A DNA stretch of 64,000 nucleotides from Promethearchaeota archaeon (GTDB taxonomy: Archaea; Asgardarchaeota; Lokiarchaeia; Sigyniarchaeales; SOKP01), in the NCBI GenBank assembly GCA_048937405.1, contig JBHLNF010000005.1, forward strand, positions 160,001 to 224,000, written 5' to 3'. The notes beneath the pieces are model-generated. The model had not been told where the DNA came from, did not search any database, and saw only the letters and a program-made list of their open reading frames with translations. Position numbers and translations under genes: made by a program. This document shows positions 1 to 64,000 of the stretch, one piece after another. The stretch's first letter is position 1; every line of letters starts with the position of its first letter.

Positions 1-89
1 TGACATTCAAGTACTTTTCGTGGGATGTTATATCTAACTTTTTCCCTAACTATTTTAAGTTCTTCACTTCCACATAAATAGCATTTCAT
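1..89 (-). CDS. 5' fragment of a Zn-ribbon-containing protein, probably a class I SAM methyltransferase (runs off the window edge)
   Basis: Reverse strand from ATG at 89 reads MKCYLCGSEELKIVREKVRYNIPRKVLEC..., a CxxC...C N-terminus typical of glycan-locus methyltransferases; not in the ORF track. Confidence 0.6.
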   Translation of the reverse strand, partial: MKCYLCGSEELKIVREKVRYNIPRKVLEC

Positions 90-435
90 ATTTTTAATCA
101 ATTAAGTACTTTTTAATACTCTTTTGTAATTTTAATATATTTAAGTTTCTATAGCGAAATTTTCCTAAATTTAAAAGATCTCTATTTTATTCTAATTTTA
201 TATTATTTTTTGGGATATCTTCAATAAAGCTATTTTTAATTTTATATTATTTTATTTCAAATGGCCCATACAATTTATTTTTGTGTTGTACCCTAGAGTA
301 AGATTATTTATAATTCAGTAGTATATTATGAGGGTGCTATTTAAAATATTCAAGGTTCCAATCAAAAAAAAGAAATATGAAATTTACTATAGAATATTAT
401 AAGAATTCTTTTATGGGACTAATATTTGAATTAAT

Positions 436-1209
436 ATGAAGGTTATAATTCTAGCTGGTGGATGGGGAACTAGACTTGGTAATTTAACAGAACTTATACC
501 AAAACCAATGGTTAACATTGGTACTAAACCAATATTATGGCATATCATGAAAATATACTCTTTTTATGGCTTTAATGATTTTATTATATGTTTAGGTGTA
601 AAAGCTGATGTTATTAAAGATTACTTTTATCATTATAAAACAAAAATAAATGATTTTACAATAAATTTATCAAATGATAAGATTGAATTCTATAATAAAC
701 AAGTTGAACAATGGAGAGTGACGCTTATTGATACGGGATTAAACACTTTAAAAGGAGGAAGAATTAAAAGAGTGGAAAAATATCTAGATCCTGGAATAAA
801 TATGGTTACATATGGAGATGGTTTAGCTGACATTAATATTCTAGAACTGACAGAATTTCACAAATCGCATAAAAAATTATGTACAATAACAGGGGTTCAT
901 AAACCTGCTCGGTTCGGAGAGTTAATAGAAAAAGACGGAATTGTCTATTCTTTTCGAGAGAAACCACATTCTTCACATGGGTTAATAAATGGTGGATTCA
1001 TGGTGTTCAATAATGAATTATTAGAGTATTTAACGACCGATGAAATCTGTGACCTTGAGAGAGGAGTACTTGACGAATTATCATTGAAAGGAGAAGTAAT
1101 GGTGTTTAAGCATAAAGGAAAATGGGAATGTATGGATCATGAGAGAGATGTTAACTATTTAAATAAGTTATGGAACTCAAATAAAGCATTCTGGAAGGTT
1201 TGGGAATGA
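436..1209 (+). CDS. rfbF: glucose-1-phosphate cytidylyltransferase
   Basis: ILAGGWGTRL..PKPM, LIDTG..T..GGRIKR, TYGDG, INGGF; directly upstream of rfbG. Confidence 0.92.
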   Translation: MKVIILAGGWGTRLGNLTELIPKPMVNIGTKPILWHIMKIYSFYGFNDFIICLGVKADVIKDYFYHYKTKINDFTINLSNDKIEFYNKQVEQWRVTLIDTGLNTLKGGRIKRVEKYLDPGINMVTYGDGLADINILELTEFHKSHKKLCTITGVHKPARFGELIEKDGIVYSFREKPHSSHGLINGGFMVFNNELLEYLTTDEICDLERGVLDELSLKGEVMVFKHKGKWECMDHERDVNYLNKLWNSNKAFWKVWE

Positions 1210-2282
1210 ATAATTTATATGGTACCTTTTTTCAAGATAAAATCATATTATTAACTGGACATACAGGATTTATCGGTTCATGGTTAACTATTCTATTAAA
1301 TGAGCTTGATGCGAAAGTAATAGGTTATGCTCTCCCGCCTCTTACTCAAAATGATAATTTTGTATTATCAAAGCTTGATCAGAAAATTGAGAGCAATATA
1401 GGTGATATTCGGGATTATAAAAAATTACTTAAAATAGTTGAGAAATCTCAACCAGATATAATATATCATCTTGCAGCTCAGCCTATTGTGAGAAAATCTT
1501 ATTCAATTCCAAAGGAGACCTATGATATAAACGTTGGAGGAACAATTAATATTATTGAAAGCTTTAAAAATTCTGAAACAGCAAAATGTTTGATAAATTT
1601 TACAACAGATAAATGTTATGAAAATTTAGAACAAAAAAGAGGGTATAAAGAAACAGACCGTCTGGGGGGATATGATCCTTATAGTTCAAGTAAAGCTTGC
1701 TCCGAATTGATTACATTAGCATATCGAAATTCCTTTTTTAATCCAGAGAATAGTAATAAAATTAAAAATATATCTTCTATTAGATGTGGGAATGTTTTTG
1801 GAGGGGGAGATTGGCAAGAAGATAGATTAATTCCCGATTTAATGAAAGCAATAAAACAAAAAATTGAGTTTAATGTCAGAAATCCTGAATCTATAAGACC
1901 ATGGCAATTTGTATTAGAAGCTTTACGCGGCCTTTTAACTCTTACAAAAAGAATGTGGAGTGGCGATACTAAATACTCCGGGGCATGGAATTTCGGTCCC
2001 GATGCAAAAAGCTTTTTAACGGTTAAAGAACTCGTTAAAAAGATTTTAAATTATTTAAATTTAAACAATTATTCTGTAAAGTATATTGCTGAAAGTGGAT
2101 TACATGAAACAAAAGTTTTATTGCTTAATACAGATAAAGCTAGGACACTTTTAGGATGGAAACCTGAACTAGATATAGACAATAGCATTAAACTGTTAAG
2201 TGACTGGTATATGGAAGAAGAAGTTGATTATAATTTTAATGTAAAACAAATTAAAAATTATTTTAAAATTATTACAAGTTAA
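1206..2282 (+). CDS. rfbG: CDP-glucose 4,6-dehydratase
   Basis: LTGHTGFIGSW, HLAAQPIV, TTDKCY, DPYSSSK, GGGDW..DRLIPD, RPWQ; ATG at 1206 overlaps the rfbF stop (ATGA). Confidence 0.92.
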   Translation: MNNLYGTFFQDKIILLTGHTGFIGSWLTILLNELDAKVIGYALPPLTQNDNFVLSKLDQKIESNIGDIRDYKKLLKIVEKSQPDIIYHLAAQPIVRKSYSIPKETYDINVGGTINIIESFKNSETAKCLINFTTDKCYENLEQKRGYKETDRLGGYDPYSSSKACSELITLAYRNSFFNPENSNKIKNISSIRCGNVFGGGDWQEDRLIPDLMKAIKQKIEFNVRNPESIRPWQFVLEALRGLLTLTKRMWSGDTKYSGAWNFGPDAKSFLTVKELVKKILNYLNLNNYSVKYIAESGLHETKVLLLNTDKARTLLGWKPELDIDNSIKLLSDWYMEEEVDYNFNVKQIKNYFKIITS

Positions 2283-2292
2283 ATTTAAATTC

Positions 2293-2844
2293 ATGAAAAT
2301 TAAAGAAACTAATTTAGATGGACTATACATTATTAAGCTTGAACCAATACAGGATGAGCGAGGCAGATTCCAAAGGATCTTTTGCAAAGATGAGTTGAAT
2401 AAAATAATCCTTAAGAAAAATATAGTTCAAATTAATCATTCTATAACCAAACAAAAAGGAACAGTTAGAGGTTTGCATTTTCAATTTCCCCCAAAAGCAG
2501 AAATAAAAATCATCACCTGCTTAAGGGGAAGCGTATTTGATGTCTCTGTGGACCTAAGAAAAAACTCCCCGACTTTTTTAAAATGGCATAGCGAAATCCT
2601 TTCATCAGATAATAAAAAAGTCTTCTTTATACCCGAAGGATATGCACACGGTTTCCAAACTCTGGAAGAAAATTCAGAATTATTATATCTTCATACTGAA
2701 TTTTATAGTCCTGAAAATGAAGGAGGGATTAGATATGATGATCCTAAAATAAATATTGAATGGCCAATAGAAATTACTTTAGTTTCAAAAAGAGATAAAC
2801 ATTTTAAACTATTAAATGAAAAATTTCAGGGGTTATCAATATGA
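2293..2844 (+). CDS. rfbC: NDP-4-keto-6-deoxyhexose 3,5-epimerase (RmlC family)
   Basis: DERGRF, Q.NHS....GTVRGLHFQ, DVSVDLR..SPTF, IPEGYAHGFQTL. Confidence 0.9.
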   Translation: MKIKETNLDGLYIIKLEPIQDERGRFQRIFCKDELNKIILKKNIVQINHSITKQKGTVRGLHFQFPPKAEIKIITCLRGSVFDVSVDLRKNSPTFLKWHSEILSSDNKKVFFIPEGYAHGFQTLEENSELLYLHTEFYSPENEGGIRYDDPKINIEWPIEITLVSKRDKHFKLLNEKFQGLSI

Positions 2845-4067
2845 AATGCCGGTTTTGTAGTAAAGAATTACACTTCCAATTCATTGATCTTGTAAATTCT
2901 CCTCCATCAAATTCTTATCTAACTAAAGAAGAACTTAATGAGCCTGAAATTTTTTACCCTATTAAATTATTCGTATGTGACAATTGTTATTTAGTCCAAA
3001 TTGATGAATATAAAAAATCAAAAGAAATATTTAATGAAACATACGCATATTTTTCATCCTTCTCAAAAAGTTGGTTAGATCATTCAAAAGAATATGTAGA
3101 GATGATTATAGAACGATTTGGTTTTAATTCTTATACTTTTGTAATAGAGATTGCGTCAAATGATGGATATTTACTTCAATTTTTTAAAGAAAGAGAAATA
3201 CCATGCTTGGGTATTGAACCTTCCCCTAATACAGCAGCTATAGCGAAAAAGAAAGGGATTAATGTAATAGAAGATTATTTTGGGGTTGAACTGGCAGAAA
3301 GTCTCATTAAAACTCATAAAAAACCTGATTTATTAATAGGAAACAATGTTTTAGCTCATATCCCTGATATCAATGATTTTGTAAAAGGTCTAAAGATACT
3401 CTTAAGCGAAGAGGGAGTTATTACAATGGAATTTCCACATATTATGAAATTAATAGAAAATATACAATTTGATACGATATATCATGAACATTTTTCCTAT
3501 TTCTCTTTTTTAACTGTTAAATCGATATTTGAATATCATAATCTTGAAATTTTTGATGTTGATGAATTGTCTACTCATGGGGGTTCATTAAGGATATACG
3601 CTAAACATAAAAATGATCAAACTAAAGAAGTATCATCAAAAGTTTATCAACTCTATGATTTAGAGATTTCTAAAAAAATGAATACACTTGATTATTACAA
3701 AGGGTTTCAGGAAAAAGTTAATAAATTAAAATATGAATTTGTAGATTTTCTTATAGAAAAAAAAAAATTGGGAAAATTAGTTGCTGCGTATGGAGCTGCA
3801 GCTAAAGGAAACACACTTCTTAATTATTGCGGAGTTAAAAATGATTTAATTGAATTTGTATGCGATTTGTCTCCTTACAAGCAAGGTAAATATTTACCCG
3901 CGAGCCACATTCCAGTTTTTAGTGAAGAAAAAATCAAAGAAACGAAGCCAGATTATATAATTATTCTACCGTGGAATATTAAAACGGAGATCATGAAACA
4001 ACTAGCGTATATAAAAGACTGGGGAGGGAATTTCGTAATTCCAATACCTAAGGTGAAATTTTTATGA
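2841..4067 (+). CDS. NDP-hexose C-methyltransferase (Zn-binding N-terminus, SAM-dependent)
   Basis: CRFC...CDNC Zn site, EIASNDGYLL, FDTIYHEH, THGGSLR, YGAAAKGNTLLN. Confidence 0.88.
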   Translation: MKCRFCSKELHFQFIDLVNSPPSNSYLTKEELNEPEIFYPIKLFVCDNCYLVQIDEYKKSKEIFNETYAYFSSFSKSWLDHSKEYVEMIIERFGFNSYTFVIEIASNDGYLLQFFKEREIPCLGIEPSPNTAAIAKKKGINVIEDYFGVELAESLIKTHKKPDLLIGNNVLAHIPDINDFVKGLKILLSEEGVITMEFPHIMKLIENIQFDTIYHEHFSYFSFLTVKSIFEYHNLEIFDVDELSTHGGSLRIYAKHKNDQTKEVSSKVYQLYDLEISKKMNTLDYYKGFQEKVNKLKYEFVDFLIEKKKLGKLVAAYGAAAKGNTLLNYCGVKNDLIEFVCDLSPYKQGKYLPASHIPVFSEEKIKETKPDYIIILPWNIKTEIMKQLAYIKDWGGNFVIPIPKVKFL

Positions 4068-4927
4068 AAATCCTTGTTACTGGAGCCACTGGATTTATTG
4101 GAAAGTATGTAATAAATGAATTATTAAAATTTAACCACCATAATATTATTGCTTCTGGTATAGAGAATAAAGAAGAGGTTAAAAAGTTCGATTGGTTCAA
4201 TGAAGTAGAATATCTAGTTTGTGATCTGAATGAACCTATGGAAAACTTCTTTACTTTTTTTAAAGAACCAGAACTATTAATCCATTTAGCTTGGCAAGGC
4301 TTACCCAATTATAAGGAATTATTTCATTTTGAAAAGAATGTTCCTTCTAATTATTATTTTATAAAAAATTTAATCAAAAATGGTTTAAAGGATATTTCTG
4401 TTATAGGTACTTGTTTAGAATATGGCATGATTGAAGGGAAATTATCAGAAGCAATGAAAACAAATCCAGTTACTCCCTATGGACTAGCTAAGGATACTCT
4501 TAGGAAATATCTTCAACAACTCAAAAACAAATATGAATTTAAATTTAGGTGGATTCGATTATTTTATATGTATGGTGAAGGTCAAAATCCCAATTCTATC
4601 ATTCCTCACCTTAATAAAGCATTAGATGCTAATAAAGAAGTTTTTAACATGTCTGGAGGAGAACAAATAAGAGATTATTTACCCATTGAAAAAGTGGCAG
4701 AATATATTGTAGAAATATCACTTCAGGAAAAAGTATTGGGAATAATCAATTGTTGTAATGGAGAACCTATCTCCATCAGAAAACTTGTAGAAAATATTCT
4801 AAAGAAAAGGAATAAAACCATAAAATTAAATTTAGGTTATTATCCTTATCCAGATTATGTTCCTATGTCTTTTTGGGGAGATAATTCTAAACTAAAACAA
4901 ATTATTGAAGGTAATAGGAAATTATAG
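4064..4927 (+). CDS. NAD-dependent epimerase/reductase (extended SDR), likely NDP-sugar 4-ketoreductase
   Basis: VTGATGFIG, HLAW, GTCLEYG, YGLAK catalytic YxxxK. Confidence 0.85.
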   Translation: MKILVTGATGFIGKYVINELLKFNHHNIIASGIENKEEVKKFDWFNEVEYLVCDLNEPMENFFTFFKEPELLIHLAWQGLPNYKELFHFEKNVPSNYYFIKNLIKNGLKDISVIGTCLEYGMIEGKLSEAMKTNPVTPYGLAKDTLRKYLQQLKNKYEFKFRWIRLFYMYGEGQNPNSIIPHLNKALDANKEVFNMSGGEQIRDYLPIEKVAEYIVEISLQEKVLGIINCCNGEPISIRKLVENILKKRNKTIKLNLGYYPYPDYVPMSFWGDNSKLKQIIEGNRKL

Positions 4928-5064
4928 AAAAATAAAAATATATTGCATAATAACAATTATTGAAAGTGATAACAAGATACATTTTCAAGATATTTAAAGA
5001 ATAAATAAGTTTAAACTGAAAAAATATTTTTTGTTAAAATATTGAGTGAGATCAAGGGGAGATT

Positions 5065-6105
5065 GTGGACAATTTAAAAGTTTTTAAAGGAAAGGAAGAT
5101 ATAAAAGTAAAAATTAAACCAAGAATAGATCTCAAAAATAGAACAAAGCTTGAGACTGTCATTCCTCTTAAGGTTCCGTTTATTATTTTTGTTGATCCTT
5201 CTGATTTATGCAATTTCAAATGTAAATTTTGTCCCTCTGGAGATATATTTTTAATGAAAGAGGTCGGTAGAAGTCTGAATACCATGGATTTCGATCTTTA
5301 CAAAAAAATAATTGATGATATTTGTGAATTCGAAAAACAAATTAAAGTTTTAAGGCTTTATAAGGATGGAGAACCTTTACTCAACCCTAGATTCGTCGAT
5401 ATGGTTAAATATGCCAGAAAAAAAAAATGTGCTGAAAGGATTGACACAACCACTAATGCTTCGCTTCTTAATCCTAAATTAAATCTGGAAATTATTGAAG
5501 CTGGACTTGATCGTATAAATATCTCAATTGAGGGCGTCAATGAAAAGCAATATCTTGAATTTTCAAATTTTAGAATCAAATTTGATAAATTTGTGAATAA
5601 TATTCGACACTTCTATGAAAATAAAAACGAAAATTGTGAAGTCATCATAAAAATCAATGGTGATACAATATCAGATGAAGATAAATTAAAATTTTATGAG
5701 ATTTTTGGAGATATCGCCGATGGTGTATTTATTGAACATATTATGTCTTGTTGGCCTGAATTTGAACTTAAGGATGTTGAAGTCAACCAAGAATATGGCA
5801 TATATGGACAAAAAATAAAAGAAGTCATGGTATGCCCTTATGTTTTTTATTCATTTTCTATCAATTCTGATGGCTCAGTTAGTGCATGTTTTCTTGATTG
5901 GTCGAGAAAACTAATCATCGGTGATGCTAGAAAGGAAAGTGTTAAAGATATTTGGAACGGAGAAAAGCTTTTGAAATATCAAAAAATGTTTTTAAGAAAA
6001 GAAAGAAAACAACATTCTGTATGTAAGAATTGCGGTCAATTATCGCATGGATTACCTGATAACATTGATGATTATGCGGAAATATTATTAGGTCGTTTAA
6101 AATAA
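5065..6105 (+). CDS. radical SAM/SPASM(twitch) domain protein
   Basis: CNFKCKFC motif, GEPLL, C-terminal CPY...INSDG.V.AC..D...IG...IWNG...CKNC. Confidence 0.88.
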   Translation: MDNLKVFKGKEDIKVKIKPRIDLKNRTKLETVIPLKVPFIIFVDPSDLCNFKCKFCPSGDIFLMKEVGRSLNTMDFDLYKKIIDDICEFEKQIKVLRLYKDGEPLLNPRFVDMVKYARKKKCAERIDTTTNASLLNPKLNLEIIEAGLDRINISIEGVNEKQYLEFSNFRIKFDKFVNNIRHFYENKNENCEVIIKINGDTISDEDKLKFYEIFGDIADGVFIEHIMSCWPEFELKDVEVNQEYGIYGQKIKEVMVCPYVFYSFSINSDGSVSACFLDWSRKLIIGDARKESVKDIWNGEKLLKYQKMFLRKERKQHSVCKNCGQLSHGLPDNIDDYAEILLGRLK

Positions 6106-6106
6106 C

Positions 6107-7291
6107 ATGATCCCTGAAAAAGATTTAGAATTAAAACCGTATTCTGCGGTAAAAATTGAAATTAATACTCGAGAGGAAGCCAACACAGTTTTAGAAAGAA
6201 TATTAATGTCAGAAATTGTACTTTCACCGCGAAAAATAGATAAACCAGTAATTCTTTATGGTGCTGGAAGTCTGGGTAAAATAGCAAAGGATTTTTTCAA
6301 TTATTTAGATCATAATTTTTTGTATTTTGTTGATAGAAATTCTGAAACTATAAAAATGGATACAAACTGGATTAATACAAAAATTATCCATCCAGATGAA
6401 GTAAAAGAAGATGATAAAAATAATTGTCTTCTTATAATTTGCATTGTTACAACTCCACTGATTTCTTTACTTGAAGATCTAAAAAATCAAGGGTGGAAGG
6501 ATATTTCTTTTTTCTATGATATATCTGAAGCCTACACTGATCAATATCCACTAACTAATGGCTGGTTTTTAAATAAACCAAATGAAAAAGAATTTAATGA
6601 CTATAAAAAAATATTTTTAATGTTAGATGATGTTTCACGTATGCATTATCTCCAATTTTTCGCTTGGCGGAGGTTAAGAATCGAACTCTTAATAAATAAT
6701 TTCCAATTAATGAATAATAGATATTTTATTCCAGAACTTATAAATTTATTAGATGAGAATGAAGTTTTTGTAGATTGTGGAGCTTTCAATGGCACTATTT
6801 CGAAAAAATTTATAGAAATAACTCATGGAAAATATAATCATATATATGCAATTGAAGCAGATATAAAAAATTATGAATTGCTTGAAAAATCTTTAAAATC
6901 CATTCCAAATGTGATAATCTTGAATTGTGCTATAGGAGATAAAGAAGGAATAGAGAATTTTTATCAAGGATTTGATTACGCTTCAAAAGTAAATAAAAAA
7001 GGAAATAGTACCGTCAAAATTACAACATTAGACAATTTAAAAATCCCTGCATCTTTCATTAAAATGCATTTGGAAGGTGGAGAACTCTCTGCATTAATAG
7101 GTGCCAAATCAACGATAAGGAAACATCGTCCAATTTTAGCAATAACAATTTATCATAATATCTTTGGAGTAAGAGAAATACCCCTTTTTTTAATGAGCTG
7201 TGTTAAAAATTATAAATATTTTATGAGATTGGATGCTTGGGCAGGAACAGGGGCAGTCTTTTATGCGATTCCAAAAGAAAGATATAATTAG
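6107..7291 (+). CDS. FkbM family methyltransferase with N-terminal Rossmann-like domain
   Basis: LYGAG N-terminal; FVDCGAFNG, FIKMHLEGGE, RPILAITIYH. Confidence 0.8.
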   Translation: MIPEKDLELKPYSAVKIEINTREEANTVLERILMSEIVLSPRKIDKPVILYGAGSLGKIAKDFFNYLDHNFLYFVDRNSETIKMDTNWINTKIIHPDEVKEDDKNNCLLIICIVTTPLISLLEDLKNQGWKDISFFYDISEAYTDQYPLTNGWFLNKPNEKEFNDYKKIFLMLDDVSRMHYLQFFAWRRLRIELLINNFQLMNNRYFIPELINLLDENEVFVDCGAFNGTISKKFIEITHGKYNHIYAIEADIKNYELLEKSLKSIPNVIILNCAIGDKEGIENFYQGFDYASKVNKKGNSTVKITTLDNLKIPASFIKMHLEGGELSALIGAKSTIRKHRPILAITIYHNIFGVREIPLFLMSCVKNYKYFMRLDAWAGTGAVFYAIPKERYN

Positions 7292-7303
7292 GAGGGTTTT
7301 ATA

Positions 7304-8044
7304 ATGAATAATGAAATTATTTTTGATTTAGGTTTCCATAATGGCGATGATACAAATTTTTATCTTAAAAAAGGATTTAAAGTTGTTGCACTTGAAGCAA
7401 ATCAAGAATTAGTAAAACGAGGATTAGAAAGATTTTACGATTATATTGATGAAAAACGCTTAATATTAATTAATAAAGCTATATCCGATAAAATAGGGAT
7501 GATTAATTTTTATATACATCCTAAAAAATCTGATTGGAGTAGTTGTGACCAGAAGATGGCAGAGAGTGATGGCACGAAATCAAAAGTAATCTCAGTAGAA
7601 TCAGTGTCGCTTATAGACCTATGTAAAGAATTTGGGACTCCTAGATATATTAAAGTTGATGTTGAGGGATGTGAAATAATGGTTGCTAAGCAACTTTTTA
7701 GCTTAAACGTTAAACCTCAATTTATTTCTTTTGAGACTTCAAAAACTAATTATGCTGGGATTTTCTCATGGTTGTATGTATCTGGGTATAAAAGATTTCA
7801 ATTAGTCAACCAATTAATTCATTTAAATCGCAAACCCGAAGACAATCAAAATCAAACTGAAGGAAAAAAGTTAGAGTTTCAATTTTCGAAATATTCATCA
7901 GGATTTTTTGGTAATGATTTGCCTAAAGATAAATGGCTTAGATATGATGAAGCTTTAACTCGTTATATAAAATATAAAGAATTAAAATATCTTGATAATC
8001 AGGAATTAGCATTAGGCTGGTTAGATGTGCATGCAAGCTTATAA
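7304..8044 (+). CDS. FkbM family methyltransferase
   Basis: IFDLGFHNGDDT, VVALEAN, YIKVDVEG; GGAGG RBS upstream. Confidence 0.82.
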   Translation: MNNEIIFDLGFHNGDDTNFYLKKGFKVVALEANQELVKRGLERFYDYIDEKRLILINKAISDKIGMINFYIHPKKSDWSSCDQKMAESDGTKSKVISVESVSLIDLCKEFGTPRYIKVDVEGCEIMVAKQLFSLNVKPQFISFETSKTNYAGIFSWLYVSGYKRFQLVNQLIHLNRKPEDNQNQTEGKKLEFQFSKYSSGFFGNDLPKDKWLRYDEALTRYIKYKELKYLDNQELALGWLDVHASL

Positions 8045-9389
8045 AAGCAATAAAAAAAAAATTCTACACATAACTGCCCATCTAGGTGGTGGTGTTGGAA
8101 GGGTTGTTTTAAGTTATCTTATTAGGAATAAACAAGATCCGTTATTTGAGCATGAAGTAGCATGTCTGGATTATGCGAATGATTATGCTGTTGATGTATC
8201 TAAAAATTTTGGTTTATTAATACTTGAAAAGATGTCAGAAAGAAAAAAATTATTACTTGAAAAAACAGCAGATTCAGATATAGTACTTATTCATTGGTGG
8301 AATCACCCACTTCTTTTTGATTTTTTAGTACGTGAAGAATTACCACCAAGTCGAGTAATTATGTGGAGTCATATCTCAGGTTTCCATTCTCCAAATGTTT
8401 TTACAGATAAAGTTCTGAGATACCCGGATATCTTTGTTTTTACTACTCCCTTAAGCTATAAAACAAAAGAAGTGCAAAATCTATCTAAAAACATAAAAAA
8501 AAAATTACGTGTTGTCTGGTCTACAGGAGGTGTAGAAAATTTCAGTTCTATTAAACTAGAAAATCATAATGGGTTTAATATTGGATATATTGGAACTGTA
8601 GATTATTCTAAAATGCACCCAGACTTTTTAAATATGTGTAAAGGGATTGAGATTCCAGATGCTAAGTTTATAGTTGTAGGAGGTCCAAAAGAGAAGGAGC
8701 TAGAACAAGAAGCGAAAAATATGGGCATCTTGGAGAAGTTCACATTTACTGGACATGTACCAGATTTAACAAAATATTATTCAATACTCGATGTCTTTGG
8801 TTATCCACTCGCACCATATCATTATGGAACCTGTGATCAAGTCCTACAGATGAGTATGGCAGTGGGTATCGTTCCAGTTGTGTTTTCCAATCCAATGGAA
8901 AGCTATATGGTTAAAGATGGAATAACTGGGATTATTGCAAAGAATAAAGTGGAATATATTGAAGGAATAAAAAAATTATATCGAGACCAAAACTTAAGAA
9001 CCACTTTATCGAAGAATGCGAAACAATATGCTAAACAAGCATTTACATTAGAAAAAATGTCAAATGCATGGAAGAGCGTTTTTCTAGATGTCTTAAAATT
9101 CCCAAAAACTAATAAAAAATGGACAAATAGTAAATTAGTTTCAGATTTAACTCCTATGGATGTTTTTCTAGAAGCACTTGGAAAACATGGAGTAGATTTT
9201 ATTTCTTACTATAATGCAAAAGATGGAGAAGACAGAAGAAAAGCAACAAAAAAAATTAAAAACTTATCCAAATCGCCTGCTTGGCAAGCAAAAACAAAAG
9301 GTACCGTTCAACATTATTGTACATTCTTTCCAAATGATAATAATCTTTCAGTTTTGAGTAAAATTTTTAATGAAAGTGAGGAAAATTGA
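8025..9389 (+). CDS. glycosyltransferase family 4
   Basis: LHITAHLGGGVG, IGYIG, FTFTG, DVFGYP, MAVG.VPV, DGITG. Confidence 0.8.
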   Translation: MCMQAYKSNKKKILHITAHLGGGVGRVVLSYLIRNKQDPLFEHEVACLDYANDYAVDVSKNFGLLILEKMSERKKLLLEKTADSDIVLIHWWNHPLLFDFLVREELPPSRVIMWSHISGFHSPNVFTDKVLRYPDIFVFTTPLSYKTKEVQNLSKNIKKKLRVVWSTGGVENFSSIKLENHNGFNIGYIGTVDYSKMHPDFLNMCKGIEIPDAKFIVVGGPKEKELEQEAKNMGILEKFTFTGHVPDLTKYYSILDVFGYPLAPYHYGTCDQVLQMSMAVGIVPVVFSNPMESYMVKDGITGIIAKNKVEYIEGIKKLYRDQNLRTTLSKNAKQYAKQAFTLEKMSNAWKSVFLDVLKFPKTNKKWTNSKLVSDLTPMDVFLEALGKHGVDFISYYNAKDGEDRRKATKKIKNLSKSPAWQAKTKGTVQHYCTFFPNDNNLSVLSKIFNESEEN

Positions 9390-10141
9390 GTAAGGATCCA
9401 TTAAAACAATATTTTATTGATGCTCTTGAAAGGGTAAAATTATATCAAAAGAATGACGACCTTCAAGAAACTTGGCAGAGCTTTCATAAGGAATTAGTTA
9501 AGGCAAAATATGCTTATAATTTTTCTTGGTTGGGTGTTCCAGTCCTTCAGGCACCTCAAGACCTACAAGCGTTTCAGGAAATTATCTGGAGAATTAAACC
9601 CGATTTAATTATTGAGACAGGTATAGCATACGGGGGTTCCATTATATTTAGTGCTTCAATGTTAGCTCTTTTAGAAATGTGTGGTGAAATAGAGAAGGGA
9701 GAAGTGCTAGGAATAGATATTGAGATTCGTCCTCATAATAAAGAAGCGATTCTTGCTCATCCGATGAGCAGTAAAATCACAATGCTTGAAGGCTCAAGCA
9801 TAGATGATAGTATAATAGCAAAAACAAGAGAGTATGCAAAAGTTAAAAAAAGGATAGTTGTCATCCTAGATAGCAATCATACTCATGAACATGTTTTAGC
9901 AGAACTAAGAGCTTATGCTCCACTTGTAAGTATAGGAAGCTATTGCGTTGTAGGAGACACGGGCATCGAGGATCTACCTAATGGAACAATATCTAATCGC
10001 CCTTGGGGAAAGGGTAATAATCCAAAGACTGCTGTTTGGGAGTATCTGAAAGAAAACAATAACTTTGAGATAGATAAAAATATAGACACAAAGTTAATTC
10101 TCACGGCTTCTCCTGATGGGTATTTAAAGAGGATAAAATAA
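9386..10141 (+). CDS. CmcI/cephalosporin-hydroxylase family (rhamnosyl O-methyltransferase-like)
   Basis: WLGVP..Q.PQD, KPDLIIETG.AYGGS, GIDI, LDSNHTHEHV..EL..Y, NPKTAV, PDGYLKR. Confidence 0.88.
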   Translation: MSKDPLKQYFIDALERVKLYQKNDDLQETWQSFHKELVKAKYAYNFSWLGVPVLQAPQDLQAFQEIIWRIKPDLIIETGIAYGGSIIFSASMLALLEMCGEIEKGEVLGIDIEIRPHNKEAILAHPMSSKITMLEGSSIDDSIIAKTREYAKVKKRIVVILDSNHTHEHVLAELRAYAPLVSIGSYCVVGDTGIEDLPNGTISNRPWGKGNNPKTAVWEYLKENNNFEIDKNIDTKLILTASPDGYLKRIK

Positions 10142-10550
10142 CTTAACATCACTATTAAAGTATTAAATCCTAAAAATATATGAAAAAAAGTGCCTGGAAA
10201 AAAAAAGTATATTAAACAACAGAAATTATATGTTGATGAAAATTTCAGATAAATTGAATGATATAATTTAAAAGTATAAAGTAATTTTTTGAATTTGAAG
10301 TTTTGCAAGTCATTTAAAAGCTCAAAGCTGAATATTGTTAAGATTGGATTCGATTGCTTATTTCTTGATAATCATCTTAATTAAATTCCTTTTTGAAATA
10401 ATACTAAAGATATAATTACAGAATTAAATATTTATAAACCAATTTAAAAAAGAATTAAAAAAAGAAATGCTTAGATTAGATATATACAAAAGAATTTGTC
10501 AAATTTGATCAAATTGATATCATATTAAAAATAGAAAGGAGAAATTAGAA

Positions 10551-11330
10551 ATGGTCAAAAAAGAGGAAATAGTTGGTGGAAGAAATCCATTCGATATGAA
10601 AATTTGGGATAGAATAGAGAAAGTTGTAGAGGAAAAAGGACATTCTCTGAGACAAGTTTTAGAATCATTCCCGATATACGTTCGTCGTGTAAATTTGAGT
10701 AGATTTATTATGTTATATGAACTTTTTAAAAAAATTGTAGAGATCCCCGGAAGTATTGTAGAGTGTGGTGTCTTTAGAGGAAGTAGTTTACTTACTTGGG
10801 CAAAACTTCTTGAAATCTTTTGTCCTGGTGATAGAGAGAGAAGAGTTATCGGTTTTGATAATTTTGCTGGATTTACAGAGTTTGTACAACAAGATGGACC
10901 ATCACTTCCTATAAGATCTAAAGTTGTTGGAGGTTGGAGTGCTGAAGATTATTATGATGAACTTCTTAAACATCTGCAAATTTTTAAGGATGATAGTTTT
11001 TTGTCTAGAGCCCCAAATCGTATAGAATTAGTTGTGGGAAATATTGAAAAAACAGCGCATGAATATTTAAAAAATAATTCAGGTTTAAGAATTTGTCTCC
11101 TTAATATAGATTGCGATATGTATAAACCAACTAAAGCAGCATTAGATGCATTTTATCCATTAGTTATTACAGGTGGAATTATCATTTTAGATGATTATGG
11201 TGTTCCTGAATGGGCTGGGGAAAGTGCTGCTTTCGATGAATATTTTGCAGAAAAAGGGGAAAAAGCTCCAAAATTGAAGACACTTCCTTATTTTTCAGCA
11301 CCTACATCATATTTTATTAAAGGAGAATAA
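10551..11330 (+). CDS. TylF/MycF family sugar O-methyltransferase
   Basis: PGSIVECGVFRG, GFDNFAGF, IDCDMY.PT, GGIIILDDY. Confidence 0.85.
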   Translation: MVKKEEIVGGRNPFDMKIWDRIEKVVEEKGHSLRQVLESFPIYVRRVNLSRFIMLYELFKKIVEIPGSIVECGVFRGSSLLTWAKLLEIFCPGDRERRVIGFDNFAGFTEFVQQDGPSLPIRSKVVGGWSAEDYYDELLKHLQIFKDDSFLSRAPNRIELVVGNIEKTAHEYLKNNSGLRICLLNIDCDMYKPTKAALDAFYPLVITGGIIILDDYGVPEWAGESAAFDEYFAEKGEKAPKLKTLPYFSAPTSYFIKGE

Positions 11331-11382
11331 ATATTATATTTTCAATTAAGGCTATGTTAAAAATTATTCCGGTTTTTTAAAA

Positions 11383-12549
11383 ATGTGCAAAGAAAAAGTG
11401 AATTATACCTTGAAAGGCAAAATTACTTTGATTATACCAACTCATAATAGACATGATCATTTAGACAGAATTTTAAATTACTACAAAACTTTTGATATAA
11501 GAAAATTGATTGCTGATTCTTCAAAAGAAGAATATGGTAATAAAAATAAATATGATATAGAGTATTTTCATTACCCAGACGTCCCTATTTTAGTAAAAAT
11601 TGCTGACATTGTCAAAAAGGTTAAAACGCCATATGTTTTTATGTGTGCTGATGATGATTTTATAGTTCCAGAGAGTATTAAGAAGTGTATAGATTTTTTA
11701 GAAAATCATCCTGATTATTCCTCTGTACAGGGACGCTATATCAAGTTTATCCCTATTGAAGGTGATGTTTTATTTAAACCCACATACTTACATTGTATTA
11801 ACTATCATATTGATGCTGAAGATCCTGTGAGTAGGATGAAGCAACATATGTCTTTATTCATGCATGTAATTTATTCAATCCATAAAACTGAAAGTTTTCA
11901 ACAAGTTTACAGTTTATTAAAGAATTTTTCAATCGAAAAGGTAGGAAGATTAGTTGAAATAGCTGCTTGTCTAATTATAGTTATAAATGGAAAACATAAA
12001 ATGATTCCCGTTTTTTATAGTGGAAGAGAATCAAACCCATATTCTATGGGGGCTACTCATGAAGTATTCGAGAACATAATAAATAATCCTGAATTTTCTA
12101 GTCAGTATCAAGCATTTATTAAATTAATATCAACCCATCTTTCAAAAAGTCAAGGATTTGATATCGATGAAGCAAAAATCTATGTATTAGAGGCAATTGA
12201 TAATTATATAAATAAATTTTTGCCATATTTCAAGAAATTTCAATCAGGCGAATATGAAAAAATAAAAGGAATAAAACTCTATTTACATAGATTAAAAAAG
12301 TTAATTTATCAATCCCTTGAAATATTTTTTCCACACACATTTAAAATACTAAGAAATCGGGAATTTTTTCGAAGATATGCTTATATTTTCCTTAAAAATT
12401 ATAATGAAATATTTAAAATTAGAAGATTCGTTTTGACTTATCCAATTAAAACTCAAGATGCTTTCATAAATCAAAAAATCAATTTTAAGAATTTTATATC
12501 CTTTTCATTTTGGAAAGGTCTTATTAATTCATATTTAATTAATCAATAA
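11383..12549 (+). CDS. GT2-like glycosyltransferase (TIGR00180 family)
   Basis: IIPTHNR, IADSS, TPYVFMCADDDF, FLENHPDY. Confidence 0.8.
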   Translation: MCKEKVNYTLKGKITLIIPTHNRHDHLDRILNYYKTFDIRKLIADSSKEEYGNKNKYDIEYFHYPDVPILVKIADIVKKVKTPYVFMCADDDFIVPESIKKCIDFLENHPDYSSVQGRYIKFIPIEGDVLFKPTYLHCINYHIDAEDPVSRMKQHMSLFMHVIYSIHKTESFQQVYSLLKNFSIEKVGRLVEIAACLIIVINGKHKMIPVFYSGRESNPYSMGATHEVFENIINNPEFSSQYQAFIKLISTHLSKSQGFDIDEAKIYVLEAIDNYINKFLPYFKKFQSGEYEKIKGIKLYLHRLKKLIYQSLEIFFPHTFKILRNREFFRRYAYIFLKNYNEIFKIRRFVLTYPIKTQDAFINQKINFKNFISFSFWKGLINSYLINQ

Positions 12550-12671
12550 ATATTCCATTGAATATGAGGAGATTTGACCTTAGATAAAATTCCCCGTGAA
12601 ATTGCATACAACATTTTAAATACATTGATTAAAGAATTTAACGGTTTTAATATTTAGGATTGCGGTGAAAT

Positions 12672-13598
12672 TTATTTGTTATAAATTAGTTTTACGAATA
12701 AATCTTCGAGTGAATATTCAATTTCTTTTATTTTTGTAATCTTATATTTTCCTAAAATAGATAGTATCTCTTGGTAATAATCTCGATCTTTGATATGGAT
12801 CTCAAGTCCTTTATTATTTCCATTAATTTCTTTAATAAAGGCTTGTTGTTCTAATTCATTTTTTAATTGATCTTTATTTCTATTTATTTCTACTTCTATT
12901 GCTATATCTACTCGTTCAAGTTTCTGAATATCTTCCTTAGTTCCAATTTTAATAAGATTTCCATTATTAATAAAGGCAATTCTATCACACACTTTTTCAA
13001 CTACTTTCATATCATGACTCGTAATAAATATTGTGCTGTCAGAATTTTTTATTCTATCAACTATGAATGATTTGGTTTGTACATCTAGACCCGCTGTTGG
13101 TTCATCTAAGAAAAGAATCTTGCGATCTAATAACATTGTTCTAAGTAAAGCGAGTTTCATCATCATACCGCTTGAAAAATTCTCAACATATTGGTTAATC
13201 CATTTTTTTAAACCAAATTCTTCAGCCATTCTAAATATTTTTTCTTTATAGTTATGGATTTTATATATTCTGCAAAAAAATTTCAAATTATCATAAGCAG
13301 TAATCCTGTAATACAACATCTTGAATCCTAACATCAGTGCTATTTTTTGTTTTGCTAGAATAGGATTTTTAATTATGTCATGTCCATCAATGACAGCATA
13401 ACCCCCTGTAGGTTGTATTAATGTCGTTAGAATTTGAATAAAGGTCGTTTTCCCAGCTCCATTTGGTCCTAATAATCCAAATATCTCTCCTTCTTTTATT
13501 GAAAGATTAACATTATTTAATGCTTCGATATCTTTGTTTTTATCTCTTAATTTATAAATCTTAGTTAAATTGAAAGTTTCGATTATATTTTTTGTCAT
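12672..13598 (-). CDS. ABC transporter ATP-binding protein
   Basis: Walker A GPNGAGKT, signature FSSGM, Walker B LFLDEPT, H-loop SH. Confidence 0.93.
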   Translation of the reverse strand: MTKNIIETFNLTKIYKLRDKNKDIEALNNVNLSIKEGEIFGLLGPNGAGKTTFIQILTTLIQPTGGYAVIDGHDIIKNPILAKQKIALMLGFKMLYYRITAYDNLKFFCRIYKIHNYKEKIFRMAEEFGLKKWINQYVENFSSGMMMKLALLRTMLLDRKILFLDEPTAGLDVQTKSFIVDRIKNSDSTIFITSHDMKVVEKVCDRIAFINNGNLIKIGTKEDIQKLERVDIAIEVEINRNKDQLKNELEQQAFIKEINGNNKGLEIHIKDRDYYQEILSILGKYKITKIKEIEYSLEDLFVKLIYNK

Positions 13599-13603
13599 TT
13601 TGG

Positions 13604-14425
13604 TTAATATCCTACTATACCGTATTTTTTATAAATTAGATTAAATATAAGAACTCCAATACTCGGGAGAATTATAGCACTTATAATCAAGACAATAAAA
13701 TTAGGATAATGAGATGTAAAAGTTATTATAATATCATTTTCAATCCATGTTAATCGCAAAATATCAAAGATATAATATAAAGGATTTAAATTAATTATAT
13801 TTTGAATTAGTCCAGGAAACAGTTCAAATGGATAGGAAATACAACTAAACCAAAAGACAAATGTAAGTAAAAAAGATAATAAAGACCAAAGATTTTCTCT
13901 AGAGATGGCAAATATACCAAATATCAGTCCTATTCCCCCAAATATAAGTACAATGAGGAGATATATAGCAATAACAAGTAAAAAAGTTAAAAAGTTTATT
14001 GGGAAAAAAACATAACTTAAAATTAAAAAAGCTGTAAACGGTATAGCCATCACTATCAAATATGAAAGAGCAATTCCGAATAATAGATTAAATCTATTAA
14101 ATGGGGCAATTATCATTGCGGGAAGTGTTTGCCAGAATTTTTCCTGACGAAATTGAGATGGAAACATGCCGATAATTTTTTGTAATAATAATATAGTATA
14201 TGATATAAAAATAAATATAAGATAATTACTTGAATTCCATGGACCAAATCTTAAATTATTTTCAAATAATTTTCCCAATATAATAATTGGTAAAAATATT
14301 GAAATAATAGGGGTGACGAGAGAAAAAATCAAAGCAAGTTTGAATCTTAATTGCAATTTTATATTTTTATCTACAATTGCATAAATTTGATAAAAATTAT
14401 CTTTAATTGTGCCAAGTTTTTTCAT
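13604..14425 (-). CDS. ABC-2 type exporter permease
   Basis: About 6 hydrophobic segments, YP...P......NPL motif, co-transcribed with the ATPase. Confidence 0.85.
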   Translation of the reverse strand: MKKLGTIKDNFYQIYAIVDKNIKLQLRFKLALIFSLVTPIISIFLPIIILGKLFENNLRFGPWNSSNYLIFIFISYTILLLQKIIGMFPSQFRQEKFWQTLPAMIIAPFNRFNLLFGIALSYLIVMAIPFTAFLILSYVFFPINFLTFLLVIAIYLLIVLIFGGIGLIFGIFAISRENLWSLLSFLLTFVFWFSCISYPFELFPGLIQNIINLNPLYYIFDILRLTWIENDIIITFTSHYPNFIVLIISAIILPSIGVLIFNLIYKKYGIVGY

Positions 14426-15205
14426 TTCTTACCGTTTTTTTGCTTATCTTTAATTCTATTAATATTATATTGTTTCAGTTATTGATATTTCCTTTTTTAG
14501 CACTACGATTAATATTAGTAAATGTGTAAAATCTGTAATCTAATAAAAAATTTCGGTTTTAAGTAGATATAAATTTCAACATGTAGTTGATAGTCTTACA
14601 AAAATATATGTGACTCTTATTAAAATAAATTTTGAAAAGAATTAGTTAAATAATTCAACTTGATTTTAATTTATAATTATATTTTATAGGATGATTTTTC
14701 AGTGATTTATTTAATTTCTCTCGTACTTCTTTTTGAAATGTTATCTCTCAATTATAGTTATAGTTTTAATTTCTAATTCTGTATTCGACTTTTATAACTT
14801 TTAGTATGTCCTAAATAGTAAAAATAAAGAATATTGATTGTATTTATATCTAATGGATTACTTGCTATTACTTCAGATTTAATTTTTAAAAATGTTTCCT
14901 AGCCCATACATTGTTTATTATCTTTAATTTCATCTATAATTAACATCTATTGAATATCTGTTAAGACAAAGAGTGATGGTTCTAAATTCTTCCACTTTTC
15001 ATTACACTAATTTGATAATTTACCCAATCTTCGATTTTGTGGATCTACCAATCTTTCCCACCAACTCAATACAAGCACTGAAATTGATACTGTTTTTATA
15101 ACAATCATAAGATTTGTAACAATGAAAATGTTGAAAAAATCCAAAAAATTATAAATTTTTTATCATGAAATAAATTAAAAAGAGATTTTTTCATTTAGGC
15201 TAAAA

Positions 15206-17497
15206 ATGTCGTATTTTGTAGATGGATACTATACAATTTCTTTTTTTTTCTTTATTTTATATTTTGTTGTTATCTCGATTTTTGGGTATTCGATTTTTTC
15301 GATTTTAAATAAAGAGGGAGTTAAGAAGAATTTTACAATATCCTCTATTTTAAAATACTTTACATTAGGATTAATCACCCATTTGGTTTATTCTATGATT
15401 ATTGTTTCTTTTCAAATTTTTAACTTTTTCTCAGTATATTTACCTTTCATAATATGTGATGTGTGTTTTTTAACATTTTCAGTAAAGAAAAATTTTAAAT
15501 TGAAAATTCAAGATTTTGATTGGCGTAAGGTTTCCTTTTTATTTAAGCGAAATATAACGTCTTTTCTAATATTAATAATAATATTCTTTATGCAATATAC
15601 ATTAATGATGTTTTTTATTTGGAATCGCTTAGCTTTTCCCTCCAGTGATCCTTACGCTTGGTTTAGAAATGTATGGTTTGTTCATAATAACGGGGCAATA
15701 AATTATAATTCTATTGAAGGTTATCCTCCTGGTTATATATTATTTGGTGCAAGTATGATATCTCTGACAAATGATTATTATACAATTTATTTTTTTTGTA
15801 AATATTTACCAATATTTCTATCATCGATAAATTTACTCGTTTTATTCGCAATATCGAAAAATCTTTTTAAAAAAAAAATTTACGTGTTTTTTACTTTATC
15901 GATGTATTTAAGTGTAAATTACTTGTTCTATCGCTATGAAATGTTTATACCATCCACTTTAGCTACTACTTTAGGATTTTTATTTCTATTATTTTTAAGA
16001 GATGGTTCAATTGTGCAAAGGGTATTAAATGATCTAAGTCCAAGTAAAAATTCAGTAAATACTCTAAAAAAAAGTGAATTTTTATTTAGAGGCGCAATAA
16101 TTTCAGGAATTATTATGATACATGCGTTATATGGATTGTTTTATTTATGCTTTTACCTTCTTTATGAATTTTATTTGTTTATTGTATTATTAAAATCTAA
16201 TAGAAAAATCCTAAATTCAAAATCTTTTTTTACAATCAAATTTTTAAAATATTTCTCATCTTTCTTTTTAATTATTGTTTTTATGCTATTACCATGGTAT
16301 ATAGGAACATCAATATATTTGGATTATCCTTTATATCAAGCATTCACCTATTACATATCATCCCTTAATTCGTTTCAATCTCCATCTTTTATTAATAAAT
16401 TGGGAAGATTTTTTTATGAATTAGCAAGCTTTATTTTTGATAATACAGCATATAGAGATCTTGATAACTTTTTTCATAATGACATCATGTATTTTTTTAA
16501 CTTTCAGAATAGTCTTCATTTCTATATTAATACTATTGGAACTGGAATAATACTAATTGTTATCGGGATTTTCCTTCCATTTAAAAAATTCTTTAATTTA
16601 GATGAAAAGCAAAAAAATCTTGTAAGGTTCGTTAAATTTACATTTATTCTTTCGCTTTTATTATATTTAATAAATGACTTAATTAACTTCAAAAAAATAC
16701 CATTTACATCTAGATTAAATTATTTTCTTAGTGTTTATCTTAGGAGGGTATTTGAATTATTTGCTGGATATTGGGTCATATTATTTGTGTTAGCGTTTAA
16801 TTTTATTATTTTATATTTTTCAAGATTATTCCTCAAAACGAAATATATAAGGAAGATCACTAAAAATGATTCAATAGATAAGTTTTTCAGTATATCTTTT
16901 TTAAAAAAAAATTTTAAAAAAGTGAAATTTACCAGCAAAATTTTAAAAAATAATTCCGTTGCTCGTACTTTAAATTTCAAATTAATTAAAAGATCATTAA
17001 ATAGATTAAAATCGATTAAAAAGATTTCTAAAAAGAAATTTATTAGAAAAATTCTTGGAATCCCTGTTATAATCGTTGGAATTTTTATAAGTGGGTTCTA
17101 TTATACGATAAACTATAGAAGAATTTATTATCTAAACCATTTTTCTGATGATTATGCTAAAGCAGTTTTATTTGCTGGTAATTATTTTAATAAAAATCCA
17201 CTCGAAGAAGAGACCACGATTGTTGTTGAATTGGTAGAATCTAAAAAGTTTATCTACAAATTATTAGTATCTGATAATTTGAATAAAAGATATTACACTT
17301 TTTATGATTATAATGAAACTCATTTTCTAAATTATACAGACTATATTGAATTTAAAGAATATATAGAATTGATGAATGCTTCATATGTATTATTAAATGT
17401 TGTATTTACTGACGTGGATTTTCAATCTAATTTATATTCGGATATAAATCTTTTATATAGAAACAGGGGATTTTGGATTTTTGGGGAAATTCTATAA
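15206..17497 (+). CDS. polytopic membrane protein, putative GT-C glycosyltransferase
   Basis: More than 10 TM segments, first-loop SSDPY..., GYPPG, soluble C-terminal domain; glycan-locus context. Confidence 0.55.
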   Translation: MSYFVDGYYTISFFFFILYFVVISIFGYSIFSILNKEGVKKNFTISSILKYFTLGLITHLVYSMIIVSFQIFNFFSVYLPFIICDVCFLTFSVKKNFKLKIQDFDWRKVSFLFKRNITSFLILIIIFFMQYTLMMFFIWNRLAFPSSDPYAWFRNVWFVHNNGAINYNSIEGYPPGYILFGASMISLTNDYYTIYFFCKYLPIFLSSINLLVLFAISKNLFKKKIYVFFTLSMYLSVNYLFYRYEMFIPSTLATTLGFLFLLFLRDGSIVQRVLNDLSPSKNSVNTLKKSEFLFRGAIISGIIMIHALYGLFYLCFYLLYEFYLFIVLLKSNRKILNSKSFFTIKFLKYFSSFFLIIVFMLLPWYIGTSIYLDYPLYQAFTYYISSLNSFQSPSFINKLGRFFYELASFIFDNTAYRDLDNFFHNDIMYFFNFQNSLHFYINTIGTGIILIVIGIFLPFKKFFNLDEKQKNLVRFVKFTFILSLLLYLINDLINFKKIPFTSRLNYFLSVYLRRVFELFAGYWVILFVLAFNFIILYFSRLFLKTKYIRKITKNDSIDKFFSISFLKKNFKKVKFTSKILKNNSVARTLNFKLIKRSLNRLKSIKKISKKKFIRKILGIPVIIVGIFISGFYYTINYRRIYYLNHFSDDYAKAVLFAGNYFNKNPLEEETTIVVELVESKKFIYKLLVSDNLNKRYYTFYDYNETHFLNYTDYIEFKEYIELMNASYVLLNVVFTDVDFQSNLYSDINLLYRNRGFWIFGEIL

Positions 17498-17531
17498 TTA
17501 AAACAGGTAAAAACAGTAAAATTTTAGCTGT

Positions 17532-18386
17532 TTAAGAAAATATTTTCTTATTTTTAATTTTTCTATAAAAGTAATCAATGATTTTCTTAAGAATCAAATT
17601 GTTTATGTCTAATCTAAATTTTTTTAAAATATAATATATAATACATGAAGAGATGGATCTTATAATCTTAATAAGGTTTACATAAGATGTCCCATAAGTT
17701 CTTGGGTCTACTGAGATTGGGATTTCTATAATTCTAAAGTTATGAAATGCTACTTTAAATAATAGTTCAGTTGAAAAACCCATATCTGTATAACGCATTT
17801 TTCTTAAAACAGTTTTAATATCTTTTCTAAAAGCTCTAAAACCACATTGATTATCATAAATTTCTTGAAGAAATAATAATTTTAAAAAAATATGAATAAA
17901 ATAACCCCCCACTTTAGCATAAAGAGGCATTTTATAATTACATTGACCCAAGTATCTTGATCCAACAACCAAATCCGCTTTATCATCAATAATTGGTTTT
18001 ATTAAGTTAGCAATTTCTTCAGGATTATGTTGTCCATCTGAATCTAATGTAATAATTATATCTCCAGTTGCATGTTTCATACCAGTTATTACTGCTGCTC
18101 CATAACCTTGATTTTCTTTATGTTTCACAATTTTTATATCCATATTCTCGATTTCTTTTACTCTTTCTACACTTTTATCAGTTGAACCATCATCAACTAG
18201 AATAACTTCACACTGGTGATGATTAGGTATTCTTTCAATAACATTTTTGATAGTATTTTCTTCATTGAAAAGTGGAATTATGACTGAAATTTTATGTAAT
18301 TCCCTATAATTAACTTTCTTGTCACTATTGTTGAGATTATAATTTTTTAGATTACTCTTTTCTACAGAAATTGGCGTCGTGTTCAT
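17532..18386 (-). CDS. GT2, DPM1-like polyprenol-phosphate glycosyltransferase
   Basis: IIPLFNEE, VDDGSTD, NQGYGAA, LDSDGQH, VVGSR, D.QCGFRA. Confidence 0.88.
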   Translation of the reverse strand: MNTTPISVEKSNLKNYNLNNSDKKVNYRELHKISVIIPLFNEENTIKNVIERIPNHHQCEVILVDDGSTDKSVERVKEIENMDIKIVKHKENQGYGAAVITGMKHATGDIIITLDSDGQHNPEEIANLIKPIIDDKADLVVGSRYLGQCNYKMPLYAKVGGYFIHIFLKLLFLQEIYDNQCGFRAFRKDIKTVLRKMRYTDMGFSTELLFKVAFHNFRIIEIPISVDPRTYGTSYVNLIKIIRSISSCIIYYILKKFRLDINNLILKKIIDYFYRKIKNKKIFS

Positions 18387-18593
18387 TTTTTTAACAACAT
18401 TTAATCATTTTTAAGTAAAGTCAATTATTTGTCTTGTTATTGATATAATTTAATTACAGTTAAATATTAAAATTTTATTATATTTTTAATAAAATTAATT
18501 ATATATTAATTTCTCCATTAGAAAAATCCAATTTAGGTTTGATAAGTATTGCATAAGATGCTAAATGAAGAACGGTTATTTTTAAGATCAAAT

Positions 18594-19451
18594 TCAAAAA
18601 ATCTTAATATCTCTAGCTCTTTTATAAAAAAAATTAATGATTTTCTTAAGAAATGAATTTTTTAAGCTCAATTTTAATTTTTTTAGTAAATAAAATAAAA
18701 TACATGAACTAACTGATATAATAATCTTAATTAGATTTACATAAGAGGTTCCAAATAATCTAGAGTTTACTGAAATAGAAATTTCAATAATTCTGTATTT
18801 ATTATATGCTGCTTTAAACAAGATTTCAGTGGAAAATCCCATACCAAGATGTCGTATATTTTTAATTATTTTATAGGTATCTTTTTTATAAGCTCTAAAT
18901 CCACATTGGCTATCATAAACTTTTTGGAGATATAATATCCATAAAAAGAGATTTATGACATAACTTCCTACACGGCATATAAAGGCATCCTATAATGATA
19001 CGTTCTTAGAAATCTAGAACCAACAACAATATCGGCTTTATTTTCGATAAGATGTTTAATTAAATTAGAAATTTCTTCTGGATTATGTTGTCCATCTGAA
19101 TCTAATGTTATAATTATATTTCCAGTAGCATTTTCAAAACCAGATAAGATTACTGCTCCATAACCTTGGTTTGATTGATGCTTAATTATTTTATTGTCTT
19201 TATCTTTTACCTCTTTAACTTTTTCAATACTTTTATCAGTTGAACCATCATCTACTATAATAATTTCATATTGATAATGATTTGAGATTCTATCTAAAAT
19301 AGTTTTGATAATATTCTGTTCGTTATAAACAGGATTATTATGGAAATTAAAGCCTCCTTTTTTTTATATTCTTTAAAATGATAAAAATAATTATTGAGTT
19401 AAAGTTATGAGTTTTAGAGTAATCATCTAAAAAATTTTGATTCGCTCTCAT
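18594..19451 (-). pseudogene. frameshifted GT2 (DPM1-like) paralog of 17532..18386
   Basis: Reverse strand encodes ISIII/PVYNE..VDDGSTD..NQGYGA..LDSDGQH..VVGSRF..PLYA/VGSY..DSQCGFRA..MGFSTE across frame changes at about 19332 and 18974 (possibly a third near 19398); only the last 82 codons are in the ORF track. Confidence 0.8.
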
Positions 19452-19617
19452 AATTAAAGTTAATATTTATATTACTATAACTAAAATTAATAATCTTATT
19501 GATAAACTTTTCCCAAATTGTTGATCAAATATTTACTCACATGAAATAAAAAATTAATATTCCATTATTTGCGTTTATACAGGCTTAAAAGAGTAATAAA
19601 AAAGGTTAATTTCTTAT

Positions 19618-20454
19618 TTAAGTTTTTAAGAGATTTCCCATTCTTTCTCTAGTATCCTTACTTAATAATCTATGAGTAATCCACGTGATTTTCGGAAAAA
19701 CATAATATTTAATGAAGAATAAAATTATTTTGGTAAAATAATTTTTCAGTTTAATAAATGACTGACCATATTCCCTTTGTTTTACTTTAACTGGAATTTC
19801 TTTAAAGTTATAGTAGGGTATTATTTTAAAAAGCATCTCTTGTGTTAAAGAGTATTCTGATTCAAATCCAATTTTATTTATTAATTTTGAAGATAATGCT
19901 CGGTATCCATTTGTAGGATCTGATATCTTTTTTCGGAGAAGGAGAAAATAAAAAGCAGTCATTAATTTTGAACATAATTTTCTATATATATTCATATTAT
20001 AATAATTCATAAATCGGTTTCCAATAACAAAATCAATGTTATCTTTAAAAATTGGTTCAATAAAGTCGTTTATATATTTTGGATCATGTTGCCCATCACC
20101 ATCCAATAAGACAACTACATCACATTTGACTTCTTTACAGTAATTTAATCCCGTTTTAGTAGCCGCTCCATTACCTCTATTTTTATGATGCCTAATGATG
20201 TTTACATCATATTTACTTGCTATTTGATATGTATTATCATCAGAACCATCATCAATCACTATTATTTCCATTTTATTAGAGATATTTCTGGGTATTTTGT
20301 CTAATGTCTTTCCAATATTCATTTCTTCATTATATGCTGGAATTACCACCCCAATTCTTAAACTCGGGAAACGATAATCTTCATATTGCTCTTTTTTATT
20401 CATTTTAGTAGTAGAATCATAGCTTGGTTTTTGTGATGGTAGTAATGTCTTCAA
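19618..20454 (-). CDS. GT2, DPM1-like glycosyltransferase
   Basis: VIPAYNEE, IDDGSDD, NRGNGAA, LDGDGQH, VIGNRF, DPTNGYRA. Confidence 0.87.
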   Translation of the reverse strand: MKTLLPSQKPSYDSTTKMNKKEQYEDYRFPSLRIGVVIPAYNEEMNIGKTLDKIPRNISNKMEIIVIDDGSDDNTYQIASKYDVNIIRHHKNRGNGAATKTGLNYCKEVKCDVVVLLDGDGQHDPKYINDFIEPIFKDNIDFVIGNRFMNYYNMNIYRKLCSKLMTAFYFLLLRKKISDPTNGYRALSSKLINKIGFESEYSLTQEMLFKIIPYYNFKEIPVKVKQREYGQSFIKLKNYFTKIILFFIKYYVFPKITWITHRLLSKDTRERMGNLLKT

Positions 20455-20749
20455 AATAATATTCCCACTATATAGTAAAATTAATGCATAATTTTGAAAG
20501 GTAATCTAGATGAATACAAACTTAAGATATTTTTTAATAATAATTTTTAATATAAAAAATAAATCAATTTTACAGATTTATAATTTGTCCTATTAACCAT
20601 ATGATTAAGACTGTTAGTCAATAAAAGCTTTCAATTTGGATTTGATTTATTTTTTTACATTTTATCTAAATAATTTTATGTTTTAGTTGGAGATGACTAA
20701 AATTTAATTAATTGATAAAAAAAGTTAATTAATAATTTCACAATAACTT

Positions 20750-21922
20750 TTGTTATTTATGGGTATTCATTACATAAATATTTGTTTTGTAAATCCTGGT
20801 ATCAACATTAGACGCCCTATCTCTTTAATAATGAGTTTATTAGAGAAAAATAAATATAAAATATCCATTTTAACCCCCAGAGAAAAATCTAGTGTCAGAA
20901 GAGAAAATACAAGGCATTACGATGATTTTAAAGATATAAATTTACTAACATACCCTATATGGACAAAATCGTCAGGATTCATTTGGCCAATTCCCGTTAA
21001 TTTGGATTTTATTAAAAAAACTTGGAAGATATTAAAAGAAAATGATATAATTCATGTATGGGTTCCATTTTATCCTAATACATTTATAGTTTGTTTATTA
21101 AAACTCTTATTTTTCAGAAAGAAAAAATTAATTCTAACAATGGACACATTTCCAGCATACTCTTTTAAAGTATCATCATTATTGGATGTATTGTTTAAAT
21201 TCTTTTTTAAGACTTTAGGAAAACTTGCTTTTATTGCATCTAATTATATTTTAGTTTATGGAGACTCATTTGTTAAACATGCTGAAAGCTCAGGAGTACC
21301 TAAAAGGAAGATAAAAGTTACTCCTACTGGAATCCAACTTAATCCTAAATCTTCAGATATAAATATTAGTAATTTACTAAATATTAAGAATAATGAAAAG
21401 ATTGTTTTATTTATTGGAATTCATAATAAAAGGAAAGGAATTGATACAATTATAAAAACAGCATCTTTATTGAGAGATGAAGACATTAGATTTATATTAA
21501 TAGGCGATGGTCCAGAAAGAGAGAAATTAATTAAATTGGTTTCAACTTTAGAATTATCTGAAAAGATTAATTTTTTAGGAAATCGTCTAGATGTTCATAA
21601 TTTTTATAACCATGCAGATATTTTTTTTTTCCCTAGTAGAGGTGAAGGATTGCCTGGTGTTTTAATGGAAGCAATGATTTATCAAGTCCCTATTATATCA
21701 AGTAATATTTCGGGTGTAAGAGATTTAATAGAACACATGAAAAACGGAATTTTATGTAAAACAGAAGATATAATCTGTTATAAAAATGCTATAAATTTAC
21801 TTTTAAGAGACCAAAAAATAAGAAATAGATTTAAAAAGAACGGATTAGATATGATAAAAACTAATTATATGTGGAAAAAAAATTTTCTAAAATTTGAATC
21901 TATCTATAAAAAGTTAGTTTAA
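20750..21922 (+). CDS. glycosyltransferase family 4
   Basis: RKG, IGDGPE, FPSRGEGLPGVLMEAM (ExxxxxxxE); ATG at 20759 may be the true start. Confidence 0.9.
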   Translation: MLFMGIHYINICFVNPGINIRRPISLIMSLLEKNKYKISILTPREKSSVRRENTRHYDDFKDINLLTYPIWTKSSGFIWPIPVNLDFIKKTWKILKENDIIHVWVPFYPNTFIVCLLKLLFFRKKKLILTMDTFPAYSFKVSSLLDVLFKFFFKTLGKLAFIASNYILVYGDSFVKHAESSGVPKRKIKVTPTGIQLNPKSSDINISNLLNIKNNEKIVLFIGIHNKRKGIDTIIKTASLLRDEDIRFILIGDGPEREKLIKLVSTLELSEKINFLGNRLDVHNFYNHADIFFFPSRGEGLPGVLMEAMIYQVPIISSNISGVRDLIEHMKNGILCKTEDIICYKNAINLLLRDQKIRNRFKKNGLDMIKTNYMWKKNFLKFESIYKKLV

Positions 21923-22097
21923 AGTAAAGATTTCTAATATTTAAAATCATCAATTCTGTTCAATCATAGATTTTTCACACAAAAATCATTAGTAATGATG
22001 ATCACTAATTAAAATTTGAATAAATCATCTTTTTCTAAATAAAATCATTGTTGAATTTGAGTGAATTTCAATATAAAATTCATAATTCTGATTAATT

Positions 22098-23741
22098 TTA
22101 TTTTCTAGTAAATTTCTTAGTAAAGTTTAAACTTTTAAATAAAATTTTATCAAAGAATCTCTTTTTGTCTAAAAGAGACTGGAAATAAGATATATCAGAA
22201 GAAGTAACTGTTCTTAACAAGTAATTTGTTATAATAAAGAGAATAAAAAATGTAAAAATTGATAAGAAATCAAAATTCTTAAAGAGTGAAAATCCTAGAA
22301 GTAGAATAAACCCTTCAGCTGCATTTTTGAATATAAATTCCTTTAGAATTATTGTAATAGACAAAGGAATGAAAAATGTTATGTATTGAATTGCAATTTT
22401 TTTGATAATCAATTTAATTTTCCCAAATTTATATGTTGAATAGATTTGAATTATCATTGAAATAATATTTCCTATTATCAATCCATAGATAATTGCTCCT
22501 TCTACTCCAAAAAAGTAAAGCCCAATAAAAAATAATGGAATACTAATCGAAGTATAAATTATTCTTAAGATTAAGGTTAACTTTACTTTATGTTGAGCAT
22601 TTAAATGACTTTGTACAAATATCATGAGAATTTTGAAAATAGATGCAAGTACCATTAATCGAAGAAAATTTGAGTAAATTAACCGGTCTTCAAGAAATAC
22701 AAAATCTATAACAAATTCCACGCTAAAAAAAAGGACGCCTGACATAATTAGCAAAAGAAATAAGGTTACTCTATAAGTAATTCTAAAAATCTCTTCTATT
22801 TGCTTATAACTTTGTTTCGTGTTTAATGATGTAAAAGAGGTTAATAGTGGAAAATTAAAAGAATGAACAGCATAATCATTCAATTTTTGATAGTTTTGTG
22901 CAATATTATATCCCGTAACAACATCACTGGAGATTATATACCCAATTCCTTGAACTTGTGATTGGGTCCAAATTCTATCAATAAGATCATTGAGGCTCAT
23001 ATATCCACCATATTTAAATGTTTTAGAAACATCTTCCTTAAATGAATCTGTTTTGTTTCTCGTTAGTTTAATTTTATTAACCATTATAAAGACAAAAATA
23101 GAATTAAATATAAACGGAATTAAGCTTGAAATTAAAACTATCCATGCTGCAATTTCAATCTTAATTTCAATACTATTTATCCAAAAAATAATTAAAGGGA
23201 TAATATGTATCGTATTTTTTACTATTAAAAAAAGGAAATTATAATTAAACTTATTGAAACCACGATTAATGGCTTCTACTATATTATTCATATTATTTAT
23301 TAAAATACAAGGACTCAAAATAAAGAAAAGAGATACTAAAGTTTCTACAAGAAAATTAGAAAATAGAATAAAAATCAAAATACTGATAATAAAAATAGGA
23401 AATAGAAAAATCAGTTTTATTATAATAGTGTTTCGGATTAATGATTTCACCTTGGATCTTTCATTTAAGGCAAAATATCTTGGAATATAATAATTTAGAG
23501 TAAAATTGAGACCTGGAGGTAATAGGGATGTTATAGTTACTAAAATCATAATAATTGATGTGGCCATTATGAGAAGGCCCCAAATATCATCTACAAATAA
23601 ACGGGCTAAAAGAAAAGAATAGATAAAAGTGAAAAATAACGAGCTATAATTAAACAAAAATGAAAAGAAAGTATTTGTCGCCAAATTTCTGTATTCTGAA
23701 TTACCATTTGAATTTTTATTTTTATTATCTGAGTTTTCCAT
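22098..23741 (-). CDS. oligosaccharide flippase (Wzx/MOP family)
   Basis: About 14 TM, NLATNTFFS..LLARL start, GYNIA, GVEGAI; glycan locus. Confidence 0.75.
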   Translation of the reverse strand: MENSDNKNKNSNGNSEYRNLATNTFFSFLFNYSSLFFTFIYSFLLARLFVDDIWGLLIMATSIIMILVTITSLLPPGLNFTLNYYIPRYFALNERSKVKSLIRNTIIIKLIFLFPIFIISILIFILFSNFLVETLVSLFFILSPCILINNMNNIVEAINRGFNKFNYNFLFLIVKNTIHIIPLIIFWINSIEIKIEIAAWIVLISSLIPFIFNSIFVFIMVNKIKLTRNKTDSFKEDVSKTFKYGGYMSLNDLIDRIWTQSQVQGIGYIISSDVVTGYNIAQNYQKLNDYAVHSFNFPLLTSFTSLNTKQSYKQIEEIFRITYRVTLFLLLIMSGVLFFSVEFVIDFVFLEDRLIYSNFLRLMVLASIFKILMIFVQSHLNAQHKVKLTLILRIIYTSISIPLFFIGLYFFGVEGAIIYGLIIGNIISMIIQIYSTYKFGKIKLIIKKIAIQYITFFIPLSITIILKEFIFKNAAEGFILLLGFSLFKNFDFLSIFTFFILFIITNYLLRTVTSSDISYFQSLLDKKRFFDKILFKSLNFTKKFTRK

Positions 23742-24060
23742 GTCGAAAATTAAATTATTAATTTGAATAAATTAAGGGAAAAAATAGTAAGTCTCAAATT
23801 AAATTTATGGTTTGGGAAAGTTTAATATATCTTTTTAAGAAGCTAATTAAATTTACTATTCATATTATACTATAAATTTTATTAAAGAAAAGTTTAATAG
23901 GATAACGCTAAATTTTTATTTTTTACCTTTTTTCCCCTAGTTCTTTGACTTCTATAAATATTATAAGATTTTAATCCTTAATCTCATCATAAAGGATGAA
24001 AACCAATTAATATTAATTTTAAATAAAATTAAAATAATAAGCTTTTTAATCTTTATAGAA

Positions 24061-25227
24061 ATGAAATTAGATATATCAAAGAATCTGCATTCAAATCAAG
24101 AATTTAACAAAACTATGAAATTACAATATAAACCTAAAATTGGTATATTTACTAAACCAATCGACCAAGGTACAAGTGGTAGTGGGAGTTATTTAAGGCA
24201 GTTAGTGAATCAGATTCTAAAATTAAATAAAAAATTTAATATTGTTCTTATACATCATTCTAAAAATGATAATGAAGTGTATAAGAAAGCGAAAGATTTA
24301 ATTATTTCAAAAAATCCATTATTTGCTTATATAAAACTTAAAAAAGAAAATTTTGATCTACTTCATTATTATCCATTAACTATAACTTCTCCAATTTGGA
24401 TAAAAAAACCAAAAAAAGTTACTTCTGTTCATGGAGGTGGAGCAGCAGAGCTTTACTTTCCAAGTCAGTTTAGCTATATAAAACGGTTACATTCTAAATT
24501 AATTAAACCTAAATTTTTTAGGAAAATGGATTATATTTTTGTAGGATCTAATATTGGAAAAAAATTTCTTACACGTCAATATAATGTGAAAGAAGATAAA
24601 ATATTTTTTACTTATAGTGCGGTAAATGAAGATTTCAGAATTTATGAAAATAAACCTATCGAAATTAAGAAAAAATATGGAATTGAGGGGCCATTTATTT
24701 TCCATCTAAGTAAATTCTCAGAGAGAAAAAATCCATGGACAATAATGAAAGCTTTTCAAAAAGTAAAAATAATTAATGATAAGATTAAGTTAGTACTAGG
24801 AGGAAAAGGTTGGAAAAATATAAAAGTTATTGATTTTGCCAGAAAGAATGAAATTTTTAAAGATATCATATTTACTGGTTTTATTCCCCAAGAAGATCTT
24901 ATTCATCTTTTAAATTTAGCTGATGTCTTTGTTTTCCCCTCGTTTTTTGAAGGCTTTGGTATACCTAATTTGGAAGCAATGGCATGTGGTTGTCCAGTAA
25001 TTACTTCAAATGCCTTCGCAATACGAGAAATTGTAGGGGATGCCGCACTACTTTTAGAAGATAATTCAAATCCTGAAGAGTTAGCAAAAAAAATAATTTT
25101 ATTAATTAGTGATAAAAAATTACGAGATGAATTTATTAAAAAAGGTCTAGCAAGATTAAAATTATTCTCGTGGGAAAAAAGTGCCCAGACAGTATTAAAA
25201 ATATATGAAAGATGCTTGAACCTATAA
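24061..25227 (+). CDS. glycosyltransferase family 4
   Basis: ERKN, FTGFIP, FVFPSFFEGFGIPNLEAMACGCPVITSN, FSWEKSA. Confidence 0.92.
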   Translation: MKLDISKNLHSNQEFNKTMKLQYKPKIGIFTKPIDQGTSGSGSYLRQLVNQILKLNKKFNIVLIHHSKNDNEVYKKAKDLIISKNPLFAYIKLKKENFDLLHYYPLTITSPIWIKKPKKVTSVHGGGAAELYFPSQFSYIKRLHSKLIKPKFFRKMDYIFVGSNIGKKFLTRQYNVKEDKIFFTYSAVNEDFRIYENKPIEIKKKYGIEGPFIFHLSKFSERKNPWTIMKAFQKVKIINDKIKLVLGGKGWKNIKVIDFARKNEIFKDIIFTGFIPQEDLIHLLNLADVFVFPSFFEGFGIPNLEAMACGCPVITSNAFAIREIVGDAALLLEDNSNPEELAKKIILLISDKKLRDEFIKKGLARLKLFSWEKSAQTVLKIYERCLNL

Positions 25228-25491
25228 TTATCTCTTTTAAATTCTTTTTTTTAGAAAATATATTTAATTTTCTATTTATTTAAAAATCTAATCCCTTAGA
25301 TTTAATAGATATTTTTTCAACCTCTTAAATTCATGTTTAAAGTAAAAAGTTCTATCAATTTTTAACATCAATATTTGAAAAATTGATAAATATTGGAAGG
25401 TTTTATCCTTTAGAAAACTGAATCTATTACCATGATTAAAATTATAAACTTTCTAATTTTTATACATTTAATAACTATTTTTTAGTGAAAT

Positions 25492-26310
25492 ATGCCGAGA
25501 GAAAGTTTTAAAGAATTTAGACAAATTATTCAAGGAACAAAACTTGAAAAACAAAGAAAAAAGAAAGATTGGTGGCATTGGATTTACAGATTTTTCTCAA
25601 GATATATTACTTGGGTTCTTGTAAAAACCCCTATTTCTGCTAATATTATTACAATTACAGGAATATTGATTGGGTTAATAGGATTATTCTTAATAGGAAT
25701 AGGAAATAATTTTTTAATAATTTTTGGATTTATTTTATTATATATTTATTACTTATCTGATGAAGTTGATGGTGAAGTCGCTAGATATAAGAAACAAACA
25801 TCTTCACGAGGTATATATTATGATGAAATCGGACATTTATTCTTTCAAGGATGGTTTTTCTTTTCTTTTGGATACAGTATTTATAGGCTCAATTTTGAGT
25901 TTATGTATATTTTTCTTGCATTTATCGCAACTTTTTTCCTAATAGGAATTAGAACAGTTAGGAAAATATCCATCATAGCATTTGCTAAAGGTAATATTAA
26001 AAAAGGGAATGAAATTAAAACAAGAGGAGACGAAGAAAAATCCTCAAAAAAATCTTTTATTAAATTAGTTAAAAGTATATCTATCAATCTAGTAAATGGT
26101 TTTAGTCATACACACATGATAACAACAATGTTTTTTGTTGGATTCTTATTATATATCTATTTTGAAATTATTTGGGTAATAGAACTTTTGATGATTAGCT
26201 ACGTTCTATTTCTACTTTTTGTATTTCTAACATTTATGATTTTAAAAGCTAGAACTATTGAAAAAGATGCTCGAAAACATTATGAAAAAAAATTCTTGGA
26301 AAATCCATAA
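25492..26310 (+). CDS. CDP-alcohol phosphotransferase family membrane protein
   Basis: SANIIT, DEVDGEVAR...SSRG.YYD signature. Confidence 0.85.
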   Translation: MPRESFKEFRQIIQGTKLEKQRKKKDWWHWIYRFFSRYITWVLVKTPISANIITITGILIGLIGLFLIGIGNNFLIIFGFILLYIYYLSDEVDGEVARYKKQTSSRGIYYDEIGHLFFQGWFFFSFGYSIYRLNFEFMYIFLAFIATFFLIGIRTVRKISIIAFAKGNIKKGNEIKTRGDEEKSSKKSFIKLVKSISINLVNGFSHTHMITTMFFVGFLLYIYFEIIWVIELLMISYVLFLLFVFLTFMILKARTIEKDARKHYEKKFLENP

Positions 26311-26343
26311 TAAGTTTGAATTAAAAATTACGAAGGCATTTTA

Positions 26344-27849
26344 ATGAATATTTTTTGGATTGTTACTGACTCAATTTGCAATTATGAAAGGTCTGATTTA
26401 CATGGTTTACTTCCGACCTATAATAAATTAAAAAATGAAAATGAAGGTTTTTATTTTGAAGATTGTATCTCTCAATTTCCTTCAACAAATTTATCACTTT
26501 TATCATTTCTAACAGGTAGATTTCCTTATTATATATTCCCTGACTACTATCGTTCAATTAAGAATTTGCCCAGTTTGAAATATAAGAATTTTATTGCACC
26601 ATTGAAACAAGAGAATTACAGAGTTCAATCAATTTTTTTTGGTAGAGAACAAGCTGTAATTTTAAAAGAAATTCTCAATCCATTTTATGAAACAGATATG
26701 TATAAAGGAGATCACTGGCTGGATGCTAAGGAAGTATATCAATATTTTATTCAGAAAGTTGAAAAATTTCAGCCTGATGAAAAAAACTTTTTATTCACGT
26801 TTTTTAGACCAAGTGGCCCTCAAACAGATAAATATTTAAGGAAAATAATAGAATATTTAAAAAAGAATAATTATTGGGAAAATTCAGTAATAATCATCAA
26901 TTCGGATCATGGATATTATGATAAGAATTTATATAAGAAGACTAAATTACTCCATTTTGATGATATTCATCAATCATCGATGCAACCTGTTTTATTTATT
27001 AAATTACCAACGAGTTTGACTTTATCTCAGCCCAAGATAATAGAAAATAGGACATATTTAATTGATCTGATGGAGACGATTCTGGATTATCTAAATATTA
27101 AGATTTCTCATGAGAGGGATTCAATTTCTTTCAAAGATTTAATTGAAAAGGATATTGATGTGAACAATCAGAGAATAATCCGAGGAGATTGCTATTTAAT
27201 GTTCCAAGCAATTAAAAGAACTATGATAATAAAATCTAATTGGAAATTAGTAAATAATAATGGAATATTTTCATTATACAATTTATCTGAAGATCACTTA
27301 GAAAGAAAAGATATAAAAAACCAATATAATAAGATTTACAATGAACTATATCAATTCTATTTAATGACAGAATTGAAGGCATATAAGGTATTTGAATCAC
27401 TACTCTTTTCTCTTTATGATAAGAGTATATTACCAAAATTAAAATTATCAAAAATTTTTATTCCTAAACAATTTCCTCCTCAACTTGTAAGATTTCTCAA
27501 AGAAAATCTAGCGAAAAATAACATCATTATAAATAGTCAAGATCTAAATGAACTTCAATTAAACGATGATCAAAAACTTACTACTATACTCTTTTATAAC
27601 AGACTAACTGGAATTAGATTAAGCAAATTAATAAGAAAATATAAAGAACAAACCAAGCGATTCATAATTTTGGACACAGAATTAAATGAAGTTTCTGATC
27701 AATTAAATCAAACTGGGTACTTAAAATTCGTACTCAGATCAATTTGGGTCCGGAGAAAACTCTTATTTCAAAGATGGAAGGAGATTGTTGTTTGGATTTT
27801 ATATTTCCCATTATATTTCAACAAGCATGCAAGAAAATATTACAAATAA
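26344..27849 (+). CDS. sulfatase-fold (alkaline phosphatase superfamily) hydrolase/transferase
   Basis: NIFWIVTDS, FPST..S...TGR, IINSDHG, LYNL..D..E; lacks the C/SxPxR formylglycine motif. Confidence 0.75.
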   Translation: MNIFWIVTDSICNYERSDLHGLLPTYNKLKNENEGFYFEDCISQFPSTNLSLLSFLTGRFPYYIFPDYYRSIKNLPSLKYKNFIAPLKQENYRVQSIFFGREQAVILKEILNPFYETDMYKGDHWLDAKEVYQYFIQKVEKFQPDEKNFLFTFFRPSGPQTDKYLRKIIEYLKKNNYWENSVIIINSDHGYYDKNLYKKTKLLHFDDIHQSSMQPVLFIKLPTSLTLSQPKIIENRTYLIDLMETILDYLNIKISHERDSISFKDLIEKDIDVNNQRIIRGDCYLMFQAIKRTMIIKSNWKLVNNNGIFSLYNLSEDHLERKDIKNQYNKIYNELYQFYLMTELKAYKVFESLLFSLYDKSILPKLKLSKIFIPKQFPPQLVRFLKENLAKNNIIINSQDLNELQLNDDQKLTTILFYNRLTGIRLSKLIRKYKEQTKRFIILDTELNEVSDQLNQTGYLKFVLRSIWVRRKLLFQRWKEIVVWILYFPLYFNKHARKYYK

Positions 27850-28126
27850 CTAATTCTTGGTTTTTCTCGGGAACTTATTGAATTATAAAAAATTAATTTT
27901 AACTTTCTTAAGACTTTTTTTAGAGAAATTAATGAGAAAGAAAAGATAATTAAAGTTAGGATAATAATAGTTTAGATATCCAATAAAAGGATGAATAAAG
28001 TAACTCCTTACCTATATAAGACTTCATAAGTTTCGAGATAACAAAAAGAATATATAAATATCAAATCTCTAAAAGTTTATATAGGTAACCGTACTTGTAA
28101 GGTTATTAAACTTTTCATGTAATTAT

Positions 28127-29050
28127 ATGCCGAAACAAAAATTTTCTGATCCTGAAGAAATTAAGAAGATTTATGAGAGTGTTAAAAAAATCGGATATAA
28201 AAAAACATCTGAGAAATTTAATGAGCATATTTCACTTCTAGAGCGAATTGTAAGAAGATATGAAGAAAACAAGGAAGTAAAAAAGATGAAAGTAATTATT
28301 ATAGCCGCGGGTCCAAGTACAAGATTAAGACCCTTAACTGAATATAAGCCAAAATGTTTATTAGAAATTGAAGAAAAAAGCATTCTTGAACGTATAATAG
28401 AAATTTTTAAATATTTTGGTCTTGATAACTTTGTAATTATTCGAGGATATCAAAAAGAAAAAATTGATTTACCAAATATTTCCTACTATGATAATGATGA
28501 TTACTATAACAATAATATTCTCGAATCATTGTTTTACGCTGAGGAGGCAATGAAAGATGGATTTATTTTCACCTATTCAGATATATTGTACAGTAAAAAT
28601 GTCGTTAAAAAATTATTAGATTCCCCTCATGATTTTAGTTTTATCGTAGATACTGATTGGAGGAAAAGATATGAAGGACGCACAAAACATCCTACAGACG
28701 AAGCTGAATTAGTTATTGTAGAAGATGGGAAAATAAAACATCTATCAAAATTTTATAATCCAGATATTGCTTACGGAGAATTCATAGGACTTGGTAAATT
28801 TACAAAAAAAGCGGCAGAAATTTTAAGCCGTAACTATAATCGTGCAAAATACAATAAAACTTGTAAATTTGAGGGAAGATTTCATGATGCAACGACTATG
28901 CAAAAAGCATACTTAACAGATATGCTTGAAGAACTTATTTTTCGAGGATATTCAATGCATTCGGTTGACATTCAAGGAGAATGGGTAGAAATGGATACCG
29001 AGGAAGATTATGAATATGCTAAAGAATTAATAAAAAATGGAAAAATATAA
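28127..29050 (+). CDS. phosphonate/phosphocholine cytidylyltransferase (LicC/PntC-like) with about 53-aa N-terminal extension
   Basis: IIAAGPSTRL.PLT...PKCLL, YSDIL, GEFIG, WVEMDT.ED. Confidence 0.82.
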   Translation: MPKQKFSDPEEIKKIYESVKKIGYKKTSEKFNEHISLLERIVRRYEENKEVKKMKVIIIAAGPSTRLRPLTEYKPKCLLEIEEKSILERIIEIFKYFGLDNFVIIRGYQKEKIDLPNISYYDNDDYYNNNILESLFYAEEAMKDGFIFTYSDILYSKNVVKKLLDSPHDFSFIVDTDWRKRYEGRTKHPTDEAELVIVEDGKIKHLSKFYNPDIAYGEFIGLGKFTKKAAEILSRNYNRAKYNKTCKFEGRFHDATTMQKAYLTDMLEELIFRGYSMHSVDIQGEWVEMDTEEDYEYAKELIKNGKI

Positions 29051-29067
29051 AATTAGGTTAAAAAAAT

Positions 29068-30399
29068 ATGAGCGAAGTTGAAATTACTAATAATAAAAAT
29101 GAAATTAAAAAAGCATTTGATACTGGTTATAAACTAGCCAATTGGCGAATGCGAATATTTTTTACTGGTTGGATTACTTACATGATTTACTATATAGGAC
29201 GAAATAATTATGGAGTAGCAAAACCATTTATCATGAATGAATTTGGATATACTGCTACTTTAATGGGAGTTGTGAGTTCTATCTTTCTTATTGCATATGC
29301 ATTTGGACAATTCTTTAATGGTTTTTTAGGTGACAAAATCGGTGCCAGACGCTTTATTACATTAGGATTAATTGTATCATCAGTTTTAAATTTGATGATG
29401 GGAGTTGCATTTGACTTTATTTGGGTAGCTTTTCTTTTTTGGGGTTTAAATGGCTATTTTCAATCAATGGGATGGGCACCTTCAGTGAAAACAATTGCTA
29501 ATTGGCATCCTGCTGAAGAAAGAGGTAAATGGTCTAGTAGACTTGCCACTTCATATCTACTTGGGGGAGTTCTATCATGGGGTATCGCCATTCTTATTAC
29601 TGATACATTTAGTCTAGATTGGCGTTATTCTTTTATTATTCCAGGAATTATAATGTTTCTCATGACGTTTCATTTTTATTTCCGTATTAGAAATGCCCCT
29701 GAAGAGGTTGGTTTACCAACTTTGGAAGAAGAATGTGAAGGTGTAATAGTAATGGGTGACTGCCGTCCAGATGAATTTGTAGGCTTTAAATATATTTTTA
29801 ATACAGTAATTAAAACTAAAACTGTTCTTTTTGCAGCTTTTGGATTATTTTGCCTAAATATAGTTCGATATGGGTTAACTGATTGGCTCCCATATTTATT
29901 AAGTCCTGAAATAACAGGTGCAGAAGAATTTGGTACTTGGAAATCAATTTTTTACCCTATTGGAGGTACATTTGGTGTCATTGTTGCTGCATGGATTTCA
30001 AATAAATATCTTAAAAAAAGAAGAATACCTGTAGTTTGTGCTCTTTTTCTGACTTTAGGATTAACATTATTCATATATACTTTCCTACCTCCACTTGATA
30101 TGGTTTTTGGAATTCCTGTATTGATGTTAATTGGTTTCTTAAATTTTGGACCTCATGCACTTTTAGTTTCTACAATACCCATGGAATTTGGGACAAGAAA
30201 AGCATCATCTGCAGCTACAGGATTTATTGATGGTGTTGGTTATATAGGAGCCGCTATTACAACTTTTTCCTCAGGAGCTCTTATTGATGCTGCTGGTTCT
30301 GGAGCTGCTTTTTTACTCTGGATTATAGTTGCACTAATAGGAGGTTTAGTCCTATTATTAGATTGGAAAAGTATACCAGAAAGAAGAGAATATGTTTAA
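29068..30399 (+). CDS. MFS organophosphate transporter (GlpT/UhpC, OPA family)
   Basis: 12 TM; YYIGR.NY, G.LGDKIG.R, W....ERG, VRYG, GFIDG.GY. Confidence 0.85.
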   Translation: MSEVEITNNKNEIKKAFDTGYKLANWRMRIFFTGWITYMIYYIGRNNYGVAKPFIMNEFGYTATLMGVVSSIFLIAYAFGQFFNGFLGDKIGARRFITLGLIVSSVLNLMMGVAFDFIWVAFLFWGLNGYFQSMGWAPSVKTIANWHPAEERGKWSSRLATSYLLGGVLSWGIAILITDTFSLDWRYSFIIPGIIMFLMTFHFYFRIRNAPEEVGLPTLEEECEGVIVMGDCRPDEFVGFKYIFNTVIKTKTVLFAAFGLFCLNIVRYGLTDWLPYLLSPEITGAEEFGTWKSIFYPIGGTFGVIVAAWISNKYLKKRRIPVVCALFLTLGLTLFIYTFLPPLDMVFGIPVLMLIGFLNFGPHALLVSTIPMEFGTRKASSAATGFIDGVGYIGAAITTFSSGALIDAAGSGAAFLLWIIVALIGGLVLLLDWKSIPERREYV

Positions 30400-30570
30400 A
30401 CAAAAATATATATTTTTTTTTATTAATTATTTTATAGATAATTCTAATTAATCTCGATAAATTTATTTAGTTAAATTATAAAGAATTTATTGATAATGGA
30501 TTCAATTTTTATTCAAAAATAACTATATATTATTAGATCATGCTTAATCAAATATTTAAATCAAACTAAG

Positions 30571-32280
30571 GTGACATGGATGGAATTAAAATTGAGAAGA
30601 AGGATCTTACCTAATGAAAGAAGGAGTATTTTGAAAAATTTACTTAATAAAAAGGGTTTTGCTAGAATTCTCGAAACCCATAATGGTTTGAGTGCCATAA
30701 TTGCTAATAATATAAAGGAAATAAATAAGGGTGAAATTCTTGAATTTAATGGATTTTGGGTGAGTAGTTTTACGGATAGCGCTGCTAAAGGATATCCTGA
30801 TATTGAAATTATTGGTATGGAGTCACGATATGAAACGATTCGTCAAATTCTAAATAATACAAATAAACCTATAATAATAGATGGCGATACTGGAGGGGAA
30901 GCAGCAAATTTCGAATATTTTGTAAGATCTTTAGAAGACATGGGAGTTTCAATGGTTATTATTGAAGATAAAAAGTTTCCAAAAAGAAATAGTTTGGAAA
31001 GTGGTACAATCCAAGATCAAGAAGATCCAGAGATTTTCTCAATAAAAATCAAAAGAGGCAAAGAGGTTCAAATATCAAAAGATTTCATGATTGTTGCTAG
31101 AATCGAAAGTTTAATTTCAGGATTAGGGTTAAAGGATGCTCTCTTTAGAGCAAAGAAGTATTTATTAGCAGGAGCAGATGGAATTATGATTCATTCCAAA
31201 AGTATTGATCCTAAAGAAATATTAGAATTTGCTGTGGAGTATAATAAATTATCAAAAGAATTAGGTTTTAGGAAACCACTGGTCTGTGTTCCTACAACGT
31301 ATAATACCGTTTCAGAGGAAAATTTACAAGATTATGGTTTTAATATTGTTATATATGCTAATCATCTCTTAAGAGCTGCTCATAAGGCTATGAAGGAAAC
31401 AGCTTCAATAATTTTAAGAAATAAAAGAGCATTTGAAGCAGAAACTATGTGCAGCCCTGTAAAATCAGTTTTTAGAGATGTTGGGTTTCTAGATGTTAAA
31501 GAAAAGGATATGAAATATATTAAAGGTATTACAAAAGTTATTATTCCTGCAGCTGGTGAAGATCCTGAATTTGAAATTCCTAAAGCAATGACGACTTTAA
31601 AGGGTAAAACAATTCTACAACGACAAATAGAAACATTGAAGAATTGTGGAATTACTGATATTATTGTAATAAGAGGATTTAAAAAAGAGGATATTAATGT
31701 TGATGGCATAAGATACATTGATAATGATGAATACAACAAGTACCATATTTTACATTCATTATTTAAAGCAGAAAATGAAATGCAAGGAGGTTTCATATTT
31801 ATTTATTCAGATATTTTATTCAATGAGCAAATAATCAAAAATTTGTTAATGGTAAAAGGAGATATTATTTTAGTTTTGGATAATTCTTATACTTATCATA
31901 AACACAAGATTGATAAAAACCTTGATTTAATTTTAACAAAAAATAAACCAAGTGAACAGTCTAGAGATTTATACCAAAAAAAGAATGAAATTATACGAAT
32001 TGGTAAACAAATAAATATGGATATGGCAGATTTTGAATTTACGGGTATTGCATATTTTTCAGAATATGGTGTTGAGATTATTAGACGAATATATAATGAG
32101 TGCAATTTGACCCATAAGGGAAAATTTCATGAAGCAGATTCATTTCAGAAAGCATCTTTTGTAGATCTGATACAAGAAGTAATAGATAGAGGTTTCAGAG
32201 TGGACATTTTGGAAGTTCATAAAGGATGGTTTGAACTCCATAATAAAAAAGATGTTGAGGTAGCTGAAAGATTAATCTAA
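30571..32280 (+). CDS. pepM: phosphoenolpyruvate mutase fused to a C-terminal nucleotidyltransferase
   Basis: PepM-diagnostic EDKxxxxxNS (EDKKFPKRNS, 30964-30993), DGDTGG, ARIES, IHSK, VPTTY, YAN; C-terminal IPAAG...YSDIL NTP-transferase; ATG at 30580 is an alternative start. Confidence 0.93.
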   Translation: MTWMELKLRRRILPNERRSILKNLLNKKGFARILETHNGLSAIIANNIKEINKGEILEFNGFWVSSFTDSAAKGYPDIEIIGMESRYETIRQILNNTNKPIIIDGDTGGEAANFEYFVRSLEDMGVSMVIIEDKKFPKRNSLESGTIQDQEDPEIFSIKIKRGKEVQISKDFMIVARIESLISGLGLKDALFRAKKYLLAGADGIMIHSKSIDPKEILEFAVEYNKLSKELGFRKPLVCVPTTYNTVSEENLQDYGFNIVIYANHLLRAAHKAMKETASIILRNKRAFEAETMCSPVKSVFRDVGFLDVKEKDMKYIKGITKVIIPAAGEDPEFEIPKAMTTLKGKTILQRQIETLKNCGITDIIVIRGFKKEDINVDGIRYIDNDEYNKYHILHSLFKAENEMQGGFIFIYSDILFNEQIIKNLLMVKGDIILVLDNSYTYHKHKIDKNLDLILTKNKPSEQSRDLYQKKNEIIRIGKQINMDMADFEFTGIAYFSEYGVEIIRRIYNECNLTHKGKFHEADSFQKASFVDLIQEVIDRGFRVDILEVHKGWFELHNKKDVEVAERLI

Positions 32281-32304
32281 TTTTAAATAAGAGTAGGTTA
32301 TAGG

Positions 32305-33441
32305 ATGAATGAATATATAGGATATGGTTCTATATCGAAGCTTAAATATATTTTAAAGAATGAAAATTTCAAAGATATTTTTCTTATAACTGGAAATTCA
32401 AAGTTAGAATTAAACAATATCAATAAAGTTAAAACTATTGTAAAGAAATATTCAAATTTCTTTCATTTTAATGATATTGCTCCAACTCCTTCAGTCTTGG
32501 GTATTGAAAAAGCATTAAATTCTTTTAAAAAGAAGAAATATGATTCTATTATTGCATTGGGAGGAGGATCAGTCTTAGATATTGGAAAAAGTGTTTCAAT
32601 TTTTTCTACTAATGAAGGAAAAATAGAAGATTATCTTCTAAAAAAAGAAAAACTGAGAAGAAAAGGAATCCCTTTAATATTAATTCCAACAACCTCAGGA
32701 ACTGGAAGTGAAGCAACTCACTTTGCTGTTATATTTATTGAAAAAACAAAATATTCTCTGGCAGATCCAATATTAATTTCTCCAAAATATACTATTGTAG
32801 ATCCTGAACTAACATACAGTCTTCCAAAAAGAATTACTGCATATACTGGTATGGATGCATTATGTCAAGCGATTGAATCTTATTGGAATATTAATTCTAC
32901 AAATGAATCCAAGAATTACGCAAAAAAAGCGATAAAACTCATATTGAAAAACTTATTTAATGCCGTTCACAATCCTGATAAAAAATCAAGATATAGTATG
33001 GCAATTGCTGCACATTTTTCTGGTAAAGCAATTAATATTACAAAAACTACTGCTTGTCATGCTATCTCATATCCTATTACCTCATATTTTAATGTACCAC
33101 ATGGACATGCGGTAGCTCTAACTTTACCATCAATGTTTATTTTTAATTCAAATGCAAATGAAAAAGATATCAATGATCTTCGTGGAGTTGATTTTGTTAA
33201 AATGACAATGAATGAACTCATCTCAATTCTAGGAGTTTCTAATTTTACTGACGCAAAAAATAAAATTAAAAATTTAATTAAAAATATAGGTTTAGAAACA
33301 AATCTAGGAGATTTAGGGATAAAAACTCAAGATGATATAGAAATAATTATAAAAAATGGATTTAATCCAGAAAGAGTTAAAAATAATCCCAGAATTTTAA
33401 CTGAAACTCAATTAAGAGAGATTTTAGAGGATATTAAATGA
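32305..33441 (+). CDS. phosphonoacetaldehyde reductase (Fe-containing ADH, PhpC-like)
   Basis: GGGSVLD, PTTSGTGSE, DALCQAIES, TTACHAISY, PHG; between pepM and ppd. Confidence 0.87.
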   Translation: MNEYIGYGSISKLKYILKNENFKDIFLITGNSKLELNNINKVKTIVKKYSNFFHFNDIAPTPSVLGIEKALNSFKKKKYDSIIALGGGSVLDIGKSVSIFSTNEGKIEDYLLKKEKLRRKGIPLILIPTTSGTGSEATHFAVIFIEKTKYSLADPILISPKYTIVDPELTYSLPKRITAYTGMDALCQAIESYWNINSTNESKNYAKKAIKLILKNLFNAVHNPDKKSRYSMAIAAHFSGKAINITKTTACHAISYPITSYFNVPHGHAVALTLPSMFIFNSNANEKDINDLRGVDFVKMTMNELISILGVSNFTDAKNKIKNLIKNIGLETNLGDLGIKTQDDIEIIIKNGFNPERVKNNPRILTETQLREILEDIK

Positions 33442-34154
33442 AAGTATTATTGTTAAACTCAGGTATTGGAAAAAGATTAGCTCCATTAACGAATAACTTA
33501 CCAAAATGTCTTATAAAAATATCAGATAATGAAACTATATTAGACCATCAATTAAAGAGTATAATAAAGTGTGGTTTCACAGAATTTATCATTACTACTG
33601 GTCCATTTGAGGATAAAATCAAAAATCATATTGAAAAATTTTATCCTTCTATTTATGTTGACTATGTAATTAACCCATTATATAACAAAACTAACTATAT
33701 TTATTCTCTTTATTTAACGCGGAATAAAATCAATGATGATGTCCTATATTCACATGGTGATTTAATCTTTTCTGAAAATTTAGTAAAATTATTGCTTGAA
33801 TCTAAGTATAAGGATTGTGTATTAGTAAATAAAGATATTCCACCTCCAGAAAAAGATTTTAAATCAAAAATTCTTGATAATAGAATATTTAAAATAGGCG
33901 TTAATTTGAAAGGTGTTAGTACAGCTTTTTTAGCTCCATTATATAAATTAACAAAAAATTTTATGTTAAGATGGATTCAAGAAATTGAATTTTTCATAGA
34001 AAATAAGAGAGTAAATTGCTATGCCGAAGATGCTTTAAATGAAATTTTAAATGAACTTATTTTAAAACCTTGTTATTATAATGAATTTTGTGTTGAAATT
34101 GATGATTATCAAGATTTAGAAGGAGTTAAAAATTATTTAAACAAATATATATAA
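33438..34154 (+). CDS. phosphonate/phosphocholine cytidylyltransferase (LicC/PntC-like)
   Basis: LLNSGIGKRL.PLT...PKCL, TNYIYSL, HGDL, EIDD..D. Confidence 0.82.
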   Translation: MKVLLLNSGIGKRLAPLTNNLPKCLIKISDNETILDHQLKSIIKCGFTEFIITTGPFEDKIKNHIEKFYPSIYVDYVINPLYNKTNYIYSLYLTRNKINDDVLYSHGDLIFSENLVKLLLESKYKDCVLVNKDIPPPEKDFKSKILDNRIFKIGVNLKGVSTAFLAPLYKLTKNFMLRWIQEIEFFIENKRVNCYAEDALNEILNELILKPCYYNEFCVEIDDYQDLEGVKNYLNKYI

Positions 34155-34170
34155 AAATTTAGATAATTCA

Positions 34171-35316
34171 ATGGTAAAAATGATTGTGTGTGAAGAATTT
34201 ATAAAAATTTTAGAGAAATATGATTTTACTTTTTTTACGGGTATCCCAGACTCAACTTTTAAGGATTTGATGAAATATTTAACTGATAATCCTAATGGGA
34301 ACCTTAAAAATATAGTTGCCTGTAATGAATGTGAAGCAATTGCTATAGCGTCAGGTTATCATTTAGCAACAAATAATATAGGAATTGTTTATATGCAAAA
34401 TTCTGGATTTGGAAAAACTGTTAACCCTCTTACATCTTTATGTGATCCTGAAGTATATTCAATACCTATCCTTTTAATGATTGGATGGCGGGGAGAACCA
34501 AACATAATGGATGCCCCACAACATAAAAAAATGGGAATAATTACATTACCTATTTTGGAAACTCTCCAAATACCTTATGAAGTATTGGAACCTAATCTAC
34601 AAAAGATAGATAAAGCATTAAATCACGCATTAGACTATTTTACCAACAAAAAAGGACCCTATGCTTTAATATTTCGGAGGAATTTCTTTCAAAATTATGA
34701 AATGAAGACTTCTTTAACAAATAATTATCATTTAACTACAAGGGAAGTTATTCAGATAATTTTAGATAGTTTTTCTACTGATGAAATTGTAGTTTCTACT
34801 ACTGGTTATATATCGAGAAGAATTTTTGAATATAGAGAAAAAAATATAAAAGATCATCATAAAAGTTTCTATAATATAGGTTCAATGGGATGTGCTAGCT
34901 CTATTGGATTAAGTATAGCTCTACAAAAACAAAAGAATAGGGTTATTGTTTTTGATGGGGATGGTGCTGCTATAATGCAAATGGGGGCATTTTCAACTAT
35001 AGGAAAATATGCACCTTCTAATTTTGTTCATATAATTATAGATAATGAAGCTCATGAATCTACTGGGTGTCAACCAACAAATTCAGCTAGTATAAAATTT
35101 ATAGATATAGCTAGAGCATCCAATTATAAGTGGAATGTTAAGGTTGAGAGAAAAGATGAATTATATGAAGTTTTAGATATTATTCAAAATCGAAATGGAC
35201 CAATTTTAATTGTAATAAAAACAAAGATTCATTCTGAACCAGATTTGAAAAGACCAGATAAACTTCCAAGGGAATATAAAAAAGACTTTATGAGGTATCT
35301 ATCTAAATTAAACTAG
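34171..35316 (+). CDS. ppd: phosphonopyruvate decarboxylase (ThDP)
   Basis: FTGIPDS, YMQNSG.G..VNPL.SL, IGWRGEP....PQH, TTG..SR, GSMG, DGDGA, N..HESTG.QPT. Confidence 0.92.
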   Translation: MVKMIVCEEFIKILEKYDFTFFTGIPDSTFKDLMKYLTDNPNGNLKNIVACNECEAIAIASGYHLATNNIGIVYMQNSGFGKTVNPLTSLCDPEVYSIPILLMIGWRGEPNIMDAPQHKKMGIITLPILETLQIPYEVLEPNLQKIDKALNHALDYFTNKKGPYALIFRRNFFQNYEMKTSLTNNYHLTTREVIQIILDSFSTDEIVVSTTGYISRRIFEYREKNIKDHHKSFYNIGSMGCASSIGLSIALQKQKNRVIVFDGDGAAIMQMGAFSTIGKYAPSNFVHIIIDNEAHESTGCQPTNSASIKFIDIARASNYKWNVKVERKDELYEVLDIIQNRNGPILIVIKTKIHSEPDLKRPDKLPREYKKDFMRYLSKLN

Positions 35317-35459
35317 TGATTTATAAACTAAATATTAAAATAATTTTCTTCATGAAATTTTTATTTATTATAAAATTTCATTAGATAATTTAAAAACTCA
35401 TGATTAAGTTAAAATTTAAAATACTAATTAATTAACCAGAAAAAAGAGTTAAATGATTT

Positions 35460-36431
35460 ATGACACTTGAAGATAGAAGAATTTTAGTTACTGGTGCTGC
35501 AGGATTTATTGGGAGTAATTTAACTGATAAATTACTTAATTCAGGTGCAAATGTAATTGGTATTGATAATCTATTTAATGGGCGATTGGAAAACCTAGAT
35601 AAGGCTTTTAATAATAAAAATTTTCATTTCTATAAAGGAGATATAAGGGATTTTAATTTTTTACTTGACATTTTTAAAGATATTGATATAATTTTTCACG
35701 AAGCTGCATTTACTAGTGTCCCTCAGTCAGTTATAATGCCCGAATCTTGTAATGATGTTAATGTAAATGGTACTTTAAATGTGTTAAATGCTGCTAGGAA
35801 AAGAGATGTTGAAAGAATTATTTTTGCTTCGAGTTCAGGAGTATATGGAGATACTCCAACATTACCCAAAAAAGAAAGTATGCCAAGAATACCAATATCT
35901 CCTTATGGTGTAGCTAAATTAGCTTGTGAAGCATATATGCAGGCTTTTTATCATGTTTATGGTTTAAATACGCTTTCTTTAAGATATTTTAATGTTTTTG
36001 GACCTAGACAACGAGATTCTCCATATAGTGGGGTAATTGCAATTTGGCTTGGAAAATTAATCAGTAATAACAATTTAATAATATTTGGTGATGGAGATCA
36101 ATCAAGAGATTTTACATATATTAAAGATGTTATTCAAGCAAATATCTTAGCAGTTGAAAATACAATTTCAGGAGAAATATTTAATATTGGTGCGGGGGTT
36201 CCAATAAAAGTATTAGATCTTGCAAAATTAATGCTAAAACTCACAAATAAAGAGGATTTAAAAATCATTTTTGATCCTCCAAGACCTGGAGATATAATGC
36301 ACAGTTATGCTGATATTTCAAAAGCTAAAGAGTTTTTAAAATTTCAACCAAAATACAATCAAGAACAAGGTCTAAGAGATTACTTTAAATGGTATTTTGA
36401 AAAATATAAGATTAATTTAATTTTAAATTAA
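35460..36431 (+). CDS. UDP-hexose/HexNAc 4-epimerase (extended SDR)
   Basis: VTGAAGFIGS, HEAA, ASSS.VYG, SPYGVAK, LRYFNVFGPRQ, RDFTY. Confidence 0.9.
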   Translation: MTLEDRRILVTGAAGFIGSNLTDKLLNSGANVIGIDNLFNGRLENLDKAFNNKNFHFYKGDIRDFNFLLDIFKDIDIIFHEAAFTSVPQSVIMPESCNDVNVNGTLNVLNAARKRDVERIIFASSSGVYGDTPTLPKKESMPRIPISPYGVAKLACEAYMQAFYHVYGLNTLSLRYFNVFGPRQRDSPYSGVIAIWLGKLISNNNLIIFGDGDQSRDFTYIKDVIQANILAVENTISGEIFNIGAGVPIKVLDLAKLMLKLTNKEDLKIIFDPPRPGDIMHSYADISKAKEFLKFQPKYNQEQGLRDYFKWYFEKYKINLILN

Positions 36432-36445
36432 ATATAAGTACAACC

Positions 36446-38731
36446 ATGGAAATTTTTAGAAGTAAATTCAAAAATATTCTAATTTTTCTATATTCAAGAA
36501 TTCATTTAGTTGTCTTTTTAATTTCAGTTACTTCTCTTATATTCATTTTTTTTAAAATTATTAATTTAGAATTAATTTTAGGATTTTCAGAAAATTTGTT
36601 TTTTGCCTCAGTCTTTCAAACATTGGTTATTTTAAGTACAATTTATACTATTTTATTTTTACCGACTTATCCAGTTTTTTTCATAATTTTTAAAGAGAAG
36701 TCTTTCAATTATTTAGAAAAATTAAGTTTAACTATAGTCATAAATTCTGCTTTTTACATTCTCATGGGATATATGGGATTTCTCATTAGAATTCCGTTAA
36801 CCAAATTCTTTTTCTTTTTTTCAGCATCAATTTTTTTTTTTTTAATAATTGGATATATTATCATTTTCGAATCTAAGAAAAATCTATATGTTTTTATCAG
36901 ATCAAAAGATATTTCTACTTTAAAGAAAGAGAATTTAAGTATAATTTATTTCATTAAATATCTCAAAAATTTATTCTCTTTTAATATTATTTTATTAATA
37001 GTTTTCTTATTTCTTATTTGTATTTTAAATATCGTCAAAGTTAATAATTTTATTGGAACTGATCCTTGGCTTCATATCCTTAATAGTACAGTTCTTACAG
37101 ATCTTAATATTTTACCTTTGGAAGGATATCATGGTACGATGGGATTAAACATATTTGAAGGCGTAATCTATTTCTTTTCTGGAATAGAACACATTCGTAT
37201 ACCCAGTTATTTTGTATTTTACACATTCTTTGTGTCAGGTTTAATTTTTTATAATATTTGTATGAGAATTTTTAAAGATCAAAATTTAGCCATATTTGGA
37301 GTATTTCTTTTAGAATTTTCTTCTTTAGGTTTCTCCGTAATGATGATTCAATATTGGCCTTCTGGTTCAGCATTAATTAAATGTTTAATGATTTTTTTCC
37401 TTTTATATGTAAGACTCGAGAATTTTATTAAATCAGAACGTCCTTCTAAAAGAACTATTTTCTTAAATATATATTTTGATTATGCATTAATTACATTAAT
37501 TTTTATCAGCTCAGTTCTCACCCATGATGTAACAACGTTATTCTTCTTGTTTTCTTTTCTATGGTTATATTTAATTTATTTTTTAAGAGATTATAGGAGA
37601 GGATTTGATTTTATATTCTTATGCTTATTATTAGTCTTATTTCTTGTTTTTTCTATTTTTGGAATAGGTGAAGGACATTACTGGTTTATTGAATCATTAG
37701 AAATTTCATGGTACTATCTTGTTTTAGGGATTTTAACAGGTGGTCCAATATTGATAATTATTTTGTGGAAATTTAGTAAATCAATTAATTTTACTAATGG
37801 AAAATTTAGTGCTACAATTAAGGGAGAAACTAGTATCCATTATAAAAAAATTGAGGAGAAGATAATAATTCCGCTAATTTCAAGTGTTATATTCTTATCC
37901 CTTATGATTTTTTTAATACTAGACAATATTTGGATGAATATAGGAATAATAAATATCCTTTATATGATTGAGATAATAACGATAAGTAGTTTCGCTATTT
38001 GGGGGTTAATTATCTTCCAAAAAAAACAAAGTGGTAAAGCATTGTTTATCTGGGGAATAGGATTATTATTATTCCTATTAACTGGATTTGTATTTGATTT
38101 CTTTGTATTGAATAATATGATTTGGCAGAGAATACTCTATTTAATCCCTCCTATTATTGTCTTCGGATTTCTAGCGTATATATATAAACTCATTAAATTA
38201 AATTCTTTTAGAACATTTCAAAAGAAATTTGTATTTTTGTTTATTATATTATTTTCACTATTTGTTTCTTACTTTTATGAATCAAAATCTTTTGAGATTT
38301 TTATATTAAAAGATAGAGAAATTAGCTCAATTCAATGGTATTCTAATAGGACAAATAATAAAAATGTTATAATTACTGAAGTTGGCTGGAGTCATGTTTT
38401 TAGATATTATGATTATCTTTATGGTAATAATTCAGAACCACTTCCTTATGATCAAAATTTTTATTTTCTAAAATCCAAAATAGATCTTTTTCCTCCAAAT
38501 AATCACTACAATGAAAGTGAGGTAAATATTTTAGAGTATATTAAAGGCAAATATAATACTGATGTCTTTATCCTATTTGCAGACGATTATATTATTAACA
38601 GAGGTTTTGATTTATTTGGTCACTTAAGTGAAGAAGAGAGAGAACAATATTATTCTCTTAATTATTTAAATAAAATTTGCGTTTCAAGCACAGAGGAGGG
38701 AAGAGAAATTCCTTTATATTGGGTTATCTAA
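36446..38731 (+). CDS. polytopic membrane protein, putative GT-C glycosyltransferase
   Basis: Many TM segments, GTDPWLH loop motif, soluble C-terminal domain. Confidence 0.5.
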   Translation: MEIFRSKFKNILIFLYSRIHLVVFLISVTSLIFIFFKIINLELILGFSENLFFASVFQTLVILSTIYTILFLPTYPVFFIIFKEKSFNYLEKLSLTIVINSAFYILMGYMGFLIRIPLTKFFFFFSASIFFFLIIGYIIIFESKKNLYVFIRSKDISTLKKENLSIIYFIKYLKNLFSFNIILLIVFLFLICILNIVKVNNFIGTDPWLHILNSTVLTDLNILPLEGYHGTMGLNIFEGVIYFFSGIEHIRIPSYFVFYTFFVSGLIFYNICMRIFKDQNLAIFGVFLLEFSSLGFSVMMIQYWPSGSALIKCLMIFFLLYVRLENFIKSERPSKRTIFLNIYFDYALITLIFISSVLTHDVTTLFFLFSFLWLYLIYFLRDYRRGFDFIFLCLLLVLFLVFSIFGIGEGHYWFIESLEISWYYLVLGILTGGPILIIILWKFSKSINFTNGKFSATIKGETSIHYKKIEEKIIIPLISSVIFLSLMIFLILDNIWMNIGIINILYMIEIITISSFAIWGLIIFQKKQSGKALFIWGIGLLLFLLTGFVFDFFVLNNMIWQRILYLIPPIIVFGFLAYIYKLIKLNSFRTFQKKFVFLFIILFSLFVSYFYESKSFEIFILKDREISSIQWYSNRTNNKNVIITEVGWSHVFRYYDYLYGNNSEPLPYDQNFYFLKSKIDLFPPNNHYNESEVNILEYIKGKYNTDVFILFADDYIINRGFDLFGHLSEEEREQYYSLNYLNKICVSSTEEGREIPLYWVI

Positions 38732-39521
38732 AGATTTCAAAATCAGCTTCGATAAAAGAACGTAATTTATCTTTTAATATAGTAGTTTTATCTCGTTCAA
38801 TCTTAATTAATTGTGGTAATTTACCTGTATGTCCCACTTTATTTTCTCTCGAAATAAAAGTCCCGATAACTCCCTCAATGTCATTTGCTTTCTCCAATGC
38901 TTTCTTTATAGATTTTTCAATATCTGGCCCTTTAACAACATTACAAATTTTAGTGGCTGCCGCATCTGCTAGAGCACAACTCTTGGCAAAAACAGTGACA
39001 GCATCAGCTTGTCCAAAGCTGATAGCATGACCAACTGTGGCAGAACTTGTTCCTATTCCAATTGGACAATCTTTTTTTTTTATCATAAATCCTAAATTCA
39101 GATTTAATTCATTTTTCCCTGCATATAATGCTATTTTAATAGGTTCTTCAGAATCAACTGCAATTTCACCACCATTTTCAACTAAAGCAACTTTAAAAGA
39201 AGATGGGTTAATATTTTTATAATTATTGTTTGAGTTCATTGCTTCAAGCATCAAATCTGCTAAAGCTCCTGCTACAGAAGCCATTGGTCCGACATCACAT
39301 ATTTCTGCGACTTCTACCATATTATTAATAATTCTTAAGTCAGTATTAACTTTAATCGGAGAAAATGAATTGAGAAAATCTTTATCGTTTTTAATATATT
39401 GCTCTAATAATTCTCGGTGATAATAAAAACACTCTTTTGCCCTTAAAATGGCGTTCTTAGAATCTGATATGATAGTAACATCCGATTCTTTTTCAATAAA
39501 ACGAGTTTTGAAAGTTTTCAA
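38724..39521 (-). CDS. UPF0280 (ApbE-like) protein
   Basis: VGPMASVAGA, ENGGEI, GTSSATVGHAISFG.ADAVTV, ADAAAT..CN. Confidence 0.88.
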   Translation of the reverse strand: MKTFKTRFIEKESDVTIISDSKNAILRAKECFYYHRELLEQYIKNDKDFLNSFSPIKVNTDLRIINNMVEVAEICDVGPMASVAGALADLMLEAMNSNNNYKNINPSSFKVALVENGGEIAVDSEEPIKIALYAGKNELNLNLGFMIKKKDCPIGIGTSSATVGHAISFGQADAVTVFAKSCALADAAATKICNVVKGPDIEKSIKKALEKANDIEGVIGTFISRENKVGHTGKLPQLIKIERDKTTILKDKLRSFIEADFEIFR

Positions 39522-39634
39522 TTATAATTATAAGATGTAATTATTAAATTAGTAATTATATAAGGAGTCTAAGAACTAAACAAATATAAATAAATTCAAT
39601 TTTATTATTAAATTAAAAACTATCTCTCTTAATT

Positions 39635-40126
39635 ATGAATCAAGTTAACTACGAGGAAATAATTTCTCAATTAAAATCTGACCTAAATGCGGAATGTGCT
39701 ATAGCAAATAAGTATGGAATTATTTTAGGATCACTAATAAAAGAATTCGGTAAAGATAAAGTTATTCCACAAGCAATATTATCATTGATTTCTAATTCTA
39801 AAGAAATTGCTAACGAATTAAACTTAAATAAGATAAATTCTTTTGCATTGGAAGCACAAGAGTACAATTATTTGTTTACATTTAGTGATGAATTGATATT
39901 AATCTCAAAATTAGATTTAAATGTTAATTTAGCAAAATTCATGCCAAGTATTAGTGTTTTTTTAAAAAAACTAAGTATGAGCGTAAAAGAAGAAAAGATT
40001 ATGGAATTTTCTGTCTTTGATTTTTCAAAAGAAGTATCTAAAATAGAAGAAACAATAGAGAAAGAAAAAGTTAGGAAAAATAAATATTCTATTATTAAAG
40101 ATTTAGTAAAACATATCTCAAATTGA
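39635..40126 (+). CDS. roadblock/longin-like small protein
   Basis: helix-CAIANKYGIILGS-helix-beta strands-helix pattern; upstream of a longin-GTPase. Confidence 0.55.
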   Translation: MNQVNYEEIISQLKSDLNAECAIANKYGIILGSLIKEFGKDKVIPQAILSLISNSKEIANELNLNKINSFALEAQEYNYLFTFSDELILISKLDLNVNLAKFMPSISVFLKKLSMSVKEEKIMEFSVFDFSKEVSKIEETIEKEKVRKNKYSIIKDLVKHISN

Positions 40127-40206
40127 TTTAACAAATTAATAATTATTAATAATCTTGGTGAAACATCATTTTAAGGCAAGTATTTATTTATAGAAATAGT
40201 GAACTA

Positions 40207-42045
40207 TTGTACTATAGACATTTTGGAAAAGCTCTGAAACAAAAAGTTTTAGATATTCTAGTAGAAGAAATAACTAATGAAACTATTATAAGAAGTGATT
40301 CAAAAATTGATTTTCATGACTATTATAAGTTTAGAGTTGCATATATTACAGAAAAAAAAAATGATTTAATATTTTTATTTGTAACAAGTTTAACTGACAA
40401 ATTCGAAAATATAAAAAAGGAATTGGAAAAATGCAAGAATGAATTTCTGAATTTATTTGAGGATATACTACAGCATCGATATGACGCTAAAACTTTTGAA
40501 GTTTTTGATCCCACCATTGATTCTATCCATAGAAATTTACGTCCTAAAATATCTTTGGTTGGTTTTTCAGGAGTTGGAAAAACAACAATAACTAAATTAA
40601 TTAAAGCCGATGAAATACCTATGCAACACATACCAACTATTACGGGGGATATAGCAACTATTAGAATTGGGAAACTACATTTTCATTTATGGGATTTCGC
40701 TGGTCAAGAACAATTTAGTTATTTATGGAATAATTTTATAAAAGGTAGTGATGCAGTTCTTTTAATTACTGACTCTACATTAGAAAATGTTGAAAAAAGC
40801 AAATATTTTCTTGAATTAATAAAAGAACAAGCCCCTAATGCTCAATCTGCTGTAATTGGTAATAAACAAGACTTAAAAAACGCAATGAATCCAGTTCAAA
40901 TTGAAAATGTTTTGAGATTAAAAGCATACTCAATGATTGCACTTGAGCCTCAAAATCGTGATAAAATGATACAAATAATTGCAGATGTTTTAGAAATGAG
41001 TGCAGAAGTTTCACCATTATTAAAACCTTTGCTTGAAAGAGATAAATTAACTGAAGAAGCCGTAAATGCCGTAAAAAGTGCGGATTTTGATAAAGCTGCA
41101 TTTTTGTTTGATAAAATTAGTGATTTATGTATAGATTTAGGAGATGATTCTTTAGGACGAGAATTTTTTGAAAAATCACAAAAAATAAAAGAGATGTTAA
41201 AAAAGGTTGGTCCATCTCCACCGACTCAAGCTGTATCTACCGATAAAAAAGAACCAGAAAAAATAATAGTTCAACAAACCACAATAAAACCAGAACCACC
41301 CATATTACCTCCTGAAGATACAAAAAAAATTGAACAAACAATAGAAATAATGAAAAGTGAAGAAACTTCAGGACTGTCCAAATCAGATATGAATGAAAAA
41401 GTATCCGAACCAGTTACAAAAATTCCTGAGGAAACAGAATCATCTAAAGAAATTATTATTCCAAAAGAAAAAATTAGTTTAAAATTGAATCCAGAAGATT
41501 TTTTGGTAAAATCAAGACCAAAAACTGTAGAAATTGTTCCAGAAGATGCAAAATCAAAATTAAAAATGTCAAATTTAGCACAAACAAAACCCACCGAAAA
41601 ATCTAATGTCTTAACACCTGTTTCACCAATTAAATTAATGGAACAAAAACAAAAAATAAAGCCACCTCCTAAAACATCTAGTATCTCAAGAGAGCCATTA
41701 ATTTCTGTAGAAAGCAAAATCTCAACAAATAAAATATCTTCAGTTGAAAAAGAAATATCAACAAGTGCTATTGAAGAAAAAACAGAAATTCCATCCAAGC
41801 CCGATAAGAAAACGCAAGAAACTCAAGTAATTGAAAGTAATCAAGCAGAAAGTTTGAAGAAATCAATATTAGATCTAAAAATAAAAAAAGCGAATTTAAC
41901 AAAGATGGCTCTTGATTTCGATATGAAGGAACTTACGGGTGAAATTACATCAGAAGAGTTAAACGAAAAAAAAGCAAAAATTAATGAGTTAATTCAAAAA
42001 GTTGATAACGAAATTCAAGATTTACAAAAACTTTTGAATACTTAA
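40207..42045 (+). CDS. longin domain-Arf/Rag-like small GTPase fusion with low-complexity linker and coiled-coil/SHOCT-like tail
   Basis: G1 GFSGVGKT, G2 PTI, G3 WDFAGQ, G4 NKQD; about 110-aa N-terminal longin-like domain; frame is open back to 40162. Confidence 0.85.
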   Translation: MYYRHFGKALKQKVLDILVEEITNETIIRSDSKIDFHDYYKFRVAYITEKKNDLIFLFVTSLTDKFENIKKELEKCKNEFLNLFEDILQHRYDAKTFEVFDPTIDSIHRNLRPKISLVGFSGVGKTTITKLIKADEIPMQHIPTITGDIATIRIGKLHFHLWDFAGQEQFSYLWNNFIKGSDAVLLITDSTLENVEKSKYFLELIKEQAPNAQSAVIGNKQDLKNAMNPVQIENVLRLKAYSMIALEPQNRDKMIQIIADVLEMSAEVSPLLKPLLERDKLTEEAVNAVKSADFDKAAFLFDKISDLCIDLGDDSLGREFFEKSQKIKEMLKKVGPSPPTQAVSTDKKEPEKIIVQQTTIKPEPPILPPEDTKKIEQTIEIMKSEETSGLSKSDMNEKVSEPVTKIPEETESSKEIIIPKEKISLKLNPEDFLVKSRPKTVEIVPEDAKSKLKMSNLAQTKPTEKSNVLTPVSPIKLMEQKQKIKPPPKTSSISREPLISVESKISTNKISSVEKEISTSAIEEKTEIPSKPDKKTQETQVIESNQAESLKKSILDLKIKKANLTKMALDFDMKELTGEITSEELNEKKAKINELIQKVDNEIQDLQKLLNT

Positions 42046-42224
42046 GGAAATAATTTATTTAATATTATTGTATTACTTTTTTAATTATTAGATTTAAAAA
42101 AAAAACCTTCTTTTATTAATATTTATATTATCAATAAATACTACAAATATGTATATTAGAATAGAATATAAATAACAAGAATTTATGATTACCTCTTCAG
42201 CATGGATGATGTCTATCTAAAAAA

Positions 42225-43097
42225 TCATAATAATCTCTTTAAATACTCATCGGGTACATTTGCTTCTCCAATTGTAATTTCTTTTTTTCCTCCATGATAA
42301 TCTGATCCTCCTGATTTAATTAAGTGAAATTTATCCGCAAGTTTTCTAAAATACTCTGGATAATACTTTTGAGCCCAAGATGCTTTATCGGTCTTATAGA
42401 ATGGTCTATTCTTTGCATAAGTATATTCTATTTCAATACCTTTAATTCCTGCTTTAATACAGGCTGTAATAAACTTTTGTTTATTTTGGATCTTATAAAT
42501 TCCAGGATGTGCTAAAATAGGGATACCTCCAGCGGATTCAATTAATTCAATTGATTCCTCTAAATTTAGCTCCACTTTTCTATCGACAAATGCTGCACCA
42601 CCAATGCTAATCATACGGAATAGATCATCTTTCGACTTTCCAATAATTTTTTCTGGATTATTATTTATCATAACTTCGACTATATGGGGCCGTCCTACGA
42701 CTTTACTCCCTGCTATTACTTTTACTTCTTTAAAAGAGATGTTATATTCAAATTCAGTTCTTAATCGTTTACAAATTGCTTTTTTTTGTTCTAGTCTTCC
42801 ATTAATTTGTTCACTTATCGTTTTTATTAATTTATTTGAGGAGTGATCTATATTTAATCCAATAATATGAACATCAATTAATTCCCTAATTGGTTCATGC
42901 CTAATTGAAATTTCAATACCAGGAATTACAATAATTTCTTTTAATTCTCCATATGACAAAAATTCTTTAACACCATCTATAGTATCATGGTCTGTAATTG
43001 CTATTGCCTTTAATTTCTGATTTAGAGCTTCTTCAATCAATTGTGAAGGAGTTAGTGAACCATCAGAAGCAGATGAGTGTAAGTGCAGATCGATCAT
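42225..43097 (-). CDS. PHP domain phosphoesterase (TrpH/YciV-like)
   Basis: DLHLHS..SDG, AITDHD, GIEIS, GRPH, LAHP, GGSDYHG. Confidence 0.92.
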   Translation of the reverse strand: MIDLHLHSSASDGSLTPSQLIEEALNQKLKAIAITDHDTIDGVKEFLSYGELKEIIVIPGIEISIRHEPIRELIDVHIIGLNIDHSSNKLIKTISEQINGRLEQKKAICKRLRTEFEYNISFKEVKVIAGSKVVGRPHIVEVMINNNPEKIIGKSKDDLFRMISIGGAAFVDRKVELNLEESIELIESAGGIPILAHPGIYKIQNKQKFITACIKAGIKGIEIEYTYAKNRPFYKTDKASWAQKYYPEYFRKLADKFHLIKSGGSDYHGGKKEITIGEANVPDEYLKRLL

Positions 43098-43219
43098 TAT
43101 AATTATTAATTAATAATTTAATTTGATTTTACTCTAATAAAATTTAATGAAGAAAAGTTAATTACATACCTATAATTTTAAATTAATATTCAGAGAAACA
43201 AATAGTTTAAAATTCACTC

Positions 43220-44644
43220 GTGTATAAAATGCCGATTATCATCATGAAATTCGGAGGTTCTTGTCTTGTAGATCAGACTGCATTTAGTAAAATTCTCAAT
43301 ATTACAAATATTTATAAAAATATAAAAAAAGTATACATTGCCTCTGCTTTGAATGGAGTAACTGATCTATTATTAAAAACTGCAATGGGTTTAGAAAATG
43401 AAAAAAATATTGATAATAATATGGCTTTAATAGAAAAAAGGCATATGGATTTAATAGAGCAAGTTTTTGAAGAGGAATCAGAGCACTATTTTAAAGTAAA
43501 AGACTGGATTGATAAGAAATTAAGTGAGTTAGAAGAAACCTTTGCGGATATAAAAGAATTTGGACTTGAACCTTATTATAAAGACTATATTCTGAGTTTT
43601 GGAGAGATTTTATCAACTTATATATTAAATCAATATCTTCTAAGTAATAAACTCAATTCAATATTTATTCCTGCTAATAAATTGATTATTACAAACGATG
43701 AATTCAATAACGCTTATCCATTGTATGAATTAACCAATGTTCGTACTAAGAAATTTTTATTGCCGCTTTTAGATAATCCAAATAAGGATATAATCGTTTG
43801 TTTAACTGGCTTTATTGGTAGAAATAAGATAGGTTATATCACTACACTAGGAAGAGGTGGATCTGATTATACTGCTACTATTATAGCTAGATCTTTATAT
43901 AAAGTTGGGATCGATAAAAATATAAAAGTAATTTTATGGAAAAATGTTGATGGATTATTCGCAATAAATCCAAAGTATGTACCCCATTCTTCTCTTATTA
44001 AAAAATTGGATTACAATGAAGCTAAGCATATTGCAAATTTTGGTGCAAAAGTGATTCACCCTAAATGTTTAGAAGCAATAGAAAAATATGGAATACCTTT
44101 AGAAATAAGGAATTTTGATAAACCACTCGAGGAAAGCTACACAGAAATTTCAGAGTTTTCAGATAAAGATTATATCAAAGGTATTTCTGCGGTAGAATAT
44201 GCTACTATCATAACTATCAGTTCTGGAAGTATGGTAGATATACCTGGAGTATTGGCAAAAATTTTTAAAGTGATGAGTAAAAATAAAATAAGTGTTTCTT
44301 TAGTTGCTCAAAGTTCCTCTGAAATTAGTACATCATTTATTATAAAAGAAGATGATTGTAAAAAAGCAATAAACGCTTTAAAAAGTTCAAAATTCTTTTC
44401 AGAATTTTTTTATATTAAATGGGAAAATGTTGCTGTAATTAATATAACTGGTCTTAAAATTCTTGAAACCAAAACTAAAGCAGAAATTTTTAATGCATTA
44501 GATAAAAAAAACATAAGTGTCAAAGCAATTTCTCAAAGTCATGATGAATTAAATTTATCTATTGTTATTAAAAGAGAACAATTATTTGAGGCAATTAATA
44601 TTATTCATGATGATTTATATGACGAATTTGGAGATTCTAAATAA
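43220..44644 (+). CDS. lysC: aspartate kinase with two ACT domains
   Basis: MKFGGS, SFGE.LS, TTLGRGGSDYTA, FGAKVIHP, SQS..E ACT motifs; ATG at 43229 is the likely start. Confidence 0.9.
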   Translation: MYKMPIIIMKFGGSCLVDQTAFSKILNITNIYKNIKKVYIASALNGVTDLLLKTAMGLENEKNIDNNMALIEKRHMDLIEQVFEEESEHYFKVKDWIDKKLSELEETFADIKEFGLEPYYKDYILSFGEILSTYILNQYLLSNKLNSIFIPANKLIITNDEFNNAYPLYELTNVRTKKFLLPLLDNPNKDIIVCLTGFIGRNKIGYITTLGRGGSDYTATIIARSLYKVGIDKNIKVILWKNVDGLFAINPKYVPHSSLIKKLDYNEAKHIANFGAKVIHPKCLEAIEKYGIPLEIRNFDKPLEESYTEISEFSDKDYIKGISAVEYATIITISSGSMVDIPGVLAKIFKVMSKNKISVSLVAQSSSEISTSFIIKEDDCKKAINALKSSKFFSEFFYIKWENVAVINITGLKILETKTKAEIFNALDKKNISVKAISQSHDELNLSIVIKREQLFEAINIIHDDLYDEFGDSK

Positions 44645-44742
44645 AACACAGAAGATTAATTACAGATTTTCAAAATATGATTTCATAATTTTATAAAATA
44701 GTAAAAGAATAGAACACTAGAAAATAAAATTAGTAATGAGAT

Positions 44743-45267
44743 CTAAATTCTCGAATCAATAATTCGACGTGTTAATTCAGTAAAAGCTTCATCGACATTA
44801 ATTCCCGTTTTCGCAGAGGTTTCAATATAAATACTACCCTCATTTTCAGCGAATGAACGGGCTTCATCCCTATCTATTACCATACCAACATCTTCTATTA
44901 AATCGGCCTTATTTCCAATAAAAACAAAGGGTATCTTTTCACCCGCAAATTGCCTTATCTCGGTAAGCCACTTTCTTGTTTCTGTATATGTCTGTTCTCG
45001 AGTTAAGTCAAAGACTAATAATGCTCCCGCAGCACCTTTATAGAATGTACTACGAATAAATTCAAAACGTTGTTGCCCCCCAATATCCCAAATACTTAGT
45101 GTGGCAATCTCTCCTTGCCTAAATTCAACATCTTTAGTTAAAATATCTACGCCTACAGTTAATTTATAATTAGCTTGGAATCTATTCTTTATGAAACGCT
45201 GAACAAGACTAGTTTTTCCTACAGCAGCTGCCCCTGTTAATAATACTTTTAACTTAAAACTTGACAT
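44743..45267 (-). CDS. Rab-like small GTPase
   Basis: GAAAVGKT, TVGVD, WDIGGQ.RF, FYKGA, LVFDLT, NKAD, ETSAK. Confidence 0.92.
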   Translation of the reverse strand: MSSFKLKVLLTGAAAVGKTSLVQRFIKNRFQANYKLTVGVDILTKDVEFRQGEIATLSIWDIGGQQRFEFIRSTFYKGAAGALLVFDLTREQTYTETRKWLTEIRQFAGEKIPFVFIGNKADLIEDVGMVIDRDEARSFAENEGSIYIETSAKTGINVDEAFTELTRRIIDSRI

Positions 45268-45471
45268 AAAGCTCCACTCATGTCGATTTTTACTAACTTT
45301 TTTTAATATTTTAATTTTGTAAATAAATTAAAGATAACTAAATTAAAGAAAAAATAAATTATAAATTTAAATATTTTTACATAAACTCAAATTGGTTTTT
45401 ATTAATTTCTATTCATATTAAATAGAATATTAATACTTAAAAGTTAGTATATAAGTTTTAGATTTATATAA

Positions 45472-47427
45472 CTATCTCTTCGGTATTTCGTTATATTCTT
45501 TCAAATTTTTAAATAGATCGAGTTTTAGGTGAGGAAAGTACATTGCTTCAGCATATTCTTTTTGAAAATTCTTATCTATAGCAATTTCAACATATTTAAT
45601 TTTGTTTAAAAGCTCTTGCGCCTTGTTTCTTAAATCTTGATTTAATAAACAGTGTTGTGCTCCTACTCCAGCAGCATTTCCTATTTGAAAAATACACTCA
45701 TCATTAATATCTGGAATCATTCCTATAAATTTTGCATTTTGAGCGTTTATATAGTTACCAAAAGCACCTGCTAAGAAAATTTGTTTGATAATTTGATAAC
45801 TTTTCAAATTATTCATAATAATCCGGGTTCCAGAATAAAAGGCTGCCTTTGCCATTTGAATTTGTCTTATATCGTTTTGATTAATTGAAATCTCCTTATT
45901 TATAGAAGTATCATCTTTATCTGCTATAATGAAATCTATTTTCTTATCTTCTTTTATGAATCTTTCATGATTAATATAATCTTGATTAAAATTTCCGCTC
46001 CTAGTAATAATCTTAGATTTTAACATCTCTGCTATAACATCAACTAGACCAGAACCACATATTCCAATTGGTTTTTTGTTTTTAATTGTAGTATAAGATA
46101 CATCAAAATCCTTAGAGTCAATTTGAACTGTGTCTATTGCTCCTGCTGCTGCTCTCATCCCATTGCTAATATGAGCTCCTTCTAAAGCAGACCCTGCTGC
46201 ACAAGATCCCACAAATAAATTCTTTCGATTACCAATGATAATTTCACCATTAGTACCAATATCAATTGCTAAAGTAAGAGATTTTTCATTATAAATTTGT
46301 GAAGAAAGTATTACACCAATAGTATCAGCCCCAACAAAACCCGCAATAATAGGTGCTGTATATACATTCCCAAATTTAGAAATATTAAGATTTAGTCTAT
46401 TTGCTTTTATATTAAAATTTTTTTGAATAACAGGGATAAACGGACTTATTCCTATATTGATAGGATCAAGTCCCAAAAAAATATGATGCATAACAGAATT
46501 TCCTACAACAGTAGCTTCATAGATCTGAGAAGGATCGATTTTTGCTATTTGACATGTATTTGAGATAATTTCATTCAAGTCTTTAATTACAATAGAACTT
46601 AATTTTTGAAGATATTCTTTACTATCCTTTATAAGTGTTAATCTTGTTATTAGATCTTCTCCATAGGCTGTTTGGCTGTTCATTTTTGAACTGACAGCAT
46701 AAGTCTTACCATTATTTAAATTGATTAAATAACCTACTATAGTTGTTGTTCCAATATCAAAAGCAATTCCATAATTGTCTTTGATGGTATTACCTGGCTC
46801 ACAAGCAATGATATTAGTATTATCCCATAAAACTAGTGTTATCTTATGATCATTTTCCCTTAAGATTTTAGGTAATTTTTTCAAAACATTAAAATCGATA
46901 TTAAGATTGTTATATTTCTTTATTTTTGGAATAGAACTTTTTATTGATGCTTCAATTCTTTCAAAATCAGCATCAGGTTCCTCTAATGATGGACTTCTTA
47001 CTTCAATGTAAACTTTTTGAATAGTTGGATTTATTTTCACTCCTTCACTTTTTCCTGCAATTAAGATGTTAAAATCTTCCAACAATATATCATTTGGGAG
47101 AAATATTCGGAATTGAGGATGGGGAAGTGTTTGTAGATATTCTGATTGTTCCGTATTAAGCTTTGTTTGACAAGCAAGTCGCCATCCATTTCTTAGTTCT
47201 TCCTCATTTACATATCTCTTTTCATTATTAGTTGGAGGATTTAAAAATTCTTTTCCTTTTTGTACTGAAATTTTGCATTTTCCACACGTTCCTAATCCAC
47301 CACAAATTGATCTAATTGGTATGTCTAAATCTAAAAGGATTTCATAGAGAGAGAGATCACTTGGAAAATGCACCCTTCTGGAAATTGGTTCAAAATCAAT
47401 AATTATATTTCTTTTCTTTATATCCAT
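45472..47427 (-). CDS. ASKHA-domain 2Fe-2S protein, reductive activator of corrinoid proteins (RACo/AcsV-like)
   Basis: CGGLGTCGKC...RLACQ ferredoxin; DIGTTT, GFVGAD, DIGTNGE, GICGSG, LAGAFG, GNAAG. Confidence 0.9.
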   Translation of the reverse strand: MDIKKRNIIIDFEPISRRVHFPSDLSLYEILLDLDIPIRSICGGLGTCGKCKISVQKGKEFLNPPTNNEKRYVNEEELRNGWRLACQTKLNTEQSEYLQTLPHPQFRIFLPNDILLEDFNILIAGKSEGVKINPTIQKVYIEVRSPSLEEPDADFERIEASIKSSIPKIKKYNNLNIDFNVLKKLPKILRENDHKITLVLWDNTNIIACEPGNTIKDNYGIAFDIGTTTIVGYLINLNNGKTYAVSSKMNSQTAYGEDLITRLTLIKDSKEYLQKLSSIVIKDLNEIISNTCQIAKIDPSQIYEATVVGNSVMHHIFLGLDPINIGISPFIPVIQKNFNIKANRLNLNISKFGNVYTAPIIAGFVGADTIGVILSSQIYNEKSLTLAIDIGTNGEIIIGNRKNLFVGSCAAGSALEGAHISNGMRAAAGAIDTVQIDSKDFDVSYTTIKNKKPIGICGSGLVDVIAEMLKSKIITRSGNFNQDYINHERFIKEDKKIDFIIADKDDTSINKEISINQNDIRQIQMAKAAFYSGTRIIMNNLKSYQIIKQIFLAGAFGNYINAQNAKFIGMIPDINDECIFQIGNAAGVGAQHCLLNQDLRNKAQELLNKIKYVEIAIDKNFQKEYAEAMYFPHLKLDLFKNLKEYNEIPKR

Positions 47428-47632
47428 AACTATATTTTAATAATAAATAGGGTTTAGATTTTAAATTTGAATTCAAAATTCTTGAAAATTCAAAATTCTT
47501 TGTCGATTTTAATAATTTAGTTAAGATAGTTATCACAATATAAAAAGTTTAATTACTTAGCGTGGATAAATTAAAATAAGAACAAGGAAAGAATTTTTAA
47601 TTTTAATTTAGGATTAAAGAGGTTCAATTTAA

Positions 47633-50600
47633 TTGCAAAATCCAGAGGAATTAGCTCAGGAAGCTTTAAAATATTTAGATATCGCACAAAAACTTGAAGA
47701 AGAAAAAGAATTTGAAAATGCAATTTCGCAATATCAACAAGCTGCTGATTTTCTTAAGCAAAGTGGATTTTTAATGCATAGAGTTCAGGAAATTTACGAT
47801 AGAGTAAGTGAATTGAAAGATTTTCTACAGAAAGAAAAGCTTTATCAACAAATAGAACATAAAACTCAAAGTGTACAATTGCAAGAACGAGGATTCGCTT
47901 TATTAGACAGAGCTAAAAAATTAGAATTTGATGGTCTCTTTGAAGATGCTATTCAACAGTATTCATCTGCAATTCAATTACTAAGTCAAGCTGGTTGGTC
48001 TGAAACCCAACTATTTGAATTAAAAACAAAAATTAACCGTCTTTCTCAAGAATTTGATAAAAGAAAAACAACCCTAGAACCACAAAAACAAATACCTGAA
48101 TCACAGAGTCCCCCCATACAATTAATTCAGGATGAAAAACCTCAAATTGTTGGAATGTTTGGCCAGAAAAGTAGTATAGAAAAGGAAGAAGTTATAAAAC
48201 GTTTTAGAGAAAAAAGAAAATATGAAGAAAATATTCAAAATCAAGCGTTTGAACATATTGATGCGGCAAAATTATTTGAAAAAGATAAGAAATTTGATGA
48301 TGCGATATTGAATTATGAGAAAGCCATTGGTTTATTAACTTCCATTGGTTGGACCATTCAAATCCAAAATATCCAATCCATAATTGAAAAACTCAAAAAA
48401 GATAAAATAAATTTCGAATCTTTTCAAGTTAAACCTTCTACAACTTTAGAAACTACTGACATTGAAGAGGAGAAAGTTATATTAGAGAAAAGAGCAAAAT
48501 TAGCCAAAGAGAAATTAAACAAATTTGAACTGAAGAAAAAACATGAGGAACAAGTACAAAATGAAGCCTTCAATTTGATAGATATTGGCAATAGATTTGA
48601 AAGAGAAAATAAGTTTGATGAAGCAATTGAAAAATTTGAACAGGCAATTCAATATTTTAAATCTATAGAATGGGATTCTTATGTACATCCCATTAAAGGC
48701 TTTATTAATCAAATAAAAGAGAAGCAGGAGAGAGAGAAAAAAGCGGAAAAATTAATTGAAAAGAGACAAAAAGATTTAACCATTCTTCAAGATTCGATAT
48801 ATTTAAAGCAAAGAGAGCAAATTTTCAAATCAGCAAAAGAATTAGACAAGAAAAGAAGAGAATTTGAAGAAAAAACAAAAGTTGATGCAAAGAAAGAAAA
48901 AGATCTCTTTGGAATATTAGATAAGGCGGATAAAATTTTAAAAGAGAAAAATTTTGATGATGCTATAAATGAATATCAAAAAGCTTTTTCTATTTTAAGC
49001 GATTTGGGTTCTGGATGGGAAACTTATACATCCATGATAAAAAATACTATTTCTAATGTTGAGAAATTAAAAAATTCTTACCTTACTAAAAAACTTGATG
49101 AGCAAAAGAAATTAGAAGAAAAAGAACGTGAAGAAATTGAATTTCAAAAGCAAATTTTAACTCAATTAGATAAGGAGCGAAGCCAATTAAAAGAGAAAGA
49201 AATTATTATCAAAGATCATGAAGAGGAAATTAAGCATTTTGAACAACGTAAAAAAGTTGGATTTGAGTACTTAGATTCTGCCATGGATTTCCTGATACAA
49301 GGTAAATATGAAGAAGCTATATTAGCATATCAAAATGCTGCCAATATTTTTGCCGAAATACAATGGACGGAGGAGATTCCTTTAATTGAAGTATCAATAC
49401 AAGAAGTTGAAGAATTGCAGAGAACTCAAAATATCATCGAGCAGAGGAAACTAAAAGATGCTATTGAACGTCAAAAGAAAGAGGAAGAGTTTCAAAAACA
49501 AGTTAATAAATATTTAAGGCAAGAAAGGGAAAAATTAAAGAAAAAAGAAGTTGAATTAATGGAACGGGAAAAGATGGTAAAATATCAAGAAGAAAGGAGC
49601 ATTGCAGGATTCAAATTACTAGATCAAGCTCAAGACAATTTAGAACAGGGAAATTTTGATGATGCCATTGAGATTCTAAAATATGCCATAAATTTTTTCG
49701 CTGATATTAATTGGCAGAATGAAATTAATCTAATACAGAATTCCATTATAGAAATTGAAAATAAAAAACGAGAAGCTGTAATTCAAGATCAAATTAAAAT
49801 ACAAGCAGAAATTGAACGAGAAAAGCAAGAAAGACTATTTCGGGATTATGTTACAGGGGAAATGAAAGCACAACAAGAGAAATTTGAAAAAAGAGAAATT
49901 ATTTTAAGAGAAAGAGAAAAAGAAATTGCTTTTCGGGAAAATAGAAAACAAGAAGCTTTTAACTTACTAGAGACAGCACAAGATCTTCTTTTAAATGGGA
50001 AGTTTGATGATGCTCTTGAAATTTATTATAATATAGCGAATATCTTTGCACAAATTCAATGGAATGAAGAAATTTCAATAATTCAAGAAGCAATTCAGAA
50101 TATAGAAGAAAGAAAGAGAGAGAATGAAATAAATAAACAAAAATTAATGCAAAAGTCAATAGAAAAAGAAACTGCTGATAAAGCTTTTATTGAGCAACTT
50201 AGGTATCAAAGAGGGAAGAAACGAGCTGAAATTTTGAAAGAGAAAGAACAAATTGAAAAACAAAAACAGCTTTCTGCTCAAAATTTGGTAAAACAACAAA
50301 AAGCATTTAAATTGATAGAAGATGGAGAAAATCTTATCGAAAAAGGAATTTTTGATGATGCAATAAGTAATTATAATGAAGTTATAGAAATTCTGAAAGA
50401 AATTGGTTGGGAAGAAGGATATCTCTCCCTATTACGTGACAATATACGATCTTTTAAAGCAAAGAAAAGGGATTATGAAAAAGAAAAACAAAATGAATTT
50501 GAAATTAAATTAAAGCAACAAAAAGAAGAAGAATTATTTCAAAAAAGAATAACTGAATATATGAAAAAAGAGCAGGAAAAAATTCAAGCTAAAAAAATTG

Positions 50601-53600
50601 AGATTCATCAAAAAGAAGATTTGTTAAAAAAAATGGAAAGCCGAAAATTAGAAGCATTTAAGGCAATGGAAGTTGCAGATAAGTTATTAAATGAAAGTGA
50701 TTATGATGGAGCTATCGAGAATTATATTCAAGCAGAGTTGATATTAAATGAAATTAATTTTCCAACTAATGTTATTAGAGATATAATTCAAACCATTCAA
50801 GAGAAAAAAAGAGAAGAAAACCTAAACAAGATGAAAGAATTAGAACAAAAATATAGAAAACAACGTGAAGATGAACTCTTTCAAAAACAAATCTTGGAAA
50901 GAATAAAATTAGAAGAACAAGAAATGAGGGAAAAGCAAGAAAATCTATTGAAACAAGAGCAATTGAGGATCATAGAAGAACAAAAAAAACAAGAGGCATT
51001 CAATATATTAGATGACGCTAAAATAGGAATTAAAGAAATGAAGTTTGATGAAGCAATTGATTTATATAATAATGCCAAAAAGATATTTCTAGAAATTCAA
51101 TGGGAAGATCAAGTTAATTTAATTGATAAAGCTATTCTTACGATTGAGAATAAAAAAAGAGATACAGAAGTACAAAAACAAAAGAATCTAGAAAATAAAA
51201 TTCAGCAAGAGCAACTAGAAGTTACTTTCCAAAGAAATCTTGTTAAGGAAATGGAAATTGAACGTAAAGAATTAAAGAAAAGACAAATAAGTCTTAGAGA
51301 AAGAGAAAAAGAACTCATTTATAGAGAAAAAAAGAAAGAAGATTCATTTAAACTATTAGATCAAGCACAGGATTATCTTTCACAAGGCAAATTTGATGAA
51401 GCAATAGAACTTTATGAAAATGTGGCAAATATATTTGCTCAAATTCAATGGACTGATGAAATTCCAATCATAAATAAAGCTATACAGGATATTGAAAATA
51501 AAAAGAGAGAAAGAGATTTAATAAAACAAGAAAATTTTCAAGAGATAATAAAAAAGGAAAAATCTGAACAAGAGTTTATGGAAAAAATAAGGGATCTGAA
51601 GGAAAAGGAAAAATTAAAAGCTCTTGAAGAAAAAGATTCAATACAAAAGCGAGAATTGAGTATTTCTCAAAATTTAATCAAGCAAGAAGAAGCATTTAAT
51701 TTGATAAATCAAGGATATGATTTACTTAATCAAAAGAATTATGATAAAGCATTAGAAAATTATCAAAATGCAATAACTATCCTTACTAAAATAGGATGGA
51801 CCCATGATTATTTAAAACTTCTTAAAGATGCTGTAAAAGCCATTGAAATAAGAAAGATTGATGTTGAAAAAGAGAAAGTGCTTGAAAAAGAATTATTTAT
51901 GAAACATCAACAAGAAGAAGAACAGTTCCAAAAGAAAATAACAGATAGTATGAAAATTGAACAGAAAAGATTACAAGCAAAAAAAATTGAAATTCAGAAA
52001 AAAGAACAATTAAAACACGTAATGGAGAGTCGTAAAGAGGAAACCTTTAAAACTATGGAATTGGCTGAAAATTATTTTAATCAAAAACAATATGATAAAG
52101 CAATTGAACAATACCGCCAAGCAGAGTTAATTTTGAATGAAGTTGGCTTTCCAACTAAAGTAATTAGAGAAATGATAAATAAAATTCAAAATAAAGAGAG
52201 AGAAGAATGGCTAAATAGTCAGAAAGATCTAGAAAATAAACATCAGAAGGAGAAAGAAAATTATGAATTTCAATATAAAATCACAGAAAGCATTAGATTA
52301 GATGAAATTAAGTTAAAAGAAAGAGAAAATAAAATTCAGAGACAAAGAGAACTCCAAAAATACATGGAAAAAAGAAGGGAAGACGCCTTTAATCTTCTCG
52401 AAGAAGCAGAAGGATTCATGAAACAATCTCAATATGATAAATCACTTGAATATTATCATGCCGCTGAATTAATATTAAATGAAATTGCTTTTCCAACAGA
52501 TTCGATAAGGGATTTGATTTTAAAAGTTCAAAAGAAGAAACGAGAGTACCAACTGCAAAAACAGAAGGAATTAGAGCAAACTATTAAAAGGGAAAGAGAG
52601 GAATGGAATTATCAACAAAAGATAGTTAAGGAATTACAAAATGAAAAAGAACGATTGAAAGTAAAAGAAATAGAGGTATTAAAAAGAGAAGAATTGAAAT
52701 CAAAATTAGAGAAAAGAAGAGAGCAAGCATTTAAGATATTAGAGCAAGGAGAGGGCTTCTTAAAAGAACAAAATTATGATAATGCGATAGTCTGTTATAG
52801 AAGGGCAATGCAATTTTTAAAAGAACTCCAGTTTCCAACAGATTCTATAAATAATATGATAATTAAAGTTAATAAATTGAAAAAGCAAAAAGAAAAAGCA
52901 GAACGTTTAAAATTTGAAAAAGAACTTGATAGAATCGAAGAAGAAAAAGCCTTAGAAGTTTTAGTAGAAGAAAGAAAGAGACAAGAAAGGGAAAAAATGG
53001 AAGCGCAACAAATAGCACTAAAAGAACGAGAGAAAATTATCCAAGAAAAAATGAGTGTAAGAGAATCGGCATATTCTCTTTTGGAAGAAGCTGGGACTTA
53101 TTTAAAACGTCGAATTCCAAACTACAATGAGGCTATTTCATTATATATTCAAGCACGGCATATTTTAGCGGATAATATAGGATGGGAACCTGAAATTAAT
53201 AATTTGAATATATTAATTAAAGATTTACAGCAAGAACAAGCTAATTTCCTCAATAAAAAGCAATTAGAGGAACAAGCTCGTTTACAACGTCAAAATGAAT
53301 ATGCCTTATTTCAAGAAGAAGTTAGAAAAAGAAGGTTAGAAAAAGAAAAATTAAAACGGGAACAAGAAAAACAATATCGCGAGTTACTATATAAAAGAAA
53401 ACATATTGAACAAATTAAAAGTGAAGGATTAAGACTCATTGATGAAGGGAAAAAAAATGCAAGGTATCATGAATTCGAAAAAGCCTATGATAATTTTGAA
53501 GATGCAACTAAAAAGTTTAGAGAGATTGATTGGAAAGAAGAGATAAAATATATTGAGACTGAAATTAAAAATACAAAAATATTAGAAGAAAAAGTAAGAA

Positions 53601-53995
53601 AAGAAGAAAAGAGAATTCAACTAATACAGGAACAGTTAGAAAAACAAAGAATTTTGGAAGAAGAGCGTAAAAAGGCTGAGGAATTAAAACTGAGAGAAAC
53701 CGTTATTGAAGTTGGTGAATTAACTGAGGAAGTATCAGACATAATCGAAGAAATTAAGCAACAACAAAAACTAGATGCTGAAATTCAAAAAAAGAAGATT
53801 AAATCTAAAGCCAAAGACTTTCGTAAGGAAATGAGTAATTTAATAAAATTTAAACAAGAACTTTCTGAAGAAATAGCAAAGAAAGAAGCAGAAAAAAGAA
53901 AATTTGAAGAAAAATTACAGATGTCAAAAGAAAGAGAAGAAATTGATAACCTTAAAAGAATGATTAAAGAAACTTCTAAAAAGAAAAAAAGGTAG
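47633..53995 (+). CDS. giant repeat protein: 18 MIT/TPR-like helical units separated by E/K/R/Q-rich helical spacers
   Basis: Recurring AF..L..A......F/YD.AI..Y..A...(L/F)..I.W/F unit about every 115 aa. Confidence 0.8.
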   Translation: MQNPEELAQEALKYLDIAQKLEEEKEFENAISQYQQAADFLKQSGFLMHRVQEIYDRVSELKDFLQKEKLYQQIEHKTQSVQLQERGFALLDRAKKLEFDGLFEDAIQQYSSAIQLLSQAGWSETQLFELKTKINRLSQEFDKRKTTLEPQKQIPESQSPPIQLIQDEKPQIVGMFGQKSSIEKEEVIKRFREKRKYEENIQNQAFEHIDAAKLFEKDKKFDDAILNYEKAIGLLTSIGWTIQIQNIQSIIEKLKKDKINFESFQVKPSTTLETTDIEEEKVILEKRAKLAKEKLNKFELKKKHEEQVQNEAFNLIDIGNRFERENKFDEAIEKFEQAIQYFKSIEWDSYVHPIKGFINQIKEKQEREKKAEKLIEKRQKDLTILQDSIYLKQREQIFKSAKELDKKRREFEEKTKVDAKKEKDLFGILDKADKILKEKNFDDAINEYQKAFSILSDLGSGWETYTSMIKNTISNVEKLKNSYLTKKLDEQKKLEEKEREEIEFQKQILTQLDKERSQLKEKEIIIKDHEEEIKHFEQRKKVGFEYLDSAMDFLIQGKYEEAILAYQNAANIFAEIQWTEEIPLIEVSIQEVEELQRTQNIIEQRKLKDAIERQKKEEEFQKQVNKYLRQEREKLKKKEVELMEREKMVKYQEERSIAGFKLLDQAQDNLEQGNFDDAIEILKYAINFFADINWQNEINLIQNSIIEIENKKREAVIQDQIKIQAEIEREKQERLFRDYVTGEMKAQQEKFEKREIILREREKEIAFRENRKQEAFNLLETAQDLLLNGKFDDALEIYYNIANIFAQIQWNEEISIIQEAIQNIEERKRENEINKQKLMQKSIEKETADKAFIEQLRYQRGKKRAEILKEKEQIEKQKQLSAQNLVKQQKAFKLIEDGENLIEKGIFDDAISNYNEVIEILKEIGWEEGYLSLLRDNIRSFKAKKRDYEKEKQNEFEIKLKQQKEEELFQKRITEYMKKEQEKIQAKKIEIHQKEDLLKKMESRKLEAFKAMEVADKLLNESDYDGAIENYIQAELILNEINFPTNVIRDIIQTIQEKKREENLNKMKELEQKYRKQREDELFQKQILERIKLEEQEMREKQENLLKQEQLRIIEEQKKQEAFNILDDAKIGIKEMKFDEAIDLYNNAKKIFLEIQWEDQVNLIDKAILTIENKKRDTEVQKQKNLENKIQQEQLEVTFQRNLVKEMEIERKELKKRQISLREREKELIYREKKKEDSFKLLDQAQDYLSQGKFDEAIELYENVANIFAQIQWTDEIPIINKAIQDIENKKRERDLIKQENFQEIIKKEKSEQEFMEKIRDLKEKEKLKALEEKDSIQKRELSISQNLIKQEEAFNLINQGYDLLNQKNYDKALENYQNAITILTKIGWTHDYLKLLKDAVKAIEIRKIDVEKEKVLEKELFMKHQQEEEQFQKKITDSMKIEQKRLQAKKIEIQKKEQLKHVMESRKEETFKTMELAENYFNQKQYDKAIEQYRQAELILNEVGFPTKVIREMINKIQNKEREEWLNSQKDLENKHQKEKENYEFQYKITESIRLDEIKLKERENKIQRQRELQKYMEKRREDAFNLLEEAEGFMKQSQYDKSLEYYHAAELILNEIAFPTDSIRDLILKVQKKKREYQLQKQKELEQTIKREREEWNYQQKIVKELQNEKERLKVKEIEVLKREELKSKLEKRREQAFKILEQGEGFLKEQNYDNAIVCYRRAMQFLKELQFPTDSINNMIIKVNKLKKQKEKAERLKFEKELDRIEEEKALEVLVEERKRQEREKMEAQQIALKEREKIIQEKMSVRESAYSLLEEAGTYLKRRIPNYNEAISLYIQARHILADNIGWEPEINNLNILIKDLQQEQANFLNKKQLEEQARLQRQNEYALFQEEVRKRRLEKEKLKREQEKQYRELLYKRKHIEQIKSEGLRLIDEGKKNARYHEFEKAYDNFEDATKKFREIDWKEEIKYIETEIKNTKILEEKVRKEEKRIQLIQEQLEKQRILEEERKKAEELKLRETVIEVGELTEEVSDIIEEIKQQQKLDAEIQKKKIKSKAKDFRKEMSNLIKFKQELSEEIAKKEAEKRKFEEKLQMSKEREEIDNLKRMIKETSKKKKR

Positions 53996-54142
53996 AAATT
54001 AATATTTATCTTTAAATTCTTTAAATTTAAAAAGAAATTCTAACTATTTGTCTTAATTATTATTTTTTGAATTATTTGGAAACATATCATTAAAAGAGTT
54101 TAAATTAAGATCTTGAAATAATAATTATAACAACAAAAAGAA

Positions 54143-55738
54143 GTGTTTTATAAAATGATTGAAAAACCAGAGGATATTGTTAAGTCACGTATGTATGCTA
54201 GACAACAGCTAATTGATGGATGGGATCAAACTATAATTGATAATGGTGTTATTATGATAATTGGTGTTGGAGCTTTGGGTTGTGAAATTGCTAAAGATTT
54301 TGCTTTGATGGGAATTGGTAAATTGATCCTTGTTGATCTTGATACTATTGAAACCTCTAATTTATCACGTCAAATGCTCTTTAGACCAGGAGATGAAGGA
54401 CGAGCAAAAGCAGAAGTGGCAGCAGAAAGATTGAAGGAGATGAATCCTTATCTAAAGGTTGATTTCTACTTTGAAAAACTCCAAAAATTACCAATAGCGG
54501 TTTATGAAGAATCTGATGTAATAGTGGCAGCTTTAGATAATTTTAATGCTAGATTAGATCTAAATAAGATATGTTTAAGATTAAAAAAGCCAATGGTCGA
54601 AGCGGGGACAGTAGGATTTGAAGGACATTGCCAAATAGTAATTCCTGAGGGATCTGGATTGCAATACAAGAATAAGGAAAGCGAAATCGAGAATTTGGTT
54701 CAAACAAGGCTTTGGGAGATAACCGAAATGGAATATCCCGAATATTTCGAAGCACAGAAAAGAATTGAAGAACTTGAAGAAGAAATTGAAAATATTAGAG
54801 CTGAAAAAATTATTCCTTTAGAAGAAAAATTTAGAAAGGAAATTGAGATGGTTTTTGATTGGAAGTATGCTCCGGAATTATTAGACCAAACTCCTTGTTA
54901 TAGATGTTTAGTACCAATACCCCCTGCTGATGATAAACTTGTGGCAGCATGTACTTTAAAAGGTCTACCACGCAATAGAAATCATTGTGTAATTAAAGCT
55001 GAAGTAGAGTTTGAAAAGAAATATGGTCATAAACCTGACCTAAATTTAAATGATGAAGTAATAAAATTAAAAGAATTAGCACAAATTGAATTAGAAAAAT
55101 TAAGAGAACGGGTTCTTGATGAAAACCTTCCACCAGAAACAAGAGATTCTTTATCTGAAGAGGAAATTAAGGAATGGAAAAAAAATATTGAAGAAACATT
55201 TGGACCAAATTATAAGTTTGAAGAAATGGAGAATATACTTGGGAATAAAATTGCTGCAATACAAACTGTTAGCTCAGTTATAGCTAGTATTCAATCTCAA
55301 GAAGCATTAAAACTTCTTTTTAGAGTAAATGGGAGAAATATTGGTACTCCAATGGATCCTCCTTACATTAATTACAATGGAATTTATGGCCAATTCGATC
55401 ATCTAAATATAATAAAAAGAGAGGATTGTCTTGCTTGTGGAAAAATTGAAGGGGAAGAAAATGTACAAATTGTAGTTCCTTTTGATGCGGATGTCGGGTA
55501 TGTTTTTAAAGCCTTGAAAATAACAGGATATGAATTAAATCCAGAATTATGGATGATTACTAACCCAATGACAAAAGAAATATACTGGAATCCATATATG
55601 CCTTCATTAAAAAATCCAAAGATTAAATTAACTTCCTTAAAGGTTAAAAGCAACGACATAATTTCGATGACTCCTTTAGGTAAAGCATTAGTAGAATCAG
55701 AAATTAAAAAGTATAATGTCATAGTTGCATTTATGTAA
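54143..55738 (+). CDS. eukaryote-like ubiquitin/Ubl-activating enzyme E1 (ThiF adenylation + Cys domain + UFD-like C-terminus)
   Basis: YARQ, GVGALG, DLDTIETSNLSRQ, ALDN..AR, PCYRC, CTLKGLPR...HC, CLAC; ATG at 54155 is the likely start. Confidence 0.9.
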   Translation: MFYKMIEKPEDIVKSRMYARQQLIDGWDQTIIDNGVIMIIGVGALGCEIAKDFALMGIGKLILVDLDTIETSNLSRQMLFRPGDEGRAKAEVAAERLKEMNPYLKVDFYFEKLQKLPIAVYEESDVIVAALDNFNARLDLNKICLRLKKPMVEAGTVGFEGHCQIVIPEGSGLQYKNKESEIENLVQTRLWEITEMEYPEYFEAQKRIEELEEEIENIRAEKIIPLEEKFRKEIEMVFDWKYAPELLDQTPCYRCLVPIPPADDKLVAACTLKGLPRNRNHCVIKAEVEFEKKYGHKPDLNLNDEVIKLKELAQIELEKLRERVLDENLPPETRDSLSEEEIKEWKKNIEETFGPNYKFEEMENILGNKIAAIQTVSSVIASIQSQEALKLLFRVNGRNIGTPMDPPYINYNGIYGQFDHLNIIKREDCLACGKIEGEENVQIVVPFDADVGYVFKALKITGYELNPELWMITNPMTKEIYWNPYMPSLKNPKIKLTSLKVKSNDIISMTPLGKALVESEIKKYNVIVAFM

Positions 55739-55881
55739 GATTTTAACGATTAATTTACATCAAGAAATATTGAAATATCAGCCAATAAATTACTCATTAT
55801 AAATTTTAATATTTCATAATATTATTAATATATAAAATAGAGGCGGTAATTTTTCCAAAAAATAAACCAAGAGATACACCA

Positions 55882-56403
55882 ATGAGCAATACGCATTTTA
55901 AATTTATGGTAAAGCATTTTAAAAAGCGTGATCAAAAATATCCTCCTCATCAAAAAATTGAGAAAACGAAAATAAAAGAAGGAAATATTGTATTAGATTA
56001 TGGTTGTGGGCCTGGTAGTTATGCAATTGCGGCAGCAAAAGTAGTTGGAGATAGAGGAAAAGTCTATGCCGCCGATATTCATCCCTTAGCACTTGAAGAG
56101 GTAAAAAAAAGAGCGGCTGAAAATAAGTTAAAAAATATTGAAACCATCTTAACTGATTGTGAAACTCAGTTAGAAGATAACTCAGTTGATGTTGCTTTAT
56201 TATTAGATATTTACCATGATCTATCAAATCCAGAGTATATTTTAAAAGAATTACACCGTGTTTTAAAAAGAAATGGATGGTTATCAGTAGATGATCATCA
56301 TTTTAAAGATGATGAAATAAAAGAGAAAATAATTGGTAAGGGATTATTTAAATTTGCAGAAAGGAAAGAGGAACTCTTTAATTTTACAAAAATCTTAGAA
56401 TAG
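55882..56403 (+). CDS. class I SAM-dependent methyltransferase
   Basis: VLDYGCGPG, VYAADI, SVD, LKELHRVLK..G. Confidence 0.88.
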   Translation: MSNTHFKFMVKHFKKRDQKYPPHQKIEKTKIKEGNIVLDYGCGPGSYAIAAAKVVGDRGKVYAADIHPLALEEVKKRAAENKLKNIETILTDCETQLEDNSVDVALLLDIYHDLSNPEYILKELHRVLKRNGWLSVDDHHFKDDEIKEKIIGKGLFKFAERKEELFNFTKILE

Positions 56404-56428
56404 TGAAAAATTTGTTTTGTTTATATTT

Positions 56429-57037
56429 TCATCTATTTTTAATTTTATTAACTAATTCTATTAAATCTCCTATAAAATGAGCTTCAATACCTGCATTTTT
56501 CCCTGTTAAAAGATCATTTTCTAAATCTCCAAAAAAGATCATCTCGTCTTTTTTAACTTTAAAATATTTTTGAATCTTTATTAGTCCATCTGGAGCTGGT
56601 TTCCATCTCCTCACATCTTCCCTACCGATTATTAAATCTATTTTTTCCTGAATATTAACAATTTTTAAGGATGTTATTATTGTATTTCTTGTATTGAGAG
56701 ATAAAACAGCAAATTTTGTATCTTTTTTAGCACCAAAAAATTCATAATTATTGATAAAAAATATTGTTTCTTCAATAGGTGTGAGATCTTGAATATTTTT
56801 AAGTTCAAATTGTCTGATAATATCAAAAAAAAAATTCAAAATCCCTTCATCTTTTTTTTCTACAACCATATTAAGACAGTTTGAAACTCTTTCAACGTTA
56901 CAATTTTCTTTATATAGTTCATTGTACTTTTTAATTAAAATATCTTTCAAGACAGTCCAATTAGCTGTAAGTTTAACTATGGTACCATCTAAATCAAAAA
57001 TTATAATTCTTTTTCCTTCTAGTGCTAAAGTTGTCAT
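56429..57037 (-). CDS. HAD family hydrolase
   Basis: IFDLDGT, KPAPDG, FGD..ND...GKNAG. Confidence 0.9.
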   Translation of the reverse strand: MTTLALEGKRIIIFDLDGTIVKLTANWTVLKDILIKKYNELYKENCNVERVSNCLNMVVEKKDEGILNFFFDIIRQFELKNIQDLTPIEETIFFINNYEFFGAKKDTKFAVLSLNTRNTIITSLKIVNIQEKIDLIIGREDVRRWKPAPDGLIKIQKYFKVKKDEMIFFGDLENDLLTGKNAGIEAHFIGDLIELVNKIKNR

Positions 57038-57132
57038 TTATAATAACTGAAACTGTTTTAATTGCACTTGTTATTTATCAAACTATATTTAGAATAAATA
57101 AAATTAAGAGAAAAAATTAAGTTTTTTGGACC

Positions 57133-57651
57133 TTAATCTATTGCATATTTCTTAGTCCAGGCACTTGCTTTTGCCTCAAACTTCTTTTGAGCACGAAAAT
57201 ATTGTTCACCTGCTTCATGATTTAATGGATCTCCTGGATTAAAAAAGGGAGGTTCTACATGCATCATGCCTTTTAAAGCTTCTATTATATTTGTGAGAGT
57301 TTTACTTGGAGTCCATCCAGAAGCTCCAGTGCTAGCATCAACCTTTCCTACCAAATCGGGATTGATTAAATCTAAACAAATATTTAATTTTCCAGGTGGA
57401 ATTGAAGAATCAATATTAGGATGCCACATTAAAGTTACTGCATAAGCATAAGGAGGTGCAAATGGATAATTCTCTGGGAATTTGATTTCGAAAATAAACT
57501 TACCATCCGCATAGGGAGTTCCTTTCTTTCCGATGATAGTAAGTCTTAAATGATCGATACTTCTTCCCCATGGTTCTAAAATAACATTAGCATCATTCTT
57601 GTATGCTTCGATTGCTTCAGTATAATCTGTTTCTTCTCTGATAATTATCAC
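57133..57651 (-). CDS. ubiquitin-conjugating enzyme E2
   Basis: GTPY.DG.F, FPENYPF.PP, HPNI, catalytic ICLD, W.P, PLN.EA, WTKKYA. Confidence 0.93.
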   Translation of the reverse strand: MIIIREETDYTEAIEAYKNDANVILEPWGRSIDHLRLTIIGKKGTPYADGKFIFEIKFPENYPFAPPYAYAVTLMWHPNIDSSIPPGKLNICLDLINPDLVGKVDASTGASGWTPSKTLTNIIEALKGMMHVEPPFFNPGDPLNHEAGEQYFRAQKKFEAKASAWTKKYAID

Positions 57652-57944
57652 CTATCATTTGAATTTGCTTTTAAATTGTAATTGATATATTACTTTAATT
57701 TTATAAAAATATTGTTCAATTGATAAAAAATTTTTCACAACAAAACTAAATTATATTTTTAAGGTTGAAAATTTTTAGTTTAATATCTTAATAAAGTAAA
57801 TATATTTGAAGTTTTCTTAATCAAAAAATAAAAAAAATTGCATACAAAAAAATGTAGAAATCATATTTTTGTGTTATTCAATTTTATCAGTAAAAAACAA
57901 AAAAAATATATTAATTCTATAATTATTTATTTTTAACTTAACAA

Positions 57945-58124
57945 CCCCTCTTAACTCAGACTGGTAGAGTACTCGGCTGTAGATATTATCGCGTAATAAA
58001 GCTTATTGCTAATGAAATTACGTCAGCTGAGACCGAGTGTATTGGAAAAAACCATACCGGTAAAGGTCGCCGGATCGAGGTGAATCCCTCAAAGAAATTC
58101 ACGATACGCCGGCAGAGGGGACCA
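57945..58124 (+). tRNA. tRNA-Tyr(GUA) with three introns (57983-58031, 58038-58063, 58080-58107) and encoded CCA
   Basis: Spliced form folds fully: CCCCTCT/AGAGGGG acceptor (C1-G72, A73), ACTC/GAGT D-stem, CTCGG/CCGAG anticodon stem with CTGTAGA loop, AGGTC, GCCGG/CCGGC T-stem. Confidence 0.88.
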
Positions 58125-58133
58125 TTAATCTCA

Positions 58134-58140
58134 TTTTTTT
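58134..58140 (+). terminator. oligo-T tract after the tRNA, candidate archaeal terminator
   Basis: T run about 10 nt downstream of CCA. Confidence 0.4.
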
Positions 58141-58497
58141 ACAAGAATTTTAAAATAACACTTCACAATTATTTACAAAAATATTCTTAATCTCTCTATA
58201 GATCATTTTTAACAATTTTACTGAGTAATTTTCTTAATCTAAACCATTTAAATACATCTTTTTTAAAAGAATTATTATATTCAATGTTTTCCCAAATGCC
58301 TTTATAAGTGAGAAAGAGATATTTTTAAAATAACGCAAATTGAAAAAAAACTATAGATTCCTCTTATAGTATTATCTAATAATAGGGGAAAAAGAAAAGA
58401 AGTATAGTATTTCTGAAGTGCATAATTTCTTTACATCATTAGACAGATTTCCAGGTTTTAAATTAAAATTAATTTAATTCTAATTTTTTAATTTTTT

Positions 58498-60441
58498 CTA
58501 ATATTTGTTGTTATTTTTTTTGTAAGTATGAAATTTGAAAATTAGATAGAAGAGGGATAAAGAATATGAGAGTAAAAAGAATATTATTTCATATCCATTA
58601 ATTCTTTTTCGTGGTTCTAATAATATCTCTAAGTAGGTGTTAAAGTTTGAATCTAACTGAACTAGTACTTCATCCCCATATTCCAATCTTACCTTAGTTG
58701 GTTTATTACTTAATGAAATATCTAGCGTTGTTGTTCCATTTATCCATATCCATTCATTATAAGTTATTCCATTAGAATTATATACTATTAGTTGAACTTG
58801 CTGAGAGTAATGATAATCATTTAAGTGTTCATTGAGATCATTAATTGTGAGTTCTAGGATTTGAAGGTTTGCATCATAATGACATTCAAGGAAATTATAT
58901 TTTGGAAGAAAAAGATTATCAAACCAAGGAAAGAAAAACCAATCCAATGAGGAACCATACACACTTTCCATAGCTTGTTGTAAATCGGATAAGAGAGCAA
59001 TTTTATATATCTTTTGAGTAAAAAAAAGTCTCAATCCCGTTAAAAATAATGTAGTGCCAAGAGTTCTACGTAGTTTCTCAAATATTAAAGGTGCTTTAGT
59101 ATATGCAGTAAAATAATAATTATCTTCATTGACCACCTCGTATACAGAAACATTTATTTTTGACGATATTCCTTCACGAACATAATATGTTCTTACGCTA
59201 TCGATATAAGGTGTTTCTTGAAAATATTCCCAATTATTATACTTTATTTCCCCATAATAACTTGTTGACCAGCAAACTAACCCTTCATCTAAGAAACCCC
59301 AGTCAACTTCATCATTTCCAACTAAATTATACCACCACTGATGCCCTGTTTCATGAACAATAATAGCTTCTAACCAAGTTAGAGGATATGACCATTCATC
59401 TATAGATTCTGTTATATAAACCTGACATGGGTATTCCATTCCTCCATAATATGTATATTCTTCCACAACATTAAAAGTTGGATATGGATATTCACCAAAG
59501 GTTTCATTAAAAAGTGTTAATGCTTGTTTTGCAAAATTTATTGCATTATTTTCCCATATTGTTTTAGATTTTGGTAAGTAATAGCTAGTTATATTCACAC
59601 CATTTATTACTTCAGATTCCTGATAGAAATATCTTGAGGTTGAAAAACTTACTTCTCTAACTGGATGAATTGGATCGAAGTGATATGTTGTAATTGATCC
59701 ATAGTCTATTTTATCGACTATTTCCCCAGTTGCCGCAACAATCATTCCTATTGGTACAGTAATGTAAAAATCATAATAAGCCATATCATAATAGAAAGGA
59801 TCACCAACCCCAAGATAAGGATCTGTATTCCAACCATCATAGCTATCATACACACAAGGCATAGGGTAGAATCCTGCACATTTATAGATTCGAGATTTAT
59901 TAATATCTCCACCATGAGAATTAGAGCGGTCAATCCCCCCATCAGGTAACGTAGCATTGAAGTATATCTCAAACTGAACTCGTTGAAATGGTTCCAATAT
60001 ATTTTCCAAATAAATCCACATTATTTGGTTTGCTGGATATTCATCATAAATTAAAGGTGATTTAGAAACATCAGATTTATTTACACTAATTATATCAACT
60101 AACCCTGGTCTTGAATCGTAGTTCATGCCGGATAAATAAATATGAAATGGAACTTTAGTAAAATTCACTGGATCGTTATTATAGAAATCAACTTTTAAAA
60201 TCCCTGTTAATTTCGAACTACCTTCATCTAATTGAACAGATAAATTATAGTAAGAATATTCTCCACCGTTTGATGATAATATAGGGGTTTTATTGTATTT
60301 TAACTTGGGATTACCTGGACGTGTAATAGTTTCATTTGAATTTTTTTTACCCTGAACAATATTTAGGAATCCACCAAAACACAGGCAAAAGAGGATTATG
60401 AAACAATAACGTTGAGTGTTCGATTTGATTATTATCATCAT
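58498..60441 (-). CDS. secreted M1 family metallo-aminopeptidase with C-terminal membrane anchor
   Basis: N-terminal signal-like segment, GGMEY, HETGHQWW...LDEG, YTKA; C-terminal INGY + TM + basic tail. Confidence 0.9.
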   Translation of the reverse strand: MMIIIKSNTQRYCFIILFCLCFGGFLNIVQGKKNSNETITRPGNPKLKYNKTPILSSNGGEYSYYNLSVQLDEGSSKLTGILKVDFYNNDPVNFTKVPFHIYLSGMNYDSRPGLVDIISVNKSDVSKSPLIYDEYPANQIMWIYLENILEPFQRVQFEIYFNATLPDGGIDRSNSHGGDINKSRIYKCAGFYPMPCVYDSYDGWNTDPYLGVGDPFYYDMAYYDFYITVPIGMIVAATGEIVDKIDYGSITTYHFDPIHPVREVSFSTSRYFYQESEVINGVNITSYYLPKSKTIWENNAINFAKQALTLFNETFGEYPYPTFNVVEEYTYYGGMEYPCQVYITESIDEWSYPLTWLEAIIVHETGHQWWYNLVGNDEVDWGFLDEGLVCWSTSYYGEIKYNNWEYFQETPYIDSVRTYYVREGISSKINVSVYEVVNEDNYYFTAYTKAPLIFEKLRRTLGTTLFLTGLRLFFTQKIYKIALLSDLQQAMESVYGSSLDWFFFPWFDNLFLPKYNFLECHYDANLQILELTINDLNEHLNDYHYSQQVQLIVYNSNGITYNEWIWINGTTTLDISLSNKPTKVRLEYGDEVLVQLDSNFNTYLEILLEPRKRINGYEIIFFLLSYSLSLFYLIFKFHTYKKNNNKY

Positions 60442-60740
60442 TACTTATTAGATTAACTTTAAATTACAATTCAACTATTCATATTTAAAGTTTAAAATCA
60501 TATTATTAATTTGTTTGGTTATTCTAACAGTTTAATAGTAATAGACCTGAGTCTTTTTTTTATTTGAATTAAACAATTAGGATATATAATTAAATCTCTT
60601 TAAAATGAAAATCCTTCTTGATCAAACTTCACAAACTTCTTATTTGGAACCTCATTAGTTGAATTATAAATAGCATTAATGAATTATTTTAAAAAATGGT
60701 AATATGGGCAATAAGGTAAGAAAACCAAAGGAGATTATTA

Positions 60741-61169
60741 ATGAGTGAAAACAATCAAAATTTTGATCAACATGAATTAGAAAAAATTCGGATGAAAAAA
60801 ATGAGAGCATTGATGGAAGCAAAAAAAAGAGAAGAAAACATTCAAGAAAGAAGTGTATCAATTTATGAAAAGGTTGATTATGTTTTGAAAGTTGTTTTAG
60901 CTCCAGATGCATACGCACATCTAAATAAACTAAAAAATGATGAACCACCTGTATATAAATATATTTATAATGAGTTAATTAGCCTAGATGTGGTACAAAG
61001 TATTGATTACTTAATAGCCCTAATACAGCAGAGAGGTGGAATTCCAAGAAAAATCCCTCTTGATGCTATTATATTCTTAGAACGAAAAGCAAAAGGTATT
61101 AAATCTAAGATTCAAGTAAAACGCGGAGATGATATGATGGATTTGAGTTCTTTTCTTAGTAAAGATTGA
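60741..61169 (+). CDS. PDCD5/TFAR19-like DNA-binding protein
   Basis: ELEKIR.KKM..L ... VLAPDA...LNKLK ... IQVKR. Confidence 0.7.
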   Translation: MSENNQNFDQHELEKIRMKKMRALMEAKKREENIQERSVSIYEKVDYVLKVVLAPDAYAHLNKLKNDEPPVYKYIYNELISLDVVQSIDYLIALIQQRGGIPRKIPLDAIIFLERKAKGIKSKIQVKRGDDMMDLSSFLSKD

Positions 61170-61199
61170 TACTTCTAAATAACTATATATTAAAAGAAG

Positions 61200-61754
61200 C
61201 TATTGTTCTCTTCCTGAAATTATTGCTATTACTTCCCATTCATTATTTGGAAGAGGATTTGCAGATATATCGAAAAATTGAAAAGCAAAAGGTCTACCAA
61301 AAATCTGTTCTACAATAAAACCAAAGGAACTTACTGTAAATATAAAAATTCTCTTTAGAATTGACTCTGTACTTCCACTAATATTTAATTGTTTCATGAC
61401 TTCTTCTATTATCTCAATTTCTTTATCATTGTAATGATACTTAAAGACAAGTTTAAAGTCAACTGGTGTTGGTGCTTCAGGATCTGAAAAGGTCAATCCT
61501 CTTTTTCGGAAATGAAAAAATGAATTTAAATAAAAAGAAAATATTTCTTCATGATGGTCTATTAAGAGATGAGAAATACGAGAGCGTTCACTATATTCAG
61601 GCCAATAATTTTTCATTAATTCTAAAAGCCTAGGATAATTCTTATATTTATTTTCGCTTTCTTTCTTTAAATAATTAAGTAATTGATTCTTAAGTGGTTT
61701 AAACTCTGATTCTCGACCCACCCGTGTTATAAATTTTCGAAATTTAACACTCAT
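61200..61754 (-). CDS. hypothetical protein
   Basis: 184-aa ATG ORF filling the gap; no motif recognised. Confidence 0.6.
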   Translation of the reverse strand: MSVKFRKFITRVGRESEFKPLKNQLLNYLKKESENKYKNYPRLLELMKNYWPEYSERSRISHLLIDHHEEIFSFYLNSFFHFRKRGLTFSDPEAPTPVDFKLVFKYHYNDKEIEIIEEVMKQLNISGSTESILKRIFIFTVSSFGFIVEQIFGRPFAFQFFDISANPLPNNEWEVIAIISGREQ

Positions 61755-61940
61755 TCTCTTAAGATGAAATATTATTCTATATGAACTATTTATTATTTAT
61801 TTATTTTTTTCTATGATATTTTGATAATACAAGTCCTAATATTTATTACTAATTTTTTTTTGGCATTTATCAATTATTACCTAGAACAATAAAAGAAAAA
61901 TGTAATTTACTTTATTATAATTATTAGGATTTATACTATT

Positions 61941-63134
61941 ATGATTGAGAAAGTAGGATTAATCTATACTGAAGAATATCAAAAATACAATTTTGGTAAA
62001 GATCATCCCCTAAGACCTTTAAGGCTTAAACTGACCTATAGTCTTATGGAAAAGTTGAATCTCTTAAAAAATCAACGACTTTTAATCATCAACCCTCGAT
62101 TAGCTACACAGCAAGAAATTGAAAGTATTCATTCCCCAAAATATGTTGAAGCTGTCAAAAAGCTAAGTGAAAATCCTAATGATAAAAGTGTTATTCCATA
62201 TCAGTACGGCTTAGGTCCTGGAGATAATCCTATTTTTGAAGGGATGTATGAAGCATCTGCATTAGTATGTGGAGCTTCAATAGAAGCTGCTGATACCGTC
62301 TGGAATGACGAGGAGATTACGATAGCTTTTAACCCAGCGGGTGGTTTGCACCATGCAATGAAAAATAAAGCTTCAGGATTTTGTATTTTCAATGATATCG
62401 GTGTCGCTATAAATCACCTAAAGAAATTGAAAAAAGACATCAAAATTGCCTATTTAGATATTGATTGTCATCATGGAGATGGCGTTCAATGGTTATTTTA
62501 TGATGATCCAAATGTACTTACGATTTCCTATCATCAAGATGGCAAGTTTCTCTTTCCTGGGACAGGCCATATTACTGAGACGGGAGAAGGAAAAGGAAAA
62601 GGCTTCTCTGTAAATTTTCCATTATTACCTGGAACAAATAATAAGTCCTTTATAAATCTTTTTAGGAAGACTGCTCCAAAAATAATAGAAACATATTCGC
62701 CAGATATTTTAATTACTCAGCTTGGGGTGGATACCTATTTTGATGATCCTCTCACTCAAATGGGTCTTTCTCTATCAGTATATAAAGATATTGCTCAAAC
62801 GATGAAAACAATCGCACGTGAGTTTTGTCAAAACAAATGGGTCGCACTAGGGGGAGGTGGTTATTTGATGACTGTAGTTCCTAGGGCATGGACCATTTTT
62901 TTAGCGAGAATGCTGGATGTGGAAATAGAAAATGAATTACCAGATAGCTGGATTAAGGAAGTAAAGGAAAGTGCCCCTTATGAGGATACACCTTATTTAT
63001 TATGGGATCGAGGTGAAAAGGTGGAAGTTCAAATGCTCTCTCATCCTGAAATTGCTAAAAAAATAATCGATTATACAAAATCTCTAATTGAAGTCGCAAA
63101 TGAAAAATATATTCCTTATTTAAATAAAACTTAA
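61941..63134 (+). CDS. Zn-dependent deacetylase, AcuC/class I HDAC-like
   Basis: HPLRP.R, GDNP.F, GGLHHA, SGFC.FND, DIDCHHGDG, FPGTG, GVD....DPL, GGGGY. Confidence 0.92.
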   Translation: MIEKVGLIYTEEYQKYNFGKDHPLRPLRLKLTYSLMEKLNLLKNQRLLIINPRLATQQEIESIHSPKYVEAVKKLSENPNDKSVIPYQYGLGPGDNPIFEGMYEASALVCGASIEAADTVWNDEEITIAFNPAGGLHHAMKNKASGFCIFNDIGVAINHLKKLKKDIKIAYLDIDCHHGDGVQWLFYDDPNVLTISYHQDGKFLFPGTGHITETGEGKGKGFSVNFPLLPGTNNKSFINLFRKTAPKIIETYSPDILITQLGVDTYFDDPLTQMGLSLSVYKDIAQTMKTIAREFCQNKWVALGGGGYLMTVVPRAWTIFLARMLDVEIENELPDSWIKEVKESAPYEDTPYLLWDRGEKVEVQMLSHPEIAKKIIDYTKSLIEVANEKYIPYLNKT

Positions 63135-63290
63135 GATTTTTAAGTACTAAAAGTCCTATGTTCTTGAGATCTTTTGATACAAGTTGAGTATAAAAACAGT
63201 AAAATTATCTTTTTATAACTTACCAAGTTTTTTCTTTAAATAAATCCCAATTATATTTCAGTATAGAGAAAATATATAATATGAATAATC

Positions 63291-63446
63291 ATGGCAGGAA
63301 TACACCCGAGTTCTCCCTTAGAGTTTTGGGAAGATAGAATAAAACATCTTATCAACAAAAATAAAACGGTACAAAAAAGAAGACTTAGTATTATTAAAGA
63401 CCGAGCAAAATATGCACAAAATGAAAAAAGACAGAATAACAGATAA
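63291..63446 (+). CDS. small hypothetical protein (51 aa)
   Basis: MAGIHPSSPLEFWEDRIKHLINKNKTVQKRRLSIIKDRAKYAQNEKRQNNR; TATA-like tatataa about 15 nt upstream; absent from the ORF track. Confidence 0.45.
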   Translation: MAGIHPSSPLEFWEDRIKHLINKNKTVQKRRLSIIKDRAKYAQNEKRQNNR

Positions 63447-63463
63447 TTCTAATCATATTTTTT

Positions 63464-63712
63464 TTATTTTATATATTTTTCTAAGAATTCCTTAATTCTT
63501 TTGAGAAGGAGATTATGGGTCTTTAGATTGTCATATTCTTTTCTATTTAACAGGTCTTCTTCTTTCACTATCATGTGAAGCCCTAAAGTTGCGAAGATGT
63601 GAAATGTAAAACGGTAAAATCCTACAGTATGTACAAACTCTTTTACTTCCTCAAAAATTTGCTGAATGAATTCTTTTTGAGCTTGTTTTACCTCATCGCT
63701 TAACGCAGTCAT
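63464..63712 (-). CDS. small hypothetical protein (82 aa)
   Basis: ATG ORF with protein-like composition, convergent with the 51-aa ORF. Confidence 0.55.
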   Translation of the reverse strand: MTALSDEVKQAQKEFIQQIFEEVKEFVHTVGFYRFTFHIFATLGLHMIVKEEDLLNRKEYDNLKTHNLLLKRIKEFLEKYIK

Positions 63713-64000
63713 AATTATATATTAGTTATGAACTCTAAAGCTTAAATAAAAAAAAGAGAGCAGGTTAAGTAATAGAAAGGAATTTCAGAATAAGGTCTCT
63801 AAAAATAGATAAATTACGTTTCAACTCAAACTAATATGAATTGCAAAACTTTAAATTACTTTTCTATTATTTAAAATAATATCAATTGTTTCAAAAATCT
63901 ACAAGAATAAAAGTAGAACTTAATCCGAGTGAGGGTACACATGTTCTCTTTTCTAACTAATTTATTTAGATTTAAAAAAATATATTGGATTATTCAAGAA

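Follow-up and report, generated by a model that had tools for sequence, protein, structure and literature searches.

A predicted 2-hydroxyethylphosphonate pathway within a modular surface-glycan locus of a Lokiarchaeia-type Asgard archaeon

Described systems and the locus

It is established that phosphonates can be activated with CMP, that Ppm-NT fusions exist and that Fom1 makes CMP-2-hydroxyethylphosphonate (CMP-HEP) (PMC6697681). Bacterial phosphonyl-tailoring (Pnt) clusters (Rice et al. 2019, PMC6697681), which combine Ppm and phosphonopyruvate decarboxylase (Ppd) with a PntC cytidylyltransferase, resemble the locus considered here: the PEP mutase (PepM) has a PF12804 domain at its C-terminus, another LicC-fold nucleotidyltransferase (NT) stands alone one or two genes from it, CMP activation follows the same logic, and the setting is among cell-surface glycan genes. 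The Pnt clusters differ from the locus in their branch enzyme, which is an AEP transaminase whereas here it is an Fe-ADH; in the Glu104 of PntC, which is replaced here by His; and in that the present locus lacks a LicD-type transferase and belongs to an Asgard archaeon. The PhpC/FomC reductases of Streptomyces, together with Fom1 (CyTase-PepM), follow the same route as is predicted here: from PEP through phosphonopyruvate (PnPy), phosphonoacetaldehyde (PnAA) and 2-hydroxyethylphosphonate (HEP) to CMP-HEP. In the window (the whole 64,000-nucleotide stretch of DNA analysed), however, PepM has a different architecture from Fom1 (C-terminal PF12804), the Fe-ADH falls under the TIGR03405 cut-off, and antibiotic-tailoring enzymes are absent downstream.

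For the methylphosphonate cluster of Nitrosopumilus maritimus and the HEP-bearing exopolysaccharides of Stackebrandtia and Glycomyces (cited in PMC8942020), PepM, Ppd and an Fe-ADH likewise lead to phosphonate esters on polysaccharides. Unlike these, the locus lacks MpnS and HEPD, belongs to an anaerobic sediment lineage and has HEP, not methylphosphonate, as its expected head group. Woesearchaeota and Nanoarchaeota (DPANN) loci harbor the same PepM-Ppd-FeADH-NTc cassette (45-55% identity to the window proteins), but DPANN PepM forms are Fom1-like, whereas the window form belongs to a C-terminal-PF12804 clade with Nitrospinaceae, Dehalococcoidia and Thermoplasmata. Lastly, three of the window's proteins (NTa, MFS and CDPOH, listed below) resemble the import-activate-transfer scheme of Lic (LicB/LicC/LicD) and Kennedy-type pathways and stand alone in PepM-less congeners; unlike in the Lic pathway, the transporter is of the OPA type, there is no kinase, and LicD is replaced by a sulfatase-fold protein and a variant CDP-OH enzyme.

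A preliminary description of the window had placed eight co-oriented genes at 25492-35316, flanked by glycosyltransferases and a flippase. All eight open reading frames are intact, on the + strand and at those coordinates; domain matches agree with the gene list as described (PEP mutase, Ppd, Fe-ADH, NT domains, CDP-alcohol phosphotransferase, sulfatase fold and MFS); and GT2 and GT4 glycosyltransferases and a MOP flippase are found in the flanks. The features are as follows:

22098-23741, - strand: MOP-family (Wzx-like) flippase of the glycan island; PF01943, 55.6 bits
24061-25227, + strand: GT4 glycosyltransferase; PF00534, 139 bits
25492-26310, + strand: CDP-alcohol phosphotransferase family membrane protein (CDPOH); PF01066 CDP-OH_P_transf, 25.1 bits (cut-off 22)
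26344-27849, + strand: sulfatase-fold protein (Sulf), alkaline-phosphatase superfamily; PF00884, 49.7 bits; Sulfatase/Phosphodiest fold
28127-29050, + strand: nucleotidyltransferase NTa; PF12804 NTP_transf_3, 40.3 bits
29068-30399, + strand: MFS transporter of organophosphate:phosphate antiporter (OPA) type (GlpT/UhpT/PgtP-like); PF07690 MFS_1, 164.6 bits
30571-32280, + strand: PepM-NT, PEP mutase with a C-terminal MobA/LicC-fold NT (NTb); TIGR02320, PF13714, NTP_transf_3
32305-33441, + strand: Fe-ADH, predicted phosphonoacetaldehyde reductase; PF00465 and PF25137, full length
33438-34154, + strand: NTc, stand-alone LicC/PntC-fold nucleotidyltransferase, predicted HEP cytidylyltransferase; PF00483 NTP_transferase, 40.9 bits
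34171-35316, + strand: Ppd; TIGR03297, 419.4 bits (cut-off 312.5), whole profile
35460-36431, + strand: NAD-dependent sugar epimerase, right flank; PF01370, 214 bits
36446-38731, + strand: 761-aa polytopic membrane protein, right flank; no Pfam family, many hydrophobic segments in a hydropathy scan

Three separable modules

The eight genes constitute three separable modules rather than the one complete biosynthesis and attachment cassette first proposed, and only PepM-NT, Fe-ADH, NTc and Ppd (30571-35316, termed here the core) are phosphonate-specific. Elsewhere CDPOH, Sulf, NTa and MFS occupy the same locus without PepM: within the host's genus (g1), the loci of four congeners (G204, G202, G213 and G195) read CDPOH-(GT4)-Sulf-NTa-MFS with no core, while three others (G182, G178 and G209) have the core and Sulf only; and in another family member (G236) NTa-MFS lies beside a TagF-like gene, at the position that the core takes in G262. 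A TIGR02320 search found no PepM in G204, G202, G213, G195 or G236; an Fe-ADH fragment on a separate contig of G213 suggests that some such 'PepM-less' genomes may be strain mixtures. In genera g2 and g12 a TagF-like PF04464 transferase is paired with the core in place of Sulf. In g1 the MOP flippase consistently borders the locus on the left, GT4 adjoins CDPOH and Sulf in 7 of 11 g1 loci examined (L037-L040, L142, L145 and the window), and the right flank (35460-38731) is syntenic in all g1 loci, core present or absent. The Atlas look-alikes of the 761-aa protein in this flank are DUF2206/DUF6541-type proteins (a lead only).

The explanation preferred here, and judged reasonably probable, is that the locus forms a three-module mosaic within a variable surface-glycan island: a core that would supply CMP-HEP, an import and activation module, and a set of transferases. 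NTa and the OPA-type MFS (module 2, 28127-30399) would provide an independent supply, importing an organophosphate or phosphonate and activating it as a nucleotide conjugate. NTa is a paralogue of NTb (35% identity) with the signature loop intact and a 53-residue N-terminal extension that is missing in three congeners; NTa and the MFS gene (which starts 18 bases past the NTa stop) invariably occur together, PepM-less genomes included, and the pair adjoins the PepM cluster in a 6.035-Mb Loki genome. The best NCBIfam matches of the transporter are PgtP, UhpC and GlpT, and it scores 222.6 bits against TIGR00881, 190 against UhpC and 178 against GlpT, all under cut-offs; its OPA type suggests a substrate that is already phosphorylated.

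In module 3 a cytoplasmic, Thr-type Sulf and the variant CDPOH, the latter associated with module 2, would move an activated head group to an acceptor--most likely a lipid-linked glycan made by the GT4 and GT2 neighbours and later exported by the MOP flippase. Sulf is a candidate cytoplasmic phospho(no)transferase: it has conserved metal ligands, Thr in the nucleophile position and no C/S-x-P-x-R (formylglycine) motif, with D9, D188 and H189 invariant and T48 conserved to at least 90%; its C-terminal helix is amphipathic; and its AF2 model (pLDDT 81.5) finds S1 sulfatases and YejM as best Foldseek matches (TM ~0.5). All 11 g1 loci examined encode Sulf, whether or not they have PepM, and its homologues of at least 46% identity bear Asgard names only, among those named. 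One Sulf Atlas look-alike cluster comes from Nitrososphaerota (a lead only); the Nitrosopumilus cluster also has sulfatase-like and nucleotidyltransferase genes. Neither candidate transferase is confined to loci with PepM, so CMP-HEP may not be their native donor. The S-layer glycan named in the preliminary description is not supported as the acceptor: the cultured Loki relative has no ordered S-layer (PMC9834061).

Alternatively, as first proposed, all eight genes might form one dedicated system, in which CDPOH would put CMP-HEP on an archaeal lipid alcohol to yield a phosphonolipid, whose head group Sulf might pass on to a glycan, in the manner of LtaS/EptA. CDP-OH transferases beside pepM do define a predicted bacterial phosphonolipid group, and sulfatase-rich clusters another (PMC8942020); moreover, the best PDB matches of CDPOH are AF2299 and IPCT-DIPPS, users of soluble CDP-alcohol donors, and only 34 bases separate it from Sulf. 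Yet its signature is a variant (D..DG..AR..G...D...H), in which H115, invariant in 16 homologues, sits at the fourth Asp of those enzymes; CDPOH accompanies NTa-MFS in 8/8 g1 loci, with Sulf also in the PepM-less congeners, and is missing from the three loci with core and Sulf only; and neither a signal peptide nor a TM segment is predicted for Sulf, unlike LtaS/EptA, which makes an extracellular relay unlikely. The eight-gene system is thus an unlikely reading, albeit the strongest competitor to the three-module mosaic.

The core and its predicted product

PepM and Ppd both pass equivalog cut-offs. PepM (TIGR02320, 339.3 bits against a cut-off of 319.55; PF13714, 164.8 bits) has the EDKxxxxxNS motif in the form reported earlier, EDKKFPKRNS, which is retained in 8/8 aligned Asgard PepMs; Ppd adjoins PepM in 19 of 20 Asgard loci examined. 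The mutase spans residues ~1-305 of PepM-NT and NTb residues ~320-569; orthologues align from residue 4-6, so that translation probably begins at the ATG at 30580. In the proposed mechanism, PepM would turn PEP into PnPy, which Ppd would decarboxylate to PnAA, pulling the unfavourable PepM step forward; Fe-ADH is predicted to reduce PnAA to HEP, and NTc, translationally coupled to Fe-ADH (the two genes share 4 bases where Fe-ADH ends and NTc begins), would convert HEP and CTP to CMP-HEP. The route from PEP to HEP outlined in the preliminary description, with CMP activation as a further step, is the best reading of the four genes; CMP-2-hydroxyethylphosphonate is the most likely product. The earlier count of three LicC/PntC-type cytidylyltransferase domains holds by fold, but probably not by activity: NTb has lost the nucleotide-binding Arg loop (G-x-G-x-R), as have 15/15 aligned fused forms. 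Because NTb is alike in HEP-type and AEP-type clusters, it may have some branch-independent role.

NTc, by comparison, would be the branch-specific activator, with HEP as its predicted substrate. Its best PDB matches are LicC (1jyk, 4.5e-9) and PntC (6pd1), and its signature (SGIGKRLAPLT...PK) is intact. His106 aligns with Glu104 of Tde-PntC, an AEP-contacting residue; this position is His in 11/11 Fe-ADH-type clusters (Asgard, DPANN and CPR) and Glu in 2/2 AEPT-type Asgard clusters, the AEP side of this correlation consisting of those two related clusters and one characterised enzyme. This His is a new pointer to HEP.

A different end product is nonetheless conceivable: Fe-ADH might have another, perhaps oxidative, role and an unlinked enzyme might make AEP or some other phosphonate. 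Fe-ADH indeed scores 197.7 bits against TIGR03405, under the cut-off of 423.7 and slightly below its match to the lactaldehyde reductase model (203.7), and a class-V aminotransferase on another contig matches the AEP transaminase (AEPT) model at 169 bits. This match, however, is far under the cut-off of 360.8 and is the best in the host genome (G000), so that the reported lack of an AEP transaminase in the window extends genome-wide; and NTc lacks the AEP-binding Glu. Furthermore, Fe-ADH orthologues (E<=1e-60) occur in 38/399 Asgard genomes, 35 of which have PepM, with Fe-ADH adjoining it; NCBI labels them 'phosphonoacetaldehyde reductase'; and among the clusters examined Fe-ADH and AEPT are mutually exclusive, AEPT taking the place of Fe-ADH in genus g11 (TIGR03301, 437-442 bits). 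An end product other than HEP is accordingly rated quite improbable.

The host is predicted to make rather than consume phosphonates, as a search of its genome found neither C-P lyase nor phosphonatase over cut-off; other phosphonate producers likewise go without both (PMC8931226). HEP or CMP-HEP might instead be an intermediate of a diffusible natural product of fosfomycin or phosphinothricin type, rather than a surface decoration: in fosfomycin biosynthesis Fom1 makes CMP-HEP (PMC6697681), and between 2.8 and 11.3 kb the window has several methyltransferases and a radical-SAM/SPASM gene. But these methyltransferases are part of a deoxysugar set 20 kb from the cluster; neither in the cluster nor beside it is there a B12 radical-SAM enzyme of Fom3 type, an epoxidase, a HEPD or a peptide ligase; the cluster sits among glycosyltransferases, a flippase and polytopic membrane proteins; and relatives couple the core to TagF-like polymer transferases. 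Such a role is very improbable. In line with the preliminary description, the open reading frames of at least 100 aa between 20 and 42 kb leave no candidate for HEPD or MpnS.

Host, distribution and phylogeny

The host is an Asgard archaeon, as first supposed, and of Lokiarchaeia type: its genome encodes five actin homologues (up to 441 bits), the window encodes Arf- and Ras-family GTPases, and its named relatives are Promethearchaeota/Ca. Lokiarchaeota MAGs. An assembly artefact that put a bacterial fragment into an Asgard contig or bin is scarcely credible: the MAG contamination estimate is 5.7% and the nearest non-Asgard PepMs are bacterial, but the contig (269 kb) is not chimeric, the core matches the genome mean in GC content (0.27-0.30), more than 10 congeneric MAGs, obtained in different studies, repeat the order flippase-cluster-Arf-like GTPase, and the PepMs of the host's family form one clade with 99% support.

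The literature searched yielded no characterised Asgard phosphonate pathway, as had been supposed; chemistry of this kind is known, though undescribed in this Lokiarchaeia-type lineage. The cassette itself is not rare, however: it is common among DPANN, Thermoplasmata and methanogens as well as CPR bacteria. Nor does the proposed bearing on the origin of eukaryotic phosphonolipids hold up, since PepM is patchy among Asgard archaea (43/399 species genomes, in two fusion architectures) and has at least three origins there, and since it shows no special eukaryotic affinity: its nearest relatives are from Nitrospinaceae, Dehalococcoidia, Thermoplasmata and DPANN, and it scores about the same against mussel PepM (164 bits) as against Streptomyces PepM (165 bits). 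The four-gene cassette recurs across Asgard families and in other phyla, and in three Asgard families (f3, f13 and f16) an N-terminal PF01467 domain precedes PepM, which is the Fom1 architecture.

Predicted biochemistry of the phosphonate core

Eight intact open reading frames (ORF calls), all on the + strand, occupy positions 25492-35316, and their Pfam/NCBIfam assignments bear out the gene content that the preliminary description had listed there:

Genes of the locus (window coordinates, strand, Pfam/NCBIfam assignment)
25492-26310, +, CDPOH, CDP-alcohol phosphotransferase-family membrane protein
26344-27849, +, Sulf, sulfatase-fold protein
28127-29050, +, NTa, nucleotidyltransferase
29068-30399, +, MFS transporter, OPA-like
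30571-32280, +, PepM, PEP mutase fused to a C-terminal PF12804 nucleotidyltransferase domain (NTb)
32305-33441, +, Fe-ADH, Fe-dependent alcohol dehydrogenase
33438-34154, +, NTc, second stand-alone nucleotidyltransferase
34171-35316, +, Ppd, phosphonopyruvate decarboxylase

The intergenic gaps, in gene order, measure 34, 278, 18, 172, 25, -4, 17 and 144 bases, and these sizes suggest three transcription units, namely CDPOH-Sulf, NTa-MFS and PepM-FeADH-NTc-Ppd, the last of which is termed here the core.

The identification of PepM as a PEP mutase (Ppm) bearing the sequence EDKKFPKRNS is upheld both by the motif, found at residues 132-141, and by a score of 339.3 bits against TIGR02320, which exceeds the equivalog cut-off of 319.55; together these predict an enzyme converting PEP to phosphonopyruvate. 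The general form of the motif, EDKxxxxxNS, which discriminates Ppm from its isocitrate-lyase relatives (PMC6697681), is kept in all eight of the aligned Asgard PepMs. An isocitrate lyase or a phosphonopyruvate hydrolase is ruled out by the same score and motif and by the far lower scores of the rival models (157.6 bits for phosphonopyruvate hydrolase and 97 bits for methylisocitrate lyase). Among solved structures, PepM matches those of mussel and Streptomyces PepM equally well, at 164 and 165 bits, respectively. Ppd scores 419.4 bits against TIGR03297 (cut-off 312.5), covering profile positions 2-360, and contains both TPP domains (PF02775 and PF02776).

The Fe-ADH scores 197.7 bits against TIGR03405 (Phn_Fe-ADH), below the cut-off of 423.7, and 203.7 bits against lactaldehyde reductase, so that its assignment rests on genomic context, which makes a strong case for a predicted phosphonoacetaldehyde reductase of the PhpC/FomC type. 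Only 38 of 399 Asgard genomes have an orthologue (E<=1e-60), which lies beside PepM in 35 of them; the Asgard orthologues carry the NCBI pipeline name 'phosphonoacetaldehyde reductase'. PepM (with or without its NT domain), Ppd, Fe-ADH and NTc are found together in 16 of the 20 Asgard loci examined, across families, and the four-gene core is likewise intact in Woesearchaeota, Nanoarchaeota and Falkowbacteria; at least PepM, Ppd and Fe-ADH persist in loci of Thermoplasmata, Methanosarcinales, Methanosphaera and Methanomethylophilaceae. Within Asgard genus g11 an AEP transaminase (AEPT), scoring 437-442 bits against a cut-off of 360.8, occupies the Fe-ADH position; these AEPT-type clusters lie at L047:12063-14118 and L048:5829-7674. 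The earlier statement that the window lacks an AEP transaminase extends to the whole of its genome, in which a profile search found none over the AEPT cut-off.

Which of the two branch products is activated is addressed by the nucleotidyltransferases, whose nucleotide-binding signature is intact in NTc (SGIGKRLAPLT..PK) and in NTa (AAGPSTRLRPLT..PK). In the characterised AEP cytidylyltransferase Tde-PntC, Glu104 and Glu196 contact the amine of AEP (PMC6697681). His106 of NTc aligns with Glu104, at which position NTa and NTb have Tyr; this comparison covers the Glu104 position of Tde-PntC. The residue is His in 11 of 11 aligned NTcs from Fe-ADH-type clusters (Asgard, DPANN and CPR) and Glu in both NTs from the AEPT-type Asgard clusters of g11. 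NTc, which has His106 in place of Glu104, is accordingly not classed as an AEP-specific PntC, and the stand-alone NT appears to switch with the branch enzyme, as would be expected if it activated the branch product--here 2-hydroxyethylphosphonate (HEP). The predicted core pathway to CMP-HEP is thus well supported by comparative evidence.

Three LicC/PntC-type cytidylyltransferase domains had been counted initially; the signature is present in NTc and NTa and absent from the PepM-fused domain, which reads AAGEDP-----EFEIPK, lacking the Arg and the G-x-G-x-R-L loop segment. The Arg-bearing loop is absent from all 15 fused proteins aligned (window 31530-32280, L011, L013, L021, L024, L028, L034, L056, L065-L068, L070, L075 and L076), including those of Nitrospinaceae, Thermoplasmata, Methanosarcinales and Falkowbacteria. 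The fused domain is, moreover, alike in HEP-type and AEP-type clusters, from which we infer a branch-independent role for it; possibly it is non-catalytic or works differently. The PntCs characterised by Rice et al. (PMC6697681) are stand-alone enzymes and not this fused domain. NTa itself has a 53-residue N-terminal extension (28127-28285), which is kept in L040 and L142, is lost to a stop in L037-L039 and is therefore dispensable.

Host assignment and the history of PepM

The MAG comprises 4.47 Mb in 29 contigs (completeness 100%, contamination 5.7%) and contains no 16S rRNA; assignment of the host is based instead on eukaryotic signature proteins and on named relatives. Both agree with the Asgard host first proposed: the genome encodes five actin homologues (the top one at 441 bits); an Arf-like GTPase of 612 aa lies in the window together with a GTPase of the Ras family and an E1-like ThiF protein; and, among named sequences, those nearest to the cluster proteins and loci come from MAGs labelled 'Candidatus Lokiarchaeota archaeon' or 'Promethearchaeota archaeon'. 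The window (C18:160001-224000) belongs to a contig of 269 kb and 27% GC, the other contigs of the MAG having 27-31%. For practical purposes, the repetition of the gene order flippase, cluster, Arf-like GTPase in more than ten congeneric genomes excludes a contig chimeric with bacterial DNA.

A survey of PepM phylogeny and synteny across Asgard genomes, such as the preliminary description had proposed, combines this recurrent synteny with a patchy distribution: PepM occurs in 43 of 399 species-level genomes, that of the window included, and in 17 of the 54 genomes of the window's genus (g1, within family f1). PepM carries a C-terminal PF12804 NT domain in 31 of the 43, belonging to f1 genera g1, g2, g11 and g12 and to a single f11 genome; the other 12 PepMs gave no match to the NT domain of the query. 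Three of these that were scanned (L049, L051 and L055) have the Fom1 architecture, in which an N-terminal PF01467 cytidylyltransferase precedes PepM, and most of those remaining have open frames of about this length (429-442 aa). The Fom1-like form is present in two single-contig genomes of f3, and L051, from the same order as the window's host, has a related PepM cluster with NTa-MFS beside it. The Fom1-like PepM of L052 (G013, family f13) has beside it a glycerol-1-phosphate-dehydrogenase-like protein (L052:6734-7840; 223 bits, below cut-off) and a CDP-OH transferase; this contig stops inside Ppd, and its cluster is a different variant.

In a maximum likelihood tree of 117 PepM domains the two architectures form two clades, each with 100% support. 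The f1 PepMs constitute one clade (32 rows, 99% support), which joins sequences from Nitrospinaceae, Dehalococcoidia, a Deltaproteobacteria MAG, a Falkowbacteria MAG and a Methanosarcinales MAG at an unresolved fork, so that no donor of PepM is claimed here; within this same fork the f11 PepM pairs with a Thermoplasmata sequence. Nitrospinaceae PepM domains share 57-60% identity with that of the window. The Fom1-like Asgard PepMs are interspersed among those of Woesearchaeota, Nanoarchaeota and Methanosarcinales, and the well-supported branches require the Asgard label to have arisen at least three times. The history of PepM is thus one of patchy, transfer-shaped inheritance, with no link to eukaryotic phosphonate synthesis. 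The suggestion that the locus bears on the origin of eukaryotic phosphonolipids is accordingly withdrawn, the gene being polyphyletic among Asgard archaea and its nearest relatives being bacterial and other archaeal sequences.

A composite locus and its candidate transferases

The eight genes had been taken for a single cassette dedicated to HEP synthesis and attachment. Comparison among congeners shows that the locus is instead a composite. Four genomes (G204, G202, G213 and G195) have CDPOH-(GT4)-Sulf-NTa-MFS at this chromosomal position without the core, an epimerase and/or a 761-aa membrane protein following directly with no core between; these genomes are 88-100% complete and the PepM model has no matches in them. 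In G182, G178 and G209, conversely, Sulf alone accompanies the core. Sulf is the one partner that never varies, being present in 11 of 11 g1 loci examined, and CDPOH accompanies NTa-MFS (8/8 g1 loci) and never the core alone (0/3). The core and NTa-MFS behave as alternative or additive donor-supply modules. G213, whose core-less locus is L144 (contig C145), also has a fragment of an Fe-ADH orthologue (73% identity) on another short contig, at C76:2387-3136, by virtue of which the core may be a presence/absence polymorphism within a population.

Outside g1 the partner changes as well. Where Sulf would be expected, the core of g2 and g12 is adjoined by a TagF-like CDP-glycerol glycerophosphotransferase (PF04464, 266-271 bits), the genes lying at L041:14592-15797 and L046:10936-12156; this hints that CMP-HEP is used in the manner of CDP-glycerol. 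Within g12, NTa-MFS adjoins a putative TagF-like gene (judged by size and position) in G236, the core being there in G262.

Sulf has an alkaline phosphatase (AP)-superfamily fold (AF2 model, pLDDT 81.5), and Foldseek retrieves for it only generic S1 sulfatases and YejM (TM ~0.5, E 1e-15 to 1e-13), a fold match that does not separate hydrolase from transferase. A true sulfatase fits this fold, but the formylglycine motif C/S-x-P-x-R is absent from Sulf, the corresponding segment being S-T-N-L-S, and a conserved Thr48 stands in the nucleophile register, so that a sulfatase is rejected; D9, D188 and H189 are invariant. The catalytic domain begins at residue 1 and a hydropathy scan finds no TM segment, from which Sulf is read as a cytoplasmic and probably membrane-peripheral enzyme, unlike LtaS and EptA; such a location argues against an extracellular lipid relay. 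Its homologues at >=46% identity have, where named, only Asgard names, and the next match is at 29%.

CDPOH matches PF01066 marginally (25.1 bits; gathering score 22) and the AF2299 profile at E 5e-9; the enzymes it most resembles, AF2299 and IPCT-DIPPS, take soluble CDP-alcohol donors. From the family signature, D1xxD2GxxAR...GxxxD3xxxD4 (window 25759-25836, residues 90-115), it retains D90, D93, G94, A97, R98, G107 and D111, the full signature failing at D4, which is replaced by a His115 that is invariant in 16 Asgard homologues; CDPOH thus looks like a distinct subfamily. Donor and acceptor can be proposed for Sulf and CDPOH only by inference. The transporter is OPA-like and reaches no subfamily or equivalog cut-off (TIGR00881, 222.6 versus 407.75; GlpT, 178 versus 632).

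It is conceivable, though rather unlikely, that Lokiarchaeia possess an unrecognised class of cytoplasmic, Thr-nucleophile AP-fold CMP-phosphonate/CDP-alcohol:glycan phospho(no)transferases, interchangeable with TagF-like enzymes and fed either by CMP-HEP made de novo or by an import-and-activate module. If so, the surface of these archaea would bear strain-variable HEP esters, possibly as teichoic-acid-like HEP-containing polymers.

Surface context and significance

The locus is surrounded by a glycan island that includes an ABC-2 exporter, GT2 and GT4 genes, a MOP flippase and, at 0.4-12.5 kb, a deoxysugar and methyltransferase set. This set (436-12549) comprises an NDP-sugar synthase, a 4,6-dehydratase, a 3,5-epimerase, a C-methyltransferase, a radical-SAM/SPASM enzyme, two FkbM methyltransferases and CmcI-like and TylF-like O-methyltransferases, which suggests a heavily methylated deoxyhexose within the same glycan. 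The carrier was at first thought to be an S-layer glycan; a cultured Loki relative has no ordered S-layer (PMC9834061), and the term is therefore to be read as a surface glycoprotein or glycolipid.

Neither a C-P lyase (PhnJ) nor a phosphonatase scoring above its cut-off was found in a search of the genome; other phosphonate producers likewise do not consume their own product (PMC8931226). A cold-seep survey of biosynthetic gene clusters states that phosphonate clusters are found in six archaeal phyla, Asgard not being named in its text, and no paper was found linking phosphonate, pepM and Asgard.

The kind of system is a known one, for which this is a new lineage. The Nitrosopumilus phosphonate cluster, described by Metcalf in 2012, reportedly holds sulfatase and NT genes. 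The Asgard surface is of interest inasmuch as cell-cell contact is central in models of eukaryogenesis and the chemistry of that surface is almost unknown. From the locus, the surface glycans of about one tenth of Asgard species are predicted to bear a C-P head group that resists hydrolysis, with presence/absence at the strain level and swaps between HEP and AEP; an abundant lineage of anaerobic sediments would thereby join the phosphonate producers that contribute to P cycling. For enzymology there are several by-products: a His/Glu switch that tracks the HEP/AEP branch, a fused PF12804 domain without the catalytic Arg loop throughout its clade and, as further testable cases, a candidate Thr-type cytoplasmic AP-fold transferase and the D4-to-His CDP-OH variant.

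The glycan island also encodes two polytopic membrane proteins of ~760 aa (15206-17497 and 36446-38731), neither with a Pfam or NCBIfam family, which are possibly transferases or polymerases of glycans with a GT-C-like character; in the Atlas the second resembles proteins of the DUF2206/DUF6541 type. The adjacent gene on the opposite strand (38724-39521, -, 265 aa) scores 237.5 bits against the conserved hypothetical family NF003321, just below the cut-off of 262, and is syntenic throughout the congeners. The GC fraction of the glycan island (window 12001-28000) is 0.23-0.25, below that of the phosphonate core (0.27-0.30) and of the genome (~0.29), as is typical for a variable surface-antigen region.

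Follow-up and report, generated by a model that had tools for sequence, protein, structure and literature searches.

A protein of 18 repeat units is encoded in the window, the 64,000-nucleotide stretch of DNA from a Lokiarchaeia-type Asgard archaeon analysed here. With moderate confidence we interpret it as a rigid segmented rod that offers docking sites at regular intervals to several ligands at once, or acts as a spacer or tether. The predicted anatomy of the rod and its conservation were shown by structure modelling and by comparison of relatives.

The array gene (47633..53995, + strand) begins with a TTG start codon, about 10 nt downstream of a GAGG-type ribosome-binding site, and is the sole long frame at that place. 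Its product of 2120 aa (256 kDa, pI 6.0) contains 18 units, in which the core [FY][DE]xA[IL] is found at residues 27, 103, 221, 328, 441, 559, 675, 791, 907, 1024, 1138, 1254, 1370, 1487, 1601, 1715, 1831 and 1948. From unit 5 onward the period is about 116 aa. No transmembrane segment was detected by the Kyte-Doolittle analysis (19-aa window, maximum 0.89), and no catalytic or enzyme domain family was matched in Pfam. Together with the open reading frame, these results confirmed an earlier note on this DNA as to the length of the protein, the number of units and the lack of membrane-spanning and catalytic motifs. The units are old and diverged: the identity among them is 15-50%, each unit keeps its position across orthologues, and Tandem Repeats Finder detected no DNA-level repeat in the gene. 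That the gene is real is shown by more than 200 cluster representatives, which share it with length and unit order conserved.

The AlphaFold2 model of a single unit showed three helices (pLDDT 91.4). In the model of three units (mean pLDDT 83.6), helices were found at model residues 56-148 and 172-235, and the long helices were interrupted solely at residues 236-242. Helix 3 of one unit and helix 1 of the next thereby form one helix of about 93 residues. The pTM of 0.38 is that expected of an extended chain, and the model does not establish how the bundles are oriented to one another. Prolines beyond the N-terminal linkers are confined to the turn between helices 2 and 3. The models agree with the description, given earlier from the sequence, of MIT/TPR-like three-helix units strung like beads on long helices. 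Because helix 3 passes unbroken into the first helix of the unit that follows, the array protein is, as modelled, not a TPR solenoid.

A structural comparison was among the checks that the earlier note had proposed. In the Foldseek search, the best full-length structural matches of the unit model were MIT domains, with TM scores of 0.74-0.79 for katanin p60N, 0.79-0.81 for NRBF2 and about 0.55 for Vps4; TPR superhelices superposed poorly on the unit models (rmsd 9-10 Å). VIA-align, however, gave Z scores of 8.5-10.0 for MIT domains and 9.6-9.8 for TPR fragments, a tie at values (below about 13) that are commonplace among helical bundles. On these models, the fold of the array units does not distinguish MIT from 1.5-TPR. 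Two further searches were discarded: that of the three-unit model against the PDB by Foldseek, with meaningless global fits (rmsd 22-63 Å), and the ESM Atlas shape search, with TM scores of at most 0.48 to unrelated bacterial proteins.

At the sequence level, Pfam MIT (PF04212) scored 97.7 bits over the whole array protein (cut-off 30). Just three stretches exceeded the cut-off singly, and the score therefore comes for the most part from adding up many units that each match weakly. TPR_2 and TPR_1 scored 69.9 and 56.5 bits, respectively. The strongest sequence likeness was the alignment of the unit profile to the consensus TPR hairpin; the profile also matched the MIT domains of Sulfolobus Vps4 (E 3.6e-4) and human VPS4A (E 3e-3). 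The units show the 34-residue helix-turn-helix of TPRs with its pattern of small and large residues. Three or more adjacent TPRs stacked as a superhelix were not found in the protein, which has a single hairpin per 114-119 aa.

The connecting helices had been expected to be ER/K-type single alpha-helices or coiled coils, and both their composition and their heptad scores speak against this. In units 5-18 the spacers are 54-58 aa long with about 50% E/K/R/D (range 0.43-0.57), 23-30% strongly hydrophobic residues and 4-14 opposite-charge i/i+4 pairs per spacer of about 56 aa, a composition that differs from that of an ER/K single alpha-helix. Simple custom scores against shuffled controls, as distinct from a trained predictor, indicated no heptad coiled coil (best-register a/d occupancy z -0.6 to 2.0; local heptad mean z -0.2) and no amphipathic face (hydrophobic moment mean z -0.3). 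The spacers, charged residues included, are conserved to the same degree as the bundle helices (0.70 versus 0.73-0.75). Since their hydrophobic content is unusual for a free single helix, the spacers may be packed against a partner, a second copy of the protein or their own chain, which would escape a monomer model.

Several segments can be distinguished along the rod, all on the + strand. In all of 62 relatives the two units of the N-terminal head (units 1 and 2, 47639..48073) are spaced by 76 aa; an invariant LKxSG[FY]LMHR motif marks unit 1, which lacks the Trp present in other units. Units 2 and 3 are joined by a flexible linker rich in Pro, Ser and Gln (48056..48229), which has a semi-conserved KPQVVGMFGQK motif and differs in length among relatives, and a second variable linker lies between units 3 and 4 (48410..48550). 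In the middle of the rod, two blocks make up a four-unit super-repeat of 463 aa. Block 1 (units 7-10, 49583..50971) has spacings of 116, 116, 117 and 114 aa, and block 2 (units 11-14, 50972..52360) is missing in 14-unit relatives. A profile of units 7-9 found its second match 1392 nt further downstream, and the unit pairs 8/12, 9/13 and 10/14 are 48-50% identical. A hinge, LSAQNL, is predicted ahead of unit 9 (50255..50275), where the three-unit AlphaFold2 model has the sole interruption of its long helices (pLDDT < 50), and ELSISQNL ahead of unit 13 (51653..51676) is a likely second hinge by its resemblance to the first, the sole ground for it. Past unit 18 there is a charged helical C-terminal tail of 134 aa (53591..53992), which ends the protein with the motif E-I-D-x-L-K-R-M-I-K-E-x-x-KKKK (53930..53992). 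This basic motif is conserved in all length classes and in the sister-family homologues. It was considered as a MIM and rejected, since its L-x-R-M-I is only loosely like the L-x-x-R-L of the ESCRT-III MIM1 pattern.

The spacing of the units was compared in 62 relatives with 18 units (50-87% identity): in all 62, 14 of the 17 intervals are identical, and variation is limited to the two Pro-rich linkers and one other interval. Other lineages have 14, 16, 20 or about 25 units, and the number changes by whole units and only in the middle of the rod. The family is restricted to one order of Lokiarchaeia; within one family of the class the gene is present in 107 of 133 genomes, with protein sizes of 150-330 kDa. 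Shorter homologues occur in the cultured strains L. ossiferum (NEF87_004398) and MK-D1 (about 988 aa). In public records the relatives are named hypothetical or TPR repeat protein, and no description of the family was found in the literature on Asgard MIT-domain proteins, on small-GTPase/coiled-coil tethers or under the locus tags.

A co-oriented, eukaryote-like E1 about 150 bp downstream and an E2 1.4 kb beyond it had been reported, and both were verified. The E1 (54143..55738, + strand; ThiF fold with a large insertion, ThiF 193 bits) starts 147 bp past the array gene. Its closest solved relatives are the adenylation domains of eukaryotic Uba1, UBA6 and UBA7 (138 bits, versus 80 bits for bacterial ThiF/MoeB). 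Within the gap (53996..54142, + strand) there are a T7 run, which might act as an archaeal terminator, and, about 45 nt upstream of the E1 start, a TTTAAAT box; in DNA of 27% G+C both are weak evidence. The E2 (UQ_con, 91.7 bits; 57133..57651) lies on the minus strand, convergent with E1. ARAGORN detected no tRNA at 57600-58500, where a three-intron tRNA had separately been proposed.

The earlier note had named, as a check, whether the adjacency of the giant gene and E1 is conserved in Lokiarchaeia. It is conserved within the window's own family, where E1 lies just downstream of the array gene in 77 of 77 informative genomes, that is, those with both genes on one contig; the linkage covers more than 10 genera, with E1 identities as low as 62-65%. 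The adjacency does not hold in the sister family: in H. repetitus, L. ossiferum and MK-D1, the E1 orthologue is 28-50 kb from the array homologue. An E2 was found 1-5 kb past E1 in seven of the eight loci examined, none being called in L008. In three own-family lineages an S8 peptidase gene on the opposite strand intervenes between the array gene and E1, and co-transcription of the two is therefore not required. The conserved block also includes an unrelated HAD hydrolase.

Upstream, a RACo-type corrinoid activator (45472..47427, minus strand) is divergent from the array gene and adjoins it in the majority of the family's lineages, though not in every one. Beyond it lies a Rab/Ras-like small GTPase of 174 aa (44743..45267, minus strand), which is linked to the array gene in both families. 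Its identity is 90-99% within the window's own family and 70% to the sister family. The GTPase orthologue is found within about 10 kb upstream of the array gene in 65 of 67 informative own-family genomes, and 0.4-5 kb upstream in the three sister-family genomes examined, where the other neighbours differ. In L. ossiferum, MK-D1 and several own-family genera, a conserved gene of about 270 aa is divergent from the array gene. Its product matched folliculin (longin) at 20.6 bits, below the cut-off of 23.3, and gave weak Robl_LC7 and NPR2 leads; this longin-like gene is absent from the 64-kb window. A 656-aa gene near the MK-D1 homologue was considered as a RACo and ruled out.

On these grounds we propose the following model. 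The array protein would be cytoplasmic and nearly all alpha-helical, with a three-helix MIT/1.5-TPR bundle at each of 18 sites. Helix 3 of each bundle, unbroken for about 93 residues, would turn into helix 1 of the next, and this continuity would set the bundles at a fixed distance and in a fixed rotational phase. Arithmetic from helix geometry gives a step of about 11 nm and an extended length of about 150-200 nm. Two loose N-terminal linkers and one or two hinges would split the rod into segments, and the basic C-terminal motif would cap it. We infer a binding function and a partner for the rod: the bundles, perhaps also the connecting helices, would recognise short motifs, helical or peptide, in at least one partner protein. 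The selected trait would be the exact spacing. Its invariance to a single residue at 50% identity implies that the role is mechanical or geometric, such as that of a ruler, a spacer or a platform with many binding sites. The ruler or scaffold idea of the earlier note fits this invariance; the E1/E2 or ESCRT partner that it attached to the idea is unproven.

The neighbours and the fold admit more specific readings, each of which we consider improbable to some degree. The array protein could be an effector, tether or scaffold of the Rab-like GTPase, in the manner of the long tethers that bind Rab in eukaryotes, with the longin-like protein of about 270 aa as a regulator of the GTPase. The near-constant linkage of a very conserved GTPase in two families and the sub-threshold folliculin match point in this direction. 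The linkage may, however, be mere inherited synteny. Two genomes at least have lost it (the genes are 2.5 Mb apart in G188 and 25 kb in G149), the window lacks the longin-like gene, genomes of these lineages have up to about 90 small-GTPase candidate matches, and the connecting helices have no golgin-type heptad pattern. Co-folding of residues 1-200, 640-884 and 1920-2120 with the GTPase scored 0.00 in runs without controls, which counts neither way. We regard this reading as rather unlikely. It is a little harder to accept that the protein is a scaffold for E1 and E2, recruiting enzymes or substrates along the rod, or is itself their substrate. The invariable order of array gene and E1 within the family, the nearby E2 and a paralogue elsewhere in the genome, in a run with a proteasome alpha subunit gene, are consistent with such a role; yet the sister family keeps both genes far apart, the S8 peptidase gene intervenes in three lineages, the unrelated HAD hydrolase belongs to the conserved block as well, and no ubiquitin gene is near the array gene, whereas contig 7 has an E1-ubiquitin pair of its own.

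Lower still in probability is an MIT array that binds ESCRT-III and organises or measures its polymers. The summed Pfam MIT score, the profile matches to Vps4 MIT domains and the best-fitting full-length structures argue for it. Against it, the fold is tied with TPR fragments, the TPR hairpin is the strongest sequence likeness, and the top structural MIT matches, katanin and NRBF2, do not bind ESCRT-III. Moreover, the array family occurs in one order, whereas ESCRT is general in Asgard archaea (PMC11188069). The ubiquitin and Vps4 genes and those of the two Snf7-family (ESCRT-III) proteins are all on other contigs and none is near the array gene, which weakens the link that had been drawn between this locus and ubiquitin or ESCRT. 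Equally slight is the chance that the protein is a nebulin-like ruler or side-binder of an actin or tubulin filament, with the super-repeat matching the filament period. The residue-exact spacing, the 463-aa super-repeat and the whole-unit differences between lineages would suit such a role, and the multi-unit model weakly matched proteins of the axonemal 96-nm repeat (TM about 0.17, a hint only). However, the window contains no actin, tubulin or regulator genes, no sequence similarity to known filament-binding repeats was found, and the step estimate is arithmetic. In all, the interpretation of the earlier note is partly supported: the basis for an ESCRT or ubiquitin partner is fold likeness and family-level synteny only, and the ubiquitin, ESCRT and GTPase links are unproven.

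No known organisms are more closely related to eukaryotes than Asgard archaea, and little is known of how cytoplasm, membranes and protrusions are organised in these archaea. In eukaryotes, roles as ruler, spacer or platform typically belong to scaffolds of the cytoskeleton and of trafficking. We also put forward, as a speculation that we regard as rather unlikely, that the array protein represents a new class of rigid, periodic and residue-exact rod, a small-GTPase-controlled tether or ruler of Lokiarchaeia, with the Rab-like GTPase and the longin-like protein as regulators and a possible secondary tie to E1-E2. If true, it would be a prokaryotic counterpart, in function and not by descent, of Rab-effector tethers or of spectrin/nebulin-type rulers. 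The homologues in two cultured Lokiarchaeia make localisation and interaction directly testable.

The array protein resembles several known systems in part. It is like MIT proteins (Vps4, the katanin p60 N-domain, NRBF2/Atg38, MITD1, Vta1 and calpain-7) in that its unit, of about 63-70 aa, is predicted as a lone bundle of three helices, a shape that TPR fragments fit as well as the asymmetric MIT bundle does. The known MIT proteins have one or two MIT domains beside an enzyme or adaptor domain, whereas the array protein consists of 18 MIT/TPR-like units without any further domain, and in its models helix 3 merges with helix 1 of the adjacent unit as a single long helix. Its helix 1-turn-helix 2 matches the TPR consensus (..Y.kqg.YdeAIe.YqkA..) with 17-18 bits per repeat; TPRs, however, stack directly as a superhelix, and the array hairpins stand apart with about 80 residues between them. 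Spectrin, like the array protein as modelled, is an elongated scaffold that strings three-helix bundles together, the final helix of each repeat running on as the opening helix of the one after it, with a repeat of 106 aa versus 114-119 aa here. Whereas a spectrin repeat has three long helices, each of about 30 residues, helix 2 of the array unit has only 17, which makes for a short bundle and leaves some 55 residues of the connecting helix outside it, and no spectrin family was among the Pfam matches of the protein. ER/K helices, golgins and EEA1 also set distances by long charged helices, and the Rab-like GTPase next to the array gene recalls Rab-binding tethers, but the array spacers are too hydrophobic for classic ER/K helices and lack the heptad pattern of golgins and EEA1. 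Nebulin and titin, although unrelated in fold, repeat size and organisms, have in common with the array protein that repeat subtypes are arranged in higher-order blocks and that length varies by whole units.

The array gene (window 47633..53995, plus strand) opens with TTG, runs for 2120 open codons and has a GAGG-type ribosome-binding site about 10 nt 5' of its start. The G+C content of the window is 23-33%, and plus-strand purine excess is strong over 48-54 kb. The earlier note had described 18 hairpin units without a transmembrane segment, a co-oriented, eukaryote-like E1 after a short gap and an E2 1.4 kb further on; every checkable point of this sequence description was right. Motif search and a unit-derived profile gave 18 copies of the pattern AF.LL..A......[FY]D.AI..Y..A..I...I.W, which follow one another at 114-119 residues from unit 5 onward. 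No hydrophobic segment long enough to span a membrane was found anywhere in the protein (256 kDa; Glu 16.6%, Lys 14.9%). Its 16 prolines are confined to the N-terminal linkers and to the ends and turns of helices, mainly the turn between helices 2 and 3. The E1 (54143..55738) is on the same strand, 147 bp downstream, and is nearer to eukaryotic Uba1, UBA6, UBA7, UBA3 and UBA2 than to bacterial ThiF/MoeB; the E2 (57133..57651) is on the opposite strand. ARAGORN found no tRNA in 57600-58500, where a three-intron tRNA-Tyr (57945-58124) had been proposed, a result with which a multi-intron archaeal tRNA is still compatible.

The array protein belongs to a narrowly distributed family, for which our literature search found no descriptive publication. 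A word-indexed search gave more than 200 relatives, the named ones all from Promethearchaeota/Lokiarchaeota metagenome-assembled genomes. A profile search run exhaustively over 1.84 billion cluster representatives matched only 274 proteins, and every named match that was checked was from Lokiarchaeia. In a survey of 399 genomes of the phylum, a profile match was present in 107 of 133 genomes of the window's own family, 11 of 14 of the sister family and 2 of 4 of a third family of the same order, and in none of about 250 genomes of all other families.

The lengths of the array proteins fall into classes of whole numbers of units: 14 (1636-1760 aa), 16 (1891 aa), 18 (2108-2127 aa; 62 cluster representatives), 20 (2326-2349 aa) and about 25 (2927 aa). 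All classes share the first six and the last four units; the number varies in the middle of the protein, where units 7-10 and 11-14 are a duplicated four-unit block. Units within one protein share just 15-50% identity, yet each keeps its position across orthologues. In all 62 of the 18-unit proteins (50-87% identity) the inter-unit distance is identical for 14 of the 17 intervals; of the remaining three, two are the linkers rich in Pro and Ser that follow units 2 and 3, and the third varies by one residue. The C-terminus, ...E-I-D-x-L-K-R-M-I-K-E-x-x-KKKK, is kept in all length classes and in distant homologues, and could be a partner- or membrane-binding motif.

An AlphaFold2 model of units 7-9, based on an alignment of 33 orthologues (mean pLDDT 83.6), showed a hairpin of helix 1 and a 17-residue helix 2, followed by a helix 3 that runs for 93 residues without a break and turns into helix 1 of the following unit. 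The sole break is a short low-confidence segment, LSAQNL, ahead of unit 9, and unit 13 has a similar sequence in front of it. In a continuous helix, each residue rotates the bundle that follows by about 100 degrees. Since no insertion or deletion occurs across about 1700 residues among the 18-unit relatives, we infer the pattern expected of a rigid, phase-sensitive rod. Among orthologues, conservation of the connecting helices matches that of the bundle helices. Neither of the two forms that the earlier note associated with ER/K-rich segments, single alpha-helices and coiled coils, fits the connecting helices. About half of their residues are charged, and strongly hydrophobic residues make up 23-30% of the 54-58-aa spacers, which argues against classic ER/K helices; simple in-house tests found neither a heptad register nor an amphipathic face above shuffled sequences, which argues against coiled coils. 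On balance, we lean towards the view that the array protein is a rigid periodic rod, built in segments, that presents small bundles of a peptide-binding type, and this structural reading is the best supported one.

The gene neighbourhood bears on what the rod may be linked to. Detailed reading covered eight loci from the window's own family (the window, L008, L009, L010, L011, L013, L034 and L035). Upstream of the array gene (+) lie aspartokinase, a Rab-like GTPase (-), RACo (-; window 45472..47427) and at times a gene of about 276 aa (-); downstream lie at times an S8 peptidase (-), then E1 (+), variable small genes, a HAD hydrolase (-) and E2 (-). In the window, two Ras-superfamily genes flank a PHP-domain gene and the aspartokinase gene on the upstream side of the array gene. 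The larger is a 612-aa ORF (40207-42045, +), at whose position L008-L010 have a 606-677-aa Ras/Roc multidomain protein, and its synteny is also seen in related genomes; the second is the very conserved 174-aa GTPase (44743-45267, -).

By hand tabulation in this family, E1 and the array gene lie 1-6 kb apart on one contig in 77 genomes, distant on one contig in none and on different contigs in 3 fragmented assemblies, and the GTPase lies upstream of the array gene, at no more than about 10 kb, in 65 genomes, distant on the same contig in 2 (G188, 2.5 Mb, confirmed; G149, 25 kb) and on another contig in 12, counts that represent inherited synteny and not statistics because related genomes are not independent observations. 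The array protein may be linked to ubiquitin-like modification, as its tight, family-wide adjacency to E1 suggests. This adjacency is lost in the sister family, where in the three genomes examined the E1 orthologue (52-54% identical) is 28-50 kb from the array homologue. No ubiquitin gene lies near the array-adjacent E1; contigs 7, 16 and 19 of the window's genome carry ubiquitin-like genes, and on contig 7 one of them adjoins a second E1-like gene (335-337 kb; 425-aa frame), apparently the compact ubiquitin cluster of this genome. A link to the Rab-like GTPase may also be considered: this adjacency is looser than that of E1 but holds more widely, the orthologue (66-70% identical) being 0.4-5 kb upstream in the same three genomes. 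There the downstream gene is a D-aminoacyl-tRNA deacylase, and the remaining neighbours are unrelated to those of the window's family. A conserved gene for a protein of about 270 aa is divergent from the array gene in several genera of the window's family as well as in L. ossiferum and MK-D1 (L011:8858-9688(-), L013:5253-6107(-), L021:8039-8863(-), L032:7344-8150(-)); beside the window's array gene it is absent, and only weak paralogues occur, on contig 26. No Pfam family scored over threshold for this protein; sub-threshold folliculin (longin) matches and weak Robl_LC7/NPR2 (roadblock) leads suggest that it may be a small-GTPase regulator. We regard the linkage to the GTPase and the ~270-aa gene as the older one. 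The array protein may also be linked to ESCRT, for which the one argument is likeness of fold (in the window's genome, contig 20 carries Vps4 and one Snf7 gene), or act as a filament ruler, for which the one argument is periodicity.

The sister-family homologues, among them those of Ca. Harpocratesius repetitus (L020:8155-11652), the cultured Ca. Lokiarchaeum ossiferum (L021:8973-12206; NEF87_004398) and Promethearchaeum syntrophicum MK-D1, are shorter (about 990-1165 aa, 7-8 recognisable units). At least those of H. repetitus and L. ossiferum contain a disordered Ser/Thr/Gln/Pro region of about 250-300 aa in which a short P-[ST]-F motif recurs several times (in H. repetitus as five copies of KPTF(L/A)xTxQxDY); the copies look like docking motifs for some partner. 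A 2547-aa distant paralogue, DSAG12_01611, is also present in MK-D1 and matches the profile weakly (G143 C1:1138297-1138791), and L. ossiferum has a 2275-aa ORF of the same kind, so Lokiarchaeia hold several giant proteins with array-type repeats. The window's genome encodes a 1700-aa paralogue on contig 7 (about 622-627 kb; L022:6175-11277, minus), with MIT-like units at both ends and near-identical tandem units of about 180 aa, of a different type, in the middle; an assembly gap crosses its sequence. It shares a same-strand run with genes for a 130-aa protein, a proteasome alpha subunit and another Ras-family GTPase.

The earlier note had left the fold between MIT and TPR. In Pfam the array protein passes the MIT cut-off of 30 with 97.7 bits and also clears the thresholds of several TPR families. 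In sequence, the hairpin most resembles the TPR consensus, with 17-18 bits per repeat; the unit also matches the MIT domains of archaeal and human Vps4 (E 4e-4 to 3e-3). A single-unit model built from 70 aligned units was a clean three-helix bundle (pLDDT 91.4). In an exhaustive VIA-align search, MIT domains (Z 8.5-10.0) and three-helix fragments from TPR proteins (Z 9.6-9.8) came out level, such Z being common for helical bundles. Given this tie, the TPR-like hairpin and the poor fit to TPR superhelices, the safe statement is that the unit is predicted to be an MIT / one-and-a-half-TPR-type bundle, not a TPR solenoid. Among known structures, the best-fitting full-length Foldseek matches are MIT domains, namely the katanin p60 N-domain (TM 0.74-0.79) and NRBF2 (0.79-0.81), with Vps4, MITD1 and others at about 0.55, whereas TPR superhelices superpose badly on the unit model.
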